A stretch of DNA of 64,000 nucleotides, taken from the NCBI GenBank assembly GCA_022822005.1, contig JAJECO010000023.1:29904-93903 (forward strand), read 5' to 3'. This stretch comes from Candidatus Poribacteria bacterium. Its GTDB lineage: Bacteria > Poribacteria > WGA-4E > PCPOR2b. The first letter of the stretch is position 1. Each line of letters opens with the position of its first letter. Positions 1-64,000 of this stretch are shown piece by piece. A program made the position numbers and the translations under genes. The notes beneath the pieces were generated by a model, which saw only the letters and a program-made list of their open reading frames with translations, was not told the DNA's origin and searched no databases.

Positions 1-1
1 G

Positions 2-403
2 GAACGCGAGGCGGATTTCTATCTGGTCGATAACGCTGGATTGAGGCACCGTTGCGAAGTGAAGTTGATGGGCAGAGGGAATCCAGAAAGTGCGGATGCC
101 GTACATGCCCGTAGCAGCCAAGTTTTTGTTGCGGATAAACTCTCCGACCTGCATAAAGCACAACTCGACGATTCAGACATCCAGTGGGTAGAGCTGCGAG
201 ATGAAAACGGTTACAAGCGGTTTGAGCAGGTCTTAACGGCGTTATCAATTCCTTGTCAACCCTTTGAAGGTGATATACAGTCAGCGTTAGATGAGATCTT
301 TCCAGTTATACTTTCCGACGATGTTCAATCTTCATCAACCCCTGGTATTACTCTTCAAGAGCGGAGTAGTGATGATTCGCAGCTGCTCGTGGACTTTGAA
401 TAA
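2..403 (+). CDS. C-terminal fragment of unknown protein; the 5' end lies outside the window
   Basis: Frame 2 is open from the window edge, with no stop upstream of the ORF-track start at 41. There is no recognisable motif. Confidence 0.35.
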   Translation, partial: EREADFYLVDNAGLRHRCEVKLMGRGNPESADAVHARSSQVFVADKLSDLHKAQLDDSDIQWVELRDENGYKRFEQVLTALSIPCQPFEGDIQSALDEIFPVILSDDVQSSSTPGITLQERSSDDSQLLVDFE

Positions 404-564
404 AATAAAGTGCACAGGGACGGTATCGCCCTAAGCAACTAGACGATCGCCTCCCCATTGTGATGGACGAGGTGACGCCGATTGAGACAGAGTTGAAACT
501 TCCACCCCTTGATGGTGGAACGCAGGAGAAAAGAGTAAATCATGAAATACAATAAGGAGCAAAA

Positions 565-1002
565 ATGAAAAGACTCGTTATCCTTGCATGTTCACAGCGC
601 AAGGTTCAAGGTAAGCGCGTAATGCCTGCGATGGACAGATATGATGGTCCTGCGTATAAGGTTGTGCGGAAGTGGCTGCGCACTATTCCTGATGCTCGGC
701 CCCACCATGATTTTCTCATTTTATCGGCGGAGTTCGGGCTGATTTCCGAGAGCCAGCGTATCCCTTACTATGACCGGCGCATGAGTGTCGAGCGGGCGAA
801 AGAACTGCATGAGGAAACCCTCTATACTCTCAAGCCCATTTTAAGCTCTGGCATCTATCGCGCCGTTTTTGTCTGCATGGGCAAGACCTATCGGGGTGCA
901 ATTGAAGGCGTCAATGCCTTTTTTCCTGACATACAATACTCTCACGGTAGGATTGGTATGCAGCTCTCTCAACTCCGCCAATTTTTGTATAAGGCGGAAT
1001 AA
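565..1002 (+). CDS. hypothetical protein with conserved-looking N-terminal LACSxxK...DRYDGPxY motif
   Basis: AAGGAG RBS 7 nt upstream of the ATG. AT-rich codon usage typical of the island. It is basic, small and has no TM segments. Confidence 0.5.
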   Translation: MKRLVILACSQRKVQGKRVMPAMDRYDGPAYKVVRKWLRTIPDARPHHDFLILSAEFGLISESQRIPYYDRRMSVERAKELHEETLYTLKPILSSGIYRAVFVCMGKTYRGAIEGVNAFFPDIQYSHGRIGMQLSQLRQFLYKAE

Positions 1003-1023
1003 TTACAATAGCGAGGTGAAAGT

Positions 1024-1440
1024 ATGGTTTCAGAGCAAGTAATTAGGCGAATTACCGGTAAAACTGGTTTGTATTATACCGCTTTCAAGTTGTCTGAGCG
1101 TGGTTGGAATGTGTTTCCTCAAGAGAACGGTCTATATAAGCCTAATATATTGGTCTGTGAGAGCCTAGACGGAAACCGAAAGATGTGCGTCCAAGTCAGG
1201 AGCTTTAAGGATCGAGATCCCGTTCAAATCAGCCAAGGGGGTCTGAAGTGCAATTATTGGGTTATGGTGCACGCCATAGCGTCTGGCAAACCAGAGGCTT
1301 ACATTCTGCCTATTGATGAAGTCAAAAAACATCTGAAGCACAACGCCGGTGGGAGTGCCGTATGGTTAAATGAGAAGTTTAAGTATTATGAAGACAATCA
1401 ATTCAAAGAAAAATGGGAACAAATAGGAAACGGCTTTTAA
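1024..1440 (+). CDS. putative Hjc-like PD-(D/E)xK-fold protein, catalytic residues apparently degenerate
   Basis: GAGGTGA RBS. The pattern G..(S)ER.....-NILV-...VQVRS resembles the Hjc-type nuclease core, but with N/Q/R at the usual D/E/K positions. Confidence 0.35.
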   Translation: MVSEQVIRRITGKTGLYYTAFKLSERGWNVFPQENGLYKPNILVCESLDGNRKMCVQVRSFKDRDPVQISQGGLKCNYWVMVHAIASGKPEAYILPIDEVKKHLKHNAGGSAVWLNEKFKYYEDNQFKEKWEQIGNGF

Positions 1441-1674
1441 TCAACCCAGTATAAATTTACACTTTTTCACGTGAAGCGATGTCCTTGTTGATTTTGTGTA
1501 AAGCGTTTAGGGCAAATGCTTGATAAAATATGTTATCAGACATTTTGAGGTCATTTTTGGGGAAAGAAAGAAAATAAGATCCAGTCATAGCAAGGATCTT
1601 AACAGTCTCAATGAGCAAAAAATATGTCCGATAATTGTAGCGGAGCGATTTTGAAGTAGAACAAGGAGAACAAT

Positions 1675-1965
1675 ATGGCAAATTTACATGGTTTACAACC
1701 TAAACAACTTGCTCGGATTGGTATGTTTTATCTTGAGGAAGCAATTTTAGATGTGTTGTTTGAAGCAGAAATGGGCAATCGGCAAGGATTAGGTCCTACA
1801 GAAATTAGCAAGAGGCTTGGCACTTTTCTGCCATGGTATAACCCCGGAGATCTTATCGTTGCCGGTTTTCTAATAAAACTCGAAAATCAAGGCTTAGTCG
1901 TGCATCCTAGGCGCGGTGATTGGAGACTATCCGAAAAGGGGCGTGAAAATCGCCGTCACGATTGA
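1675..1965 (+). CDS. small winged-helix DNA-binding protein
   Basis: AAGGAG RBS. A 96-aa protein with the segment ISKRLG...GFLIKLENQGLV, typical of a wHTH recognition helix and wing. Confidence 0.5.
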   Translation: MANLHGLQPKQLARIGMFYLEEAILDVLFEAEMGNRQGLGPTEISKRLGTFLPWYNPGDLIVAGFLIKLENQGLVVHPRRGDWRLSEKGRENRRHD

Positions 1966-1981
1966 TGAAGGGAGCGTCAAT

Positions 1982-2461
1982 ATGCGAACCGTCAGGGTTG
2001 AATGGGAGGGACCACTCTCTCTTGACAAAGTGAAAGAGTTAGACGACAGAGACGAGGACTGCGGTTTATACCAGATCTATGGTCGCCACATCATCTTCGG
2101 AGATGATTCCCTGCTCTACATTGGAATGACAACCTCGACTTTCAGGCGACGATTTATTGATGGCACCGAACCACACATATCGTGGCTAGTGGAGGAGGAG
2201 GGGGTGTCGGTTTATGTGGGTCGAATTGCGGAAGAAGATTATGAGCATGATCCGCCACATTGGTCAGATTGGGAGAATGTTCTCAAGGATGCTGAAGCAC
2301 TTACCATCAAATGGCACTCACCGCCATATAATTCACGCAACATTGAAACCTATAACGGTCAGCGCCTGGAAGTTGTGAATCTTGGTAGTTACGGTAGTTT
2401 ATGCAAAAAATACAGAAGTCGAGACCGTAAAAGGTGGGGGTGGTCAGGAGATTACGGTTAG
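1982..2461 (+). CDS. GIY-YIG nuclease-domain protein
   Basis: GLYQIYG...LLYIGMT...FRRRF matches the GIY-(10-15 aa)-YIG-Arg core. ATG at 1982 with a GAAGGGA RBS. A GTG at 1916 is an alternative start that would overlap the wHTH gene. Confidence 0.6.
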   Translation: MRTVRVEWEGPLSLDKVKELDDRDEDCGLYQIYGRHIIFGDDSLLYIGMTTSTFRRRFIDGTEPHISWLVEEEGVSVYVGRIAEEDYEHDPPHWSDWENVLKDAEALTIKWHSPPYNSRNIETYNGQRLEVVNLGSYGSLCKKYRSRDRKRWGWSGDYG

Positions 2462-2773
2462 TCTTTTGATTGTTTCCAAATGAAAGGGGGAATTAGCGAA
2501 TAAGAGCAGCATAGAATCAATAGGGAGGCACCATTGAGATAACGTAAGACAAAAGTTGTGTCGTCGGAAATTTGCTTTGCCTGTTTTAATGCCGAAACAT
2601 TAAGCGAATGTGCCGGTTCATTCCAGAAGGGTTTTAGAAATGCCGATGGCAATCCGAGACGTGAAAAGGTCACGATAAATATCCGAAGAATCCCGGATGA
2701 CGCCCTTGTTGCTATTCGGGAATTCTAGCCCAAAACCACGGCGACGTTGGACGGGTAGAGGAAGATTTGACAA

Positions 2774-3205
2774 ATGGATTCTATAAAAGACTTTATAACT
2801 GACTGGTCAATTATGGGAGCTATTCTAAAAATAGTAATAGTTGCTTCTCCATTCTTAATCAGACAAATAGCCAAACTTGTCAACCTCAGAAAAGACATGG
2901 AAGGACTCAAATTAATTATAGACGGGGACAAAAAGCAAATTGCTACTGACAGAGCAAATACTAAGGAAGATATGGAGTACGCTAAGAAATACAGGGACGA
3001 AGCTAGGGCAGATAAAATCGCAATTGAACAAATGAAAGAAGATATTACAAAAAAAGTAGAAGCCGTCAACAGTCAACTTTCTAGCGCCCGAAGCCGCGCA
3101 GAGCTTAGCTCCATAGGTGGTGAAACAGAAAGGGCTAGCAGAGAAAAACGGATAGAGTTAGAAAAGATCGCAGAGATAGTTAAGAAACACCTGAAGCCAT
3201 ATTAA
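2774..3205 (+). CDS. membrane-anchored coiled-coil protein
   Basis: N-terminal hydrophobic helix (WSIMGAILKIVIVASPFLI) followed by a Lys/Glu-rich coiled-coil. About 35% GC. Confidence 0.45.
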   Translation: MDSIKDFITDWSIMGAILKIVIVASPFLIRQIAKLVNLRKDMEGLKLIIDGDKKQIATDRANTKEDMEYAKKYRDEARADKIAIEQMKEDITKKVEAVNSQLSSARSRAELSSIGGETERASREKRIELEKIAEIVKKHLKPY

Positions 3206-3284
3206 AGATTGGAACTTTTCAAGAGGTGTTGTGGAATACTTTGAATATCGACGCATTTCAAAAAAATAAAAGGAGATTGCCATT

Positions 3285-4004
3285 ATGCAACTTGGAGACA
3301 TACCCGACTCAAACCTTCGCACTGTGATTGCCGTTCAACTTGAAGAGCAGGCAGTTAATGATTTAGCTGATGCGCGGGAATTAAATTTACAAGAGACTGG
3401 TATAAGCAAATTGGATGGACTTGAAAAGGCAAAGAAGTTGGTTGTTCTAAGAGCAGGCGGTAATTCTATCTCCGATTTGTCGCCTTTGAAAGAGTTAACC
3501 AATTTGAAGACTCTCGATTTTTGGGGGAATACGATAGAAAATATTTTACCTCTAAAAGGATTGAAAAATTTGCGTGGATTGTGGTTCCAGAACAATCAGA
3601 TAAAGGATTTGTCCCCTTTGGAGGACTTAATCAACCTAGAATATCTGAATCTTGAGGGCAATAAGATAAAACATATTACCTCTTTACAGGGGCTAACTAA
3701 TCTGAGGTGGCTATGGCTACAAAACAACTCAATAGAAGACATATCATCGCTTGCTGATATGGAAGGATTGGAGGGTTTGTGGCTTCAGGATAACTTGATA
3801 ACCAACATTGCGACTCTGAAGAGAATTTCCAAACTGACAAGGCTGGAGATTGACATAAATTCACTGTCAGATTTTGAATATCTAAAAGGACTAAGGAATA
3901 AGCATAGACTAGTGGTTGAGATAGAATCTCCAGTACCTTTGAGTTTCTTCGACGGTGACGGGCGAGGAGGCATCCTGAAAGTGGTTGTTAGGGAATATAA
4001 TTAG
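3285..4004 (+). CDS. leucine-rich-repeat (internalin-type) protein
   Basis: About eight 22-aa repeats of LxxLxxLxxLxLxxNxIxDIxxL. AAGGAG RBS. No signal peptide. Confidence 0.7.
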   Translation: MQLGDIPDSNLRTVIAVQLEEQAVNDLADARELNLQETGISKLDGLEKAKKLVVLRAGGNSISDLSPLKELTNLKTLDFWGNTIENILPLKGLKNLRGLWFQNNQIKDLSPLEDLINLEYLNLEGNKIKHITSLQGLTNLRWLWLQNNSIEDISSLADMEGLEGLWLQDNLITNIATLKRISKLTRLEIDINSLSDFEYLKGLRNKHRLVVEIESPVPLSFFDGDGRGGILKVVVREYN

Positions 4005-4106
4005 GGGTGTTATTTATAATTTTCAACGATTTACGGGCGATGGATTGGACATCTGACTGAACATCGGGGTAGTCCCTGTTTAATTCTGATCTTTCCGAGT
4101 TCGCCA

Positions 4107-5399
4107 ATGCAGCCCAGGAGATCCTCCTTGAGCACAACAACAACCAATAGCAGCGAACCAATCGGATACCGTGAACTGATTCGCGGCAACCGTAATTTTC
4201 GCCTGCTCTGGTTTGGACAGATTATCAGCCTCCTGGGGGATTGGTTCAACTTTGTCGCTTCCGCTTCGCTCATCGCAATACTCACCCAGTCCGGGTTCGC
4301 TGTCGGCAGCCTCTTCGTCGTCCGGATGCTCGCCCCATTCTTCATCAGTCCCATCGCTGGTGTGGTCGCCGACCGTTATAACCGCAAAAATATCCTCATC
4401 ATAACCGACCTAACGCGTGCTGTAGCCGCATTCGGTTTCCTCTTCGTCCGGAGCGCCGATCATGTCTGGCTCCTTTACGTTCTCACCGCCCTCCAACTCG
4501 GCATCAGCGGCTTCTTCTTCCCCACACGCAATGCAATTTTACCCGATATAGTTTCATCACAAGGGCTTGGTGCTGCCAACGCCTTAGGGTCCGCGACATG
4601 GTCGGTTATGCTCGCCGTGGGCGCTGCCATCGGCGGAATAGTGTCCGGCGCGTGGGGCATCTACCCCGCCTTTGTCATTGACGGCTTGACCTTTCTCCTC
4701 TCTGCTGCATTCATCATTCCCATTAAACTTGATGCGAAACCCGCCCCCGCGGCGTCGGACAAAACTATGGGGGCTGCCGTCACGGAGTACCTCGACGGTT
4801 TACGTTATCTGGGCAGGCATACCGATACACTGGTCGTCGCACTACATAAAGCCGCCAGCGCACTGGTGATGGGGTCAGGATCTCAGGTCGCAATGGTCGT
4901 CATCGCCAAAGATATCTTTGTAATTGGGGAAGGTGGGGGTATCAGTCTCGGTCTCATGCTTGGGATGGGCGGCATCGGAACAGGGATCGGTCCCATTATC
5001 GCTCGCCATTTCACCGGGGATCGGGATCGTCCGTTGCGGTATGCCATCATTTTGGGCTATCTGATGGGCGCTGTGGGACTGGCAATCGTCGCGCCGATGA
5101 TCCAATTCGGCTGGGTGCTTCTGGGTGTCACCCTCCGTGGAATTGGCGGGGGAATTATATGGGTGTTCTCAACACAACTCTTATTGCAGCTCGCCCCCAA
5201 TTCGGTGCGTGGCAGGGTTTTCTCCACCGACTATGCCCTTTTTACACTGATGAGCGCCATCGGTTCTGCGGCTGCGGGCGGGGCACTCGACGCCTCACTG
5301 AGCCTCCCTGCAATTTTCTGGTGGATGGCGGGTTTGACGGTGATCCCAGCGGTTCTCTGGGCGGCATGGCTGGGCGACAGAACCGAACACGAAACGTAA
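4107..5399 (+). CDS. MFS transporter
   Basis: 12 predicted TM segments. N-terminal FRLLWFGQ...LGDW motif of EntS/macrolide-efflux-like MFS transporters. Confidence 0.8.
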   Translation: MQPRRSSLSTTTTNSSEPIGYRELIRGNRNFRLLWFGQIISLLGDWFNFVASASLIAILTQSGFAVGSLFVVRMLAPFFISPIAGVVADRYNRKNILIITDLTRAVAAFGFLFVRSADHVWLLYVLTALQLGISGFFFPTRNAILPDIVSSQGLGAANALGSATWSVMLAVGAAIGGIVSGAWGIYPAFVIDGLTFLLSAAFIIPIKLDAKPAPAASDKTMGAAVTEYLDGLRYLGRHTDTLVVALHKAASALVMGSGSQVAMVVIAKDIFVIGEGGGISLGLMLGMGGIGTGIGPIIARHFTGDRDRPLRYAIILGYLMGAVGLAIVAPMIQFGWVLLGVTLRGIGGGIIWVFSTQLLLQLAPNSVRGRVFSTDYALFTLMSAIGSAAAGGALDASLSLPAIFWWMAGLTVIPAVLWAAWLGDRTEHET

Positions 5400-5411
5400 T
5401 GCGTGAAACAT

Positions 5412-5459
5412 AAAAACGAGAAGACGAGCTAAAGCCTTTGTCCCGTTATCTCGTTTTCT
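5412..5459. terminator. hairpin between convergent genes, possibly a bidirectional terminator
   Basis: AAAACGAGA....TCTCGTTTT inverted repeat between the MFS gene (+) and the isomerase gene (-). Confidence 0.3.
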
Positions 5460-5490
5460 ACTTCCTTGCGTCTTTGCGTTAAGATAGGTT

Positions 5491-6201
5491 TCACTGACCG
5501 AATCCGAGACTGCGGAGATGTGCGACCGCTTGCTTCATATCTCCGGGTGCCTGCATAATCCACGGTCCCTGAAAACCCACGTCTTCAAGAACCCCCTTGA
5601 CACCAGCGAAATCCACCGCCCCCGTACCCAGCGTTGGAAAATCCCATTCGTCAAAATTACCGCTGTGGTCCTTCAAATGGGCGCTCACAACATACTGTGC
5701 AATCTTTTTCAATTCCGTGACCGCATCCGCCCCATCCGTATAGAAACTGATATTCCCCGTATCGTAATTGATTCTTACATTCGGGTGGTCGGTAGCGTCC
5801 ATGGTTTTCAACGCAACCTCGGCATTATGCACCAGCGATGGATGCGTTTCAAGTGCGACAGTGATGCCACGCTGTGCCGCCTCATCACCCATCGTTTTCA
5901 GCCAATCGCAGACCTTTGGTCTCATTTCTTCATCGGCTTTGATGCTACTGAGTGCGAGATCTATGCCCATCTTGACCGCCGCATCAAACGCGTTTACCCA
6001 CGCCTGGCTCGCCGCCTCAGTGGCAACGGTATCCTCTTCGAGATATAACGCGGTCAATCCGATGGCTTGCAGCCCCTTCGCTTTGAGATCGGCCTGAAGT
6101 TCTTCGACCTTGTCAGGTTCAGGGGCACCGACTTGAACATATCGGATGCCGTGTTCTAAAAGCTCTGCACCGCCCCCTATATTTGCCAATACGTTTGCCA
6201 T
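5491..6201 (-). CDS. sugar phosphate isomerase/epimerase (xylose-isomerase-like TIM barrel)
   Basis: ALETHP and HLKD motifs. AAGGAG RBS. Confidence 0.75.
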   Translation of the reverse strand: MANVLANIGGGAELLEHGIRYVQVGAPEPDKVEELQADLKAKGLQAIGLTALYLEEDTVATEAASQAWVNAFDAAVKMGIDLALSSIKADEEMRPKVCDWLKTMGDEAAQRGITVALETHPSLVHNAEVALKTMDATDHPNVRINYDTGNISFYTDGADAVTELKKIAQYVVSAHLKDHSGNFDEWDFPTLGTGAVDFAGVKGVLEDVGFQGPWIMQAPGDMKQAVAHLRSLGFGQ

Positions 6202-6420
6202 ACCGACTCCTTTCTGCGCGGGTGAAACCGCGCTTCCGCTCTTCTCGACTTATGCACTTTGTGCGTGACTATGCACTATCTTACACCCTTGGCGGACGGA
6301 TCGCAAGCCGTTTGTTGAGTTGGTCTAAATTTTTTGCCCTTTTTTTCTAATCGTGCTATAATGTTTGCTCAATTGCCAGAGTCTTTTCCGCCGCTAAATG
6401 AGTGAGGAACGGTTTGCAAC

Positions 6421-7293
6421 ATGCTTAACGATTCACAAATCGCGACATTCAAAGAAGAAGGTTACCTGATTATTGAGAACCTCTTTACCGATGACGATCT
6501 GCGCCCCGTGAAGGACGAGTTCAGCACCGTTGTCGAACAGCAGGCACAGCAACTACATCAAGCTGGGCGGCTGAGCGATTTGTACAAAAACGAGTCATTT
6601 GAACAGCGTCTGGCAAAAATTGCTGCCGAAGCACCCGAAGCGACCTCCGCACTACAAACCCGTGCCCATAAAGACGAGGCATTCTTTCAGTTCCTGAAAC
6701 ACCCCAAAATTCTTGACCGGGTCGAGTCGCTGGTGGGTCCCGATATCCTGTGCCACCCCTCCTACAACATCCATCCACGCCTACCGGGAGGATATACCAC
6801 CCCGCATCAGGATGCCGGATTTTACCTGCCCGATGGCGATGAGACGTTGATTCTGGCATGCCTGATACCGCTCGTTGATACCACACCTGAAAATGGGTGT
6901 CTATGGGTCGCCCCACGCCGACATAAGGAAGGCGTTTTGCGCCATGTCTGGGGCGAGGATGGACTAAACATCTCCCCTGAAGAGCTCTCAGAAGAAGAAC
7001 GACAGCCAGTGCCTACAAAGGTAGGCAGCATGGTGATGTTTACCAGTATGACGCCGCACGGTTCGCGGGTTAATAATACAGATACCATCCGTTGGAGTAT
7101 GGATCTGCGCTACCAAGCACTGGGGAAGCCCACGGGACGTTGGTATGTCCCCGGCTTTGTCGCTCGGAGCCGCTCCAACCCTGAATTAGAAACACCGAAC
7201 TGCACGGCGTGGATTGCTGAAGTGGAACGCGTCGAGCAGAAGGCGAATAAATACCCCGAATGGCCACGCTACCGTTGGCCCCAGACATCATAG
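6421..7293 (+). CDS. phytanoyl-CoA dioxygenase (PhyH) family Fe(II)/2OG oxygenase
   Basis: N-terminal F..EGYL.I.N.F pattern, the HQD iron ligands and a distal His. Confidence 0.75.
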   Translation: MLNDSQIATFKEEGYLIIENLFTDDDLRPVKDEFSTVVEQQAQQLHQAGRLSDLYKNESFEQRLAKIAAEAPEATSALQTRAHKDEAFFQFLKHPKILDRVESLVGPDILCHPSYNIHPRLPGGYTTPHQDAGFYLPDGDETLILACLIPLVDTTPENGCLWVAPRRHKEGVLRHVWGEDGLNISPEELSEEERQPVPTKVGSMVMFTSMTPHGSRVNNTDTIRWSMDLRYQALGKPTGRWYVPGFVARSRSNPELETPNCTAWIAEVERVEQKANKYPEWPRYRWPQTS

Positions 7294-7345
7294 ATAACCC
7301 AAGCGCAACTGTGTAATTCGTAAACCTGTTCTAAGGATTTTCTCT

Positions 7346-8158
7346 ATGGTCCGAATCCCAATAACCATGTGCCACGGCATCAGGCATGACGGCGACTATC
7401 CATTGACCGCGGACCATCTCGACAGACTGGTGAAAATTGCTGCCGAACTGAACTTTGAATCCATCAATTACGATCAGCTTTTTCAATGGTTCCAAGAGGG
7501 AGAGGAGTTGCCGCATCGACCGATCATGTTTGACTTCGATCACCCTGTGAAGTCAATGCGTTATGAAATACATGATGTCCTGAACAAATACGGCTACGCT
7601 GGAAATCTGTTTGTCAATACCGGACCGGTAGATGAACTCTACGCCAAGCCTATGCCGTCGGATCTCGTCCGTGAGACTATGACCTGGGACGAGATGGGCC
7701 AGCTCATAGAAAGCGGTTGGCATATCGGGGCACATACGGTAACGCATCCGAACCTGTCTGAACTCTCCCTTGAGGATGCGTCCGGCGAAAAATTACGGGC
7801 GGAACTGGAGCGGTGCGATGAAACATTGAAAAAGCATCTCGGAATTACGCCAAAAGACTTCGCTTTTACAGGCACAAGTTGGAGCAGTATCGCAGAACGT
7901 GAAGTCTCAAAAAGATATCGGTTTGGCAGGCTCTGGATTGTGGGAACAGAATATCAAGTTGATGGCAAGAGGACGAGATACGCCGATCTCGTCGGGGTTG
8001 ATGGTCCCGACGAAGCGGACGGTGGACCGCCAATAGCGGCGCGTTATATCACAAAGGATTCGCCCCCTTATCGTCTGCCATCGATGGAAATTCAGAGATC
8101 CCTAATTTATGACACCGACGCGTTTCGCCGTTACCTTGAAGGCGCACTAAAGACTTAG
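7346..8158 (+). CDS. polysaccharide deacetylase (NodB-homology) family protein
   Basis: FDFDHP and GAHTVTHPNL motifs. Confidence 0.7.
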   Translation: MVRIPITMCHGIRHDGDYPLTADHLDRLVKIAAELNFESINYDQLFQWFQEGEELPHRPIMFDFDHPVKSMRYEIHDVLNKYGYAGNLFVNTGPVDELYAKPMPSDLVRETMTWDEMGQLIESGWHIGAHTVTHPNLSELSLEDASGEKLRAELERCDETLKKHLGITPKDFAFTGTSWSSIAEREVSKRYRFGRLWIVGTEYQVDGKRTRYADLVGVDGPDEADGGPPIAARYITKDSPPYRLPSMEIQRSLIYDTDAFRRYLEGALKT

Positions 8159-8176
8159 GCTTATGTAAAAAGAAAT

Positions 8177-8233
8177 AGGAGTTACGCACTTCAGATTGTA
8201 GCTGCCTGTTTCTTAATCCCGATTTATCGGGGA
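8177..8233. repeat. 57-bp repeat unit (copy 1 of 2), including the CCCGATTTATCGGG hairpin
   Basis: Nearly identical to 19727-19783. Confidence 0.7.
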
Positions 8234-8303
8234 TTTAAGGATTTTCAGGATAGAAACCGGAACGTGACATGGGACTATTTTAGAAAGGGACAGGGGGTAT
8301 TTA

Positions 8304-8380
8304 GCCCCAGCGGGGCGACATGTTTATAGCATACGGATAGCCCCATACCCCAAAGCCCCAGCGGGGCGACATGTGCCATT
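8304..8380. repeat. two direct copies of the 21-bp motif AGCCCCAGCGGGGCGACATGT
   Basis: Each copy contains a GCCCC-AGC-GGGGC hairpin. The copies are about 50 bp apart. Confidence 0.7.
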
Positions 8381-8506
8381 TGTCTGAATCGCAGATTGCT
8401 CTCTCACACGAAAGCGATTTATGTACACCCCTCAATTACTTGGACACTGCAAATCGGCGAGGTAGGCAAACCTCGACTACTAGGGTTAGAAAAATCTGGG
8501 CTATCA

Positions 8507-8600
8507 CCCGGTAGGTGCGGTTTTTAACCGCACTGAAGCGGCGCAGTTAGAAACAGCGCCTACCAAACATGACGAGCAAAAGTGTCTATTTGTTTTTAGA
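8507..8600. repeat. REP-like block (GTGCGGTT-TTT-AACCGCAC hairpin plus AAAGTGTCTATTTGTTTTTA), copy upstream of the SDR gene
   Basis: Direct repeat of 9425-9507. The pair flanks the SDR gene 8632-9399. Confidence 0.7.
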
Positions 8601-8631
8601 ATTCACTATAAATGTTAAAGGAAGTAAATAG

Positions 8632-9399
8632 ATGGCATCAATCGATTTTTCATTGATCGACAAGGTTGTTCTCGTAACCGGTGCAGGGAAAGGTATCGGC
8701 AAAGAGATTGCGCTCGCTTGTGCGGACGCCGGAGCCGACATCGTCGCAGGAAGCCGCACCGTCAGTGAAGTTGAACAGGTAGCGGAGGAGGTTCGCAAAG
8801 CAGGTCAACGCGCAGAAGCATGGCAACTGGACGTTGCGGACGTTTCAAGCATTGAGGGATTCATACAGAAGACGCTCGACACCTTTGGTAGAATTGATGT
8901 ACTAGTCAACAACGCCGGAGTCAACAAGGTCCAGCCCGCGCTTGATGTCACCGAAGAAGACTTCGATTATATCGTGGACGTAAACTTTAAGGGCACCTTC
9001 TTCATGAGCCAGATGACGGCGAAGTCGATGATTGAGAACGGTATTCGGGGACGTATCATCAACATCAGTTCGCAAGTCGGTGTTGTCGGCGGACCACTAC
9101 GAGCACCCTATAGCGGCGCGAAGGGCGCCGTTTGCCTACTCACCAAATCGTTAGCCGCGGAATGGGCAACGCACGGCATCACAGTCAACTCGGTCGCACC
9201 AACCGTCACCCGCACACCCCTTTCAGAAGGGGCACTGAAAAACCCCGAATTTCAGAAGATGGTAAACGAAAATGTTCTGATGGGGCGGATCGCAGAACCG
9301 GAAGAAATCGCAGCAGCGGTTATCTACCTCGCAAGCGATATAGCCGGCATGGTCACCGGACACACACATCTTGTCGATGGCGGATGGACTGCGGTTTGA
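8632..9399 (+). CDS. SDR-family oxidoreductase
   Basis: TGAGKGIG, NNAG and YSGAKGAV motifs. Confidence 0.85.
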   Translation: MASIDFSLIDKVVLVTGAGKGIGKEIALACADAGADIVAGSRTVSEVEQVAEEVRKAGQRAEAWQLDVADVSSIEGFIQKTLDTFGRIDVLVNNAGVNKVQPALDVTEEDFDYIVDVNFKGTFFMSQMTAKSMIENGIRGRIINISSQVGVVGGPLRAPYSGAKGAVCLLTKSLAAEWATHGITVNSVAPTVTRTPLSEGALKNPEFQKMVNENVLMGRIAEPEEIAAAVIYLASDIAGMVTGHTHLVDGGWTAV

Positions 9400-9424
9400 C
9401 GGCATGAATTATATTGCCCCCAGA

Positions 9425-9507
9425 CCCGGTAGGTGCGGTTTCTAACCGCACCGCCTCCCGTCGAGTCGGGACAGGACACGGGGGCGAAAGTGTTTATCTG
9501 TTTTTAT
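9425..9507. repeat. REP-like block, copy downstream of the SDR gene
   Basis: Same 8-bp-stem hairpin and AAAGTGTTTATCTGTTTTTA tail as 8507-8600. Confidence 0.7.
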
Positions 9508-9689
9508 GGTGAATTATAGAAATAAGTAAACATTACCCATAACTCCGACCTTTGAGAGGTTTCCAAAGTCCTCCTGACAAGAGAGGTTAGGGCGGTTACA
9601 AACACTTCCCCCCTGACAAGGGGGGCTAGGGGGGTTGGTTGTGCAGTAGGAATGTCTAAGTAATTGTAAAATCTACCATAGAATTCACC
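9508..9689. mobile_element. MITE-like element, about 182 bp, with imperfect terminal inverted repeats GGTGAATTATAG / CTATGGAATTCACC (full copy)
   Basis: Homologous copies at 11069-11190 and 19875-20042. No coding capacity. Confidence 0.55.
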
Positions 9690-9735
9690 ATAGTAAGGTT
9701 CGGATCAGGGGATCGGAATAGGAAGGGTAAGAAAC

Positions 9736-10599
9736 GTGAAAAAACTAACCTCAAACGGCATACTGCTAGACACGTCGCCACACGCATTCGGTGAGATGCG
9801 CGAATCAAACAATCTCCTTGACGACACCCCCGCCTTAAGGGACCGAATGGCGGAGGACGGCTATCTCCTACTCCGCGACTATTTGGATCTGGAGTGGGTC
9901 ATGGCCGCGCGGCGATCCGTGCTTGAGGTGTTAGCCGAACATGAGATGCTCGACGAAAACTATCCCCTCATGGAGGCGCAGGCAGCAAAGAGTGATCAAG
10001 AAACATTTCGATCTGCGATCGGCAGTCGCGCAGCGTTGGGAAAATTGCCTGCCGTGCAGAGGTTGGTGCATTCCGGCCGGATGATCGACTTCTACACCGC
10101 ATTCCTCGGCGGCGAGGTCAGATCCTTTGATTTCATCTGGATGCGCGTGATGGGTCCCGGCAGATCCAGTGCGCCGCACTACGACATTGTCTACATGGGA
10201 CGAGGCACCACGAACCTATACACCTCGTGGACGCCCTTAGGAGATGCTCCCTTGAGCGACGCCTCACTGATGGTACTTGAAAACTCCCACCGTCTGGAGG
10301 AGCTCAAATCAACCTACGGACAGATGGACGTCGACAAGAAAGGTAACTGGAAAAAATCGGGCGGGAGTTTCGGCAAAGACCCCGCAGCGATTCAGAAGGA
10401 ATTTGGAGGCCGTTGGCTCACAACAGACTTCCGCGCCGGAGATCTGCTGGTGTTCAGTATGTATACGATGCACTGCTCCCTCGACAATCGCTCGGATCGG
10501 ATTCGACTGTCTTCAGATACGCGCTACCAACTGGCATCGGAGCCGGTGGATGAGCGCTGGATCGGTGACAATCCAATCGCCCATTCAGTGCGAGAATAG
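9736..10599 (+). CDS. phytanoyl-CoA dioxygenase (PhyH) family protein
   Basis: PHYD...H 2-His-1-carboxylate pattern. GTG start with a GGAAGGG RBS. Confidence 0.65.
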   Translation: MKKLTSNGILLDTSPHAFGEMRESNNLLDDTPALRDRMAEDGYLLLRDYLDLEWVMAARRSVLEVLAEHEMLDENYPLMEAQAAKSDQETFRSAIGSRAALGKLPAVQRLVHSGRMIDFYTAFLGGEVRSFDFIWMRVMGPGRSSAPHYDIVYMGRGTTNLYTSWTPLGDAPLSDASLMVLENSHRLEELKSTYGQMDVDKKGNWKKSGGSFGKDPAAIQKEFGGRWLTTDFRAGDLLVFSMYTMHCSLDNRSDRIRLSSDTRYQLASEPVDERWIGDNPIAHSVRE

Positions 10600-10624
10600 G
10601 TGTGAGATTCTCAACTGAAAAGCT

Positions 10625-10831
10625 ATGAGCTACAAGCGACGCAACATTATCCAAGCACTCCGCGAATATGGCTTTGAAGTTCTGCGTGAAGGTAGACGAC
10701 ATACGATATATTCGCGTGGCGAGATAACAGTCCCTGTTCCGCGCCATCGTCAAATCACGCCAGCAACATCTCGAAGTATTGCAAGAATCATTGGTGTGCC
10801 TTGGCGAGAATTTGAATCCAAAATCTCATAA
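10625..10831 (+). CDS. hicA: type II toxin HicA (YcfA-like mRNA interferase)
   Basis: 68-aa protein with L.EYGFEV.REG..H...SRG.ITVP.PRH..I...T...I....G. Confidence 0.7.
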   Translation: MSYKRRNIIQALREYGFEVLREGRRHTIYSRGEITVPVPRHRQITPATSRSIARIIGVPWREFESKIS

Positions 10832-10843
10832 GGAGCATGAAAC

Positions 10844-11047
10844 ATGGAGTATTTTACAGTAGAGATTCAACGAGATGGGAATTTCTTTGTCGCTCAGTGC
10901 GTTGAGGAAGAATCCTGTTTCACGCAGGGAAAAACACTTCAGGAAACCATCCGTAATATGCGCGAAGTTTTAGAATTAATGTTAGATGTCAAGCATCCTC
11001 AACTAGAGGTGCACTTACGGCACGATGCAGTTGAGGTGTTTGCTTGA
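10844..11047 (+). CDS. hicB: antitoxin HicB (short UPF0150-type)
   Basis: 67-aa protein, Y.V.I.RDG.F.A.C.E...C.TQG.TLQET..N..E..EL. It starts 12 nt after the hicA stop. AAGGAG RBS. Confidence 0.65.
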   Translation: MEYFTVEIQRDGNFFVAQCVEEESCFTQGKTLQETIRNMREVLELMLDVKHPQLEVHLRHDAVEVFA

Positions 11048-11068
11048 AGATTTTCGTCAGGATATATA

Positions 11069-11190
11069 GTGAATTATAGAAATAAGTAGACATTAATAGT
11101 AGTAGGCACACTCCGTGTGCCGTAACTCGGCGAGCAAGGTCCGTGACTTGGTTCGCTCATCATGTCTAAGTAATTCTAAAATCTACCATA
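11069..11190. mobile_element. MITE-like element, shortened copy
   Basis: Shares the 5' GTGAATTATAGAAATAAGTAGACATTA and the 3' ATGTCTAAGTAATTCTAAAATCTACCATA with 9508-9689. Its interior holds the GGCACAC-TCC-GTGTGCC hairpin. Confidence 0.5.
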
Positions 11191-11261
11191 AAAACAACCT
11201 TGTGTAGAAAATATATCCTATCCAATAGGCAACAACTTTATAAATCAAGCAGGAGGTTATC

Positions 11262-11630
11262 ATGATCATACGAAACTGGCGTGATTCAATTCCCTATGTC
11301 GGGCATGAAAGCAAAATTATTTGGCCCATACTGACCCGCGCTGAGAACGAAAACGCTGATCCACCGGAAGTCGCGTGTCTGCAAGGACTGAGCAATTTCA
11401 CACGCCACGTCGTCCAAGGACGCATCACGACGGATTACCACGACCATCAAGACAAAGAACAGGTCTACTACTTTATCAAAGGGCGGGGCAAAATGTTGAT
11501 CGACGGTAAGGAATACCCAGTAACAGCGGGTGATGCCGTACATCTACCGCCCAAGACAAAGCACGGCGTCATCAATGACGGCGAAGATGAAATTGAGTAC
11601 CTGAACATCAGTGCGCCTGTTGAGCAGTAA
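11262..11630 (+). CDS. cupin-domain protein
   Basis: Cupin motifs in G...VYYF.KG.G........YPV..GDAVHLPP...HG..N. Confidence 0.7.
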   Translation: MIIRNWRDSIPYVGHESKIIWPILTRAENENADPPEVACLQGLSNFTRHVVQGRITTDYHDHQDKEQVYYFIKGRGKMLIDGKEYPVTAGDAVHLPPKTKHGVINDGEDEIEYLNISAPVEQ

Positions 11631-11674
11631 TTCAGGGACGCAATCCTCCTCTACATTCCAGCTAAGGAGTCTTT

Positions 11675-12481
11675 ATGATTAAACTCGGTATGTATGGATC
11701 CTATTTTGGCAAGGACGATCCAAAAACACTTCCCTACGTTGAAGATGTGATCGATTTCGCCTACGAGCTGAAGCTAGACGTCGTCGATTTCCGCGCCGAC
11801 GTGGGCTTTCGCTCACAGGACCTCGATTATCTGCGCGCTATCAAGATTAAATGCCTCAAAGCCGGACTCCCTATCGGCTATCTCGCAACCGGCGGCCATT
11901 TTGTGGGAACGGAAGATGAACTACAGGAGAAAATGGTTCGGTGCAAAGCAGATCTGGATACCGCCGTCTTCCTCGGCGCACCGATGGTAAGATCGTTCTG
12001 CGGTCCCACGCCGGAGACCGATGAAGGGCAAGCGCGGGAAGTTGAGTGTTTCCAAGAACTGTGTGATGCCGCCGCCGAAAAGGGTATCATCGTCGGTGTG
12101 CAGAACCATCCATGTACCGGCGACGGGGTCCTACAGCTGCTGCGTGAGACAGATCGCGAGAACTTTACCTTTATTCTGGATACCGGTCAGTGGGTGGGAT
12201 CTCCCTCACGGACCCAAGGTGTTCCCGATCCGGATATAGATACCTACCAATTCATGGAGCAGACCGCTCCCTACGCCTCGTATGTCCGTGCGAAAGTTTA
12301 TAAAGTGGATAGTGGACGTGAGGAGTGGTTAGACTATGAACGTATTGTTAAAATTTTGAAAGCAGCGAATTTTAATGGATGTATGTCCATCACATTTGAA
12401 GGCAAAGATGTCAACGAATGCGATGATAAAGAAACCTTCAGGCGAGCGGCTAAGTATCTACGTGAACTACTTGCCGCCTAG
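11675..12481 (+). CDS. sugar phosphate isomerase/epimerase (xylose-isomerase-like TIM barrel)
   Basis: GAPMVRSF and GVQNHP motifs. Paralogue of 22213-23013. Confidence 0.75.
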   Translation: MIKLGMYGSYFGKDDPKTLPYVEDVIDFAYELKLDVVDFRADVGFRSQDLDYLRAIKIKCLKAGLPIGYLATGGHFVGTEDELQEKMVRCKADLDTAVFLGAPMVRSFCGPTPETDEGQAREVECFQELCDAAAEKGIIVGVQNHPCTGDGVLQLLRETDRENFTFILDTGQWVGSPSRTQGVPDPDIDTYQFMEQTAPYASYVRAKVYKVDSGREEWLDYERIVKILKAANFNGCMSITFEGKDVNECDDKETFRRAAKYLRELLAA

Positions 12482-12567
12482 TCTTTTTGGATAAATCCGA
12501 TGCCGTTGCGCGAAGGAAGCCTTGCGCCTGCGGAATCGGAACACGATACACAATCAAGGAGATTATA

Positions 12568-13680
12568 ATGGCCGAAAATATTTACTCAAGATTGGGTGCA
12601 GTTCCAATTATCAACGCTGCGGGTAACTCCACCGCCATGGGTGGCTCAACCCCTACCCCAATAGTCAAACAGGCAATGGAAGAAGCGGAAGAATACTTTG
12701 TGGACATGGAAGAACTCCTCGAAAAATCTGGAGACCATATCGCTTCTCTGGTCGGCGCGGAGGCCGCTTATGTCACGGCAGGCTGCTACGCTGCCATGGT
12801 ACTGTCCACCGCTGCGTGTATGACCGGCAATGATCAGGAAAAAATGGATCAGCTTCCAGATACCACCGGCATGAAGGACGAGGTCGTCATCCAAGCAAAA
12901 CAGCGATACGGCTTTGATCGGGCTTACACCATACCGGGAAGCAAGCTGATAGAAGCGGGAGACGAAAGCGGGTGCACGGCAGAACAACTGGAAGCCGCAA
13001 TCGGTCCCCAGACCGCAGCCGTTATCCACTTTATTAGCCCAGATCCGGATGTCACTGTTGTCTCGCTCGAAGATACGGTCAGCATAGCACGTAAACATAA
13101 CGTGTACGTCATCGCCGACGCCGCTTCGCAGATCTTCCCAATCAATTATTTCAAGGACACCGCCACATCGGCAGACCTGGTCTGCTTCGGCGGCAAATAT
13201 GTCCACGGTCCCCACTCAGCTGGATTTGTGGCTGGCAAGAAGGACCTCATCCAAGCCGTCGCTGCCCACGGTTTCATCGGACCCCGTCCCTTGGGACGCG
13301 GGATGAAGATAGACCGACAGGAAATCATCGGACTCACCGTCGCCCTCGACCAATGGTTCACGATGGACCACGAGGAACGCTTCGACGAATATCGGCAAAA
13401 GTTCGCTGTCATTGAGCGAGCAATTGAAGGTGCGCCCGGCGTGGAAGAAACCAAGGAAGTTACCACGCAAAGGTATTGGGGCGTTGAACTCCACGTCGTC
13501 GTCAACGCGGCGGAGGCAGCACGTAGTGCACGTGAACTCATCGAAGATCTTGATGCTGGCGATCCCTGCATCAAAGTTGGCGGCGAAGGCGAAGATGCCG
13601 TCGTTATCCGGGTAGACAACTTAGAGGAAGGTGATGAACATACCATCGCCCAACGGTTGAGAGCCCTGCTCGCCGGTTAA
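12568..13680 (+). CDS. SelA-family (PF03841-like) PLP-dependent enzyme of the DgaE-like lyase type
   Basis: N-terminal NIYSRLG..PIINAAGN.T..GGS...P.V..AM..A...FVD...L..K.G as in D-glucosaminate-6-P ammonia-lyase-like proteins. AAGGAG RBS. It lacks the N-terminal domain of a true SelA. Confidence 0.55.
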   Translation: MAENIYSRLGAVPIINAAGNSTAMGGSTPTPIVKQAMEEAEEYFVDMEELLEKSGDHIASLVGAEAAYVTAGCYAAMVLSTAACMTGNDQEKMDQLPDTTGMKDEVVIQAKQRYGFDRAYTIPGSKLIEAGDESGCTAEQLEAAIGPQTAAVIHFISPDPDVTVVSLEDTVSIARKHNVYVIADAASQIFPINYFKDTATSADLVCFGGKYVHGPHSAGFVAGKKDLIQAVAAHGFIGPRPLGRGMKIDRQEIIGLTVALDQWFTMDHEERFDEYRQKFAVIERAIEGAPGVEETKEVTTQRYWGVELHVVVNAAEAARSARELIEDLDAGDPCIKVGGEGEDAVVIRVDNLEEGDEHTIAQRLRALLAG

Positions 13681-13703
13681 ATTCGGTTCCGGTTTAGGGT
13701 TCG

Positions 13704-13731
13704 TAGGGAACGCAGATCTGCGTTCCCTACC
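13704..13731. promoter_or_regulatory. perfect 28-bp palindrome GTAGGGAACGCAGATCTGCGTTCCCTAC (terminator hairpin or dimeric operator)
   Basis: Seen directly, 24 nt after the stop at 13680. Confidence 0.4.
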
Positions 13732-13790
13732 ACAAGATACACCCGACGACCCCGCACTCTCCTCAACAGATTATTAACAAACACGTACAG

Positions 13791-14693
13791 ATGGACAAGC
13801 AGTTCCCAACAGCAGCATGTGATCAAATTGCGACGGACTTTTGCGGGCGTATCGGCTTCTACATCGAAGACCTGACCACCGGAATAACGCACGAACACAA
13901 TGCGGATCAACGCTTTCCCACTGCAAGCGTCTGCAAAGTGCCAGTGATGATCGAACTGTTCCGTCAGGTTGAGAACGGTACACTTTCTCTTGACGACCGC
14001 CGTCGGCTGCAAGGAGACATCTCCACCCACGGGTCAGGGACGCTACAGCTGATGGAAGATGAGCCGGAGCTGACGCTACGCGACTATTGTCGGTTGATGA
14101 TCGGGGTCAGCGATAACATGGCGACCGACTTCCTCTTAGGGGTGGTTGGGTTGGAATCGGTCAACGCCACCTTGGATGCGATGGGATTCCCCAACACCCG
14201 GACCAGCACAACCCTGGGTCGCTATCACTACCGGATGTTCGGCATGGACGATGTCCCATGTAACCGAGCAAACGATGTGGTGCAGCAGGCACGGGCAGAG
14301 ACGCACGGCACTGACTTCGACAGCGTATCCTTCCAAGATTCTTTGGAAAACAACGTCGCCACCCCACGGGACATGGGGAGTATCCTAAAACAACTTCACG
14401 CCGGTCAAATCGTCAGTCCGCAGGCATCGGCGGTGATGATCGAGATGCTCAAACTCTGCAATGACCGCCGCATGATCGCCCGAGACTTAAACCGTGACAT
14501 CCCAATCGGTCACAAGATTGGATCAAGCGGGCGTATCAAGGGGGATGTCGGGCTTATCTTCCTTCCAACAGGTCCCCTTGTCGTCTCCGCGTTTGCACTT
14601 GCGAGCGATGATGGTGCCCGTGGGGATGAGGCGATTGCAGAGATCGCCCGGTTAGCAATGGAAACCTTCTCACCCGAAAGCATCGCTCAATAA
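13791..14693 (+). CDS. class A beta-lactamase-related serine hydrolase (cytoplasmic)
   Basis: SVCK (SxxK), SDN and KIGSSG (KTG-like) motifs. No signal peptide. Confidence 0.65.
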   Translation: MDKQFPTAACDQIATDFCGRIGFYIEDLTTGITHEHNADQRFPTASVCKVPVMIELFRQVENGTLSLDDRRRLQGDISTHGSGTLQLMEDEPELTLRDYCRLMIGVSDNMATDFLLGVVGLESVNATLDAMGFPNTRTSTTLGRYHYRMFGMDDVPCNRANDVVQQARAETHGTDFDSVSFQDSLENNVATPRDMGSILKQLHAGQIVSPQASAVMIEMLKLCNDRRMIARDLNRDIPIGHKIGSSGRIKGDVGLIFLPTGPLVVSAFALASDDGARGDEAIAEIARLAMETFSPESIAQ

Positions 14694-14717
14694 TTCTTTA
14701 TACCTTGCGTTTGTTTG

Positions 14718-14740
14718 TCCCGATGCTTTATCGGGAATAG
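14718..14740 (+). terminator. hairpin TCCCGAT-GCTTT-ATCGGGA
   Basis: Downstream of 13791-14693. Confidence 0.3.
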
Positions 14741-14779
14741 TATTCTATCAATATCTAAATTTCCTATGGAGGAAACAAA

Positions 14780-15373
14780 ATGGCAGAGATACACAGTTCT
14801 TGGCAACGCGATTTCGATGTATACGACAGACTCAACGCGCTCGGCATTGACCTCGGTACGAAAGCCGACGCAGTTTCCGATCCCCGCGGTCGACGTATCT
14901 GTAACCTCACCTTTACCCCGTCCGGTTTGGTATTCGCTTCGGGGACAGGTGCCGGAACGGGTCCGGTGACCAACGACGATCAAGATGTGGAAGATGGTTA
15001 CGATGCGGGTCGCGAGGCAGGCATCAGCCACATCCTCTCCCTGCACTGGGGATTGGAACCCTTCGGAAACTTGAACGATGTCTGGTATTGCGTCAAGTGT
15101 ATCGGGATGGTCAGCTCACACGGCGGCGGGTCTTTTACAAAATCGCCCCAAGTTGTGGACGGCTACACGAAGGCGTTTCATGATGTCTTTGGGGGACCGC
15201 TCTCCGAATCGGCTGACGATGGTATGGACTCCTCCCTATCCGGTTGGCACGCACGAAGTGCTGTGGCGGGTTATGATCTACCAGGAAACTGCAAGATCGA
15301 GCCTGAGATGATATTCCAAATCGATCCAGATTTGGCAATCAGAATCATCCGAGAACGCGGTCCACACATTTAA
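14780..15373 (+). CDS. RidA/YjgF-like family protein (long variant)
   Basis: C-terminal AR.AV....LP....EIE.I pattern. GGAGGA RBS. Confidence 0.4.
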   Translation: MAEIHSSWQRDFDVYDRLNALGIDLGTKADAVSDPRGRRICNLTFTPSGLVFASGTGAGTGPVTNDDQDVEDGYDAGREAGISHILSLHWGLEPFGNLNDVWYCVKCIGMVSSHGGGSFTKSPQVVDGYTKAFHDVFGGPLSESADDGMDSSLSGWHARSAVAGYDLPGNCKIEPEMIFQIDPDLAIRIIRERGPHI

Positions 15374-15404
15374 GTTCTGATTCATGTTAAGAAATCGTGC
15401 AGTA

Positions 15405-15438
15405 GAAACCGAGTTTTTTCGGAAAAACTCGGTTTCTC
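15405..15438 (+). terminator. 15-bp-stem hairpin AGAAACCGAGTTTTT-TCGG-AAAAACTCGGTTTCT
   Basis: A related hairpin is at 40403-40428. Confidence 0.45.
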
Positions 15439-15494
15439 TCCATATTTTGCACTTTCTTTACTACATGAACCTCCCGATTTAGTTTGGAGGCATT

Positions 15495-16388
15495 ATGTCC
15501 GTTCGTTTCGTCTTTTTGACTGACAGCCACTATTATCCCGACGCACCAAAGGATTACGGTGCGCCGAAGATGCTGACACAGAGTAAGACCGTCCTCGACG
15601 CGATTGTGCCAGCGGTCAATCCGATTAAACCTGAATTCATCGTTCACGGCGGCGACTTCCTCTGCGGTGGTAGTTCGTTTGACCTGCCGTGGGAAACCTA
15701 CCTGCAATCTATTGAGGACGTTGCAGTAACTTTCGACGGCTTTGAGGCACCGCTATACTGTGTCCCCGGCAACCACGACTCCGACGCACAACAGGGGTCT
15801 TTTGAAGCGTTCGCGGAGAAATTCGACATCCCCGAAACGCTCAAGGTCGTTGATGCCGCTCCACGCCTTCGTCTCGCGATCGCCAACATCTATCACCAAT
15901 GCGACCCAATCGAAGATGGCAGCGGCGTTTGGACCGATACCCTCGACAATGCCCTCCGTGAGGAAGCAAAAAAAGCCTATGACGAAGGGCACGCGATGCT
16001 GTTGTTTATCCATGCCTGGGCACTGCCAAGCCATGAAGAGGGAAAGGGAACCCTCGACGGTGCAAATCGGTTGTTGGAAACCGTGAGGGAGAGTCCTGCC
16101 ATCGTCGCGCTCTTCACGGGGCACCGGCATACCAACCGTATCCGGATGTACCGTGACTTCCTCACTGTTGACACCGCATGTTTGATCGGTTACCCGCTGG
16201 GGTTTCGGGAGGTCCAACTCCATGACGACGGATATTTCGAGACGCGATTTCACCAACTCCCACTACCAGCACTTATCCAAGAATCGTACGACAAATCCAG
16301 CCCTGAAACGAACAACGTCTGGTGTGGTGAAATCCATGATCGGAATACGGAAATCCTCATACCAAGACTGAAAGAAATTTGGCGTTAG
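15495..16388 (+). CDS. metallophosphoesterase (calcineurin-like)
   Basis: LTDSHY, GGDF and PGNHD motifs. Confidence 0.7.
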   Translation: MSVRFVFLTDSHYYPDAPKDYGAPKMLTQSKTVLDAIVPAVNPIKPEFIVHGGDFLCGGSSFDLPWETYLQSIEDVAVTFDGFEAPLYCVPGNHDSDAQQGSFEAFAEKFDIPETLKVVDAAPRLRLAIANIYHQCDPIEDGSGVWTDTLDNALREEAKKAYDEGHAMLLFIHAWALPSHEEGKGTLDGANRLLETVRESPAIVALFTGHRHTNRIRMYRDFLTVDTACLIGYPLGFREVQLHDDGYFETRFHQLPLPALIQESYDKSSPETNNVWCGEIHDRNTEILIPRLKEIWR

Positions 16389-16402
16389 AATAGGAGAAAC
16401 AG

Positions 16403-17095
16403 ATGAGAATCCTCGTCACCGGTGCTGCTGGGGCTGTTGGTTCGGCGGTCGTGAAAGGACTGAAAGACCAGTATTCGCTGCGTGGGTTTGACCGCGTACC
16501 GATGCCGGATATTGCAGAGGCGATTGTCGGGGATGTCGGTGACTTTGAGGCAGTACTCAAAGCCACCGAGGATATGGAGGCGGTGATCCACCTCGCGGGC
16601 AATCCCTCCGGCGGCGCACCGTGGGAAGATATCCTCCAGAATAACATCATCGGCACATACAACGTCTTTGAAGCCGCCCACCAAAACGGTGTCCGTCGGG
16701 TCGCCTTCGCCAGCCGCGCTGGGCTGCTCGCACCCTACCCAAAAGATATCATGCGGACGGTTGATATGACCCCTCGACCGGAGACCTACTATTCAATCAG
16801 CAAGGTCTTCGGAGAGAATCTGGGCTATATGTATTCAGCGCGGTTTGATATGGAATTTGTCTCAGTCCGGATCGGCAACTTCAAGCGAGACCGTGACCTT
16901 CCGGATCACCCCCATCAACTGAGCCACGGCGACGCAGCTCTCGTATTTGAGCGGGCAGTTACACAACCGGGGGTGAAGTTCGAGGTTGTGTTCGGCGTCT
17001 CAGACAGCACATGGGCACTCTACGACCTGGAACATGGGCGGCAGGTCATCGACTACCACCCACAGGATAAATCCGAGGCAGAACCAGAGATCTGA
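16403..17095 (+). CDS. NAD-dependent epimerase/dehydratase family protein
   Basis: N-terminal VTGAAGAVG Rossmann motif. Confidence 0.7.
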   Translation: MRILVTGAAGAVGSAVVKGLKDQYSLRGFDRVPMPDIAEAIVGDVGDFEAVLKATEDMEAVIHLAGNPSGGAPWEDILQNNIIGTYNVFEAAHQNGVRRVAFASRAGLLAPYPKDIMRTVDMTPRPETYYSISKVFGENLGYMYSARFDMEFVSVRIGNFKRDRDLPDHPHQLSHGDAALVFERAVTQPGVKFEVVFGVSDSTWALYDLEHGRQVIDYHPQDKSEAEPEI

Positions 17096-17127
17096 GAATC
17101 AATTGTAACGATACTTCAAGGAAAAGA

Positions 17128-18156
17128 ATGATGGACGTTCTTATTATCGGTGGCACACGATACATGGGTCGGATTGTTGTACAGCGGTTGCTTGAACGTG
17201 GGGACAAGGTCACCATCTTTTCCAGAGGGACCACCCGCCCCGAATGGTGGGAGCAGATTGAGCATATTCAGGGCGACCGTGAAGATCAGGCAGATTTTGC
17301 CGCAAAGCTGAATGGAAAATCCTTTGATGCGGTCATTGATACCCAAGCCTACGGTAAAGAAGACGTTGAATCTGCGATAGGAGCATTCAATGGAAACGTG
17401 GATCGTTACGTCATAGTCAGCACCGGATCGGTATACTTGGAAGGCGCGGTAGACTTCTCCAAGCACTGCACGTTCCAAGAGTCGGTCGTGGATTGGTCGT
17501 CAATTGATTATACCTACCCCGTAGGAGAAGACCCGTACGGCGTCGGCAAACGACACTGCGAAAAGTGGCTCCAAGAAAACAGCAAGGTTCCGTACACTAT
17601 CGTCCGTATTCCAGCGGTCATGGGCTGGGACGACCCGACCGGACGGATGTGGTGGTGGGTCCAACGGGCACTGGACGGACGCAGCGTGGTCATTCCGTCG
17701 GAGAACCGTGGACTGTTCCGCACCCTATATTCCGCCGATGCTGCAAAGGTTTTCATCCGTGTCCTTGATGTGCCAGAAACTGCTAACCAGACATATCACA
17801 TCGCCATGCAAGAGATAATGACCATAGAACGTTGGGCGGAACTGATTTGGAAGGCAGCAGGTCACGAACACCAGATTACCTACGTTCCAAACGAAATTAT
17901 CCAAAAACAGCCCCACCTGAACGACTACGCCCCGCCGATGAGCCGATCCGTTTCATACCTCTACAATCTGTCCAAAGCCGAGGGTGATTTCGGTTTCAAC
18001 ACCACACCTGTAGAGGAGTGGATTCAGACGACCGTAGACTGGTATCGTGAGCAGTACACAGGCGAAAATTCGGAAGGCTATGAATATAGGCAAGACGAGT
18101 TGAGGTTGGCAGCAAGATGGACAGAACAATTCGGTCAGTTCATTTCAGGCTTCTAA
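17128..18156 (+). CDS. NAD-dependent epimerase/dehydratase family protein
   Basis: IIGGTRYMG Rossmann motif. Confidence 0.7.
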   Translation: MMDVLIIGGTRYMGRIVVQRLLERGDKVTIFSRGTTRPEWWEQIEHIQGDREDQADFAAKLNGKSFDAVIDTQAYGKEDVESAIGAFNGNVDRYVIVSTGSVYLEGAVDFSKHCTFQESVVDWSSIDYTYPVGEDPYGVGKRHCEKWLQENSKVPYTIVRIPAVMGWDDPTGRMWWWVQRALDGRSVVIPSENRGLFRTLYSADAAKVFIRVLDVPETANQTYHIAMQEIMTIERWAELIWKAAGHEHQITYVPNEIIQKQPHLNDYAPPMSRSVSYLYNLSKAEGDFGFNTTPVEEWIQTTVDWYREQYTGENSEGYEYRQDELRLAARWTEQFGQFISGF

Positions 18157-18332
18157 GTCGATACCTCAACGCCTCGTAGCTTGTAGGGAGCAACGATCGT
18201 TGTTCCTCACCACATTAGGATTCAGGGAATTAACAAAACAAAGAACCCTCTCTCTCATTATCCTGTAAATCCTAAAATCCTGTAAATCCTGATTCAGACA
18301 GTTATCCTGATTTGACGTGGGGAGGCACCAAA

Positions 18333-19673
18333 ATGTCAAACGCCAACGCAAAACAAGCATTGTTCCACCGTGATTTGAGTTACAACTATCCTCTAATAGT
18401 GCGCGGAGAAGGGATCTATCTCTACGATGAAACGGGCAAACGTTACATCGATGGCGCCGCCGGTGCGAGCAATGTTACCTTGGGACACGGCCGCCAGCGT
18501 ATCGCGGAGGCGATGGCAGAACAGGGCAAAACGCTCGCCTACTGCTTCGCCACCCATTTTACGACCCAACCGGCACTCGATTTAGCGGATCGGGTCGCCA
18601 AAATAGCCCCCGGTGACCTGAACCACGCCTACTTCGTTTCAGGCGGTTCGGAGGGAATTGAAACCGCAATCAAGATCGCCCGGCAATACCATGTCCAGCG
18701 TGGGAACGGACAGAAGCACCAAGTCATTTCGCGTTGGCGCGGCTACCACGGTGCGACACTCGGCGCTTTGGGCGTCACAGGCACGCCGGGGATGCGCGAT
18801 CTTTACGCACCCCTGCTCCCCAATTTCCCCCACATCACGCCCTGCTACCCATACCGTTGCGCGTTTGCAGGGTGTGAGGGAAAGTGTAACCTCACCTGTG
18901 CCAACGAGTTAGAACAGATGATCTTGCAGACCGGTCCGGAGAACGTGGCGGCATTTGTGGCGGAACCGTTGGTGCTCGGAGGCGTTGCTGCCGCTATACC
19001 ACCCAAGGATTACTATCCGCTCGTCCGTGAAATCTGCGATAAATACGACGTCCTATTTATTGCAGATGAAATCATCACAGGCTTCGGGCGCAGCGGCAGA
19101 TATTTCGCCATCGAGCATTGGGACGTCCTCCCGGATATGATTGTCTTTGGAAAGGCAGCCAGCAGCGGCTACGCCCCTTTGAGCGGTGTGATTGTTCGGG
19201 ATAGTATTCGTGATACCTTCGCGGTGGGTGGCACGCCTTTTGCTCACGTCTTCACCTACGTCAATAATCCGATAGCAATGCGGGTTGGGCTGGAAGTACT
19301 AGACATCATCGAAGAGGAAGGGATCCTTGAGCATACCGTGGAGATGGGCGCGTACCTATTGGAAAAGGCAAGCGCGTTAGATGCCCATCCGAGCGTCGGC
19401 GAGATTCGAGGGCTTGGACTGATCCTCGGCATCGAATTGGTACGCGACAAAGATACGAAGGAACCGTTCCCCGCATCGCTTGGCGTACACAAACGTCTCA
19501 ACAAAATGTTGCTGGACAAGGGGCTGTCCATGGGAACCGGCGGCGGTACGGCGGATTGGGTGAACGGCGACGACCTGCGTTTTTATCCCCCGCTCATTAT
19601 CACGCGCAGCCAGATCGACGACGTAATTGCCATCATCAATGAGTGTTTAACCCAATTGGAATCGGAATTTTAA
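18333..19673 (+). CDS. class III (omega) aminotransferase
   Basis: AT-III fold motifs, including DEI.TGFGR.G. GGGGAGG RBS. Confidence 0.8.
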   Translation: MSNANAKQALFHRDLSYNYPLIVRGEGIYLYDETGKRYIDGAAGASNVTLGHGRQRIAEAMAEQGKTLAYCFATHFTTQPALDLADRVAKIAPGDLNHAYFVSGGSEGIETAIKIARQYHVQRGNGQKHQVISRWRGYHGATLGALGVTGTPGMRDLYAPLLPNFPHITPCYPYRCAFAGCEGKCNLTCANELEQMILQTGPENVAAFVAEPLVLGGVAAAIPPKDYYPLVREICDKYDVLFIADEIITGFGRSGRYFAIEHWDVLPDMIVFGKAASSGYAPLSGVIVRDSIRDTFAVGGTPFAHVFTYVNNPIAMRVGLEVLDIIEEEGILEHTVEMGAYLLEKASALDAHPSVGEIRGLGLILGIELVRDKDTKEPFPASLGVHKRLNKMLLDKGLSMGTGGGTADWVNGDDLRFYPPLIITRSQIDDVIAIINECLTQLESEF

Positions 19674-19726
19674 CGCAAAGTCGCAGAGTCGCAAAGAAAA
19701 GACCTTCTATAACAATAGGAGTTACG

Positions 19727-19875
19727 CACTTCAGATTGTAGTTGCCTGTTTCTTTATCCCGATTTATCGGGGATTCATCAGGCGTTAGCAACGGTGTTCA
19801 GTGGCGATGAATCGCCGAACTACTCCCTTGATGAGGGAGGGGGGTTGGTTTTGACCGTTCAACTGCGTAAGTCCT
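19727..19875. mobile_element. about 150-bp element with imperfect terminal inverted repeats AGGAGTTACGCACTTCAG / CAACTGCGTAAGTCCT
   Basis: Its 5' 57 bp are identical to 8177-8233. Confidence 0.45.
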
Positions 19876-20042
19876 AAATAAGTAGACATTTATCAATACT
19901 CCGACCCTCACGAAGTCGCCACAGTCCCCCTGATAAGTGGTACATCCCGCCTGTCCCGATTCATCGGGGATTTATCGGGGGAGGAATTTAGGGGGTTGGC
20001 TGTGCATCGGAACTATCTAAGTAATTCTAAAAACCATCATAA
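19875..20042. mobile_element. MITE-like element, third copy, lacking the 5' terminal inverted repeat
   Basis: Collinear with 9521-9689 (AAATAAGTAGACATT...ACTCCGACC...GGGGGTTGG.TGTGCA...CTAAGTAATTCTAAAA). Confidence 0.5.
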
Positions 20043-20106
20043 TATTTCTTCCTTGCGTCTTTGCCTCTTGGCGTCCTTGCGTTCCACATCTTCTCGCTCT
20101 GTGTTC

Positions 20107-20850
20107 TTACCCAAATAACGGGTTGGTCGTACCAAATGCGTCTACAGCTGTCCCTGTGACCGCTGAACTCACGTCCGACGATAGGAAAACGGCGAGCGCC
20201 GCTATCTCTTCCGGCAGCATCAGCTTCGGATTCTCATCCCTACCGCCGCTCCCAAATGCCTCGCGGAAACCCTCCGTGTCAACCCCACCGGGACAGATAC
20301 AGTTGACATCAATGCCGTGCTCTTTAACCTCGGCTGCAACGCTCTCCGTCAGACTGATCAGCGCGGCTTTCGTTACCCGATAGGCAGTGCGCCCCTTGCC
20401 CCCTTTGCGTCCGCCAATACTTGAGATATTGATGATTTTGCCGTATCGGTTTTTGATCATGCTTGGGAGGGCGAATTTCGTGAGCAACGCAGCAGCAGTC
20501 AGGTTCACATCCATCACCTGCCGCCACAAATCGGCGTCCAAGTCTACCAGATCTATAGGAGGATGGATGATGGCAGCGTTGTTGACCAAGATATCGACGC
20601 TCCCAAATTTCGCGGTCGTTTCATCTACAATGCGTCGGATATCCCGTTCAACCCCCAGATCCGCAGTCACCGCCAACCCCGCTGAACCCGCCGCTTCGAC
20701 CTGAGCAACCACCGCTTCAATTGCCACCGTCGTCCGGGCGGTAGCAACGACGTTGGCACCTTCCTGACCAAATGCGACTGCAATTGCCCTCCCGATCCCT
20801 TGGCTCGCACCGGTAACGACAGCCGTTCTATTATTAAGTTGTCCCATCAA
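20107..20850 (-). CDS. SDR-family oxidoreductase
   Basis: TGASQGIGRAIA and YRVTKAA motifs. AAGGAGA RBS. Confidence 0.85.
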   Translation of the reverse strand: MMGQLNNRTAVVTGASQGIGRAIAVAFGQEGANVVATARTTVAIEAVVAQVEAAGSAGLAVTADLGVERDIRRIVDETTAKFGSVDILVNNAAIIHPPIDLVDLDADLWRQVMDVNLTAAALLTKFALPSMIKNRYGKIINISSIGGRKGGKGRTAYRVTKAALISLTESVAAEVKEHGIDVNCICPGGVDTEGFREAFGSGGRDENPKLMLPEEIAALAVFLSSDVSSAVTGTAVDAFGTTNPLFG

Positions 20851-20998
20851 TCTCTCCTTTCAATATCGACTCATGTTAAAGAACCGTGCGATAGAAGGAA
20901 CAACGATCGTTGTTCCTTACTGCTATGAGTCTCGCAGGTCGGACCCCAATGAACCAATGAACTAATTACGTTTCACGCATCACGTTTTACGTTTCTTA

Positions 20999-21820
20999 CT
21001 ATCGCGCAGTCAAATCGTCCCCTAAGTCATCGGTATCGAACTCCCCTGCCTCCATGCAGACAGCCATCACAAGCATTTCCAAATCCGCCTGTGTGTGGTT
21101 GTAAATACCGTGCGATCCACCCAACCGGTTCGGGATGGCGTCACCCACATGTACCTCCTCCGTTTCGTCGTCCACCGTCATTCGACCGCTGCCCGCCATG
21201 ATGATGTACGTCTCCTCTATCGTATCGTGGCGGTGATACCCGACCGAGGCACCGGGTGGAACCACGCAGTGGGCAACAAACCCCCAATTTGTTCGGAAAT
21301 CCTGATGCCCCCACACCTGTCTTATCCCGACCAGTCCCTTTCCTTTATGAACGTTCGGAATAAAAGTCAGCAGATTGCGGTCAAGTCGCCCGACAGGAAG
21401 CCGATCAATCGCCTCCAACGGCGCGCCGACACGATCGTCCCCGAAGTCTGTGCAGTCATACCCACCGCCCGTATTCGCGACACAGAAATTCATGAACAGC
21501 GTCTCTTTGTCCGTATGGTTGTAGATGGCGTGGGATTCCCCTTTCCGGCAAGGGACAGTCGCACCCCCAACCACCTCCGCCGTTCGACCATTGTGGGTGA
21601 ACTGCGCGGCGTTGTCCAGAATTGTGAACATCTCCTCGCACTCATCGTGACGGTGATGACCAATCCCGCCTCCGGGTGCCAAAACCGCGTAATGAACAAA
21701 CCACCACGGCGTCTCAAAGGCGTCCTCACCCCAGAGACCCTTAATTAAAATATGCCCCGCCCCGCCATGAACATTTTCTGACACACTCAATTCCTCTCGA
21801 TTCACATGAGCAATCCGCAT
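20999..21820 (-). CDS. bicupin protein
   Basis: Two cupin barrels (HRHD...E). GGAGGGA RBS. Confidence 0.65.
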   Translation of the reverse strand: MRIAHVNREELSVSENVHGGAGHILIKGLWGEDAFETPWWFVHYAVLAPGGGIGHHRHDECEEMFTILDNAAQFTHNGRTAEVVGGATVPCRKGESHAIYNHTDKETLFMNFCVANTGGGYDCTDFGDDRVGAPLEAIDRLPVGRLDRNLLTFIPNVHKGKGLVGIRQVWGHQDFRTNWGFVAHCVVPPGASVGYHRHDTIEETYIIMAGSGRMTVDDETEEVHVGDAIPNRLGGSHGIYNHTQADLEMLVMAVCMEAGEFDTDDLGDDLTAR

Positions 21821-22124
21821 GACTATTTCTCCCTCCCTTATACTATACGCTATTTATTAACCCCGTTCGGCTTGGCTAGACATATCCAAGCCACACCGCA
21901 TCAGCGCAGTGGATTGGCAATCTACTGCGAGCGGTGAAACTAATGGAACGGTATCTTACCACGTCTGGAATCACAACTCAACACAATTGATACCTGTGGA
22001 TGACACAGCATCAAACCACCTGTGATGCGGGTACCAAGCAAAAAGTTTCCCAATCTAGGAGTACTGTAGGAGGGATCTCCGAATCCCGATATTAAATAGC
22101 CCTACTACCAACTTCCATTTGGAC

Positions 22125-22153
22125 TTGACGGAGCATTTTTTCTGTGCTAAACT
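22125..22153 (+). promoter_or_regulatory. sigma70-like promoter TTGACG-17-TAAACT, with upstream motifs at 22063-22103
   Basis: Seen in sequence. The same upstream motif architecture occurs at 39068-39222. Confidence 0.35.
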
Positions 22154-22212
22154 CGACACCAACACGAAAATTCAATATTGGAAATTCATCTTCTACATAC
22201 GGAGTATTTGCC

Positions 22213-23013
22213 ATGATGAAAATCGGTGCCATGTCTTTGAATGTCAGAGATACAACAGCCACCGCCTTTGCGCAAATCGTCTACGACCTCGGATACGACA
22301 TGATTGAGTTGCATTCGAGCGCGTTTGAGTCTACCGACATCGATTATCTGCGAACAGTCAAAAAAGACCTGATGCAGAAGGGGTTGCCCCTCGGATACAT
22401 CGGAATCAGCAACGATTTTGGCAGTCCGATTGAGGAGCATCCGGAACAGATTGCGTTAATCAAGAAATGGATTGATGTCGCAGATTTCATGAGTTGTCCA
22501 TTGGTCCGCGTCTTTGCCGCATACCTCCGGGAAGAGCACGAAGACGAAGAGGAACTCTGGCCCCCAATGATCGCTGGGTTCAAGGAAGTTGCGGAGTATG
22601 GCTACGAAAAAGGGATCCTCGTCGGTTTACAGAATCATAATCACAACAATGTCACCCGCACCGGCGATGATCTGCTGCGCGCCCTTCGTGAAACGGATCA
22701 CCCCTACTTCACACACATCGTTGATACCGGACAGTACGCCGGTTCGCCTGGCGCAAGTGGCCACAAGGGTTCGGCTCACCCAAATTACGATTGCTACGAT
22801 AGCATTGCAAAGACAGCACCTTATGCCGTGTACGCCCGTACAAAATTTTATCAAATAGACAGCGGCGTGGAGGAGTGGCTGGATTATCCACGCATCCTTG
22901 ATATCTTTCGCGGAATCGGTTATAACGGCTGCCTGTCGGTGGTCTACGAAGGCGAGTCCGATCGAGTGGAATCAATGCGGAAAGCTGTGAACTATCTTCG
23001 ATCGATTATGTGA
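22213..23013 (+). CDS. sugar phosphate isomerase/epimerase (xylose-isomerase-like TIM barrel)
   Basis: Paralogue of 11675-12481. Confidence 0.75.
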   Translation: MMKIGAMSLNVRDTTATAFAQIVYDLGYDMIELHSSAFESTDIDYLRTVKKDLMQKGLPLGYIGISNDFGSPIEEHPEQIALIKKWIDVADFMSCPLVRVFAAYLREEHEDEEELWPPMIAGFKEVAEYGYEKGILVGLQNHNHNNVTRTGDDLLRALRETDHPYFTHIVDTGQYAGSPGASGHKGSAHPNYDCYDSIAKTAPYAVYARTKFYQIDSGVEEWLDYPRILDIFRGIGYNGCLSVVYEGESDRVESMRKAVNYLRSIM

Positions 23014-23693
23014 AATATCAAATGAATCAGATTGTTGACCTGACAATGCCAATCGAAAACCACTTTCGGTGGCCCGTAGATCGGCAACTCAGAGAGGACT
23101 TCAACACAGGCAGCGCTTTTCAAGTGACCTGGGCTGGCTGGGCGGTCCATGGATTCACGCATGTTGATGCGCCGAGGCACATCGACCCCAACGGTGGGAC
23201 GACGAGCGATATCCCACTCGATCAGATTGTGGGCAGAGCCACAATTGTCGACCTCACTGGTATCGAGCCCAATTCGGCGATCACTGAAACCCAAGTCCGT
23301 AACGCCGGTGCGCACATCAGCCCGAGCGACATCGTCCTGCTGAAGACCTGTTGGGATCAAGTCGCCTCGCCAAAGACACCGGAATTCTGGACGACTGCCC
23401 CTTACATGACCCAACCGGCGTGCGAGTGGCTCCTATCACGTCAGATTAAAGCAATTGGTTATGATTTTCCACAAGATTATCCCATCCGAAAGCTGCTCGA
23501 CAAAGAGGTCGCACCGATTTCTGAATTTGTTACACATGACGTATTGCTTCGCAATGGCGTTATCATGATTGAATACCTCTGTAACCTACACCAATTAACG
23601 ACTCCCTACACCCAACTCTATGTACTCCCGTTGAAGATTCTGGAATCGGACGGAGCACCCGCTCGCGCGATTGCCGTTCAGCCTGAAAGGTAA
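23010..23693 (+). CDS. cyclase-family protein (kynurenine-formamidase-like)
   Basis: HxGTHxDxPxH-type motif (FTHVDAPRH). Confidence 0.6.
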   Translation: MKYQMNQIVDLTMPIENHFRWPVDRQLREDFNTGSAFQVTWAGWAVHGFTHVDAPRHIDPNGGTTSDIPLDQIVGRATIVDLTGIEPNSAITETQVRNAGAHISPSDIVLLKTCWDQVASPKTPEFWTTAPYMTQPACEWLLSRQIKAIGYDFPQDYPIRKLLDKEVAPISEFVTHDVLLRNGVIMIEYLCNLHQLTTPYTQLYVLPLKILESDGAPARAIAVQPER

Positions 23694-23754
23694 AAATACG
23701 TCATGGCTATCGCACACACGCTTACCTTGCAATCTCCATAGAGGTGCGCTGGAA

Positions 23755-25281
23755 ATGCAGAATATGGAATCACATTCACAATATTCCAATCGCCAAGACT
23801 TCGCACCGTGTAACACCTTGCATTTTCGTCCCGAAGGTGCACTCGTCGGGGACGCATCTTTCTACTGTCGGGAAGGCGAGTGCCACCTTTTCTATCTAAG
23901 CAAAAGAAAAGACGACCCGCCCAGACTTCCTCGCTGTGAACTCGACCACGCCGTGAGTACCGATCTCCTCCATTGGGAACTTCTACCACCAGCATTGCTG
24001 CCGGGGCAGCCGGGAGAGGCAGATGATGACGGAATAGGTGGGGTGGCGATAGTGCGCTCCGAGGGAAAGTACCAAATGTTCTACGCCGGCACTAACCCCC
24101 AAGTGATCTATCACGCCTCCAGCGACGACCTAATCAAGTGGGAGAAAGACGCGCCCCTGCGACCGATAATTGTTCCAGATACGCGTTGGTACGTTTCCCA
24201 CGATGCCCCTGTAGAAGACCCCTACCTACTGACAGCGTGGCGGGATCCGTTTCTGTTCTACGACGATGTAGGTGAGCAGTATGTGATGATCACTACCGCG
24301 CGGCTCAACCACGGACCGCTGTGGGAGCGGGGCTGTGTGGCTTGGACTGTTAGCAAAGACTTGAAAAACTGGGAGGTGAGACCACCTCTTTACAGTCCTT
24401 TCATTGGGGCAGCCCTTGAGGTTACAGAGATTTTTAAGATGGAGGAACGTTACTATCTGATATTCTGTCATGGGGAGACGAATACCACGCGCTACCGAGT
24501 CGCAGAGCGGCTGGAGGGTCCCTATCTCTGTCCTGAAGACGACGTTCTTCTGCCGAACTATATGTATGCACCTCGAACCGCTATGATGGGCGGTGGGCGT
24601 TACCTCATTCCCTGGGCTGCGGACCGTATCGGCGGTAACGATGACTATCAACCCGAATGGGGTGGAGAGGGATACGCTTGGGGCGGAGCACTGGGAACTC
24701 CCCAACACATTCGGACTCTACCGGATGGCGGGATCGGCCTGTTTTATCCAAGCATTGTTGACCGCTTGGCAGCCGAGCCGTTGCTCGGTCCGAGCGTATT
24801 GGAAGGGGTACAGTCGGAACGGGGTGAGTGGAAAGGGACATCAGGAAGACTCTCCGCTACCTCTTCACAGGGACTGGCACGGGGGATGCTCTCCGCCGGT
24901 GGAACAGATTTTATCCTCTCATGCGAGATAACGATGAAGCGAGGTGCGGCGACAGGCTTGATTCTCCGTGGGAATGAAACTGGCGAAGCGGGCTACTTCC
25001 TGCGCTTAGAGCCGGGACAGGGTGTCGTCTCGCTGTGGCGATACCCCCGACCATGGGTAATCTCTCGACCAATGGCGATGAAGATTACATCCGAGGTTAA
25101 TTATAATCGCCCGATGGCGTTAAAAGTCCTACTCCACAGACACATCTTAGACGTCTACCTAAATGACAGACTGGTAATTTCGCGTGCTGTTCACGACTAT
25201 AAGGAAGGACGTTTCGGGGTTTTTGTCGAGGATGCCGAGAGCGAATTTACCGCACTCAAAGCGAACGAGCTAAAGGAATGA
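23755..25281 (+). CDS. GH32-like (clan GH-J) beta-propeller glycoside hydrolase with C-terminal beta-sandwich
   Basis: HFRPEG...HLFY, WRDP and E-x-T-E motifs resemble the GH32 NDPNG, RDP and EC blocks. Confidence 0.45.
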   Translation: MQNMESHSQYSNRQDFAPCNTLHFRPEGALVGDASFYCREGECHLFYLSKRKDDPPRLPRCELDHAVSTDLLHWELLPPALLPGQPGEADDDGIGGVAIVRSEGKYQMFYAGTNPQVIYHASSDDLIKWEKDAPLRPIIVPDTRWYVSHDAPVEDPYLLTAWRDPFLFYDDVGEQYVMITTARLNHGPLWERGCVAWTVSKDLKNWEVRPPLYSPFIGAALEVTEIFKMEERYYLIFCHGETNTTRYRVAERLEGPYLCPEDDVLLPNYMYAPRTAMMGGGRYLIPWAADRIGGNDDYQPEWGGEGYAWGGALGTPQHIRTLPDGGIGLFYPSIVDRLAAEPLLGPSVLEGVQSERGEWKGTSGRLSATSSQGLARGMLSAGGTDFILSCEITMKRGAATGLILRGNETGEAGYFLRLEPGQGVVSLWRYPRPWVISRPMAMKITSEVNYNRPMALKVLLHRHILDVYLNDRLVISRAVHDYKEGRFGVFVEDAESEFTALKANELKE

Positions 25282-25336
25282 GTTTGGCGGACCGCCCTTC
25301 GTTTTCTCACATCTCATGACAAGGAGCAGAGATTCA

Positions 25337-26488
25337 ATGAAAATCACCGACATTAAACCGATCCCAGTACAGGTCGGACACAGAAATCAACTCGTGGTTA
25401 AAGTCGAAACAGACGAAGGGATTTACGGGTGGGGAGAATCCGGGGTATCCGGACGTGAACTGGCTGTCGTTGGTGCGATCCAACATTATCGCGAATTTCT
25501 CATTGGCCGCGATCCAATGCGCATTGGTGGACTCTGGCAGGAGATGTATCGGAGCCAGTATTTTGAGGGCGGACGTATCTTGACCGCCGCTATCGCCGCT
25601 ATTGACATCGCACTTTACGATATCGCAGGCAAGGCACTCGGTGTACCCGTCTACCAACTGCTCGGTGGGAAACAGCGCGATTTCGTTCCTTGCTTTGCCA
25701 CCACCTTTGCCCAATCACTTGAGGAGTTGATTGAAGATACCAATTTGCTGATCGAAAATGGTTGGAATGTCATCCGCACGGCACCAGTTCAAGACAGCGA
25801 TCCAACAATTTTTGAGCCACGGGAGTCAATCGCCATAACCGCCAGTCAGTTGACCCAACTTCGGGAAGCGGTCGGTCCCGCGCCCGTTCTGGGTATCGAT
25901 TACCACCATCGCTTGAGTGTCGCGGAAGCCGCATCTTTTTGCCAGCGCATGCCCAGCGGTACCCTCGACTTTCTCGAAGAACCGATTCGCGACCAGACGC
26001 CAGCGGCGTATGAATCTTTGCGCCAGATGGTTGATGTTCCGTTTGCAATCGGGGAAGAAATCTCCAGCAAATGGGACTTTTTGCCTTATCTGGAACGTGG
26101 AATTACCAACTTTGCCCGCATTGATGTCTGTAATGTCGGAGGACTAACGGAAGGGATGAAGGTGGCGAGTTTAGCGGAAACGCACTATATCGACCTAATG
26201 CCCCATAATCCGTTGGGCGCGATCTGCACGGCAGCCACAGTACACTTAGCCGCGGCGGTTCCCAACTTTGCTTGGTTAGAGGTACGAGTTTCACCAACGG
26301 AGGAGAGCGGATTTTACAACGAGGAAGTTTTCCCGATGCAGCCGAAACTTGAAGGGGATCGTTTCGTAGTGCCAGATACGCCGGGGCTTGGTGTTGAGTT
26401 CAATGAAGAGATAGCGGCAAATCAGACCTTTACATTCTGGGAGGCACCACACTGGAGGCGCCGCGATGGGTCTTACACCAACTGGTAG
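25337..26488 (+). CDS. enolase-superfamily dehydratase (D-galactonate / mannonate dehydratase-like)
   Basis: N-terminal MKITDIK...V.VETDEGIYGWGE capping domain. Confidence 0.75.
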   Translation: MKITDIKPIPVQVGHRNQLVVKVETDEGIYGWGESGVSGRELAVVGAIQHYREFLIGRDPMRIGGLWQEMYRSQYFEGGRILTAAIAAIDIALYDIAGKALGVPVYQLLGGKQRDFVPCFATTFAQSLEELIEDTNLLIENGWNVIRTAPVQDSDPTIFEPRESIAITASQLTQLREAVGPAPVLGIDYHHRLSVAEAASFCQRMPSGTLDFLEEPIRDQTPAAYESLRQMVDVPFAIGEEISSKWDFLPYLERGITNFARIDVCNVGGLTEGMKVASLAETHYIDLMPHNPLGAICTAATVHLAAAVPNFAWLEVRVSPTEESGFYNEEVFPMQPKLEGDRFVVPDTPGLGVEFNEEIAANQTFTFWEAPHWRRRDGSYTNW

Positions 26489-26535
26489 GTGAGACCGATG
26501 ACAACGACACTCGCCCATGAGAGGAGGAACTTGTG

Positions 26536-27426
26536 ATGTCAACCGACAACCAAGTCTCACATCAAACGGTTCGCTGGATCCACGTTACAGACCTGCAGTT
26601 GGGCTTGGGCAAGTCCGCCGGTAACGACAACGATACCATCGCCCGGAGTCTCATTGAGCAGATCGCGTCTGAAGAGGCGGATTTCGTCATCAATTCGGGT
26701 GATCTTATTCACGGTGCACACGCGGATCAGACGCTCGAAACGATCATGGAATACTGGTCGGACTATCAGATAACCGTAAAACCTCTCAAGGGGAAATCGC
26801 CCATTCTTTCTGCCCCAGGCAACCACGACATGACGCGTGAGGATAGGTCTATGGAGCGGTACTGCCGGGAAACAGGGAGAGCGGACCAGCCGCCGTATTA
26901 CGCAGCGACGATCCAAGGCGTGCATGTTGTATGTCTCGACGTCGTTTCATCTCTGCACCGGGGAGGTTTTCCCAAGGGATCTAAACAAGAGGTCTGGTTG
27001 AAGCAGGAACTGAACCGTTTACCTCAAGTCAGAGGTCTCATTGTGGTCGGTCATTATCCGATCTTTCTGTCTCCCGATTTTTACGGAAGGTTTTCGGATT
27101 CATCCCTACATTATGATGAACGTACCGGGCAAGAGGGAGTCCTGCTTCCCATCCTGCTCAAAGCTGGGGTCGATCTCTATCTTTGCGGGCATCTACACAC
27201 CTATGAACGGACACGGTATGACCAGTTGACCCAAGTGATGGCCGGTGCCTACGGGGTTGCCTACCCGGATCTGATGCCATATCAACCGAATCAGCACTGT
27301 CAGGCTCTGGACGAACGGCAGTGTTACGTCCGCTACACCCTCACCAAGGACGCTATCCACGCTGAGGCGATATCGCTACAAGGGGCGGTCGTGGACGCTT
27401 GGTCGCAGGCGCTTAATCGGGATTAG
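26536..27426 (+). CDS. metallophosphoesterase
   Basis: HVTDLQLG, GNHD and GHLH motifs. Confidence 0.65.
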   Translation: MSTDNQVSHQTVRWIHVTDLQLGLGKSAGNDNDTIARSLIEQIASEEADFVINSGDLIHGAHADQTLETIMEYWSDYQITVKPLKGKSPILSAPGNHDMTREDRSMERYCRETGRADQPPYYAATIQGVHVVCLDVVSSLHRGGFPKGSKQEVWLKQELNRLPQVRGLIVVGHYPIFLSPDFYGRFSDSSLHYDERTGQEGVLLPILLKAGVDLYLCGHLHTYERTRYDQLTQVMAGAYGVAYPDLMPYQPNQHCQALDERQCYVRYTLTKDAIHAEAISLQGAVVDAWSQALNRD

Positions 27427-27519
27427 CGGTGTAACAACATTATTCGACAATAAAACGAAAACCTATACTGTAGTTGCCCAATTCATTGGGCAACTACAGG
27501 TCATCAGGAGGACAACGTC

Positions 27520-28323
27520 ATGAATAATCTTGAACTGCAGCAATATCTGTTCGATATACAAGGCTACTTGGTTATTGAAAACGTCTTGAGTCCAGAAGAG
27601 CTTGCAACGCTCAACCAGTTGATCGACCAGCAAGAACTACCCACACCGGGAAAGGTTCAAAGATTTGGTAGCGCACCAGACGGATCAGGATTTCTCAATT
27701 GGGGAAAACCGTTTTGTGATCTTCTGACCCACGACGCGATTATGCCGATCCTCCGATTCCGGTTGGGCGACTCCTTCCGTCTCGATCGGATTTACGGCAT
27801 GTATATGCGTGACGGGATGCCAAGAGGACGACTCCACGCTGATTACGGTGCCACCTCGCCAACCTCCGGCGCGCAACCGGGAGAATACTTCCCTTTCCGC
27901 GATAATGTAATTACTAACGGATTTGTCGTGGTAACATGGGTTTTGTCCGACGCAGGTCCCGACCACGGTGGATTTTGCTGCATTCCCGGCAGCCACAAAA
28001 GCAACTTTAAGCTACCACCACAGATAGACGAATCCCCCGAAGATGCACCGTGTGTAATCATCCCAAATGCGCCAGCCGGTTCGGCAATTCTATTCACCGA
28101 AGCGCTGACCCACGGAACGGCAGCCTGGCGCGGCAAACACGAAAGACGGTCTTTGTTGTATAAATACTGTGTGTCACACATGGTATGGACCGCACGGCGC
28201 GTACAACTCCCGACAAATGTTGAACTGACCTCCCGTCAGGAGATTCTCTTCGGTACCCCCGGAGATCCGCTCCGTCACTTCCCATCGCTATTCGAAGGGT
28301 TTGAAAGCGAGCAGGTTGTATGA
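27520..28323 (+). CDS. phytanoyl-CoA dioxygenase (PhyH) family protein
   Basis: Third PhyH paralogue in the window. Confidence 0.7.
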   Translation: MNNLELQQYLFDIQGYLVIENVLSPEELATLNQLIDQQELPTPGKVQRFGSAPDGSGFLNWGKPFCDLLTHDAIMPILRFRLGDSFRLDRIYGMYMRDGMPRGRLHADYGATSPTSGAQPGEYFPFRDNVITNGFVVVTWVLSDAGPDHGGFCCIPGSHKSNFKLPPQIDESPEDAPCVIIPNAPAGSAILFTEALTHGTAAWRGKHERRSLLYKYCVSHMVWTARRVQLPTNVELTSRQEILFGTPGDPLRHFPSLFEGFESEQVV

Positions 28324-30017
28324 GCAAATCACTGGAATCCGCCCTACACAACTTGGTACGAGAACGGTTGGACACCTCGAATATCACCTATTGCGGGATA
28401 ACTAAAAATGGATACCAAATCCCCGTTCTCCTTCATAAGAGTGCCTACGATTTCAATGGAGATTGTTCTCGAATACTAATCATCGGAGGGATCAGCGGAA
28501 CTGATAGTGATGTCCAGCTATCCCTCGATGCAATTGAAACAATTACAATCCATTACAATAATTTCAACGCGCTGTCAATCAGCTATATTCCCTGTCTGGA
28601 CTACGACGCATACATAAGCAATCCACAGGCACCTCAAGCTGAAGGGACATTGACGCACGGATTCCCACCCAACGGAAACTACTTTTTTGACCCAGAAATA
28701 CCAGAGAGCAGATATATTTGGCGGTGGGTATCCTACCAAGCCCCTGATTTAGTGATTGAACTATCCCTTGCAGAATCAACCCGGATTGAATCCAACGAGG
28801 CTGCTCCCGCTTTCATCGCTGATACGGATACAGTGAGGTCCGTTTCGGATGATAGTCTAATCGGAGCATTGGGACGGAAACACGAGTCCAATCCGGGACC
28901 GATACCCGGAGTCAGAATCACAGGAACAAACACGCAAGTTCTATCAAAGACAGTCGAACTATTGCATAAAGCGGCAGATTCGAGAGGCACGGATCAACCT
29001 TCATCAAGCCATGCCGCAGCAGCAATCCGCAAACGGAGGGACCGAACCGCGCAGGAGGTAAGTGAGGCGTTAGCATCACAATTTGGGTATAAACTCGATT
29101 CCCCAATTAACTACATCCAAGGAGTCGGTGTGAGCGGCAGAATTCGATTGGCAGAACATAAGAATCAAGTAGTGCCTGATGATATCTTTCAGCTTGTTGA
29201 TCCCTACGTTGATAATCCCTCCACCAGTTTTGGCGATGCCCCCGGTTCCGCTTCACTTGCCGGGGCGGTATGGGCAGATGATCTGTTCCGAGTGACCGAA
29301 GACCCAAGATACAAAAATTATCTCTTAGATCTGACAGATCGGTTTGAATCCGACGGCTCAAATCCTCCTGCTCCAGCAGATCCAAAGTGGAGAACAGAAG
29401 ATATGTTCATGCTTGGATCGATGATGGGGAGGAGTTATACACTAACTCAGGAGGCGCAATATCTGGATATACTGACCAATTTCCTCGTCGAAATGGATAC
29501 ACAGCAGATTTCGGGACTGTTTTGGCATGATCGTGAAACCCCTTTTTACTGGGGCAGGGGAAACGGATTCGCCGTTCTGGGGCTTGCAGAGACATTGACC
29601 TATCTGCCGCAATCTCATCCCCTATACGCCGATACACTCTTGATGTATCAGAAATTGTTAAACGGGTTACTGCAATACCAGAACCCATCGGGTTGCTACC
29701 ACCAAGTCATTACCTTACCCAGTAGCTATCAAGAACTCACAAGCACCTGCATGATCGGCTACGGGATTGCCAGAGGGATTAAATTGGGATTGTTGGATCA
29801 ATCCTATCTCCCAACCCTAAAGTCTCTATGGAACGGAACCAAAGCGAGGATCACCGAAGCGGGCGATGTCGTTGATGGATGTACCGGGACAGGCGCGTTA
29901 GAGACGGAACAGGATTACATCGTTAGAGAGGCGCTGAGCGGCTATGATGACCGTACAGGGAGTTTGGCGTTATGGTTCGCTGTTGAGATGATGCAGTTGA
30001 TGCCATCATGGGCGTGA
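28320..30017 (+). CDS. GH88/GH105-family unsaturated glycuronyl hydrolase, with an N-terminal degenerate M14/AstE-like domain
   Basis: The C-terminal 260 aa match the unsaturated glucuronyl / rhamnogalacturonyl hydrolase fold. At the N-terminus, ILIIGGISGTDSD resembles the HxxE zinc motif with the His and Glu replaced. Confidence 0.55.
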   Translation: MSKSLESALHNLVRERLDTSNITYCGITKNGYQIPVLLHKSAYDFNGDCSRILIIGGISGTDSDVQLSLDAIETITIHYNNFNALSISYIPCLDYDAYISNPQAPQAEGTLTHGFPPNGNYFFDPEIPESRYIWRWVSYQAPDLVIELSLAESTRIESNEAAPAFIADTDTVRSVSDDSLIGALGRKHESNPGPIPGVRITGTNTQVLSKTVELLHKAADSRGTDQPSSSHAAAAIRKRRDRTAQEVSEALASQFGYKLDSPINYIQGVGVSGRIRLAEHKNQVVPDDIFQLVDPYVDNPSTSFGDAPGSASLAGAVWADDLFRVTEDPRYKNYLLDLTDRFESDGSNPPAPADPKWRTEDMFMLGSMMGRSYTLTQEAQYLDILTNFLVEMDTQQISGLFWHDRETPFYWGRGNGFAVLGLAETLTYLPQSHPLYADTLLMYQKLLNGLLQYQNPSGCYHQVITLPSSYQELTSTCMIGYGIARGIKLGLLDQSYLPTLKSLWNGTKARITEAGDVVDGCTGTGALETEQDYIVREALSGYDDRTGSLALWFAVEMMQLMPSWA

Positions 30018-30106
30018 AGGATAGTAGGGCTATTATACTCAAAAGATTTTCCCACTGCATTATCGCTTATGGCAAGAAAACAGTTCACAACCAAGGAGGC
30101 AAACCG

Positions 30107-30589
30107 ATGCAAAGATTGAACCGAGTCATTGTTTGGGTAATTGTGTTGTTTCTTCAGCAGCAATTACTCGTTCAGGTATTTGCCGCTCAACCGGAGCGGA
30201 TTACCTCGAAAGAACTTAAGCACTTATTAGATGCCAAAGAGAAGGTAATTCTGGTTGATGTGCGTGGCCAGATTAATTACCACCTCGGACACATCCCCGG
30301 AGCGGTTTCGATGCCATTTCCAGATGGCATTGAAACGAGACATCAAACACTTCCCGCCGAAGGGCTAATTGTTTTATACTGAAGCTGACCGGCGGAAGCC
30401 ACAAGTGCCGGTGCGGCACAAATGTTAATAGAGGAGTTTGGTTTTCCCCCGGAGCGGGTAAAAGTGCTCCAAGGGGGTTTTCCCGCATGGAGAGACGCGG
30501 GCTTTCCAGTCGAAGTTACGGCAGCGGTCCAATCAAAAGAAAAACGCTTCGTCCTGTGGGGACAGATTAAATCAAACAGTCGAAGGTGA
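30107..30589 (+). CDS. signal-peptide rhodanese-domain protein with two in-frame TGA codons at the catalytic loop (candidate selenoprotein or pseudogene)
   Basis: A single frame reads MQRLNRVIVWVIVLF...GLIVLY-TGA-S-TGA-PAEATSAGAAQML...LQGGFPAW. TGA codons at 30380-30382 and 30386-30388. The second TGA aligns with the catalytic Cys of CxxGxRS. A CCGGC...GCCGG hairpin follows at 30389-30411. Confidence 0.5.
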
Positions 30590-30601
30590 CACACAATCCA
30601 A

Positions 30602-32107
30602 ATGAACGAATATGATCTAACCATCATCGGTGGAGGAAGCGCAGGACTTGTCCTAGCGGTAGCGGGTGCAAAGCTAGGAAAAAAAACCGCTCTCGTCGAA
30701 AAGCACCGCTTGGGAGGCGACTGCCTCTGGACAGGGTGCGTCCCCTCGAAAGCCCTCCTCAAATCAGCAAAGATCGCTCATTACATCAAAGAAGCCGAAA
30801 AATACGGTGTCCTCACGAAAGACGCTCAAGTGGATTTTGCACGCGTCATGGCGTATGTCCGCAGCACCCAACACACCATCGAGCAAGAACATGATAACCC
30901 TGAACGATTCCGCGAAATGGGAGTAAACATCATCTTTGGGGAAGGGCATTTCGAGTCGCCAAGGACCTTTGTGGTGCAAGATGCAGAGAACGACCAAACC
31001 CTTACGCTCAAAAGCAAAAAATTTGTCATCACAACCGGCTCCCGTCCAACCGCACCCGATATCCCCGGAATGGATTCGGGCGATTATCTGGACAGCGAAA
31101 ATGTCTGGGAATTAGACGAACTGCCTGAAAGATTATTGGTAATAGGCGCGGGGCCCATCGGGATTGAACTCGGACAGGCATTTCACCGTCTGGGCGCGAA
31201 AGTGACAATTGTGCAACGCAGCGATCGAATTTTAACGAAAGAGGATACCGAAGTCTCAGAGAAAATGCTGGGTTACCTTCAGGAAAATGGGGTTGAAATC
31301 CTCTTAAATACCAACCCCGTTCAGATTGATCGGATCAATGCCCCGCATAACAACGAACTTAATCCGGATATAGCGGTCTGGGGATCGCAAAATACCGACC
31401 CATCAGATGAGTATCATGTCAAACTCAAGGCAGCCGACACGGGGAACAAGCGCGAAATCACCGTCAATCGGACCCTGATTGCAGCAGGACGGACACCAAA
31501 CATCGAAGGATTAGGACTGGAAGAAATTGGCGTCAAGATCGGAAAAAGAGGGATCGAAGTCAACAACAAGCTGCAAACAACCGTCAAAAATATTTATGCC
31601 GCTGGCGATGTGGTCGGACATTACCTTTTTACCCATGTTGCAGCGTTTCAAGCAACGCAGATCGTCCGGAATATCTTCTTCCCCGGTTCCAGCGCGATAA
31701 ACTATTCTGTTGTCCCTTGGACAACCTTCTCCGATCCAGAGGTCGCTCGGTGCGGCTTGACTGAAGAGGAAGCACGCGAGAAACATGGAGATGTCGATGT
31801 TTTCAGAGTGGACCTACACGATGTCGATCGCGCAGTCGCCGAAGGAGAGACCAAAGGATTCATCAAAGTCATTGCAACCCGTTGGAAGGGTAAAATCTTG
31901 GGCGTCCACCTAGTTGGACCGAGCGCGGGAGAGGTTATCCACGAGTTCGTCTTGGCGATGAATGCGGACCTCCCCCTGCGGAAGTTGGCGGGAATCATTC
32001 ACGTCTATCCAACCTTTTCGAGCATTGTCTGGCGGGTTGCCGGAAAATGGCTTGCCGAAGGCACCCTAATCCAAACACTACGCGGGATGCTTCGGAAAGG
32101 AAATTAA
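30602..32107 (+). CDS. class I FAD-dependent pyridine nucleotide-disulfide oxidoreductase (dihydrolipoyl dehydrogenase family)
   Basis: GGGSAG FAD motif, GGDCLWTGCVPSK redox disulfide and C-terminal HVYPT. Confidence 0.8.
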   Translation: MNEYDLTIIGGGSAGLVLAVAGAKLGKKTALVEKHRLGGDCLWTGCVPSKALLKSAKIAHYIKEAEKYGVLTKDAQVDFARVMAYVRSTQHTIEQEHDNPERFREMGVNIIFGEGHFESPRTFVVQDAENDQTLTLKSKKFVITTGSRPTAPDIPGMDSGDYLDSENVWELDELPERLLVIGAGPIGIELGQAFHRLGAKVTIVQRSDRILTKEDTEVSEKMLGYLQENGVEILLNTNPVQIDRINAPHNNELNPDIAVWGSQNTDPSDEYHVKLKAADTGNKREITVNRTLIAAGRTPNIEGLGLEEIGVKIGKRGIEVNNKLQTTVKNIYAAGDVVGHYLFTHVAAFQATQIVRNIFFPGSSAINYSVVPWTTFSDPEVARCGLTEEEAREKHGDVDVFRVDLHDVDRAVAEGETKGFIKVIATRWKGKILGVHLVGPSAGEVIHEFVLAMNADLPLRKLAGIIHVYPTFSSIVWRVAGKWLAEGTLIQTLRGMLRKGN

Positions 32108-32171
32108 CTTTCGGTTGTTACTTTGCGGCAATCGTGATATAATTTGTTCAAGCAATTAGGAGGAATGGTAA

Positions 32172-32675
32172 ATGAGATTCAATATATGGACATCAAGCGC
32201 GATCGTGCTGATTAGCTTCGCACTTATAAGTGCTATCGGTTGCGAATCATCCGACCACGATGAAGATAGAGAACATGACGCAATCGGCGAACGGACAGGG
32301 CATCTGCCCAGTCACGCAGAGGGCGGCGGCGAAGGGGAAGAGTCCGGGGGTGAGTTTACTAAAGACCAAACTTACGACCACGTGCGAAACGGTGTGCGGT
32401 TAGAAATCGTCTATGACGCAGCAACGAATGCCTTCGTTGGAACGGTAGAAAACACGACGAACCAAACCGTGTCCAGAGTGCGCGTTGAAGTTCACCTATC
32501 TAACGGAATAGAACTGGGACCCACGACACCGACCGACCTTGTTCCCGGTCAAAAGGTAACTGTTGAGCTCAGTGCAGCAGGACAGGACTTTAATAAATGG
32601 TCTGCCCATCCAGAGACTGGCTCAAGTGAACACGGCGGAGCGGAGCAACACGACGAAGACGGAGAACATGACTGA
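32172..32675 (+). CDS. lipoprotein with His/Asp/Glu-rich N- and C-terminal tails (candidate metal-binding protein)
   Basis: ISAIGC lipobox. Tails read HDEDREHD...HAEGGGEGEE and EHGGAEQHDEDGEHD. Confidence 0.5.
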   Translation: MRFNIWTSSAIVLISFALISAIGCESSDHDEDREHDAIGERTGHLPSHAEGGGEGEESGGEFTKDQTYDHVRNGVRLEIVYDAATNAFVGTVENTTNQTVSRVRVEVHLSNGIELGPTTPTDLVPGQKVTVELSAAGQDFNKWSAHPETGSSEHGGAEQHDEDGEHD

Positions 32676-32732
32676 AATGTTCCGTCCAGAGATGACAAAA
32701 ACTTACACGACGAAAGGAGGAAATTAAGAGAT

Positions 32733-33800
32733 ATGGATGCAAGCATTCAACCGATTTTGGAGAAGGTATTAGCCGGTGAACGCCTTGATTTTGATGACGG
32801 GCTGACCCTTTTCAAAAGTCATGACCTCTTATCAATCGGCGCGGCTGCTGATACAATCCGACAACGAAAGCACCCAGAAGGACACATCACCTATATCGTT
32901 GATCGCAATATCAACTACACCAACTGGTGCTATGTCGATTGTGACTTTTGCGCCTTCTACCGCCACAAAACCGATCCCGATGCGTACGTGATGTCCAAAG
33001 AGGAGTTGGGGAACAAAATCCAAGAGACGATAGATCTCGGCGGCGTACTTATCCTTATGCAGGGTGGATTACACCCCAAACTGAAACTGGATTGGTACGA
33101 AGACCTCCTCCAGTGGATCAAAGCAAACTATAAAATCCATATTCACGGCTTCTCCCCACCAGAGCTTGATTGGTTCGCCAAAATTAATAGACTCTCCCTC
33201 AAAGAGACCTTAATCCGTCTGCGCGATGCCGGTTTAGATTCTATTCCCGGTGGCGGAGCGGAGATCCTGACCGACCACGCCCGCGACGAAATCAGCCCCA
33301 AAAAATGCACATCAGACGAATGGCTGGAAGTGATGCGGCAGGGACATTATGTGGGGCTCCGTTCAAGCGCAACCATGATGTACGGACATGTCGAAAGCTA
33401 CGGTGAGCGTGTAGAACATCTCCTCCGCCTGCGAGAACTACAAGACGAAACCGGCGGCTTCACAGCCTTCATCTGCTGGTCACTGCAACCCAAGCACACA
33501 CGCCTCGAACATATTGCACCCGCAGGTAGCTTTGAATACCTCAAAACCCTCGCGATCTCCCGACTCATGCTTGACAACTTCGACAACTTCCAATCGTCAT
33601 GGGTCACCCAAGGACCAAAGATCGGTCAAATGTCGCTCAAGTTTGGAGCAAACGATATGGGCGGCACAATGATCGAGGAGAATGTTGTTAGCAAGGCAGG
33701 AACGGTCTACTGTATGCCCATCGAAGAAATCGAGCGCACCATCTCTGAGTTAGGGTTCGTTCCGAAACAACGGAATTTCTTCTACGAGACCATCAACTAA
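32733..33800 (+). CDS. radical-SAM enzyme of the MqnC/MqnE/CofH family (futalosine-pathway type)
   Basis: NINYTNWCYVDCDFCAF matches the CxxxCxxC motif and family context. Confidence 0.6.
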   Translation: MDASIQPILEKVLAGERLDFDDGLTLFKSHDLLSIGAAADTIRQRKHPEGHITYIVDRNINYTNWCYVDCDFCAFYRHKTDPDAYVMSKEELGNKIQETIDLGGVLILMQGGLHPKLKLDWYEDLLQWIKANYKIHIHGFSPPELDWFAKINRLSLKETLIRLRDAGLDSIPGGGAEILTDHARDEISPKKCTSDEWLEVMRQGHYVGLRSSATMMYGHVESYGERVEHLLRLRELQDETGGFTAFICWSLQPKHTRLEHIAPAGSFEYLKTLAISRLMLDNFDNFQSSWVTQGPKIGQMSLKFGANDMGGTMIEENVVSKAGTVYCMPIEEIERTISELGFVPKQRNFFYETIN

Positions 33801-34852
33801 TGCCCCTGATTCCTGCCACCCACCTCAGAACCATCAGCATCAATATCTTCACCGCCATAGGTCTCAAACCGGACAAAGCCCAAACGATTGCCAATCTGCT
33901 TATTGAGTCCAATCTCGCCGGACACGATTCACACGGTGTTCTGCGCTTGCCGCAGTATGTCGTGAGCATCCAGAATAAGGCAATCGATCCAGACGTGGAG
34001 ATTGAGATTGTCGGCGAAACCCCTTCCAGTGCGGTCATTGATGGGCATAGAGGGTTGGGACAATTCATCGCCACCCAAGCGATGGAAGTCGCCATTGCAA
34101 AAGCGAAAGCACACACCATCAGCACTGTCAATGTCTACAACTGCAACCACATCGGGCGGCTTGCTGATTATGTGAAGATAGCTGCCGATGCGAAGATGAT
34201 CGGCTTGCTGTTTCTTAACGGCCATGGCGGGGATCACGGCGTTGCACCGTGGGGCGGCACCGATCGGCGACTCAGCACCAATCCCTTTGCGTGCGCACTA
34301 CCTACAGGGAAGGACAGTCCGATGGTCATTGATCTCACCACCAGCATCGTTGCTGGCGGAAAGATTCGGGCATATCGCAGCCGCGGCGAACCTTTACCGG
34401 AAGGTTGGATCCTCGACGCCAATGGTAATCCAAGCACCGACCCCAACGCATATCTTGAACATCCGCAAGGTCCGCTACTTCCATTCGGCGACATCGTGGG
34501 TCACAAAGGGTACGGGTTGAGCATGTTGACGGATATTCTCGCCGGCGCGATGTGCGAAGCCGGTTGCAGCCGATCATCATCACCCGGTGCCGGAAACGCC
34601 TTCCTTATCATCGTTATCGACATTGAGAAATTCACAGAGATTGCAGATTTTGAAACGCACGTTGCACAGCTGATAGATTTCGTCAAAGCCTCTCCAACTG
34701 CCCCCGGTTTCGATGAAATCTCGATCCCCGGTGAACGTTCTGCACGCACCCGTCAACAACGATTGGCAGACGGCATCCCGCTCGATGATACAACATGGGA
34801 ACGTCTCGTCGAAACCGCCCAAAGCGTTGGGGTTTCCGTTGAGCACGATTAG
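33800..34852 (+). CDS. Ldh_2-family (malate/L-lactate/sulfolactate dehydrogenase type 2) oxidoreductase
   Basis: HD.HGVLRLP..V and GHRGLGQF motifs. Confidence 0.65.
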   Translation: MPLIPATHLRTISINIFTAIGLKPDKAQTIANLLIESNLAGHDSHGVLRLPQYVVSIQNKAIDPDVEIEIVGETPSSAVIDGHRGLGQFIATQAMEVAIAKAKAHTISTVNVYNCNHIGRLADYVKIAADAKMIGLLFLNGHGGDHGVAPWGGTDRRLSTNPFACALPTGKDSPMVIDLTTSIVAGGKIRAYRSRGEPLPEGWILDANGNPSTDPNAYLEHPQGPLLPFGDIVGHKGYGLSMLTDILAGAMCEAGCSRSSSPGAGNAFLIIVIDIEKFTEIADFETHVAQLIDFVKASPTAPGFDEISIPGERSARTRQQRLADGIPLDDTTWERLVETAQSVGVSVEHD

Positions 34853-35568
34853 GCAAACCGACGCATATCCTCATTGGCGTAAGCCGCCACCGCTGCATTC
34901 GCTTCCCGCCTCGCTTTCAACCTTTCGACAACTTGCTCCAACCGTTCCGATGGAATTGTACACGTCATTTCATCCGGCGGCATCCCTGTCCGCACCCTAC
35001 TCAACATACACCCCGTGCTAATCGCGAGTTTCCCCTGCTCTTTCGAGATCGGGATGATGTGGCACTGCGGTTTGCCGACGAAAACCGTATCACTAAACCC
35101 GTCGTGGATAACCATCGCCTGAAAACCGTTTACTTTCAAAAGTATCACATCAGGGTCAACGGACGTATCCGCTAAAGGTCCATAAGTGATGTGGCTTGGA
35201 CGGTCATTTACAAATGGTAGCTGCATCGCTTCTTCGGGAGACACCCATCCCACCTCCACGATGGCACCGACATCTCCGTTATTCATAACATCTTCCAACG
35301 TTTTCAACCCGTGTGTGACACTCCCAACGCTACAGTTATAGTGGTCTTCGGGCACTGTCGTAAATGTCTGATCCGTCGCATCCTTCCAAAAGACGCATCC
35401 CGCTGGGACCTTGCCGCTGCGACCGTCGGGCGTTGGTGCTGGCACCTCACCTTCATGTGTTGACACATCTTGAGGAGCTTCGTCAGAAAATGTGATGGCA
35501 ATAGGGGTGTGCTTCAAGCCCAACTCCCTATCTAACTGTTCCGCTAATAATTTCCAATTTTTGGTCAT
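34849..35568 (-). CDS. DUF169-family protein
   Basis: Start taken at MTKNWKLL. The upstream 100 aa of the track ORF are low-complexity and unlikely to be coding. Confidence 0.5.
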   Translation of the reverse strand: MTKNWKLLAEQLDRELGLKHTPIAITFSDEAPQDVSTHEGEVPAPTPDGRSGKVPAGCVFWKDATDQTFTTVPEDHYNCSVGSVTHGLKTLEDVMNNGDVGAIVEVGWVSPEEAMQLPFVNDRPSHITYGPLADTSVDPDVILLKVNGFQAMVIHDGFSDTVFVGKPQCHIIPISKEQGKLAISTGCMLSRVRTGMPPDEMTCTIPSERLEQVVERLKARREANAAVAAYANEDMRRFA

Positions 35569-35656
35569 TGTAAAGCCTATCCTTTCGTTTGATATACTGT
35601 CACCTTCCATGCTAGTTATGAAGCTGTGAAGGAACCTCCATCTGCTCTTCTGTGCA

Positions 35657-36046
35657 TTACTCGGAACCCTTGCCACCGATAACGATAAGAAACCCGCTGT
35701 CTTCGCTGGCATAGACAGCGTGTAGGATGTCAGCCGTGAAGGTAACCGCCTCACCTTGTCCCAACGCAATCTTCTCAGCACTCGTCGTAAATATGATGTT
35801 TCCGCTAAGCGCGATAACGGTGGCGGCGGTAGGTGCCTGATGATCTTCAAGCGTAGTTCCCGCTTTGAGGGCAACCAACACGATGGTCAATTCATCTCCA
35901 TGTGCCAGCGTTAATGAGGCACGCCCTGACGTAGCAGATGCCGCTTCTTCCATTAGTTTTTCCGCCATTGACATAAGCGGAAATCCCTTAGTCATTGATA
36001 CGTTTAGATCAACAGGTCTGTAGGGGCGTTCATATGATGCGTTCAT
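35657..36046 (-). CDS. cupin-domain protein
   Basis: Small beta-barrel pattern. GGAGG RBS. Confidence 0.5.
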   Translation of the reverse strand: MNASYERPYRPVDLNVSMTKGFPLMSMAEKLMEEAASATSGRASLTLAHGDELTIVLVALKAGTTLEDHQAPTAATVIALSGNIIFTTSAEKIALGQGEAVTFTADILHAVYASEDSGFLIVIGGKGSE

Positions 36047-36106
36047 TGTAAAGCCTCCGTGGATAACATGCTACGTTCAATAGACTCCCTTCCGTCTATT
36101 CGTCGT

Positions 36107-38824
36107 TTATATTTTAGGTTTGGCGCGTTTCTCCAAGATGAGTTGCGTACGATCCTCTCGTACCAACATATCGAAGAAATGTTTCGCTGCGAGATAATCT
36201 TCGGGTGGTATAATTGCCTCCTTGATAGTGAAGCTAATTTCGTACTGAATCTGATCTCCCTCCAGTTTGTACTGGCGTTCCACACCGGCAAACCGACTTT
36301 CTAAACGAAGATCTTTCGGGAAGGTTGCCTTCCACCCCTCCGGCAGAGTAATCCGGATTGTTTTTTTCATCTGCATCGGGTAGCTCAGATCAAGCGGGTG
36401 TTGACGTTCAACCGCCGCAAAAATCTCTGCATAATCCGAAAACTCATCGCTCGGCATCGGAAACACCAAACCGTTGCCAACTAACTCGACATAATTCTCA
36501 GCAGTAAAAGCAACGTTGAGTCGCACCGGAACGTTGAGATCCGCCAGATCAGATATCTGTACCGAATCAACCCGGACGCCGGGAAATTGCTTACTAAGCC
36601 CAACGGCAAGGGTATCTTTCCATGCGCTCGGCGATACCGGTTTATATTCTAACCGCGCCTCAATATTGTACTGCCCAAGTGTGTCAATCTGCATACTCCC
36701 TTGAACCGTCCCGTCTTCTGCCAATGTGACCACTGTGTCAACGATCAATCGATTAGATTCAGGTGTAGAGACGGGAATATCAACAAATTCACCTCGATCG
36801 TCTCGGATAACAAACCCTTTTCGCCCTCGATTCCGTGCGGGAAGATCGCCATAGCTACAGGTATCGGCCGTCGGATCGAGCCAAATATAGTCGCCATCAG
36901 CGCGGGGGATCGCAGCAATCAGATGGCTAAACTGTCCGAGCGAGGGAAGTTCCAAATCAACGCGCTGATACGGCGCGGGACTCAGCATGGCTGGAAACGC
37001 CTCAATACCAACGACATCAAGCATCGTAATCATCAATGTAGTTTTGTCCTTGCAATCACCGTATCGGACACTGAGTACCTCATCCGCCGGCGTGGGTTGA
37101 AATGCCCCCTGCCCCAACTCGATTCCCACATAACGAATCTGCGATGCCACAAAGTGGTATATCGCCCGAATCTTGTCATCCGTTGTGAGAAGATCCGCGG
37201 TAATGTCCTCGACCGTTTTCTCAATCGCTTGGTCAACCGTGTATCGGTCTTTTGCAATGTCTCTGTACCAACTATAAACGGCGTCCCAAGATTCTACAGA
37301 CGAGTAACTCAAGCGTGGTACAATATCGTTGGTCGCCGGCATATTGTACTCCCTCTTAAGCGCGGGTGTTTCGCCATGGGTCCAGAGATACGTGCTGGTC
37401 TCCTCTTCTTGTAATATCTGGGGATCGAGCCGGCAATGGATCGCTTTCCACCTGAAGTTCGTCCCTTTGGGGACATGCAACGCATATGCAGATTGCAAGA
37501 TCGGATCTGTGGATTGAAAGCTAAAACCGCCCCAAAACCATGAGGTGCTCCCGACCGACTCCGCCCCCGCATCCTCAAGCGTGACCTGATACTCAATACA
37601 CACCCCCGGCTTGAGGGCAGGCATTGAGATGACTCGCCACATCGAATCAGAATAAAGGTTGTAGGAGAGCAATCCCGGCGGGGTGACATCATTGAACGCC
37701 TCCTCCGGTGGTTCAACAACAGCACCATCGGGGGTGATAGTTCGTGCAACGTTGACCGTGATATGTTGTGCAGTAGGCGTATGCGGAATCGCGATGTCAT
37801 CGTAGTTTTGCGCCCCCCGCTCCGTTAAAATCTTGACCACCTGATGTGTGGTGTAACGGGATTTCCCTGCTGGAGTAACTTCGTGACTAAACTGGTTGAG
37901 TAGGATGATCGCGTCAGCGTGGGGATAATCAACTCTATTAGGCGCAGCGGCGATGATTTCCTGGATGTCGATGTCAATTAAATCTACAGGCGCGAGGTCA
38001 ACGACCATCGGTCCAGATCGATCTAACTGTGCAAGTGCCTGGAGGCGTGTTGGGGCGAGGAGATTCTGGGGATCTATCTCCAGAATTTTATGGTACTGAA
38101 GCTGCGCTTCGTAGTAACGTCCATGATCCTCGTAGAGAGAAGCAAGGCTTTGATGTGCCCATACGTCCGTCGGGAAAAGCCGGATAGACTCTCTAAACTC
38201 GGCGATAGCTTCCCCGATGTCGCCTTTTTCCCAGTAAATCAAGCCGAGATAGTTATGCAGATTCCTGCTATCAGGTCGTGCAGCCTTTGGATCAACCTCT
38301 ATTGCCTTTCGCAAAGTCCGTTCAGCGTCGTCGAGTCGACCGAGCTGCTTGTAAGTCAAACCGAGATGGTTAAGAGCGTATAGGTTCTGTGGATCAACCT
38401 CCAAAGTATCCTCGTAAACCTGTGACGCAGCATTATAGTTGTTCAATTGCTCATAGATGTAGCCCAAAGAATTCCGTGCATCCATATTTTTGGGATCGAG
38501 CGTTACTGTCGCGACAAAGGCATCTCTCGCTTTTTCATATTCCTCCTGTTGGAAGAGGAGCTTCGCAATCTGGAATTGGATCTGGCTTGCATTCGGCTTA
38601 ATTACCATCGCAGCCCGATACGCTTCAAGCGCATCTTTCAAGTCTCCATCTTGAAGCGCCAAATTTCCAGCCTCGACCTGTTCGCGCCACGCTCTATTTC
38701 GTTCGATCAGTGGATCGACGATTACCTTTTCGGCGGGCTGACTTCGATGGAAGAATGAACAACCACTCAGCAGCAACAGAATAGCGATCAACGAAGCACT
38801 TGCCTTAAAATGTCGAATTGTCAC
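36107..38824 (-). CDS. TPR-repeat lipoprotein with DUF3857 and a transglutaminase-like cysteine-protease domain
   Basis: LLSGC lipobox, about 8 TPRs, YGDCKDKTTLMITML transglutaminase core. GTG start with an AAGGAGA RBS. Confidence 0.7.
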   Translation of the reverse strand: MTIRHFKASASLIAILLLLSGCSFFHRSQPAEKVIVDPLIERNRAWREQVEAGNLALQDGDLKDALEAYRAAMVIKPNASQIQFQIAKLLFQQEEYEKARDAFVATVTLDPKNMDARNSLGYIYEQLNNYNAASQVYEDTLEVDPQNLYALNHLGLTYKQLGRLDDAERTLRKAIEVDPKAARPDSRNLHNYLGLIYWEKGDIGEAIAEFRESIRLFPTDVWAHQSLASLYEDHGRYYEAQLQYHKILEIDPQNLLAPTRLQALAQLDRSGPMVVDLAPVDLIDIDIQEIIAAAPNRVDYPHADAIILLNQFSHEVTPAGKSRYTTHQVVKILTERGAQNYDDIAIPHTPTAQHITVNVARTITPDGAVVEPPEEAFNDVTPPGLLSYNLYSDSMWRVISMPALKPGVCIEYQVTLEDAGAESVGSTSWFWGGFSFQSTDPILQSAYALHVPKGTNFRWKAIHCRLDPQILQEEETSTYLWTHGETPALKREYNMPATNDIVPRLSYSSVESWDAVYSWYRDIAKDRYTVDQAIEKTVEDITADLLTTDDKIRAIYHFVASQIRYVGIELGQGAFQPTPADEVLSVRYGDCKDKTTLMITMLDVVGIEAFPAMLSPAPYQRVDLELPSLGQFSHLIAAIPRADGDYIWLDPTADTCSYGDLPARNRGRKGFVIRDDRGEFVDIPVSTPESNRLIVDTVVTLAEDGTVQGSMQIDTLGQYNIEARLEYKPVSPSAWKDTLAVGLSKQFPGVRVDSVQISDLADLNVPVRLNVAFTAENYVELVGNGLVFPMPSDEFSDYAEIFAAVERQHPLDLSYPMQMKKTIRITLPEGWKATFPKDLRLESRFAGVERQYKLEGDQIQYEISFTIKEAIIPPEDYLAAKHFFDMLVREDRTQLILEKRAKPKI

Positions 38825-39193
38825 GATTATTCTCCTTACGTTTCACGCATCACGTTTCACTTCAAGATGTAACTGGCTTTTCAACGCATCAATATCAGCA
38901 GTTTCGTCGGGTTCGAGCCAGCGAGAAATCCATTGCACCGTTATCCTCCATGTTCGCGTAATTCAGAAATTAGCACCTTGCCCTATATGAGTTCACCCAT
39001 AAGTCTATCAAAAAGTTGCCTCAACATCAACGATATTCATGTAAGTGCACTAGGGTCATTTAGTTTTACTGTAGGAGGGATCTCCGAATCCCGACATCTC
39101 ACTGTAGGCGTGATCTCCCGGTTGTACCTTTTCAAACAAAATGGTTGAAAAGCCGAAAACTGAATAGCCCTAATGTAAGTGCACCGTTGCTTC

Positions 39194-39222
39194 TTGAGGC
39201 GGTCGCGGCGTTTTGGTATAAT
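39194..39222 (+). promoter_or_regulatory. sigma70-like promoter TTGAGG-17-TATAAT, with upstream motifs at 39068-39171
   Basis: Seen in sequence. Confidence 0.4.
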
Positions 39223-39273
39223 GATAGACAGCACTTTGAAGTGACGAATCGAGCGAAAAGGACGGAAGGACGA

Positions 39274-40287
39274 ATGAACGAATCGCGTTATGTTGTTGAT
39301 CGGACTGAGGTCGGTGGTATTGAGACTTATATCTTACGCGATAATACCACCAAAGCGGAGGCGCGGATCGCGACGAGCCTGGGAAATAACTGTTACTGCT
39401 TGGGTATCCCCGTCAATGGTGAATGGATAGACCTAATAGACCCACCACCCGATTTGGAAACGCTAAAAAACGAACCAACAAGGTACGGCAACCCAATTCT
39501 GTTCCCGTTTCCGAACAGAATCCGCGGTGGAAAATTCAGCTTTGAAGGAAAGGAATACACCTTCGACAAAGCACCGGGGACCCCCAACTCCATCCACGGA
39601 CTCTTATTGAACCAACCCTATCAGGTTAAAAGTATTGATACAGCGGACAGCGCTTCAATCGCCTGCCGCCTAAATTCGCGGGAATTTCCAGAGATTATGC
39701 GTCAGTATCCACTACCGTTTGAGATTCGAATCACGCATACGCTCAAAGCAACCACCCTGACGCTGGATATCAATATCAGGAACACCGGCGATAGCAACAT
39801 GCCCATGGGATTTGGCAGCCACCCCTATTTTCGTGTGCCGTTATCATCAAAATCTACGGCTGAACGATGCCTAATTACCGTACCAGCTTCAAAGCGTTGG
39901 GAATTGGAGGAACTTCTGCCGACAGGTGAGATCTCCAATTTGGAAGAAGATGCGGACTTCCGATCCGGGAAGCCGCTTGCGGGGAAACAGTTCGACGATG
40001 TCTTGACCGGTGTCATCCTGTCAGACGACGTGAGTCGCTGCGTCATTGATGACCAAGACGCAAAAGTCCGTATGACCTTAGAATCCGATGCACAGTTTCG
40101 AGAGCTGGTCGTCTATACCCCGCCGGGTCGCCCATCAATCTGTTTTGAACCGTACACCTGCCCAACAGATGCAATTAACCTCCAAGCAAGGGATATTGAT
40201 GCCGGCATCATCGTCCTTGAGCCGGGGGCAGTGTTTTCCGGTACAATCCGAATTATCGCAGAAGGAACGGAGCTTGAGGTTCGCTAA
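39274..40287 (+). CDS. aldose 1-epimerase (mutarotase-like) family protein
   Basis: NPILFPFPNRI..G.F and H-containing mutarotase blocks. Confidence 0.6.
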   Translation: MNESRYVVDRTEVGGIETYILRDNTTKAEARIATSLGNNCYCLGIPVNGEWIDLIDPPPDLETLKNEPTRYGNPILFPFPNRIRGGKFSFEGKEYTFDKAPGTPNSIHGLLLNQPYQVKSIDTADSASIACRLNSREFPEIMRQYPLPFEIRITHTLKATTLTLDINIRNTGDSNMPMGFGSHPYFRVPLSSKSTAERCLITVPASKRWELEELLPTGEISNLEEDADFRSGKPLAGKQFDDVLTGVILSDDVSRCVIDDQDAKVRMTLESDAQFRELVVYTPPGRPSICFEPYTCPTDAINLQARDIDAGIIVLEPGAVFSGTIRIIAEGTELEVR

Positions 40288-40586
40288 GTATATAAGTTTG
40301 CTCATTTCCAATGATTAAACCTAAAAATCAACTCTTAGGTAACGTTTTTCGTTTAAGATTATAACTACACGACTACTCATTAATGCAACATAATTGGTAT
40401 TTGAAACCGAGTTTTTCTGAAAAACTCGCTCTCCCCGTATGATGTCGCAATACGATCCAAGTTATTTTTGCGGGAGCTAAACTAATAGTTTAACTCTAAC
40501 GAATTTAGATTTGTACGCTACTCGCCTGCGCCTGTATCCTTTAGACATAGAATCCATTTTCAATAAATAGCAACAGGGATTATTCT

Positions 40587-40958
40587 ATGCTCTTTGGCGA
40601 TAGCGATGCAATGAGAACCATTCAGAGGACGATTCACCAACTCCGCAACAACGATACCACCTCGGTTTTAATTACCGGGGAAACCGGTGTCGGGAAGGAA
40701 TGGGAGTTCTCACATAAAGTGATAGGTGGTGGCCATGTCCATGACGCGACAGAGGGTAATGCAGGGTCTCCTATAACAATTCCGAGTGGTGGGTCTCGCT
40801 CATATGGCAAATTGATACGGACAGGCGTGGAGCACTTACCGGAGGATGAGCAGTATATCATAAAAGCGTATACTGCAGTTCGGATAAACCCTCCACAAGG
40901 AGCGCAGCTTTTCGCCGAAGGTGAGGATGACGGCGAAGAGTTTTCCTTTTGGCGATAA
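40587..40958 (+). pseudogene. remnant of the AAA+ domain of a sigma54-dependent activator
   Basis: AMRTI...SVLITGETGVGKE matches the start of the sigma54-interaction domain and then diverges. No upstream receiver domain and no downstream HTH. Confidence 0.3.
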
Positions 40959-41094
40959 AGTGTAATTCATACACAACACCGGCTGAACGCTGATGTGGGA
41001 CGTGACTGTCCCTATGCTTGTTTTAATCAGCCAAATAAACCTCAAGGGGAGTGAATTCAGCTCCCCTTGAGTGATCACAAAAAGGAGGTTTCTG

Positions 41095-42063
41095 ATGCGC
41101 CTCTCATCAATGGTTTTCATCGCGCTTCCCACCCTCAGCCTAATGTTTATTTCCCTTGCTAGTGGAAAGATTGTTTTTCAATCGAGCTACCACGGTAATC
41201 CAGATATTTATACCATGAGCAGCTACGGTCACAACCTGCGGCGGTTGACATTCAAGCTTGGTCCAGAGACCGCGCCCGCTTGGTCTCCAAACGGCCGTCT
41301 GATTGCATTCAGACGAGTACATAGTATGGAAGATTTGGAGATCTATGTGATGAACGCGGACGGGAGCAATCAGCGGAATGTGACCAATCATCCCGCTTTG
41401 GATAGCAGCCCAAGTTGGTCGCCAGATGGTAGGATTGGATTTACAAGCAGTCGTGATGGGGCATGGAACATCTATGTTATGGATGCGGATGGGGGCAACG
41501 TCACACCGCTAACCCATCATAAAAAGGGGGAAGGGTTTGCCGCTTCAACGAATTGGTCGCCAGATGGGGAAGAAATTGCTTTTGAACAAGTCAAAGATGA
41601 CCACGGTAGAGAAGTCTATATCATGAAAGTAGCGAACGGAGCACAGCGGCGATTGACCGACTCTGAGCCTGGGTTCGTTAATTTTGATCCTAAGTGGTCG
41701 CCAGATGGGAAACGAATTCTGTATTATGTTGCTATAAACGCCCGGGTAGATGATGCCCATCTGATGATAATCGATAAAGATGGGAAACATCCTGAAAAAG
41801 TTCCGTTGCCGGAGTGGGATCTGAATTCAGGTCATAGTTGGTCTCCCTCTGGGAGGGAGATTCTCTTTTCAGGTCGTGAAGAAGGTGGGAACTGGGAAAT
41901 CTATCGGTTTCACCTCAAGACACATGAATTGACTAACCTGACGAACCGTCTCGGCGCAGATAGCGGTGCTGACTGGTGGAATAGCAATCTGCCCGTCGAA
42001 CCGAAGAATTTGCATATCACACGCTGGGGAAATGTCAAATCAGAGGAGCGGTTTGACAAGTAA
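41095..42063 (+). CDS. TolB-like WD40/PD40 beta-propeller protein with signal peptide
   Basis: Repeated WSPDG..I.F blocks. AAGGAGG RBS. Confidence 0.7.
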   Translation: MRLSSMVFIALPTLSLMFISLASGKIVFQSSYHGNPDIYTMSSYGHNLRRLTFKLGPETAPAWSPNGRLIAFRRVHSMEDLEIYVMNADGSNQRNVTNHPALDSSPSWSPDGRIGFTSSRDGAWNIYVMDADGGNVTPLTHHKKGEGFAASTNWSPDGEEIAFEQVKDDHGREVYIMKVANGAQRRLTDSEPGFVNFDPKWSPDGKRILYYVAINARVDDAHLMIIDKDGKHPEKVPLPEWDLNSGHSWSPSGREILFSGREEGGNWEIYRFHLKTHELTNLTNRLGADSGADWWNSNLPVEPKNLHITRWGNVKSEERFDK

Positions 42064-42136
42064 GAAAGAGCAATCGGTAATTGCGGTATCACGCCCTTTT
42101 TCACAGGTATGATACCGCTTTTTTGTGCTCATAAAT

Positions 42137-43321
42137 CTATTTCTTCACAAACTGCTTCCCCGGCAACTGCTGAACAACCCCTTTCAACTCAAGCATGACC
42201 AGTAACGAAGAAACCTTTCCAATCGGCAGCTGCGTCACCCGCGTAATCTCATCAATATGGACGCTATCGGCCTCCATTGCCGATAGCACAGTCTGTTCAT
42301 CGGGAGTTAGATTGAGGTTTGCCTTCGGTTGAGAGGTGGGGGTCAATCTTTTTTCGATCGGTTGAGGACGGACGACCTTGGCAGGTCGTTTTAAGGAAGG
42401 TGGTTGACGGGTTGATTCGGAGGATTCCCCTCCCAAGGTCTGCGCGTAGTCCGGCAACGCATCAAGCAGGTCATCAACGCTGTTAATCAACGTCGCCCCT
42501 TGATTGATAAGGGAATGGGTGCCTCGTGACACATTGGAAAAGATTTGCCCCGGTATTGCAAACACCTCGCGTCCCTGTTCAGCAGCATGGCGCGCGGTAA
42601 TGAGCGAACCGCTTCGCTCAGACGCCTCAACAACAAGCGTGCCTGATGCCAAGCCACTAATCACCCGATTGCGGCGGGGAAAGTTTGTTCCACGGGGCGG
42701 CATCGTCATCGGAAATTCAGAAATCAACGCTCCAGATTTGATAATATCTTCTGCAAGCGCACGATTCGTTTCCGGATAGATAATACTCAACCCACAGCCG
42801 AACACAGCAATCGTATCACCACCGGCTTCAAGAGCTCCACGATGCACACAGGTATCAATGCCGCGAGCAAACCCGCTCACGACAGTTACACCACGCGCAG
42901 CGAGTTGATGGCTCAACTGCTGGCTGGTCGTTTTGCCATATTCGGTCGGGCTACGCGATCCAACAATTGCGATGCTTAATGTATCAGGTAGGGGAAATTT
43001 GCCGATGACATAAAGCAATGCGGGCGGGTCATCAATCTGCTTAAGGAGCGGTGGGTAAGCGTCATCGCTGATAGTTACGATGTGGCATTGGTGCTGCTGA
43101 ATCAGCTCAAGTTCCTGCGCGAGGGGAGCACGTGATCTGCCATCAATCAACTGTTCCCGAATATCGGGAGTCAGCCCATCGACTTGGGCTAACTCCTCCG
43201 ATGTCGCAGCAACCGATCTCTCCGCTGATCCAAAAGCCGCTAACAGGCGTCGGATGGTATAATTCCCGATACCCGGAATAAGATTGAGGTGAATCAGATT
43301 TTTCGTCTCAGCGGCTAACAT
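42137..43321 (-). CDS. dprA: DNA-processing protein DprA (Smf)
   Basis: Rossmann-like G.A.GID...H..AL and C-terminal wH domain. Confidence 0.8.
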   Translation of the reverse strand: MLAAETKNLIHLNLIPGIGNYTIRRLLAAFGSAERSVAATSEELAQVDGLTPDIREQLIDGRSRAPLAQELELIQQHQCHIVTISDDAYPPLLKQIDDPPALLYVIGKFPLPDTLSIAIVGSRSPTEYGKTTSQQLSHQLAARGVTVVSGFARGIDTCVHRGALEAGGDTIAVFGCGLSIIYPETNRALAEDIIKSGALISEFPMTMPPRGTNFPRRNRVISGLASGTLVVEASERSGSLITARHAAEQGREVFAIPGQIFSNVSRGTHSLINQGATLINSVDDLLDALPDYAQTLGGESSESTRQPPSLKRPAKVVRPQPIEKRLTPTSQPKANLNLTPDEQTVLSAMEADSVHIDEITRVTQLPIGKVSSLLVMLELKGVVQQLPGKQFVKK

Positions 43322-43333
43322 AACCTGTGAATC

Positions 43334-43939
43334 TCACTGACTTGCTGCCGGTTCCGCGCCCATTGCTGTTTCTTCGGGCGGTAAGGCATAGTACACCTGA
43401 ATATCACGAATCGGCTTAAAAATGTCAACCTCTGCGCCGCCTTCGCCTCTCGTTCTACGTTTCTGACCACCCACACGTCGGGATTCCCACTTCTTAGGAA
43501 CCTTCAAACGCAAGGCTTGAGTATGGATCGGTTCCGGCAGCTGAAGTTTGTATTGATCTTGAAAGTGATTCTTGACACTTCTAATCGTTTTCCACTTTCC
43601 AGACTCATCTGTAACTTGGACTTCAAAGAATTCAAGTTTCCCTTTATCTGCTACCACAATAATGCGCTGAACGGGCTGCGGTTTTGCCCATTTAAGCGTC
43701 GCCTGCGTGAAGTTCTCTTCTTCTTCTTGATCTGCCTTGGTAAGCATCGTTTGTTTCTCAATAATGAGCCTCGACGTTTCCCCAACGGAGAACGCATTGT
43801 CATCATTCAACTTTGGATCCTGACAATCCGCAAACGGGGCAATGTTCCTACTCCACTGAATCGGAGGCCCACTTGGACCCAAACACCCCAGCGTGGAAAC
43901 CAACCCCATTATTAAAAAAGTTATTGCTATAAAACGCAT
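43334..43939 (-). CDS. secreted lipoprotein, discoidin (F5/8 type C)-like
   Basis: LGCLG lipobox. Paralogue of 44023-44637. Confidence 0.4.
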   Translation of the reverse strand: MRFIAITFLIMGLVSTLGCLGPSGPPIQWSRNIAPFADCQDPKLNDDNAFSVGETSRLIIEKQTMLTKADQEEEENFTQATLKWAKPQPVQRIIVVADKGKLEFFEVQVTDESGKWKTIRSVKNHFQDQYKLQLPEPIHTQALRLKVPKKWESRRVGGQKRRTRGEGGAEVDIFKPIRDIQVYYALPPEETAMGAEPAASQ

Positions 43940-44022
43940 ATCTTGCCTCCTTTATTTTAAGTGAATAAAAAGTAGAACGTGAAGCGTGATAATCCACAGA
44001 TCACGTCTTACCCCTATGTATC

Positions 44023-44637
44023 CTACTTCAACAGTTGATCCAGCTCTGCGTCGCTCTGATCCTCCGACTCCTCTGCTTCCGCTGCGTCCGCTAATGTCAC
44101 CGACTGATAGCCATATAACTCAATTTCGTAGATCTTGGCTGCCGCACGACGATTTCCGCTTGCCCAAAAGTTCCGTCTCCGTTGACCTCGACGAAGTGCC
44201 GCATCGTCTGTAGTACCTAACACACGGATGCGGATCTTGTCAGTTGGAAATGGTGCATTCACAGACAAGTCAATCGGATTCACCGCAACATTGTTAACCT
44301 CTTTGATGATTTCCCAATCCTCGCTCCCCTTATCCGCATATACGGTGAATTTCTTCAAATTGTCTGAGTGAATTACAACTCGGCGAATCACCTTCCTATC
44401 CGGGAGCAGGACGACTGCCTGTGATGTTGGCGCGGGACCGAAGGTGTCCTGCGTACCTTCACGAAACGCTGTTTCCCCAAATGTTCTGATGTTTCCATCA
44501 ATCATCTTTGCATTCGTCGCCCGTACCCCTGTCATTGAGGCATAATTTTCGCTCCACTCCTGTTTGGCAACTATTCCACAACCGAGCAAAAATAGAAAAC
44601 AAAGACAGATGGACAATAGTCCTAAATAACGATCCAT
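44023..44637 (-). CDS. secreted lipoprotein, discoidin (F5/8 type C)-like, with an acidic C-terminal tail
   Basis: LLGCG lipobox. MIDGN..T.GET... and YEIELYGY blocks. Confidence 0.45.
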   Translation of the reverse strand: MDRYLGLLSICLCFLFLLGCGIVAKQEWSENYASMTGVRATNAKMIDGNIRTFGETAFREGTQDTFGPAPTSQAVVLLPDRKVIRRVVIHSDNLKKFTVYADKGSEDWEIIKEVNNVAVNPIDLSVNAPFPTDKIRIRVLGTTDDAALRRGQRRRNFWASGNRRAAAKIYEIELYGYQSVTLADAAEAEESEDQSDAELDQLLK

Positions 44638-44748
44638 CGCTATACCCCCGAAAAAACAGTGCGTAATACTTAATGCGTAAGGTGTTCACATAGCCTAACT
44701 TGATGAGATTCCGATAAATCAATACTTGTTTTTTCTCACTCTCAGTTT

Positions 44749-46212
44749 TTACCCTTTCGCCCCTTTGAGAATCCGCCAAGTTGTTCCGCCCCGACTATCC
44801 TGGAGTTCAATGTTGAGCTGCTCTAACTGATCGCGTATTTTATCCGCTGTATCCCAATCCTTGCGTTCCCTCGCATCCTCACGAACCTCCAGAATAAGAT
44901 TCATCAGTTCCTCTGTCAAAGCTGCATGTGCATCACTGGCAACTTCTTCCTCAGTGTATATGCCAAGTACACTGCAAACCTCAACCAAACTCCGATACGC
45001 TTGACTTAGGACACTTCTCCTCTCCTCCGAAGCAGTATTGTCGGTTGCCGCAAGAAACTGATTCACTTCGCCCACGAACTTGAAAATCGTTCCCAACGCC
45101 CCAGCGGTATTAAAATCTTCATCCATCGTAGCTTCAAAGTCGTCGCGCATCGTGTTGATAGATTCGAGCAAACGTACCGCTTCGGCGTCGTTTAACCCTT
45201 CAAGCGCATCCCCAGCCACGTCTCGGTACGGTCCGAGGGCATCAATACAGTTATTCAACCGTCGAACAGCGCTGCTCGATTCTTTCAGGCTTGTTGGATT
45301 ATAATCCAATGGATGGCGATACTGCGCGGAAATCAGAAAATGACGAATCGCTTCAGGCGCGTATTGCTGCACGGCATCGTGGACAAAGATGAAATTGCTC
45401 TCTGATTTACCCATCCGTCGTCCATCAATCTGCAAGAATGCCACATGCATCCAATATCGGACAAAGGCTTTTCCGGTCGCTACTTCGCTCTGGGCAATCT
45501 CATTTTCATGATGTGGAAATATGAGATCATGTCCGCCAGTGTGAATATCAATCGTTTCATCGAGGTGTTTCATCGCCATGGCAGAACATTCGATATGCCA
45601 ACCCGGTCTGCCCTTGCTCCAAGGACTATCCCACCACGGTTCCCCCGCTTTAGACTTTTTCCATAGATCGAAATCCCGCGGATCTTCCTTGCGCTCATCA
45701 ACCTCAACACGAGCGCCAGCAAGCAAATCCTCCGGTTTACGATGGGAGAGCTTTCCGTATTCGGCAAAGTGGTTGACGCGATAATATACGTCTCCATCAA
45801 TCTCATAAGCTGCCTGCTTGTCAATCAACGTCTGAATCAGGGAAATTATCTCCGAAATATGCTCAGTCGCTCTCGGATGAACGTCCGCTGAACGGATGCC
45901 CAGTTTACTTGAGTCCTCAAAATAGGCATCCACATATTTCTGAGCTAATTGACAACAATCAATCCCTTGCTCATTTGCACGATTGATAATCTTATCATCA
46001 ATATCCGTCAGATTTTGAACCAACGTGACGGTGTAATTCTTATATTCGAGATAGCGACGAACAATGTCAGAAACCAAAAACGTGCGAGCGTTACCGATGT
46101 GAAAGTAATCGTAGACAGTGGGCCCGCAACTGTACATAAGGACTTTTCCCTCATGTAACGGCACAAATTCTTCCAACTGCCTTGTGAGGGAATTATAAAT
46201 CTTTAATGCCAT
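44749..46212 (-). CDS. cysS: cysteine--tRNA ligase
   Basis: HIGNARTF (HIGH) and RMGKS (KMSKS) motifs, with zinc-binding Cys residues. Confidence 0.9.
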   Translation of the reverse strand: MALKIYNSLTRQLEEFVPLHEGKVLMYSCGPTVYDYFHIGNARTFLVSDIVRRYLEYKNYTVTLVQNLTDIDDKIINRANEQGIDCCQLAQKYVDAYFEDSSKLGIRSADVHPRATEHISEIISLIQTLIDKQAAYEIDGDVYYRVNHFAEYGKLSHRKPEDLLAGARVEVDERKEDPRDFDLWKKSKAGEPWWDSPWSKGRPGWHIECSAMAMKHLDETIDIHTGGHDLIFPHHENEIAQSEVATGKAFVRYWMHVAFLQIDGRRMGKSESNFIFVHDAVQQYAPEAIRHFLISAQYRHPLDYNPTSLKESSSAVRRLNNCIDALGPYRDVAGDALEGLNDAEAVRLLESINTMRDDFEATMDEDFNTAGALGTIFKFVGEVNQFLAATDNTASEERRSVLSQAYRSLVEVCSVLGIYTEEEVASDAHAALTEELMNLILEVREDARERKDWDTADKIRDQLEQLNIELQDSRGGTTWRILKGAKG

Positions 46213-46252
46213 CAGTTCTCTTTCTTATTTAGGACAGAGGTATTACTAACAT

Positions 46253-46726
46253 CTATCTTAATTCGGTGAGGCAGACAATAGCTTCAGCAGCAGCAGCTCT
46301 TCCTTCGCCAATGAAACCAAGTCCTTCCGACGTTGTCGCTTTGACATTAACCCGATTCCTTGAAATACCCAATGTCTCAGCAAGACACTGACGCATTGAA
46401 GGGATATGAGGTGCCAGCTTTGGCCGTTCCATAATCACCGTGCTGTCCACATTCTGAATTGTATAATCCGAAGAAATTAACGTCTTTACCTTACCGAGCA
46501 AGATTAGGCTATCAATCCCAGCATACGCCGCATCCGTATCGGGAAAATGTTGACCTATGTCACCTAGACCTGCTGCCCCAAGTATTGCATCGCAAATGGC
46601 ATGGGTTAGCACATCTGCATCAGAATGTCCAATCAAACCCAACTCGTATGGGATTGTTACCCCGCCGAGTATCAATTTATGATTTTCTCCCAATCGGTGA
46701 ACATCGTAACCAATTCCTACACGCAT
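46253..46726 (-). CDS. ispF: 2-C-methyl-D-erythritol 2,4-cyclodiphosphate synthase
   Basis: GIGYDVHRL and GHSDADVL motifs. Confidence 0.9.
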
Positions 46727-46767
46727 GGTAGTTTATAGACCTATAAGTGCCTATGATCTCCGACGCT

Positions 46768-47478
46768 TTATCTGTTGTTAATTAATGTCTTAGCAACAGC
46801 CAGATCTTCCGGGGTCGTAATCTTCAGATTGCTATAACTCCCCATGACACACTTCACTTTGAGTCCAAGCTGCTCGACCAGTGCTGCGTCATCTGTCAAC
46901 TGAATCTGTTCTCGACGCGCATGTTGGTGGGCTTCAATCAATACATCCCTCCGAAATACCTGCGGCGTCTGTACCGCCCAAAGCTGGCTCCGATCCGGTG
47001 TATCAACGACAAATTCATCCCTATCAGTGATCTTGATGGTATCCTTGACAGGGACCGCCGTAACTGCTGCCCCGCAATCTGCTGCCGCTTCGAGACAGGT
47101 AAAAATGATTTCATCGGTCACAAAGGGACGAACTCCATCATGGACGATGACGAAATCCGTATCATGCGGGAGCGCTTTTAATCCGTTGAAAACAGAATCT
47201 TGGCGCGTTTCACCACCGGGGACGAGTCCACCAACCTTTTGGAAGCCGTACGGCTCAATCACAACAGATCGGCAAGCGTCAAAGTCCGTTTCACCGACAA
47301 TCACGAAGATAGCATCGATAACAACGCTTCGATCAAATACGCCAATCGTATGCGCGAGGATCGGTCTGTCAAGAAGCTCCAAGTACGGCTTCTTAGTAGG
47401 ATGATGCCCCATCCGGCTTCCGTGGCCAGCTGCGGGAATAAGAACGCACGTCCTCTGGTTCATCAGTGTCCATTTCAT
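46768..47478 (-). CDS. ispD: 2-C-methyl-D-erythritol 4-phosphate cytidylyltransferase
   Basis: VLIPAAGHGSRMG motif. The start may be the internal Met at 47463; the gene overlaps the yacL 3' end. Confidence 0.85.
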   Translation of the reverse strand: MKWTLMNQRTCVLIPAAGHGSRMGHHPTKKPYLELLDRPILAHTIGVFDRSVVIDAIFVIVGETDFDACRSVVIEPYGFQKVGGLVPGGETRQDSVFNGLKALPHDTDFVIVHDGVRPFVTDEIIFTCLEAAADCGAAVTAVPVKDTIKITDRDEFVVDTPDRSQLWAVQTPQVFRRDVLIEAHQHARREQIQLTDDAALVEQLGLKVKCVMGSYSNLKITTPEDLAVAKTLINNR

Positions 47479-48442
47479 CAGTCTTCGTACGCGTAAAAAT
47501 CATCCGACCAGCGGTTGTTTGCAATGTTTGGGTGACAATCGCATCAATTGTCTGCCCAACATATTGCCTACCATACTCAACAATGACCATGGTCCCATCA
47601 TCAAGATATCCAACGCCTTGGTTCGGTTCTTTGCCTTCGCGAAGCACACGCACCTGAATAACCTCGCCAGCAACGACGACCGGACGAACGGAATTCGCAA
47701 GCTCGTTGATGTTGAGCACCGTCACACCCTGAAGCTCAGCCACCTTATTCAAGTTGAAATCATTAGTAATAATCTTCGCCCCAATCTCTTGAGCGAGATG
47801 AATCAACTTGGCGTCCACTTCCGGCACTTCGGGAAAATCCTCTTCAGTCACATCAACATCAATGTCAGGATTGTTTTGCATCAAACGTAAAATCTCAAAA
47901 CCACGTCGCCCTTTGTTACGACGAAGTAGATCAGAAGAATCCGCGATATGTTGCAATTCATTTAAGACAAACCGAGGAATCACAAACACACCATCAATGA
48001 ACCCTGTTTGGCAAATATCCAAAATCCGCCCATCGATAATCACACTTGTATCTAAGACCTTAATCGTTGGAGACTTCGATTGTATCCCGTGTGTGGTAAG
48101 GGAAAACAGTGCAAAAGCATCTCGTCTGCGATAGACAATCATTGTCCCTACATAGCCGCATGAAAGAACGATGCTTGCCGTTAATATCGGGTTAATCATA
48201 CCAGTTGATGCTCGAATAATATAAATAATAAGACTGGCTACAATCAAACCGAACGTTAGTCCAGCGAAGCAGGCGAAGAAATCCCGTAACAGTGGTCGCG
48301 GAATTGATGTTTCAATTCCCACCAAAATGATAGTAGCAAAAAAACCGATAGCACTTCCTGTGATACCACTGATAACAAACCCCAGCGCTGCACCAATTAA
48401 TGCAAAAGCAATGCGGATAATCCAAATTTGCACCCGAGCCAC
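47393..48442 (-). CDS. yacL: PIN/TRAM-domain membrane protein YacL-like
   Basis: N-terminal TM helices, a PIN domain (VLDTSVIIDGRI) and a C-terminal TRAM domain. GTG start. Confidence 0.7.
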   Translation of the reverse strand: MARVQIWIIRIAFALIGAALGFVISGITGSAIGFFATIILVGIETSIPRPLLRDFFACFAGLTFGLIVASLIIYIIRASTGMINPILTASIVLSCGYVGTMIVYRRRDAFALFSLTTHGIQSKSPTIKVLDTSVIIDGRILDICQTGFIDGVFVIPRFVLNELQHIADSSDLLRRNKGRRGFEILRLMQNNPDIDVDVTEEDFPEVPEVDAKLIHLAQEIGAKIITNDFNLNKVAELQGVTVLNINELANSVRPVVVAGEVIQVRVLREGKEPNQGVGYLDDGTMVIVEYGRQYVGQTIDAIVTQTLQTTAGRMIFTRTKTDEMDTDEPEDVRSYSRSWPRKPDGASSY

Positions 48443-48450
48443 CCCCTTTC

Positions 48451-49809
48451 TTATAGTAGTGCACTTAGTGCACCGTAAAGATCTTTGACACCGACCAAGT
48501 CAATGTCTTCGTTCAACTCTAAGCCTTTACGATTGGACTCGGGGAAAACCGCGCGATTAAAACCTAACTTTGCGGCTTCCAATAGCCGTTTCTCAATATG
48601 CGCAACGGCACGAACTTCTCCACCTAAACCAACTTCACCAATGACAACAGTCCGTGCATCAATCGGTATATCTCGGTGACTCGATGTTATCGCGATCGCA
48701 GCACCTAAGTCAATACCCGGCTCATCAACGCGCATTCCACCTGTAATATTGACAAATACATCCGAGTCACCAATGTCAAGCCCGATCCGTTTCTGCAAGA
48801 CTGCAATCAACAACGCAATCCGTTGCCGATCTACCCCAGCTGCCGTGTTGCGGGGAAAACCGAAGTTTGCAGGAGAAACCAACGCCTGAAGTTCCAGCAA
48901 TAACGGACGAGTGCCCTCAATACTCGATACCACCACTGATCCGGAGGTGTTCTCCTGTCTCTCACTGATAAACAACTCTGATGGATTCTTAACCTCAACA
49001 AGACCGCGACCTAACATCTCGAAAATCCCGATTTCGTTAGTTGAGCCAAACCGATTTTTTACAGAACGCAAGACACGGTAGATATGCTGTTTCTCCCCCT
49101 CAAAATAGAGGACAGTATCAACCATGTGTTCCAAAACACGGGGACCCGCCAGAGAACCCTCCTTAGTTACGTGCCCGACGAGGATGATTGGGATACCTTT
49201 ACTTTTAGCAATAACTAATAATTGCGCTGCGCTCTCACGAACCTGCGTTACGCTACCCGGAGCAGATTGTAATCCGGGGAGGTAAACCGCTTGAATAGAG
49301 TCAATAACAACCATACGAGGGTTGAGTTGTGTTATATGTGATTCAATCTCCTCTAAGTTATTCTCACACAGCACATATAGCAAATCAGAGGTGATGCCAA
49401 GTCGGTTCGCCCGCAGCTTTGTTTGGGCAACTGATTCCTCCCCCGACACATACAGCACTCCTCCACAAGCGCGACTTAACGCATCGCTCACCTGTAGCAG
49501 TATCGTCGATTTACCAATTCCGGGATCGCCACCGATTAACACCACAGACCCCGGTACAATCCCACCACCAAGGACTCGATCAAATTCGCCAATCCCCGTG
49601 ACTTGTCTGTCCGATTCACTCGCACTAACCCGCGTAATGGGCGCCGGATCGCTCGCAGGCTGCGCTACGAGTCTGGCATGCGTAGAAGATGTCTCCGCAA
49701 TATCTTCAACGAAAGTGTTCCAATTATCGCACTCCGGACAACGACCAAGCCATCTAATGGAGGAATGACCACATTCCTGACAAACAAACTGTCGACTCTC
49801 TTTTGCCAT
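48451..49809 (-). CDS. radA: DNA repair protein RadA (Sms)
   Basis: C4 zinc finger (CQECGH...CPEC), a RecA-like Walker A (GDPGIGKST) and a Lon-like C-terminal domain. Confidence 0.9.
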   Translation of the reverse strand: MAKESRQFVCQECGHSSIRWLGRCPECDNWNTFVEDIAETSSTHARLVAQPASDPAPITRVSASESDRQVTGIGEFDRVLGGGIVPGSVVLIGGDPGIGKSTILLQVSDALSRACGGVLYVSGEESVAQTKLRANRLGITSDLLYVLCENNLEEIESHITQLNPRMVVIDSIQAVYLPGLQSAPGSVTQVRESAAQLLVIAKSKGIPIILVGHVTKEGSLAGPRVLEHMVDTVLYFEGEKQHIYRVLRSVKNRFGSTNEIGIFEMLGRGLVEVKNPSELFISERQENTSGSVVVSSIEGTRPLLLELQALVSPANFGFPRNTAAGVDRQRIALLIAVLQKRIGLDIGDSDVFVNITGGMRVDEPGIDLGAAIAITSSHRDIPIDARTVVIGEVGLGGEVRAVAHIEKRLLEAAKLGFNRAVFPESNRKGLELNEDIDLVGVKDLYGALSALL

Positions 49810-49840
49810 TTAAGGTATTCCTCCCAGCACCGAATCCAGT

Positions 49841-51409
49841 CTACCAGTTTCTCGACAAAAACCGCAGACCTGCTGTATAGCGGATATCACCCGATGTCAG
49901 ATCTTCCGCGCCGATAATAATCTGTCCGTACGGAAAAAACCGCCACGCTACCTCCGCACCAAGTTCTGGACTTTTGCTGGTCAACTGTGTACCTTCGATG
50001 GTAATACCAAGTTTCCGAGAGAGCAACCATACATCAAAACCCACGCCAACTTTTGACCGCATAAACCCAGCGCGCCCTCGTAGATTACCCGTGAAGTCAT
50101 AACCGTATTGGAAGTCCAACTTGATCTCCTCTTCACGAGTTCCGAGACCCAATCGGTATCGCTGGTTATCTCCGGCAAACAGTAACACACCCAACTCGTT
50201 GTGCAGGCTCTCCTCAAGGCTTAAATACCTGAGTTCGTAATCCCAACCGAATTCAGGTAGCTTGAACTGTTCCGAACTCCGATCTAACGTCCGAGAAAGA
50301 TCCTGAAACGCGAGCATTGTCTCGTCAACCGTTTTCACCGTACTACGCACTTCATTTAGCGTATCCGGGTTATTCAACAACTGAGCGATGCTGCCTTCCC
50401 CATGCTGCGCGGTATGAAGCAACTGGTCCACACTGCTTCGCAGTCCATCCAACTCGTTAGTCGCATTGGTGAGGCTTTCGAGCAGCTGGTCAACTTTCGG
50501 CTTTTCAGTCGCAATGACCGCCTTACTTTGGGCAATCAAATCCGAAATGCCAGCGGTCAATTCGGCGAGATCTTCATCTAACTGCTGAGACAACTGGCGA
50601 AAATTCGTGGCGCTTGTTTGTAAGTCAACGATTATCTGTTCGACAGGAGATGAGTTGCGATCTACCAAATCAAGGACAGCTCGATTAATATCGCCAACCT
50701 GACTGCTGATTAGTAAAACATCGTTTTCTAATCTATCCATCAGCCGATTGAACCGTTTATAGGTTTGCGCCAGACGAAAGTCGTTCTCCTGTGCAATACG
50801 ATTCAGATTCCTTACAGATTCATTCGTAGCTCCAACTATCTCCGTTAAAGCGCGGCTCGTTTGCTCAATGAGTGCCCGCATCTCCACAATACTCGAACTG
50901 ATGTTCTCTTGATTCGAGCTCATAAACTGGTTTGCGGATTCGAGAAATTGCGTGCCTTGCCTAACAATGTGATCTGCCTGCGCAGCCAGTTCTGAGAGGT
51001 CGAGTGGATCTTGCCCCGTCAGTGGAAGATCAGTCGGCTTTAAATTCGGATTTCCAACGGGCCCATTAGTTAAATGGATATACGCTTCTCCGACAAAACC
51101 GATAACACCAACTTTTACCCGACAATTTTGCCGGAGCCTTTGAAATGCATCTTTGACCCGCATCTGAACCTCAACGCGAGTCCCATCTTTGTTCAGTTCA
51201 ATACCCGTGACTTTGCCGACCTGTACGCCAGCCAGTTGAACCTTCGCACCAACGCGCAGGTCTCCAGCATTATTGAAGTTAACCCGTAACAACTCGCCGC
51301 TCGCACTCCAAGGAGAGTTAGCGGCATTCACTATCAAAATCACAAGGAGAACAATGCCAACGATGAAAACAAGCCCCACCTTGAGCTGCACACTCCACGA
51401 CCCCATCAA
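49841..51409 (-). CDS. MCE/MlaD-domain protein with a long coiled-coil and a C-terminal extension
   Basis: N-terminal TM plus an Mce domain (GLVFIVG...GAKVQLAGVQVGKV), then about 250 aa of coiled-coil, then 120 aa rich in beta-strand-like alternation. Confidence 0.7.
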   Translation of the reverse strand: MMGSWSVQLKVGLVFIVGIVLLVILIVNAANSPWSASGELLRVNFNNAGDLRVGAKVQLAGVQVGKVTGIELNKDGTRVEVQMRVKDAFQRLRQNCRVKVGVIGFVGEAYIHLTNGPVGNPNLKPTDLPLTGQDPLDLSELAAQADHIVRQGTQFLESANQFMSSNQENISSSIVEMRALIEQTSRALTEIVGATNESVRNLNRIAQENDFRLAQTYKRFNRLMDRLENDVLLISSQVGDINRAVLDLVDRNSSPVEQIIVDLQTSATNFRQLSQQLDEDLAELTAGISDLIAQSKAVIATEKPKVDQLLESLTNATNELDGLRSSVDQLLHTAQHGEGSIAQLLNNPDTLNEVRSTVKTVDETMLAFQDLSRTLDRSSEQFKLPEFGWDYELRYLSLEESLHNELGVLLFAGDNQRYRLGLGTREEEIKLDFQYGYDFTGNLRGRAGFMRSKVGVGFDVWLLSRKLGITIEGTQLTSKSPELGAEVAWRFFPYGQIIIGAEDLTSGDIRYTAGLRFLSRNW

Positions 51410-51427
51410 TCACCTCATCTACCATCA

Positions 51428-52192
51428 TCAATTATGATGATGGTTTTCATTAGCAATAAATTGCTGCAAAACCGGGTTATCAATCTTCCAAATTTCATCT
51501 GGGGTCCCGTGGGCAATCACCTTACCTTGGTGTATCATTGCCATCCTTGTGCCGACCGAAAACGCGCTATCCATATCGTGTGTAACAACAACAGAAGTGA
51601 CCTGCAACTTCTGGTGCAGGTCGCGGATGAGTCGATTGATTTCCAAAGCTGTAATCGGATCTAACCCTGTCGTCGGCTCATCGTATAGTATCACCTCCGG
51701 ACTGCATGCAATAGCGCGGGCAAGTCCGACCCGTTTTCGCATACCTCCACTGAGCTCTGCCGGTCTCAGGTGTTGGGTACCATCAAGTTGGACTAAATGT
51801 AGCTTTTCCTCTACAATGTCGTCAATCTCACGTTTCTTGAGTTTCATGTGCTGGGAAACCATGAACGCAACATTTTCCCCAACAGTCATAGAGTCAAAAA
51901 GGGCCGCCGATTGGAAAAGCATACCCAGCTTTCGGCGCGTACGGTTCAAGCCTTTTCGTTTGAGCGCCGTGATATCTTCACCATCAATCCAGATTTGCCC
52001 CTGGTCCGGCTTAATTAATCCGGTAATCAGTTTGAGCAGGACGCTCTTCCCACACCCACTTTGCCCCATAATGACCAAGGTTTCACCGCGCGGAATGTAA
52101 AGCTCAAGCCCGGTGAGAACCTCTTTGTTTTCAAAGTCTTTCCAAAGATTTTCAATCCAAATCATTTGACTTACGGCAGAGTCACGGCACAA
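51428..52192 (-). CDS. ABC transporter ATP-binding protein (MlaF-like)
   Basis: Walker A GQSGCGKS, LSGGM signature and Walker B. Confidence 0.85.
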   Translation of the reverse strand: MCRDSAVSQMIWIENLWKDFENKEVLTGLELYIPRGETLVIMGQSGCGKSVLLKLITGLIKPDQGQIWIDGEDITALKRKGLNRTRRKLGMLFQSAALFDSMTVGENVAFMVSQHMKLKKREIDDIVEEKLHLVQLDGTQHLRPAELSGGMRKRVGLARAIACSPEVILYDEPTTGLDPITALEINRLIRDLHQKLQVTSVVVTHDMDSAFSVGTRMAMIHQGKVIAHGTPDEIWKIDNPVLQQFIANENHHHN

Positions 52193-52247
52193 CTGAATAA
52201 AAAGTATAACACTGACAACCCTCGCGCACTTTATTCCGTTCCGCCGG

Positions 52248-53108
52248 CTATTGCAACCCCCAAATCGTATAAAGCAGATGGTTCAAAAAAGCATCCAGAG
52301 CCAAAATAGTAATCAACGACGTCACCGCTGCACCTGTTGTGGATTTGCCGACCCCTTCGGCACCGCCCGCCGAGGAGATTGTGAACCCTTTGTAACAACC
52401 AATCGAAGCAATCGCCATCCCAAACGCGGACGCTTTAACAAGACTAATAACAATGCTGTCAATAAATAAAGTGTCTTGGACCAGCTTGAGAAAGAATAGA
52501 CCGTTCATATCAAACAGGGAAATAGATGCGAGATAGCCCCCAGCAATCCCGCAGACAATCGCAAAAAGGGTCAAAATCGGCAGCATAATCGCACAAGCAA
52601 GAAAACGGGGAACCACAAGGTACTTGACCGGATTAGTTGCCATAACCTCGAGGGCATCTATCTGTTCAGTCACCTTCATGGTACCCAGTTCCGCCGTAAT
52701 TGACGCGCCGATCCGACCGGCAAGCACAAAAGCTGTTACCATCGGTCCCAGTTCTTTGACAACAGACACACCGACAAATTGGCCCAGCGTCCCCTCCGCG
52801 GAAATCTGTTTCAGTTGGTGGTAGCCCTGTGTTGCCAATACCATGCCGGTAAAGATCCCGGAAACCAACACAACTGGTATCGAATTGACGCCAATCAAAA
52901 ACAACTGATGAACCAGCAATCTAAGTTGAAATGGACGCCTAAAAGCTAACGACCAAGTCTCCCACACCAGCATAGTTGCGCTGCCAAGCCCAGATAGCCA
53001 GTTCAAAGCTTTATCACCAAAAAAAGCGATTATGCGGACTAAAGGGCTACGTGAATCGTATAATACCTGACGTCGGAGAGGAGATTGGTCATTCATAGAG
53101 GGACACAC
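52248..53108 (-). CDS. ABC transporter permease (MlaE-like)
   Basis: MlaE-type multi-TM topology. Confidence 0.85.
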   Translation of the reverse strand: MCPSMNDQSPLRRQVLYDSRSPLVRIIAFFGDKALNWLSGLGSATMLVWETWSLAFRRPFQLRLLVHQLFLIGVNSIPVVLVSGIFTGMVLATQGYHQLKQISAEGTLGQFVGVSVVKELGPMVTAFVLAGRIGASITAELGTMKVTEQIDALEVMATNPVKYLVVPRFLACAIMLPILTLFAIVCGIAGGYLASISLFDMNGLFFLKLVQDTLFIDSIVISLVKASAFGMAIASIGCYKGFTISSAGGAEGVGKSTTGAAVTSLITILALDAFLNHLLYTIWGLQ

Positions 53109-53167
53109 GGGATCAAGGTCGCAAAAAACTTAAGGAGGCCTGCATACGAGGCGTAACTACCCTGTCC

Positions 53168-54502
53168 CTACTGATAGGACATGTTAGCAAATCGCATCTG
53201 CGTTTTGTTGAATTCTAATCTGACTGTGCCTGTTGGTCCGTTGCGCTGTTTTTTGATAAGCAGATCGGCAGTTCCTTGATCATCCGCAGCTTCATCATAG
53301 TAGTCTTCTCGATATAAGAAGGCAACCAAATCCGCATCCTGCTCGATCGCTCCAGATTCTCGCAGATCAGATAATAACGGCCGTTTATCCGGACGTTTCT
53401 CAACCTCACGACTCAGTTGGGAGCACGCAATGATCGGTGTATCCAGTTCCCAAGCGAGGGTCTTGAGCGCACGTGAAATATCAGAAATCTCTTCTACCCG
53501 CCCGGTATATCGACCCGAACCACTCAGCAGCTGCAAATAATCAACGATAATTACCGCGAGGTCTTCGTGTTCGCCTTTCAAGCGCCGACCTTCCGCTCGC
53601 AGCATCTGTACAGTGACACCCCTCGTATCATTAATAAAAATAGGCACAGACATTAAACTGCCAGCAGCCTGTGACAACCCTGGCCAATCCTCCTCTGTCA
53701 AGTTTCCAGTACGAAGATGACCAAAGTTAATTTGGGCTTCAGCAGCCAACATCCGTAATAGCACCTGCTGCGTCGGCATCTCAAGGCTGAATATCGCAAC
53801 CGGCAGCTGCTGCTCAATGGCGATATTCTGAGCCATATTCAGCACTAACGTACTTTTGCCCATGCTGGGTCGCGCCGCAATGATAATTAAATCGCCACGC
53901 TGTAATCCAGAGGTCATTAAATCAAAATCGGTAAAGCCCGTCGGTACACCAATAAACTGCTCGCGCTTATGGGACAGCTCTTCGATCTCTCCCAACGTCT
54001 CCTTGATAATAGAACCAACCGATACAAATCCTTTGTCATTATCCGCTTGACCGAGGTGAAAAATTCCCTCTTGGGCTTGATCCAGAACCTCCCGAAGCTC
54101 TTGTTCCTGATCACGCGCTAGATTGCTGATCTGCTCCCCTGTCTGCACCAGCTGCCGGCGCGTCGATTTCTCCCAAACAATCTGGGCATAAAATTCAGCA
54201 CTTTCCGTTTCGACAATCCGGGCTTGTAGGTCATAAAGATACAAGTCCCCCCCCGATCGATTGAGCTCGTTTTTCCTTTCAAGCTCATCTGACACAAGGA
54301 GCGCGTCCACCCTGTTATGGCGCTCATAAACTGCGAGAATCGCTGCATAAATGAGCTGATGATCTGTAGTAAAAAAAACCTCTGGAGTATGACCGAGAAT
54401 AGCAAGCACACGGGGAATCACCGCACTATCTACCATCATTGACCCAAGCACAGCTTGTTCCGATTCCCTGTCGTGAAGGGCTTCCGTAGTTTTGGTATTC
54501 AT
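53168..54502 (-). CDS. dnaB: replicative DNA helicase
   Basis: DnaB N-terminal domain plus the RecA-like Walker A GARPSMGKST. Confidence 0.9.
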   Translation of the reverse strand: MNTKTTEALHDRESEQAVLGSMMVDSAVIPRVLAILGHTPEVFFTTDHQLIYAAILAVYERHNRVDALLVSDELERKNELNRSGGDLYLYDLQARIVETESAEFYAQIVWEKSTRRQLVQTGEQISNLARDQEQELREVLDQAQEGIFHLGQADNDKGFVSVGSIIKETLGEIEELSHKREQFIGVPTGFTDFDLMTSGLQRGDLIIIAARPSMGKSTLVLNMAQNIAIEQQLPVAIFSLEMPTQQVLLRMLAAEAQINFGHLRTGNLTEEDWPGLSQAAGSLMSVPIFINDTRGVTVQMLRAEGRRLKGEHEDLAVIIVDYLQLLSGSGRYTGRVEEISDISRALKTLAWELDTPIIACSQLSREVEKRPDKRPLLSDLRESGAIEQDADLVAFLYREDYYDEAADDQGTADLLIKKQRNGPTGTVRLEFNKTQMRFANMSYQ

Positions 54503-54541
54503 CGCTCAATCCCGGAGTTTATGACCGGTGGAGTCTGTCCG

Positions 54542-54994
54542 TTAAGATGACTCTTCACGAACCACAACAACCTGAATATCTGCTGCAACGTCAGCGTGGA
54601 AACGGATGGGTACTGTGAAAACACCCAGTTCCCGGATCGGTTCCTCTAGTTCAATATTCCGCCGATCCACTTCAATATCCTGGCTAGCGAGCGCGTCTGC
54701 AATATCCATCGAGGTAATAGATCCAAATAATCGATCATTTTCCCCGGCGCGCCTTTGAATGGTACAAGTTACTTCTGCAATACGACCTGCGAGCTCCTCA
54801 GCCCTGACTCTCGCTTTTTCGCCTTGGGCTGCTAGCAATTGCCGCTCATGCTCAAGCATCCGTCGGTTCTTCTCTGTTGCTCGAACCGCAAGTTGCATGG
54901 GGATGAGGTAGTTACGTGCATAACCATTAGCAACTGTTAAAATGTCCCCCTCATCTCCAAGTGTTTCAACCCTTTTTTTAAGGATAACTTCCAT
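54542..54994 (-). CDS. rplI: 50S ribosomal protein L9
   Basis: MEVILKKRVETLGDEGDILTVANGYARNYLIP. Confidence 0.9.
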   Translation of the reverse strand: MEVILKKRVETLGDEGDILTVANGYARNYLIPMQLAVRATEKNRRMLEHERQLLAAQGEKARVRAEELAGRIAEVTCTIQRRAGENDRLFGSITSMDIADALASQDIEVDRRNIELEEPIRELGVFTVPIRFHADVAADIQVVVVREESS

Positions 54995-55081
54995 AACATG
55001 CCTCTCAATTTTTACGACTCAGAATTTCTACAATACGAGTCCGAAAATCATGGTGCGTAGTTTCCCACCTACAAAAATGAT

Positions 55082-55369
55082 CTACTGTTGTGTTGTAAAA
55101 GGCACTAAGGCAATGTTACGCGCACGTTTGATCGCCCGCGTCACGTGCCTCTGATGCTTCGCACAGTTTCCCGAAACCCGTCGTGGCAAAAGTTTACCGC
55201 GATCCGTCATAAAACCTCTGAGTATTTCAGTACTCTTATAATCAATGAAATCTACCTTATCCATGCAAAATCGACACCGCTTGCGACGACCCCGGCGAAA
55301 CGGAGCATCACGGTTATCTCTAAAATTGTCACGGTTATCTCTTGTATCTCTTCGTTGGTCCCTTGCCAC
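55082..55369 (-). CDS. rpsR: 30S ribosomal protein S18 (with N-terminal basic extension)
   Basis: C.FC...V..IDYK....L..F....GKILPRR..G.CAK.QR.V..AIKRAR. Confidence 0.85.
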
Positions 55370-55467
55370 GATTCCAGTCCTCCAATTTGTAATACAGAAG
55401 AAAAGCGGGCATCAACTGCGCCCGCTTTTCGTTCTTAGTGTTCGTTAAGTTTATGTAGCGGTTGATC

Positions 55468-55917
55468 TCAGAAAGGAATGTCGTCGTCAGTCGCAGACGA
55501 TCCCTCTTCCCCCGAAAATTCGGCTGATGGGGCAGCTGACGCGGGTGACGCTTGATCGTAACCCCCACCACCGTCACCATCTTGACGACCACCTACAAAT
55601 TCAAACCGATCAACCATAACGCTATGTTTACTCCGCCTTTGACCATCATCGGTTTCCCATGATTGGAGTCTCAGACGACCTTCAACCAATATGGGACGCC
55701 CCTTCTGAAAGTACTCGTTGATAACCTCAGCTGTTCTTCCAAAAGCATCAAGATCCACAAAACAAACGTCTTCTTTCCTCTCACCGGACTGACGATCGTT
55801 GTAAACATGACTGACAGCGAGCCCAACTCTTGCCACCGCTGTTCCGCTCGGAAGATACTGTAATTCTGGATCACGGGTGAGATTTCCCATGAGTATGACC
55901 TTGTTGTAACTTGCCAT
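55468..55917 (-). CDS. ssb: single-stranded DNA-binding protein
   Basis: MASYNKVILMGNLTRDPELQY OB fold and the acidic C-terminal DDDIPF. Confidence 0.9.
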   Translation of the reverse strand: MASYNKVILMGNLTRDPELQYLPSGTAVARVGLAVSHVYNDRQSGERKEDVCFVDLDAFGRTAEVINEYFQKGRPILVEGRLRLQSWETDDGQRRSKHSVMVDRFEFVGGRQDGDGGGGYDQASPASAAPSAEFSGEEGSSATDDDIPF

Positions 55918-55976
55918 GATTCTTATCTCCTTAATAATCTATCTGATGCTGTGCTCCATCTACCGTGTCACTAACA

Positions 55977-56387
55977 TCAAATGTATTCATCACCTTTATC
56001 TTCATCTTCGCTCTCAATATCTTCAAAAGGACTAGCATCTGTCGAGTCACCTTCTTCTTCCTGTGATGCCGGCGTATGGCTCGGAGTAAGTGCGGCTAGA
56101 TCCCCTTCAAATTGAACAACCATGTGCTTGATAATCCGTTCCGTAATCCGATAGTGACCATTCAGTTGAGCTACAAATTCAGGGCCACTTTCAAACACGA
56201 TAAGCACATAATGGCCTTCGCCGTGCTGCTTAACTGCATAAGCCAGCTTTCTCTTCCCCCAAGGATCTACCTTTAGAACCTTACCCCCACCAGATTCAAT
56301 AGCCGTCTTGACACCTTCAGTAACGTCGTTTGTTTGACTCTCATCTAAATCTGGATTAATAATAAAAATAGTTTCGTAATGACGCAA
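55977..56387 (-). CDS. rpsF: 30S ribosomal protein S6 (acidic C-terminal tail)
   Basis: MRHYETIFIINPDL. Confidence 0.9.
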   Translation of the reverse strand: MRHYETIFIINPDLDESQTNDVTEGVKTAIESGGGKVLKVDPWGKRKLAYAVKQHGEGHYVLIVFESGPEFVAQLNGHYRITERIIKHMVVQFEGDLAALTPSHTPASQEEEGDSTDASPFEDIESEDEDKGDEYI

Positions 56388-56819
56388 AGCTTTCGTACCT
56401 CCCTTTGGACGAATGGCTCCAATCTAAATTTTGACTGATATTTACGCGCGGAGGATCAACCTCCCCACATCCCTCATAACAATTTACAATCAGTCACCTA
56501 TGGAGCAGAGATTCATTAAATTATACCATAATCCACTCGCTTTATCAACCGTTTTTAGATGGACGCAGAAATATGTAACAAAGTTTCTCATAAAGCAAGA
56601 TCCCATCGGAACAGATGCGAAAATGGCAGCCGATTCCTGTGGACAACATCGGTTTTGTTGACTAAAATTTGTCGAAATGAATTGTCCTCGTGTTAAGACG
56701 TATTTCTGCACTATCTCGTTGAAACTTGCCCCTAATTGGAAAGGCTCTGCTTTTTCGCAGCACCGGGACAGAAGACTGGTATCCCACTGGGGTGATGTTG
56801 ATCCAAAGGAGTAAGGATA

Positions 56820-57890
56820 ATGTTATCCAAAATCTATCTCTGCCTTGGCGTCGGAACTCTGCTCATTGCTACCCTCGGTTGCCAGCCCCAAACGTTGCAA
56901 AGTCCGCTCTTTGAACCGCCTCCAGAACTCATCAACTTCGCCCTCCTCAGCGAGGGGGCAGCCGCTGCTGCCTCACAACACCTCCCCAATCACCTACCCG
57001 AAGAGGTCATTGATGGGGACACCTCTTCAGAAACGTGGGATGAAGGTAGCGGTTGGGAGTGTACCTTGGAACATCTGCGCACATCAGATATAAATAGGCG
57101 ACCGTTTGTACGAATCGACCTTTCCGAGCCCATCGATATCCGACGAATTGTTATGTACACAATCGATTCCGAAAAATATCCTGCTATAAAGTACGGCCTC
57201 AAAGACTACCGCATCGAATATTGGCACGGAACAGGCTGGGGGTTGATTCCAACAGGCGATACGAAAGACAGACAGTATACAGCGAGGGATAACACCAAAG
57301 GGAAAAGAGTCCACGACATTCGCGGTAAACTGTTTGCTAGACACATCCGCCTTGTGCCTGTATCCACAAATGACACAGAACGAATTTATCAGTATATGTC
57401 GCGGGAAAAACCTGTCTATGAAGTGAAAGGACGGGCGCGGGTCATGGAATTAGAGGTATGGGGATACCCAATAACAACCGGTCAGACAGCGCAAAAGTTG
57501 GCACAAGCACTCGCACCACAGGCAGAGGTTCCACCAAGTGACGAGGAATTGATCAAGATGGTGTTAAAGCAATATGAGGAAGGATACGACAACGCAGATC
57601 TTGAGAAAGTCATGTCTTGCTTCTCGCTGAACTATAATTCCAATGGGCGGACATACAGTGATATCCGGGCAAGAGCTGCCGATTTTCTCGAAATGCATCA
57701 CCAGATCAACATGACGCTAACAGAAATCAACAGCCACCGGAATGTCATTGATGATACTGTTGTCGTCAATGGAATCTATACACTCCAGTATACACCGAAA
57801 GACAAAGGAAAAGCCAAACAGACTTCTGGTGCCCTTTCGTTGGTTTTAACAAACATGGAGGAGGGGTGGAAAATTATCCGCGCGAATTAA
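56820..57890 (+). CDS. lipoprotein with a discoidin (F5/8 type C) domain and a C-terminal NTF2/SnoaL-like domain
   Basis: LGC lipobox. VIDGDTSSETW...ARHIRLV...ELEVWGY discoidin signature. Confidence 0.5.
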   Translation: MLSKIYLCLGVGTLLIATLGCQPQTLQSPLFEPPPELINFALLSEGAAAAASQHLPNHLPEEVIDGDTSSETWDEGSGWECTLEHLRTSDINRRPFVRIDLSEPIDIRRIVMYTIDSEKYPAIKYGLKDYRIEYWHGTGWGLIPTGDTKDRQYTARDNTKGKRVHDIRGKLFARHIRLVPVSTNDTERIYQYMSREKPVYEVKGRARVMELEVWGYPITTGQTAQKLAQALAPQAEVPPSDEELIKMVLKQYEEGYDNADLEKVMSCFSLNYNSNGRTYSDIRARAADFLEMHHQINMTLTEINSHRNVIDDTVVVNGIYTLQYTPKDKGKAKQTSGALSLVLTNMEEGWKIIRAN

Positions 57891-57944
57891 CCAACATAAG
57901 CACTATCACAATCTTGTTATATCATTCTGGCTCACGAATCCCTG

Positions 57945-59201
57945 TCATTGGCTGGCGTATTCACCCGCTCGGTATACATTAAGGACATCGTCAACCGAAA
58001 GGGTGTCGGGGAACCACGAAACAATTTTACACAGCACCTCATCCAGCAACGCATCAGGACAAGAAGCCCCCGCGGTCAAGATAATGTCAACGGGCCTGTC
58101 ATCAGAAGAACTTATCGGAAGCCAATCGGTCGTTTCGCACACAACTTTTGCATGAATGTCCCAGTGACGGATAGACCGGGGTGATTCAATCTCCCCGGCG
58201 TCGCGGACGAAGTACGTCGGCATTTTAGCCTCACACAACTCGACAAGGTGGCTCGTGTTGGAGGAATTGTACCCGCCCACCACCAAGGCTAAGTCGCCAC
58301 GATCTTCGATGAGAGTGAGCGTCGCATCCTGATTTTCTTTGGTAGCGTAGCAGAGCGTATCCTTGGTATCGGCAAAATGTTCGTCAATATATTCCTCGCC
58401 GTAGCGATCTACCATCGCCTGCCGAAGCAGGTCTGCGATCGCCTGTGTCTCGGTCGCTAACATCGTCGTTTGATTGACAACACCGATACGTTTCAGGTCA
58501 CGGTCCGGCTCAAATCCGGGCGAATAACTATCCGCGAAATACTCCAAGAAAAACTCCCGACCAGCCTCTCCGCATATCACCTTAGCAAGGTTTTTCGCTT
58601 CAACCAGATTCAGCACAACCACCACGGGTGCGCCCGATTTCGCATGAGAGAATGTCGCGCGTGTTTCCTCGTGGTAGCGTTTGCCGTGTACCACGATTGT
58701 GTAATCTTGCCTGCCAATTTCCTCACTTTTTTTCCACACCTTCTCCACAAAGGGACAGGTCGTGTTGTAAGCGTAGGGATTGATGCCACGCTCATTCAGT
58801 TTAGCCTGTATTTCCAGCGTCGTCCCAAAGGCAGGTACAATAACTACATCGGCGGGCATTAATTCATCGAAAGGAATCAATTGCTTCCCAGACGTTTCGC
58901 AGAGGAATCGTACACCTCGTTCGCGAAGATCCGTATTGACATGAGGGTTATGAATCATCTCAGATAGCAGGAAGATTCGCTTATCCGGATTCTCCTCCAG
59001 TGCCCGGTAGGCAATTTCGATTGCGTTCTCCACCCCGTAGCAAAATCCAAAGTGACGTGCAATCTTGAAACGCACCGGACCAAAGTCCAAGACAGAAGGG
59101 GCAAGGTCGCGTTTGCGAGGATCTGTCACCCGGCGGGCTTGTTTCACAACAGAAATGATAGGGCTGCGGTAGAAAAGAGGGACGTTAAATTCTCTCGGCA
59201 T
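57945..59201 (-). CDS. ispH: 4-hydroxy-3-methylbut-2-enyl diphosphate reductase, with N- and C-terminal extensions
   Basis: FGFCYGVENAI and the conserved Cys/His/Glu positions of LytB. Confidence 0.85.
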   Translation of the reverse strand: MPREFNVPLFYRSPIISVVKQARRVTDPRKRDLAPSVLDFGPVRFKIARHFGFCYGVENAIEIAYRALEENPDKRIFLLSEMIHNPHVNTDLRERGVRFLCETSGKQLIPFDELMPADVVIVPAFGTTLEIQAKLNERGINPYAYNTTCPFVEKVWKKSEEIGRQDYTIVVHGKRYHEETRATFSHAKSGAPVVVVLNLVEAKNLAKVICGEAGREFFLEYFADSYSPGFEPDRDLKRIGVVNQTTMLATETQAIADLLRQAMVDRYGEEYIDEHFADTKDTLCYATKENQDATLTLIEDRGDLALVVGGYNSSNTSHLVELCEAKMPTYFVRDAGEIESPRSIRHWDIHAKVVCETTDWLPISSSDDRPVDIILTAGASCPDALLDEVLCKIVSWFPDTLSVDDVLNVYRAGEYASQ

Positions 59202-59244
59202 TGATCGAAGTTCTCACGGTGGGCTGCTTGGGTCAAGGCTTCTG

Positions 59245-59781
59245 CTACTTGTCGGGTATATCCATTTCAATTGGACCTGGGACGAACCTAGGAGGGAGTT
59301 CTATTGTGTCAGTAGGTTTATGATCTGGGATCACATCACGGCGAATGTCAATTATATAGCTTCCCTCTAACGCCATCGCTTGATCAAGAAATTTACGTGA
59401 TAGAACTCCTTCACCTTTGATAGAATAGACATCGGCAAGCAAGTAGTGTGCCTCAACGAAACTCGGGTCAATCTGAACAGCTTTTTTAAATGCTACAATG
59501 GCTTCGTCAACCTTATCTTGCTCTAAGTAGGAAGCCCCAATATTCCTATATATTTTTGCGCGGGGCTCAACTTGGATTGTCTCTTTGAATTCCACAGGGA
59601 ACCTGTCGAGTTCACTCAGTTCAAAGTGGGAAACTCCAGGATTTTTATACACTTCTGTGGAGTCTCGCCTGAAGGCAACCGCTTCTTTTTCCTCCTCTAT
59701 CTGATTACGACCCATCTGTAGATTACAAGCAAACAGAAAACAAGAGATCCCAACAAAAAAAACAATAAACAATGCTTTCAT
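59245..59781 (-). CDS. TPR-repeat lipoprotein
   Basis: FLFAC lipobox and 3 TPR motifs. Confidence 0.5.
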   Translation of the reverse strand: MKALFIVFFVGISCFLFACNLQMGRNQIEEEKEAVAFRRDSTEVYKNPGVSHFELSELDRFPVEFKETIQVEPRAKIYRNIGASYLEQDKVDEAIVAFKKAVQIDPSFVEAHYLLADVYSIKGEGVLSRKFLDQAMALEGSYIIDIRRDVIPDHKPTDTIELPPRFVPGPIEMDIPDK

Positions 59782-59796
59782 TTCGTCGCCTCCCTG

Positions 59797-60804
59797 TCAT
59801 TCGCTAAAGACCTCCGTAATCTCGTCTGTCTCAAAAATAGGGAGTGGGCCACGTTGGCTATTCACCTCTAGCCAGCGACCACCCTCCGGCGGTAATAACT
59901 GACCGATGATTTTGCAAGGAATATTGTGTCCGGCAATCGCCGATACAATCTCATCGCTTTTCGTGGGATCCGCCACAATCAGCAATGCACCAGAGGAGAT
60001 AACCCCTAACGGATTCAGATCTAACTCATTACACAGCTGCCGCGTCTCCTCGGATATGAGTAGTTTATCCTGCCAGACAACCACCCCCAAGTTCGCAGCG
60101 TGTGCAACCTCATGGATGGCTGTCGCAACGCCGCCCTCAGTTGGATCGTGCATTGCATGGACGCCGCCGATTCCAGCAGCAATCAGTGCTTCCTCCAGCA
60201 CCGAAATTCCCGGTGAGGTCAAATAGTCCTTCGCCCGGCTAAGAAAAGCGGGGGAAAACTTTTCCAACAGATCCAACTCACACTCGCGGGCGATGATTGA
60301 CGTGGCTTCAATGCCAAGGCCCTTTGTCAATATTAGATCATCCCCTACCTGCGCCCCCGATGAAAGGATTAGCTTGTCTTTCGCAACTTCACCGAGCATT
60401 TGCCCAATAACAATTGGGCGATCTAAACCGTAAGTAACCTCAGTATGTCCACCACACAGCGTAATATTGAAATGGTCGCATGCAGCGTTAATCTGTTCCA
60501 TAATCCGGCGCACCGATTCTTCGGTCGTTCGGTTTTCCGGCAGAAGTATTGTCGTCAATAGCCATTTTGGAACGGCCCCCATCGTTGCAATATCGTTGCT
60601 GTTAACGCAGATGAGATACCATCCAATCTCATCAGTTGCAAAGGTAATAGGATCTGTCTTAGCAACCAAATATGACTCACCAAAGTCTATTACAGCAGCG
60701 TCCTCCCCAATTTGCGGACCAACAATGACGCGAGTATCCCGATCCGGCTGAGGTAAAAGCCGCTCCAACAGATCAATCTTAAGTTTTCCGAGGGGCAACA
60801 CCAT
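59797..60804 (-). CDS. AIR-synthase-related (PurM/HypE-like) protein
   Basis: GEDAAVI...DEIGWYLICVNSNDIATMGAVP has HypE-like spacing. There is no C-terminal PRIC cysteine and no N-terminal GCGCK of SelD. Confidence 0.5.
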   Translation of the reverse strand: MVLPLGKLKIDLLERLLPQPDRDTRVIVGPQIGEDAAVIDFGESYLVAKTDPITFATDEIGWYLICVNSNDIATMGAVPKWLLTTILLPENRTTEESVRRIMEQINAACDHFNITLCGGHTEVTYGLDRPIVIGQMLGEVAKDKLILSSGAQVGDDLILTKGLGIEATSIIARECELDLLEKFSPAFLSRAKDYLTSPGISVLEEALIAAGIGGVHAMHDPTEGGVATAIHEVAHAANLGVVVWQDKLLISEETRQLCNELDLNPLGVISSGALLIVADPTKSDEIVSAIAGHNIPCKIIGQLLPPEGGRWLEVNSQRGPLPIFETDEITEVFSE

Positions 60805-61197
60805 TGGTGTGAATCCTGTTAAGCAGTGAGGATTTTTCGACCTCTCGCACGCCGTTGAGAGAGAATCTTTCGACCATGCCGCGTAGACATCCGTTTCCGA
60901 AAACCAAACTTATTTTTGCGTTTGCGACGATGGGGTTGATATGTACGCTTCATCAGCACCTGCTCCTAACTAATTTAAATTTTCAAGCAATCAAATCAAA
61001 ACGAGGGAATGATAGTCTATCAGGTTACGATTTGTCAAGCCTTTTCCCTCAAGTAGATAGGATTTTCGGCTTGCGTTTATACCATGTTTCATGATATACT
61101 AAAGTAGGTTCACCTAAGGGAAGAAACTAATTTTAATTCCCTCCGGACTATGGCTGACAGCCTTGGCGATTCCCGTGTTTCTTTTAGGTGAAGAATT

Positions 61198-61228
61198 TGT
61201 GGATAACTTGTGGATAACTTGTGGATAA
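61198..61228. promoter_or_regulatory. three tandem DnaA boxes (TGTGGATAA, the reverse complement of TTATCCACA) upstream of dnaA
   Basis: Perfect 9-mers spaced 11 bp apart, flanked by AT-rich sequence at 60960-61150. Confidence 0.6.
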
Positions 61229-61349
61229 CTTGTGAGTAGACTACACGGTTTTCGCACCTAATGCGCTGTCAATTGCTCTTTTACCTCAATTAATTGCTAT
61301 ATCGCTTAATTTTCCCTCAAGGGACCCTTCAATTATAGGAATTACTACG

Positions 61350-62711
61350 ATGCGGTATACCCCAGATCAAATCTGGTCGAAAATTCTGTCCGAGTTAGGC
61401 GACACCATTCGTGAAGATGTCTATCTGCGTCAAGCTAAACCAATGGCACTCACAGAAAATGAACTAACAGTTTCAGTTCCAAGTGTGTATACACAGGATC
61501 AAATTGCCAGTCGTTTTCTTCCCGATATCAACAGTCTCCTAGAGAAGCAAATCGGCGCAAGTTGCCGACTCAAAATCATTGCTGCACAACCAGACGGAAA
61601 AAGACAGCCTGAACCTTCAGTCTCATCTGCCCCGTCCGCCGCTCCTGAAGCCACCTCTGAAACAGCCCCTGAAACCGAGACAACCCTTAACCCCGAATAT
61701 ACGTTCGACCGGTTTGTAGTAGGAACAGGCAACCGTTTAAGCCATGCCGCATCACTGGCTGTGGCGGAAAATCCAGGGAAAATTTATAACCCGCTCTTCA
61801 TCTATGGCGGCGTTGGATTGGGTAAGACGCACCTTCTGCACGCGATTGGCAACCGGATCCAAGCGGTTCATTCCAAGCAGAAAGTACTCTATATATCTTC
61901 CGAAACCTTTATGAATGAATACATCGACTCTATCATCACTCGTACAACGGCATTTGATTTCCGAAGCAAATATCGGACGGTCGATGTACTCCTTATTGAT
62001 GATATTCAGTTTTTACAACGTAAGGAGGGCACTCAGGAAGAATTTTTCCATACTTTTAATGAGCTTCATCAAAATTCAAACCATATTGTAATGACAAGCG
62101 ACCGACCACCAAAAAACCTTGAAACGGTTGAAGAGCGCCTACGCTCCCGGTTTGAGTGGGGAATGGTTGCAGACATCAGTCCCCCACAATTTGAAACACG
62201 GATCGCTATCCTTCGCCAGAAGTGTGAAGACCAAAACTTGGAAAATGTTCCCGACTCCGTTTTAAGCTATATTGCCGAAGTAATTCAAACAAATATTCGA
62301 GACCTAGAAGGATCGCTTATCCGGGTTGCCGCAGAAGCAAGCCTTTTCAACGAGGAGTTGACAGTCAATTTTGCTCAGAATGTGTTAGATAATGTCGCGA
62401 CACCGCCTCCCCGAATTAATTCTACAGCCATCACAGCAGAAGATATCCAAAAAGCGGTGGCGGCCTATTTTCGACTCAAAATCAGTGACCTTAAATCCTC
62501 TACACGCACAAAAGCGGTTGTTGTTCCCCGACAAATTGCCATGTATCTTTGCCGCCAACTAACCAGCCTCTCCCTAATGGAAATTGCCGCTGCTTTCGGT
62601 AGGCAAGATCATACAACTATTTTACACGCTAACAACCGAATTGAAGAGAGTATCCGAACAGATGCAGAGCTTTACCAAACAATTAACTTTTTAATCGAAG
62701 ATATTCAATAA
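61350..62711 (+). CDS. dnaA: chromosomal replication initiator protein DnaA
   Basis: Walker A GGVGLGKTHL, sensor motifs and the C-terminal DnaA-box-binding HTH. Confidence 0.95.
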   Translation: MRYTPDQIWSKILSELGDTIREDVYLRQAKPMALTENELTVSVPSVYTQDQIASRFLPDINSLLEKQIGASCRLKIIAAQPDGKRQPEPSVSSAPSAAPEATSETAPETETTLNPEYTFDRFVVGTGNRLSHAASLAVAENPGKIYNPLFIYGGVGLGKTHLLHAIGNRIQAVHSKQKVLYISSETFMNEYIDSIITRTTAFDFRSKYRTVDVLLIDDIQFLQRKEGTQEEFFHTFNELHQNSNHIVMTSDRPPKNLETVEERLRSRFEWGMVADISPPQFETRIAILRQKCEDQNLENVPDSVLSYIAEVIQTNIRDLEGSLIRVAAEASLFNEELTVNFAQNVLDNVATPPPRINSTAITAEDIQKAVAAYFRLKISDLKSSTRTKAVVVPRQIAMYLCRQLTSLSLMEIAAAFGRQDHTTILHANNRIEESIRTDAELYQTINFLIEDIQ

Positions 62712-62737
62712 TGGAAACATATTCCTTAAATTGTAAA

Positions 62738-62910
62738 TGTGGATAACTTGTGGATAACTCTGTGGATAACTTGTGGATAGTCTGTGGATTGTTGTGGATA
62801 AATATTGGTCTGTGGACAGATTGTGGATAACTTCACAAGTTATCCACAATCTGTCCACAGGCTTCCAGCCAGTCATGGCGCGGGTTTAGCCCAGTTATCC
62901 ACATATCCAC
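62738..62910. promoter_or_regulatory. oriC DnaA-box cluster (about 11 boxes, including a head-to-head palindromic pair), followed by an AT-rich unwinding element
   Basis: TGTGGATAA x8 head-to-tail at about 11-bp phasing (62738-62830). GTGGATAACTT-CAC-AAGTTATCCAC palindrome at 62823-62848. AT-rich 62919-63000. Confidence 0.75.
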
Positions 62911-63045
62911 ATCCCCTACTACTACTATTAAGTATATATAAATTAATAGATTAAAGAGTAGATAAGGAGTATATAATCACAATTTGTCAAAAAGTATTTA
63001 TGAAGATTTAACTTTGAAACCATAATTTTCTTTAGGAGAAAAAAG

Positions 63046-64000
63046 ATGCAATTGATTTTCACAAAAGAAGATCTGTTTAGATGTATCCAAGTATTACAAG
63101 GTGTAGCTGCTGGAAGGAATACCCTTCCAATATTATCGAATGTCCTAATTCGCGCAACAAATGGACAAATCGAAATTGCAGCTACTGATCTTGAAGTTAG
63201 TATCCAAACCGTCGTTCCCGGTACTATCATTGATGAAGGTACCATTACTGTATCGGCAAGAAAGCTGTCTGAGATTGTACGTGAGTTGCCAGACCAAGAG
63301 ATAAGACTGGCAACAACGGCGAATGATCGAATCGAAATTACCTGTGGAGAAGGCGTTTACAAAATTATCGGACTTCCTGATGATGAGTTTCCAGAACTCC
63401 CTTCAATTACTGGAGCGTTCTTTACAATTGATGGAGAATTGCTCTGTTCGATGATTGAGAAAACCGAGTTCTCTGCTTCTACTGAGGAAACGCGGTATTT
63501 CTTAAATGGGCTTTATTTAGATTTAACACCTGAAATCACCCAAATTGTTGCAACCGACGGACGACGGCTTGCTGTCGCATCAAGTGATACACTCATGCCA
63601 CCTCCAGAGGAACCGATAGGGGTTATCGTTCCACTCAAGGCGGTCCGAGAGATCTCCAAGACCTTTGCGGAATCCGCAGAGGTTAAAGTTTCCTTGCTAG
63701 AAAATCAGATTATTTTCGCTGATGATGACTCTACGTTGACCTCTCGGTTGGTCGAGGGAGAATATCCTAAGTACCAGCAGATTATCCCTAGCGATAATGA
63801 GATTCATCTGACACTTAATGTCGACAAAATGCTGGGCGGGTTGAGGCGAGTAGCACTGTTATCTAACCCAAAGACCTACTCAATTCGTTTGGATATTCAA
63901 GACGGCAAAGTAAGAATCTCTGCCAAGACACCCGAGCTTGGAGAGGCGTATGAAACGGTAGATGTTACAGGCGGTGAAGGGGAGATTCAGATCGCTTTTG
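63046..64000 (+). CDS. dnaN: DNA polymerase III beta sliding clamp (3' end outside window)
   Basis: MQLIFTKEDL...LPILSNVLI...ATDLEV N-terminal domain. GGAGAAAAAAG RBS. Confidence 0.9.
   Translation, partial: MQLIFTKEDLFRCIQVLQGVAAGRNTLPILSNVLIRATNGQIEIAATDLEVSIQTVVPGTIIDEGTITVSARKLSEIVRELPDQEIRLATTANDRIEITCGEGVYKIIGLPDDEFPELPSITGAFFTIDGELLCSMIEKTEFSASTEETRYFLNGLYLDLTPEITQIVATDGRRLAVASSDTLMPPPEEPIGVIVPLKAVREISKTFAESAEVKVSLLENQIIFADDDSTLTSRLVEGEYPKYQQIIPSDNEIHLTLNVDKMLGGLRRVALLSNPKTYSIRLDIQDGKVRISAKTPELGEAYETVDVTGGEGEIQIAF

What the first reader, a model, noticed from the sequence alone, without database searches (positions are those of the whole stretch)
30107..30589. Rhodanese gene with two in-frame TGA codons in its catalytic loop, one exactly at the active-site Cys position
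One reading frame encodes a complete signal-peptide rhodanese: ...GLIVLY[TGA]S[TGA]PAEATSAGAAQMLIEEFGF...LQGGFPAW. Aligned to CxxGxRS-type rhodaneses, the second TGA (30386-30388) falls on the catalytic cysteine. The first TGA is two codons earlier. A CCGGC-N13-GCCGG stem-loop, with an internal GGC-GGAA-GCC tetraloop, starts immediately after the second TGA. TGA is a genuine stop elsewhere in this window, for example at 9397-9399, 1963-1965 and 17093-17095, so genome-wide recoding is unlikely. Rhodanese-like sulfurtransferases are among the reported prokaryotic selenoprotein families. The alternatives are a pseudogene with two nonsense changes 3 bp apart, or a sequencing error.
Basis: partly seen in the sequence, partly recalled or inferred. 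Interest (0 to 1): 0.85.

Follow-up and report, generated by a model that had tools for sequence, protein, structure and literature searches.

The report
Two-selenocysteine rhodanese gene in Poribacteria
This is very probably a real gene for a small exported sulfur-transfer (rhodanese) protein of sponge-symbiont Poribacteria. Its two neighbouring active-site cysteines are both encoded by UGA and so are most likely read as selenocysteine; this kind of protein is known but rare, and public annotation misses it here.

Summary
Window 30107-30589 (+) is a 160-codon rhodanese ORF with in-frame TGA codons at 30380-82 and 30386-88 (…LY-TGA-S-TGA-PAEATS…).

It is neither a pseudogene nor a sequencing error. 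All 22 orthologous loci fetched, all with Candidatus Poribacteria-type sequence, keep TAC TGA AGC TGA. About 75 protein clusters in the public collection are cut at the same codon. The reading frame after the TGAs is under the same purifying selection as before them (dN/dS 0.23 against 0.27). TGA is an ordinary stop for 12 of 50 Pfam-supported genes in the window.

Both TGAs fall on the two nearly invariant cysteines of a widespread Y-C-[ST]-C-P rhodanese subfamily. The closest curated family is NF041203 'rhodanese_LYCAU', a CxU selenoprotein; the score here is below its cut-off.

Synonymous change collapses about six-fold in codons 95-108. That stretch holds a hairpin at 30405-30419 (GUGCCG-GUG-CGGCAC). 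It fits the published bacterial SECIS rules for both UGAs, with spacings of 28 and 22 nt.

The selABCD genes could not be checked in this genome. Support for selenocysteine use is indirect: a second gene with a conserved UGA in the same lineage, and the literature. A UxU rhodanese was reported in 2007, so this is a new member of a known kind.

The parts
30093..30099 (+). Shine-Dalgarno-like AAGGAGG, 7 nt before the ATG
   Evidence: Read directly from the sequence.
30107..30589 (+). Rhodanese coding sequence: 160 codons plus stop, including two recoded UGA codons
   Evidence: Translation. Pfam PF00581 E=4.6e-15. Full-length in-frame orthologues in 22 loci. dN/dS is 0.27 upstream and 0.23 downstream of the UGAs.
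30107..30184 (+). Predicted N-terminal signal peptide or membrane anchor (MQRLNR + hydrophobic core + VFA|A)
   Evidence: Inference from the sequence: basic residues precede the hydrophobic stretch. The Acidobacteria Cys homologues L013 and L014 also start with signal-peptide-like segments. No signal-peptide predictor was available.
30380..30382 (+). UGA 1 (codon 92), at the first Cys of the Y-C-x-C-P motif
   Evidence: The Cys at this column is at least 90% conserved in alignment A4.
30386..30388 (+). UGA 2 (codon 94), at the second Cys of the motif. This is the position that carries Sec in the known CxU (LYCAU) rhodanese selenoproteins.
   Evidence: It aligns to the catalytic Cys of 1yt8 domain 2.
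30389..30430 (+). Zone of suppressed synonymous change (codons 95-108), indicating an RNA-level constraint
   Evidence: dS is 0.078 here against 0.45-0.50 elsewhere in the gene. There is 1 synonymous variant in 15 codons against 8-16 elsewhere.
30405..30419 (+). Best SECIS candidate: GUGCCG-GUG-CGGCAC (6 bp, loop GUG at 30411-13), -9.5 kcal/mol. It lies 28 nt after UGA1 and 22 nt after UGA2.
   Evidence: The five core pairs are kept in all 16 distinct orthologue sequences, and loop G and U are invariant. It meets all four bSECIS rules quoted in PMC13188914.
30384..30417 (+). It is the minimum-free-energy fold of the free RNA (-17.5 kcal/mol).
   Evidence: Pairs 19-41 and 20-40 are broken in 6-7 of 16 sequences, and there is one compensatory change in L009.
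30602..32107 (+). Neighbouring class-I pyridine-nucleotide disulfide oxidoreductase (CLWTGC redox pair), 12 nt downstream. It is a frequent but not obligatory neighbour.
   Evidence: Pfam and NCBIfam. It is directly adjacent in 9 of the 15 loci where this could be judged, the window included. It lies 2.4-4.4 kb away in L003, L004, L008, L009 and L011.

Best explanation
The locus is an intact selenoprotein gene of a Candidatus Poribacteria bacterium. It encodes a small, probably exported, single-domain rhodanese. Both cysteines of the family's Y-C-S-C-P active-site motif are encoded by UGA, giving Y-U-S-U-P.

Proposed mechanism (inferred, not shown): one SECIS hairpin inside the coding sequence (30405-30419, triloop G-U-G) recruits SelB-GTP-Sec-tRNA(Sec). 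It serves both UGA codons, which lie 28 and 22 nt upstream of its loop. When either UGA is in the ribosomal A site, the 5' arm of the competing hairpin (30384-30417) is occluded or unwound, which leaves its 3' arm free to form the SECIS hairpin.

The product would carry a vicinal Sec-x-Sec pair in the rhodanese active-site loop. That pair could form a diselenide, carry a persulfide or perselenide, or chelate a soft metal or metalloid. Its function would be chalcogen transfer or redox chemistry outside the cytoplasm.
For: **Shown**
- Both TGAs and the full frame are conserved in 22 loci from independent assemblies, 63-100% identical in the N-terminal part.
- About 75 protein clusters, grouped at 90% identity, are all cut at codon 92.
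- dN/dS is 0.23 downstream and 0.27 upstream of the TGAs. There are no stops in frame and 1-6 stops in the other frames.
- Both TGAs fall on Cys that are at least 90% conserved in the Y-C-[ST]-C-P-[NA]-E subfamily.
- The best NCBIfam hit is the curated selenoprotein family NF041203 rhodanese_LYCAU.
- dS drops about six-fold in codons 95-108.
- Hairpin 30405-30419 satisfies the published bSECIS rules: loop 3-9 nt, stem 4-16 bp, G followed by G or U at the start of the loop, spacing 16-37 nt, energy at or below -7.5 kcal/mol (rules from PMC13188914). It becomes the minimum-free-energy fold once the 5' sequence is masked.
- TGA is a normal stop for 12 of 50 genes in the window.

**Indirect support for selenocysteine decoding in this lineage**
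- A second gene, 3-5 kb from the rhodanese in L003, L004, L008, L011 and L016, has a conserved TGG-TGA-[AG]TA-TTC-TGT (W-U-x-x-C) in a TlpA/ResA-like thioredoxin fold.
- That gene has a GCAACUU-GUA-GAGUUGC hairpin 21 nt after its UGA.
- Poribacteria WGA-3G is scored positive for SelA, SelB and SelD (Table S4 of PMC5649159).
- Sec-type [NiFeSe] hydrogenases are reported from Poribacteria (PMC13582414).
Against: - No selA, selB, selC or selD was found in the 64-kb window or in the fetched loci, and the rest of the genome could not be searched.
- The two ORFs in the window with sel-like hits are paralogues: a DgaE/selA_rel lyase and an AIR-synthase-like protein scoring below every curated cut-off.
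- The SECIS hairpin has no compensatory changes, because its sequence hardly varies.
- The energy of the hairpin falls to -5.2 to -5.5 kcal/mol in L003, L004 and L015.
- The free RNA prefers the competing hairpin in most orthologues, and L009 shows one compensatory change that preserves that competitor.
- One SECIS serving two UGAs 6 nt apart has not been demonstrated experimentally for any such motif. It is only proposed for UxxU hydrogenases (PMC13582414).
- Selenium incorporation, export and function are all inferred.
Confidence: 0.82

Rival explanations
1. The gene is real and recoded, but one or both UGAs are read as cysteine, not selenocysteine. The agent would be a SelB-dependent tRNA(ReC)/selC*-type tRNA, or selenium supply would decide between Cys and Sec.
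For: PMC13582414 reports tRNA(ReC)-like genes in about 56% of genomes with UxxU hydrogenase motifs, against about 2% of other Sec-type genomes. It states that either UGA may then be read as Cys. Both positions are Cys in all homologues.
Against: No tRNA(ReC) is known for Poribacteria, and none was seen in the DNA held here. Keeping two UGAs plus a constrained SECIS across the lineage merely to insert Cys would have no obvious advantage over TGC or TGT.
Confidence: 0.1
2. Two overlapping RNA elements divide the work. The 5' hairpin (30384-30417, or its GGC-GGAA-GCC tip) acts for UGA1 and the 3' hairpin (30405-30419) acts for UGA2. Alternatively, the 5' hairpin masks the SECIS until the ribosome arrives.
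For: The two folds are mutually exclusive. The 5' fold is the minimum-free-energy fold of the free RNA (-17.5 kcal/mol). Masking the 5' nucleotides switches the fold to the 3' hairpin. L009 has a double compensatory change (C20G/G40C) that preserves the 5' fold.
Against: The 5' hairpin's loop has 11 nt and starts only 12 nt after UGA1, outside the published bSECIS ranges. Its pairs 19-41 and 20-40 are broken in 6-7 of 16 distinct sequences, and in L008 and L011 the free RNA already prefers the 3' hairpin. One compensatory event among 16 sequences is matched by 59 of 500 shuffles.
Confidence: 0.12
3. The gene is a pseudogene, or the TGAs are sequencing or assembly errors. Translation would stop at codon 92, giving a 91-residue fragment, which is how public annotation treats it.
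For: Gene callers annotate a 91-aa hypothetical protein. Two cluster representatives (P0014, P0075) are frameshifted readings of the same DNA.
Against: The identical TGA-AGC-TGA occurs in 22 independent loci. The 66 codons after it stay in frame, end at the same place and have dN/dS 0.23. A fragment ending before the active-site loop would lack half of the rhodanese fold.
Confidence: 0.02
4. TGA is reassigned genome-wide to Trp or Gly (genetic code 4 or 25).
For: None beyond the two in-frame TGAs.
Against: TGA ends 12 of 50 Pfam-supported genes at the expected length. These include ribosomal protein S6, SSB, IspH and an SDR whose Pfam match runs to residue 253 of 255. Homologues have Cys, not Trp or Gly, at both positions.
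Confidence: 0.01

Closest known systems
NCBIfam NF041203 'rhodanese_LYCAU', rhodanese-related (seleno)protein. [quoted passage not shown]
   Same: It is the best-scoring curated family (E=1.8e-21). The match covers profile positions 5-124 of 126, so the architecture is the same: a short N-terminal segment plus one rhodanese domain. Both have the L-Y-C/U-x-U motif, with Sec at the second position.
   Different: The score is 76 bits against a curated cut-off of 115, so the protein is not a member by NCBI's rule. Here the first Cys is also UGA, giving two Sec and LY-U-S-U-P instead of LY-C-A-U. The lineage is Poribacteria.
UxU form of 'rhodanese-related sulfurtransferase' found in deltaproteobacterial symbionts of the gutless worm Olavius algarvensis (Zhang and Gladyshev 2007, PMC1976440)
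   Same: [quoted passage not shown] It also comes from a marine invertebrate symbiont.
   Different: They come from a different phylum. Only one form was noted there, whereas here the UxU state is fixed across a whole lineage.
Cys-type Y-C-[ST]-C-P-[NA]-E rhodaneses. These are stand-alone with a signal peptide or transmembrane helix, or fused to DedA (for example P0076, P0078, P0081; Acidobacteria loci L013 and L014).
   Same: 36-40% identity. Both Cys positions, the P-x-E-x-[ST]-S loop and the C-terminal LQGGF..W...G.P motif are conserved.
   Different: They use TGC or TGT for both cysteines. Many have the rhodanese domain after a transmembrane helix that is followed by basic residues, which suggests a cytoplasmic orientation.
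Closely spaced double-Sec motifs read with one SECIS: UxxU in group 4 [NiFeSe] hydrogenases (PMC13582414), UxxU in FmdB-family proteins and UxxxxU in TsoB (PMC13188914)
   Same: There are two UGAs a few codons apart, upstream of one predicted SECIS with G in the first or second loop position. The same open question applies: how does one element serve both?
   Different: Here the spacing is the tightest of these motifs, with one codon (6 nt) between the UGAs. The protein fold and chemistry are different.
Periplasmic single-domain rhodanese PspE and cytoplasmic GlpE of E. coli (from general knowledge; weak NCBIfam hits)
   Same: A single rhodanese domain of about 100 residues. Like PspE, it appears to be exported.
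   Different: Those proteins have one catalytic Cys in a CX4[RS] loop and no second chalcogen residue. GlpE and PspE score only 20-30 bits here.

Membership tests
Bacterial selenoprotein gene (SelB/SECIS-dependent UGA recoding) | In-frame UGA aligned to Cys in homologues (Sec/Cys pair) | tested here: met
   Both UGAs fall on Cys that are at least 90% conserved in 91 homologues.
Bacterial selenoprotein gene (SelB/SECIS-dependent UGA recoding) | UGA conserved in orthologues, and the downstream frame evolves as coding sequence | tested here: met
   22 of 22 loci keep TGA AGC TGA. dN/dS is 0.23 downstream and 0.27 upstream.
Bacterial selenoprotein gene (SelB/SECIS-dependent UGA recoding) | Stem-loop meeting the bSECIS consensus: loop 3-9 nt, stem 4-16 bp, G in loop position 1 or 2, 16-37 nt after the UGA, energy at or below -7.5 kcal/mol | tested here: met
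   Hairpin 30405-30419 has a 6-bp stem, loop GUG, spacings of 28 and 22 nt, and -9.5 kcal/mol in the window (rules). It is weaker (-5.2 to -5.5) in L003, L004 and L015.
Bacterial selenoprotein gene (SelB/SECIS-dependent UGA recoding) | Base pairs of the SECIS supported by covariation | tested here: inconclusive
   The sequence is almost invariant. There are no double changes, and the only variation is C-G to U-G at one pair. The constraint shows up instead as a six-fold drop in dS.
Bacterial selenoprotein gene (SelB/SECIS-dependent UGA recoding) | selA, selB, selC (tRNA-Sec) and selD in the same genome | not testable with these tools
   None is present in the window or the fetched loci, and whole genomes cannot be scanned. 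The literature gives SelA, SelB and SelD in Poribacteria WGA-3G and Sec-type hydrogenases in Poribacteria. A second gene with a conserved UGA occurs in the same genomes.
Bacterial selenoprotein gene (SelB/SECIS-dependent UGA recoding) | Selenium actually present in the protein | not testable with these tools
   This needs 75Se labelling or mass spectrometry.
NCBIfam NF041203 rhodanese_LYCAU (CxU rhodanese selenoprotein) | Whole-protein HMM score at or above the curated cut-off of 115 bits | tested here: not met
   76.1 bits with Cys substituted for both Sec. The Cys homologues P0076, P0081 and P0077 also score 60-77 bits.
NCBIfam NF041203 rhodanese_LYCAU (CxU rhodanese selenoprotein) | L-Y-C-A-U motif: Cys at the first position and Sec at the second | tested here: not met
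   The motif here is L-Y-U-S-U. The second position matches, but the first is UGA, not Cys.
Pfam PF00581 Rhodanese-like domain | Domain match above the gathering score | tested here: met
   56.3 bits against 22.2, covering residues 34-130 and profile positions 2-101 of 102. An AlphaFold2 model of the Cys homologue P0081 (pLDDT 88.7) matches solved rhodaneses.
Pfam PF00581 Rhodanese-like domain | Nucleophile (Cys or Sec) at the first position of the active-site loop after the central strand | tested here: inconclusive
   One of the two UGAs occupies it, but the alignments disagree on which. A4 and 1yt8 domain 2 place the second UGA there; A2 and 3tp9 place the first. In the model the loop is C137-S-C139-P-A-E142.
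Y-C-[ST]-C-P-[NA]-E (CxC) rhodanese subfamily | The motif and the C-terminal LQGGF..W..G.P signature | tested here: met
   Y-U-S-U-P-A-E-A-T-S and VLQGGFPAWRDAGFPVE are present. The motif distribution is YCSCPNE 37, YCSCPAE 23 and so on.
UxU rhodanese-related sulfurtransferase of Olavius symbionts (PMC1976440) | Sequence orthology to the published UxU form | not tested
   Only the text statement is available. The sequences and figure are not held.

The most novel reading that the evidence does not exclude
A single intragenic SECIS hairpin directs selenocysteine insertion at two UGA codons separated by only one codon. The result would be a vicinal Sec-Ser-Sec (diselenide-capable) centre in an exported rhodanese that is fixed across the sponge-symbiont phylum Poribacteria. 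The SECIS would be unmasked only when the ribosome melts a competing upstream hairpin. That would be the tightest natural double-Sec recoding site known, and a tractable model for how SelB tolerates variable UGA-SECIS spacing.
Probability: 0.3. Interest if true: 0.6.

Novelty: new member of a known kind. Interest (0 to 1): 0.4.

Why it matters
- **Annotation:** a conserved Poribacteria gene is mis-annotated everywhere as a 91-residue hypothetical protein. The same is true of a neighbouring W-U-x-x-C thioredoxin-fold gene. This suggests the selenoproteome of these abundant sponge symbionts is under-called.
- **Mechanism:** two UGAs 6 nt apart in front of one nearly invariant hairpin form a compact natural test case. 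It asks whether one bacterial SECIS can serve two codons, a question the 2026 work on UxxU hydrogenases left open.
- **Chemistry:** a Sec-x-Sec pair in a rhodanese loop would differ from the single persulfide-carrying Cys of classical rhodaneses. It hints at diselenide redox chemistry or at handling of soft metals or metalloids in the cell envelope.
- **Limits:** it does not change the current picture of selenoprotein biology. The family and even the UxU motif are already on record.

Tried and rejected
- **Rfam, whole window, gathering threshold:** no hit. This carries little weight for a bacterial SECIS.
- **ARAGORN on the window and 14 loci:** no tRNA of any kind, so no selC.
- **Search for other read-through ORFs in the window:** only adjacent-gene artefacts and non-coding frames. 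No second selenoprotein candidate lies in the window itself.
- **Sel-like ORFs in the window:**
  - 12487-13680 hit Pfam SelA weakly, but it is a DgaE/selA_rel lyase (183 bits to TIGR01437, 34 bits to TIGR00474).
  - 59797-60804(-) hit SelD at 89 bits, below the cut-off of 125. It hits HypE and ThiL equally and lacks the N-terminal Gly-rich Cys/Sec loop.
  - Neither is part of the Sec machinery.
- **Structure prediction of the window protein with Cys in place of Sec:** The Cys homologue P0081 was modelled instead.
- **JGI metagenome scan with the protein:** no relative found. The family is seen in ENA, NCBI and Logan data only.
- **RNAalifold on 13 sequences:** it gave a long-range outer stem made of G-U pairs with no covariation. 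I did not adopt it.
- **Covariation counts:** they could not discriminate between the two hairpins.
- **Operon with the downstream disulfide oxidoreductase:** I considered it as a redox partner. Adjacency is not obligatory, because two membrane-protein genes are inserted on the opposite strand in L003. The reductase also has no signal peptide, while the rhodanese appears to be exported.
- **MerA identity of that reductase:** rejected. It scores 392 bits against a cut-off of 454 and has no C-terminal Cys pair.
Full report
**1. The observation**

Window 30107-30589 (+) translates as MQRLNRVIVWVIVLFLQQQLLVQVFAAQPER...GLIVLY*S*PAEATSAGAAQMLIEEFGFPPERVKVLQGGFPAWRDAGFPVEV...SNSRR*.

- The two internal stops are TGA at 30380-82 and 30386-88.
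- The terminal stop is TGA at 30587-89.
- An AAGGAGG lies 7 nt before the ATG.
- With Cys substituted at both TGAs, the protein matches Pfam Rhodanese (E=4.6e-15, residues 34-130).
- The inverted repeat CCGGC(30389-93)/GCCGG(30407-11) and the inner GGC-GGAA-GCC are there. They form part of the minimum-free-energy fold, but that fold is no better than shuffled sequence (z=-0.96).

**2. Not a pseudogene, not an error, not a reassigned code**

- *Protein search.* A search returned about 75 clusters, grouped at 90% identity. Each is a 91-residue protein covering exactly the first 57% of the query, 63-100% identical. The named ones are 'Candidatus Poribacteria bacterium'. Gene callers therefore stop at the same codon in many genomes.
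- *Species genomes.* A scan of one genome per species found 12 Poribacteria loci with a match to residues 1-160.
- *All fetched loci.* With ten more loci fetched by exact protein look-up, all 22 read TAC TGA AGC TGA. Every locus whose contig extends that far continues in frame to a stop at codon 160-161.
- *Selection.* Nei-Gojobori estimates give dN/dS 0.27 for codons 1-91 and 0.23 for codons 109-157. The downstream frame has no stops, while the other two frames have 1-6.
- *Genetic code.* TGA ends 12 of 50 Pfam-supported genes in the window, among them S6, SSB, IspH and an SDR whose domain match runs to its last residues.

Pseudogene, sequencing error and genome-wide recoding are therefore excluded as far as comparative data can exclude them.

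**3. What the two codons replace**

The nearest full-length homologues have ...LYCSCPNEVTAA......TYCSCPAEETSG... and similar. A profile search found thousands of relatives. In 91 aligned members, Y, C, C and P of Y-C-[ST]-C-P are each at least 90% conserved. The commonest forms are YCSCPNE (37), YCSCPAE (23), YCTCPNE (6) and YCTCPAE (6). Both TGAs therefore sit on conserved cysteines, which is the classical Sec/Cys-pair criterion.

The best NCBIfam model is NF041203 'rhodanese_LYCAU, rhodanese-related (seleno)protein'. The score is 76 bits, below its cut-off of 115. The 2026 review of prokaryotic selenoproteins lists this as rhodanese form 3, with motif CxU and one Sec. It lists no UxU rhodanese.

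Zhang and Gladyshev (2007) did, however, note a rhodanese-related sulfurtransferase in Olavius symbionts in which 'a second Sec evolved... resulting in a UxU motif'. The kind is therefore known.

Which of the two positions is the canonical rhodanese nucleophile is unresolved.
- phmmer against 1yt8 domain 2 and alignment A4 put the second TGA on it.
- phmmer against 3tp9 and alignment A2 put the first TGA on it.
- An AlphaFold2 model of the Cys homologue P0081 (pLDDT 88.7) has strand 132-136, loop C137-S-C139-P-A-E142 and a helix from residue 143. Its nearest solved structures are ordinary single-domain rhodaneses.

**4. The RNA signal**

Synonymous variation is almost absent in codons 91-108: 1 variant in 15 codons against 8-16 elsewhere. 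dS is 0.078 against 0.45-0.50. An RNA-level constraint therefore overlies 30389-30430. Two mutually exclusive hairpins fit there.

- It is the minimum-free-energy fold of the free RNA (-17.5 kcal/mol).
- Its loop has 11 nt and begins 12 nt after UGA1 and 6 nt after UGA2.
- Its pairs 19-41 and 20-40 are broken in 6-7 of 16 distinct sequences.
- One sequence (L009) has a compensatory C-G to G-C change.

*(b) GUGCCG-GUG-CGGCAC at 30405-30419.*
- Its energy is -9.5 kcal/mol.
- Its five core pairs are intact in all 16 sequences, with C-G to U-G in three.
- The loop G-U is invariant, while the base before it varies (G, C or A).

The published bacterial SECIS model asks for four things (PMC13188914):
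- a 3-9 nt loop on a 4-16 bp stem;
- a G in loop position 1 or 2, usually followed by G or U;
- 16-37 nt between the UGA and the loop;
- an energy at or below -7.5 kcal/mol.

Hairpin (b) meets all four for both UGAs, with spacings of 28 and 22 nt. Hairpin (a) fails on loop size and on spacing.

If the nucleotides that a ribosome with UGA1 or UGA2 in its A site would occlude are masked, (b) becomes the minimum-free-energy fold in nearly every orthologue.

Covariation cannot decide between the two, because the region hardly varies. I therefore rank (b) as the SECIS on four grounds: universal retention, fit to the consensus, geometry, and the parallel described in section 5. This ranking is an inference.

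**5. Does the lineage decode Sec?**

The window and the fetched loci contain no tRNA. Annotation of about 60 ORFs in the window found no sel gene. The two sel-like hits are a DgaE-family lyase and an AIR-synthase-like protein below all cut-offs. Whole genomes cannot be searched with these tools. The support is indirect, from two sources.

*A second gene in the same genomes.* In L016 a gene 3.5 kb from the rhodanese reads ...VVLAFDRGRW-TGA-IFCLRQLVELQ.... It combines a CarboxypepD_reg domain with a TlpA/ResA-like thioredoxin-fold domain, with W-U-x-x-C in place of WCxxC.
- The same TGG TGA [AG]TA TTC TGT, followed by an in-frame conserved domain, occurs in L003, L004, L008, L011, L025 and L026.
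- More than 50 protein clusters are all cut at that point.
- Many of those clusters lie on contigs of the same length as contigs that carry the rhodanese.
- Its downstream hairpin GCAACUU-GUA-GAGUUGC has a G-U-N triloop 21 nt after the UGA. This is the same design and spacing as hairpin (b) relative to UGA2.

*The literature.*
- Table S4 of Slaby et al. 2017 scores Ca. Poribacteria WGA-3G positive for SelA (2), SelB (1) and SelD (1).
- A 2026 survey lists Poribacteria among the phyla with Sec-type group 4 hydrogenases.
- The same survey raises the caveat that tRNA(ReC) could insert Cys at such UGAs.

**6. Context**

The window carries dnaA (61350-62711), dnaB, the genes for ribosomal proteins S6 and L9, cysS, ispDF and ispH, an Mla transporter, and a block of sugar-modifying enzymes.

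The rhodanese is followed 12 nt later by a class-I pyridine-nucleotide disulfide oxidoreductase with a CLWTGC pair, then a 167-aa ORF, MqnC and an Ldh_2-family dehydrogenase. The reductase is directly adjacent in 9 of the 15 loci where this could be judged. In five others, two large membrane-protein genes on the other strand separate it from the rhodanese by 2.4-4.4 kb.

The rhodanese N-terminus looks like a signal peptide: basic residues, a hydrophobic core, then VFA|A. The closest Acidobacteria Cys homologues look the same. The reductase has no such segment. A direct redox partnership is therefore possible but not supported.

**7. Mechanism, with what is shown and what is inferred**

*Shown:*
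- the gene is intact and selected as a whole;
- both UGAs replace conserved Cys;
- an RNA constraint and a consensus-type hairpin lie at the right distance;
- UGA is otherwise a stop codon.

*Inferred:*
- SelB with Sec-tRNA binds hairpin 30405-30419 and serves UGA1, then UGA2 after a 6-nt advance;
- the competing 5' hairpin is melted by the ribosome;
- the protein is exported;
- the Sec-Ser-Sec pair acts as a diselenide or perselenide (or persulfide) centre, or as a soft-metal ligand.

My confidence that this is a genuine recoded selenoprotein gene is about 0.82. My confidence that both positions carry Sec is somewhat lower.

**8. Verdict**

The thing itself is a new, unannotated, lineage-wide member of a known family (CxU/UxU rhodanese selenoproteins), not a new kind of system. 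It is of moderate interest, mainly as a clean natural case of two UGAs one codon apart in front of one SECIS, and as evidence that Poribacteria selenoproteomes are under-annotated.

Noticed in passing
L016 6169-7476 (-), TGA at 6481-6483; also L003 about 5417-5863 (-), L004 728-1174 (-), L008 6203-6649 (-), L011 6255-6701 (-), L025, L026: A second candidate selenoprotein lies 3-5 kb from the rhodanese in several Poribacteria loci, though not in the window. It combines a CarboxypepD_reg domain with a TlpA/ResA-like thioredoxin fold, with W-TGA-[IV]-F-C in place of WCxxC. A GCAACUU-GUA-GAGUUGC hairpin follows 21 nt after the UGA. More than 50 public protein clusters are cut at the same point.
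   Followed up: yes
window 12487-13680 (+): A 397-aa ORF hits Pfam SelA weakly, but it is a DgaE/selA_rel PLP-dependent ammonia-lyase (TIGR01437, 183 bits) set among sugar-modifying genes. Such paralogues probably inflate the 'SelA/COG1921' counts reported for sponge-symbiont genomes.
   Followed up: partly
window 59797-60804 (-): An AIR-synthase-related protein hits HypE (107 bits), ThiL (98) and SelD (89), all below their cut-offs. It has no N-terminal Gly-rich Cys/Sec loop and no upstream in-frame TGA, so it is not a bona fide SelD. Its function is unknown.
   Followed up: partly
window 61350-62711 (+) and 53168-56387 (-): dnaA (518 bits to TIGR00362) lies near dnaB, ssb and the genes for ribosomal proteins S6 and L9. 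G+C drops to 0.42 at the end of the window and the GC skew is strongly negative over 44-56 kb. The window probably borders the replication origin.
   Followed up: no
window 1-4000, especially 3285-4004 (+): A low-GC stretch (0.42-0.45 against about 0.50-0.54) holds several ORFs with no family match and a leucine-rich-repeat protein. This eukaryote-like repeat type is typical of sponge symbionts, and the stretch may be an acquired island.
   Followed up: no
proteins P0014 (106 aa, on a 760-kb contig) and P0075 (133 aa): Two cluster representatives are frame-shifted readings of the same rhodanese DNA. P0014 reads the +1 frame across the TGAs (…LIFYTEADRRKPQVSVRHEC), as expected after an indel in the T-run GTTTTA just 5' of UGA1. 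P0075 shifts frame further upstream, after …MPFPDGI. These may be long-read homopolymer errors or real pseudogenes in some strains.
   Followed up: partly
L003 10529-14433 (-), and the same position in L004, L008, L009 and L011: Two paralogous membrane proteins of about 650 aa (Pfam DUF6785 in L018 and L021) are inserted between the rhodanese and the disulfide oxidoreductase in part of the lineage. In the same loci, a Lactamase_B_3 hydrolase and a Kelch-repeat protein lie upstream of the rhodanese.
   Followed up: no
window 32172-32675 (+): A 167-aa ORF has a signal-peptide-like start, acidic His/Glu/Asp-rich ends and no Pfam or NCBIfam match. It is conserved between the reductase and mqnC in several loci (70-88% identity) and may be a metal-binding periplasmic protein.
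   Followed up: no
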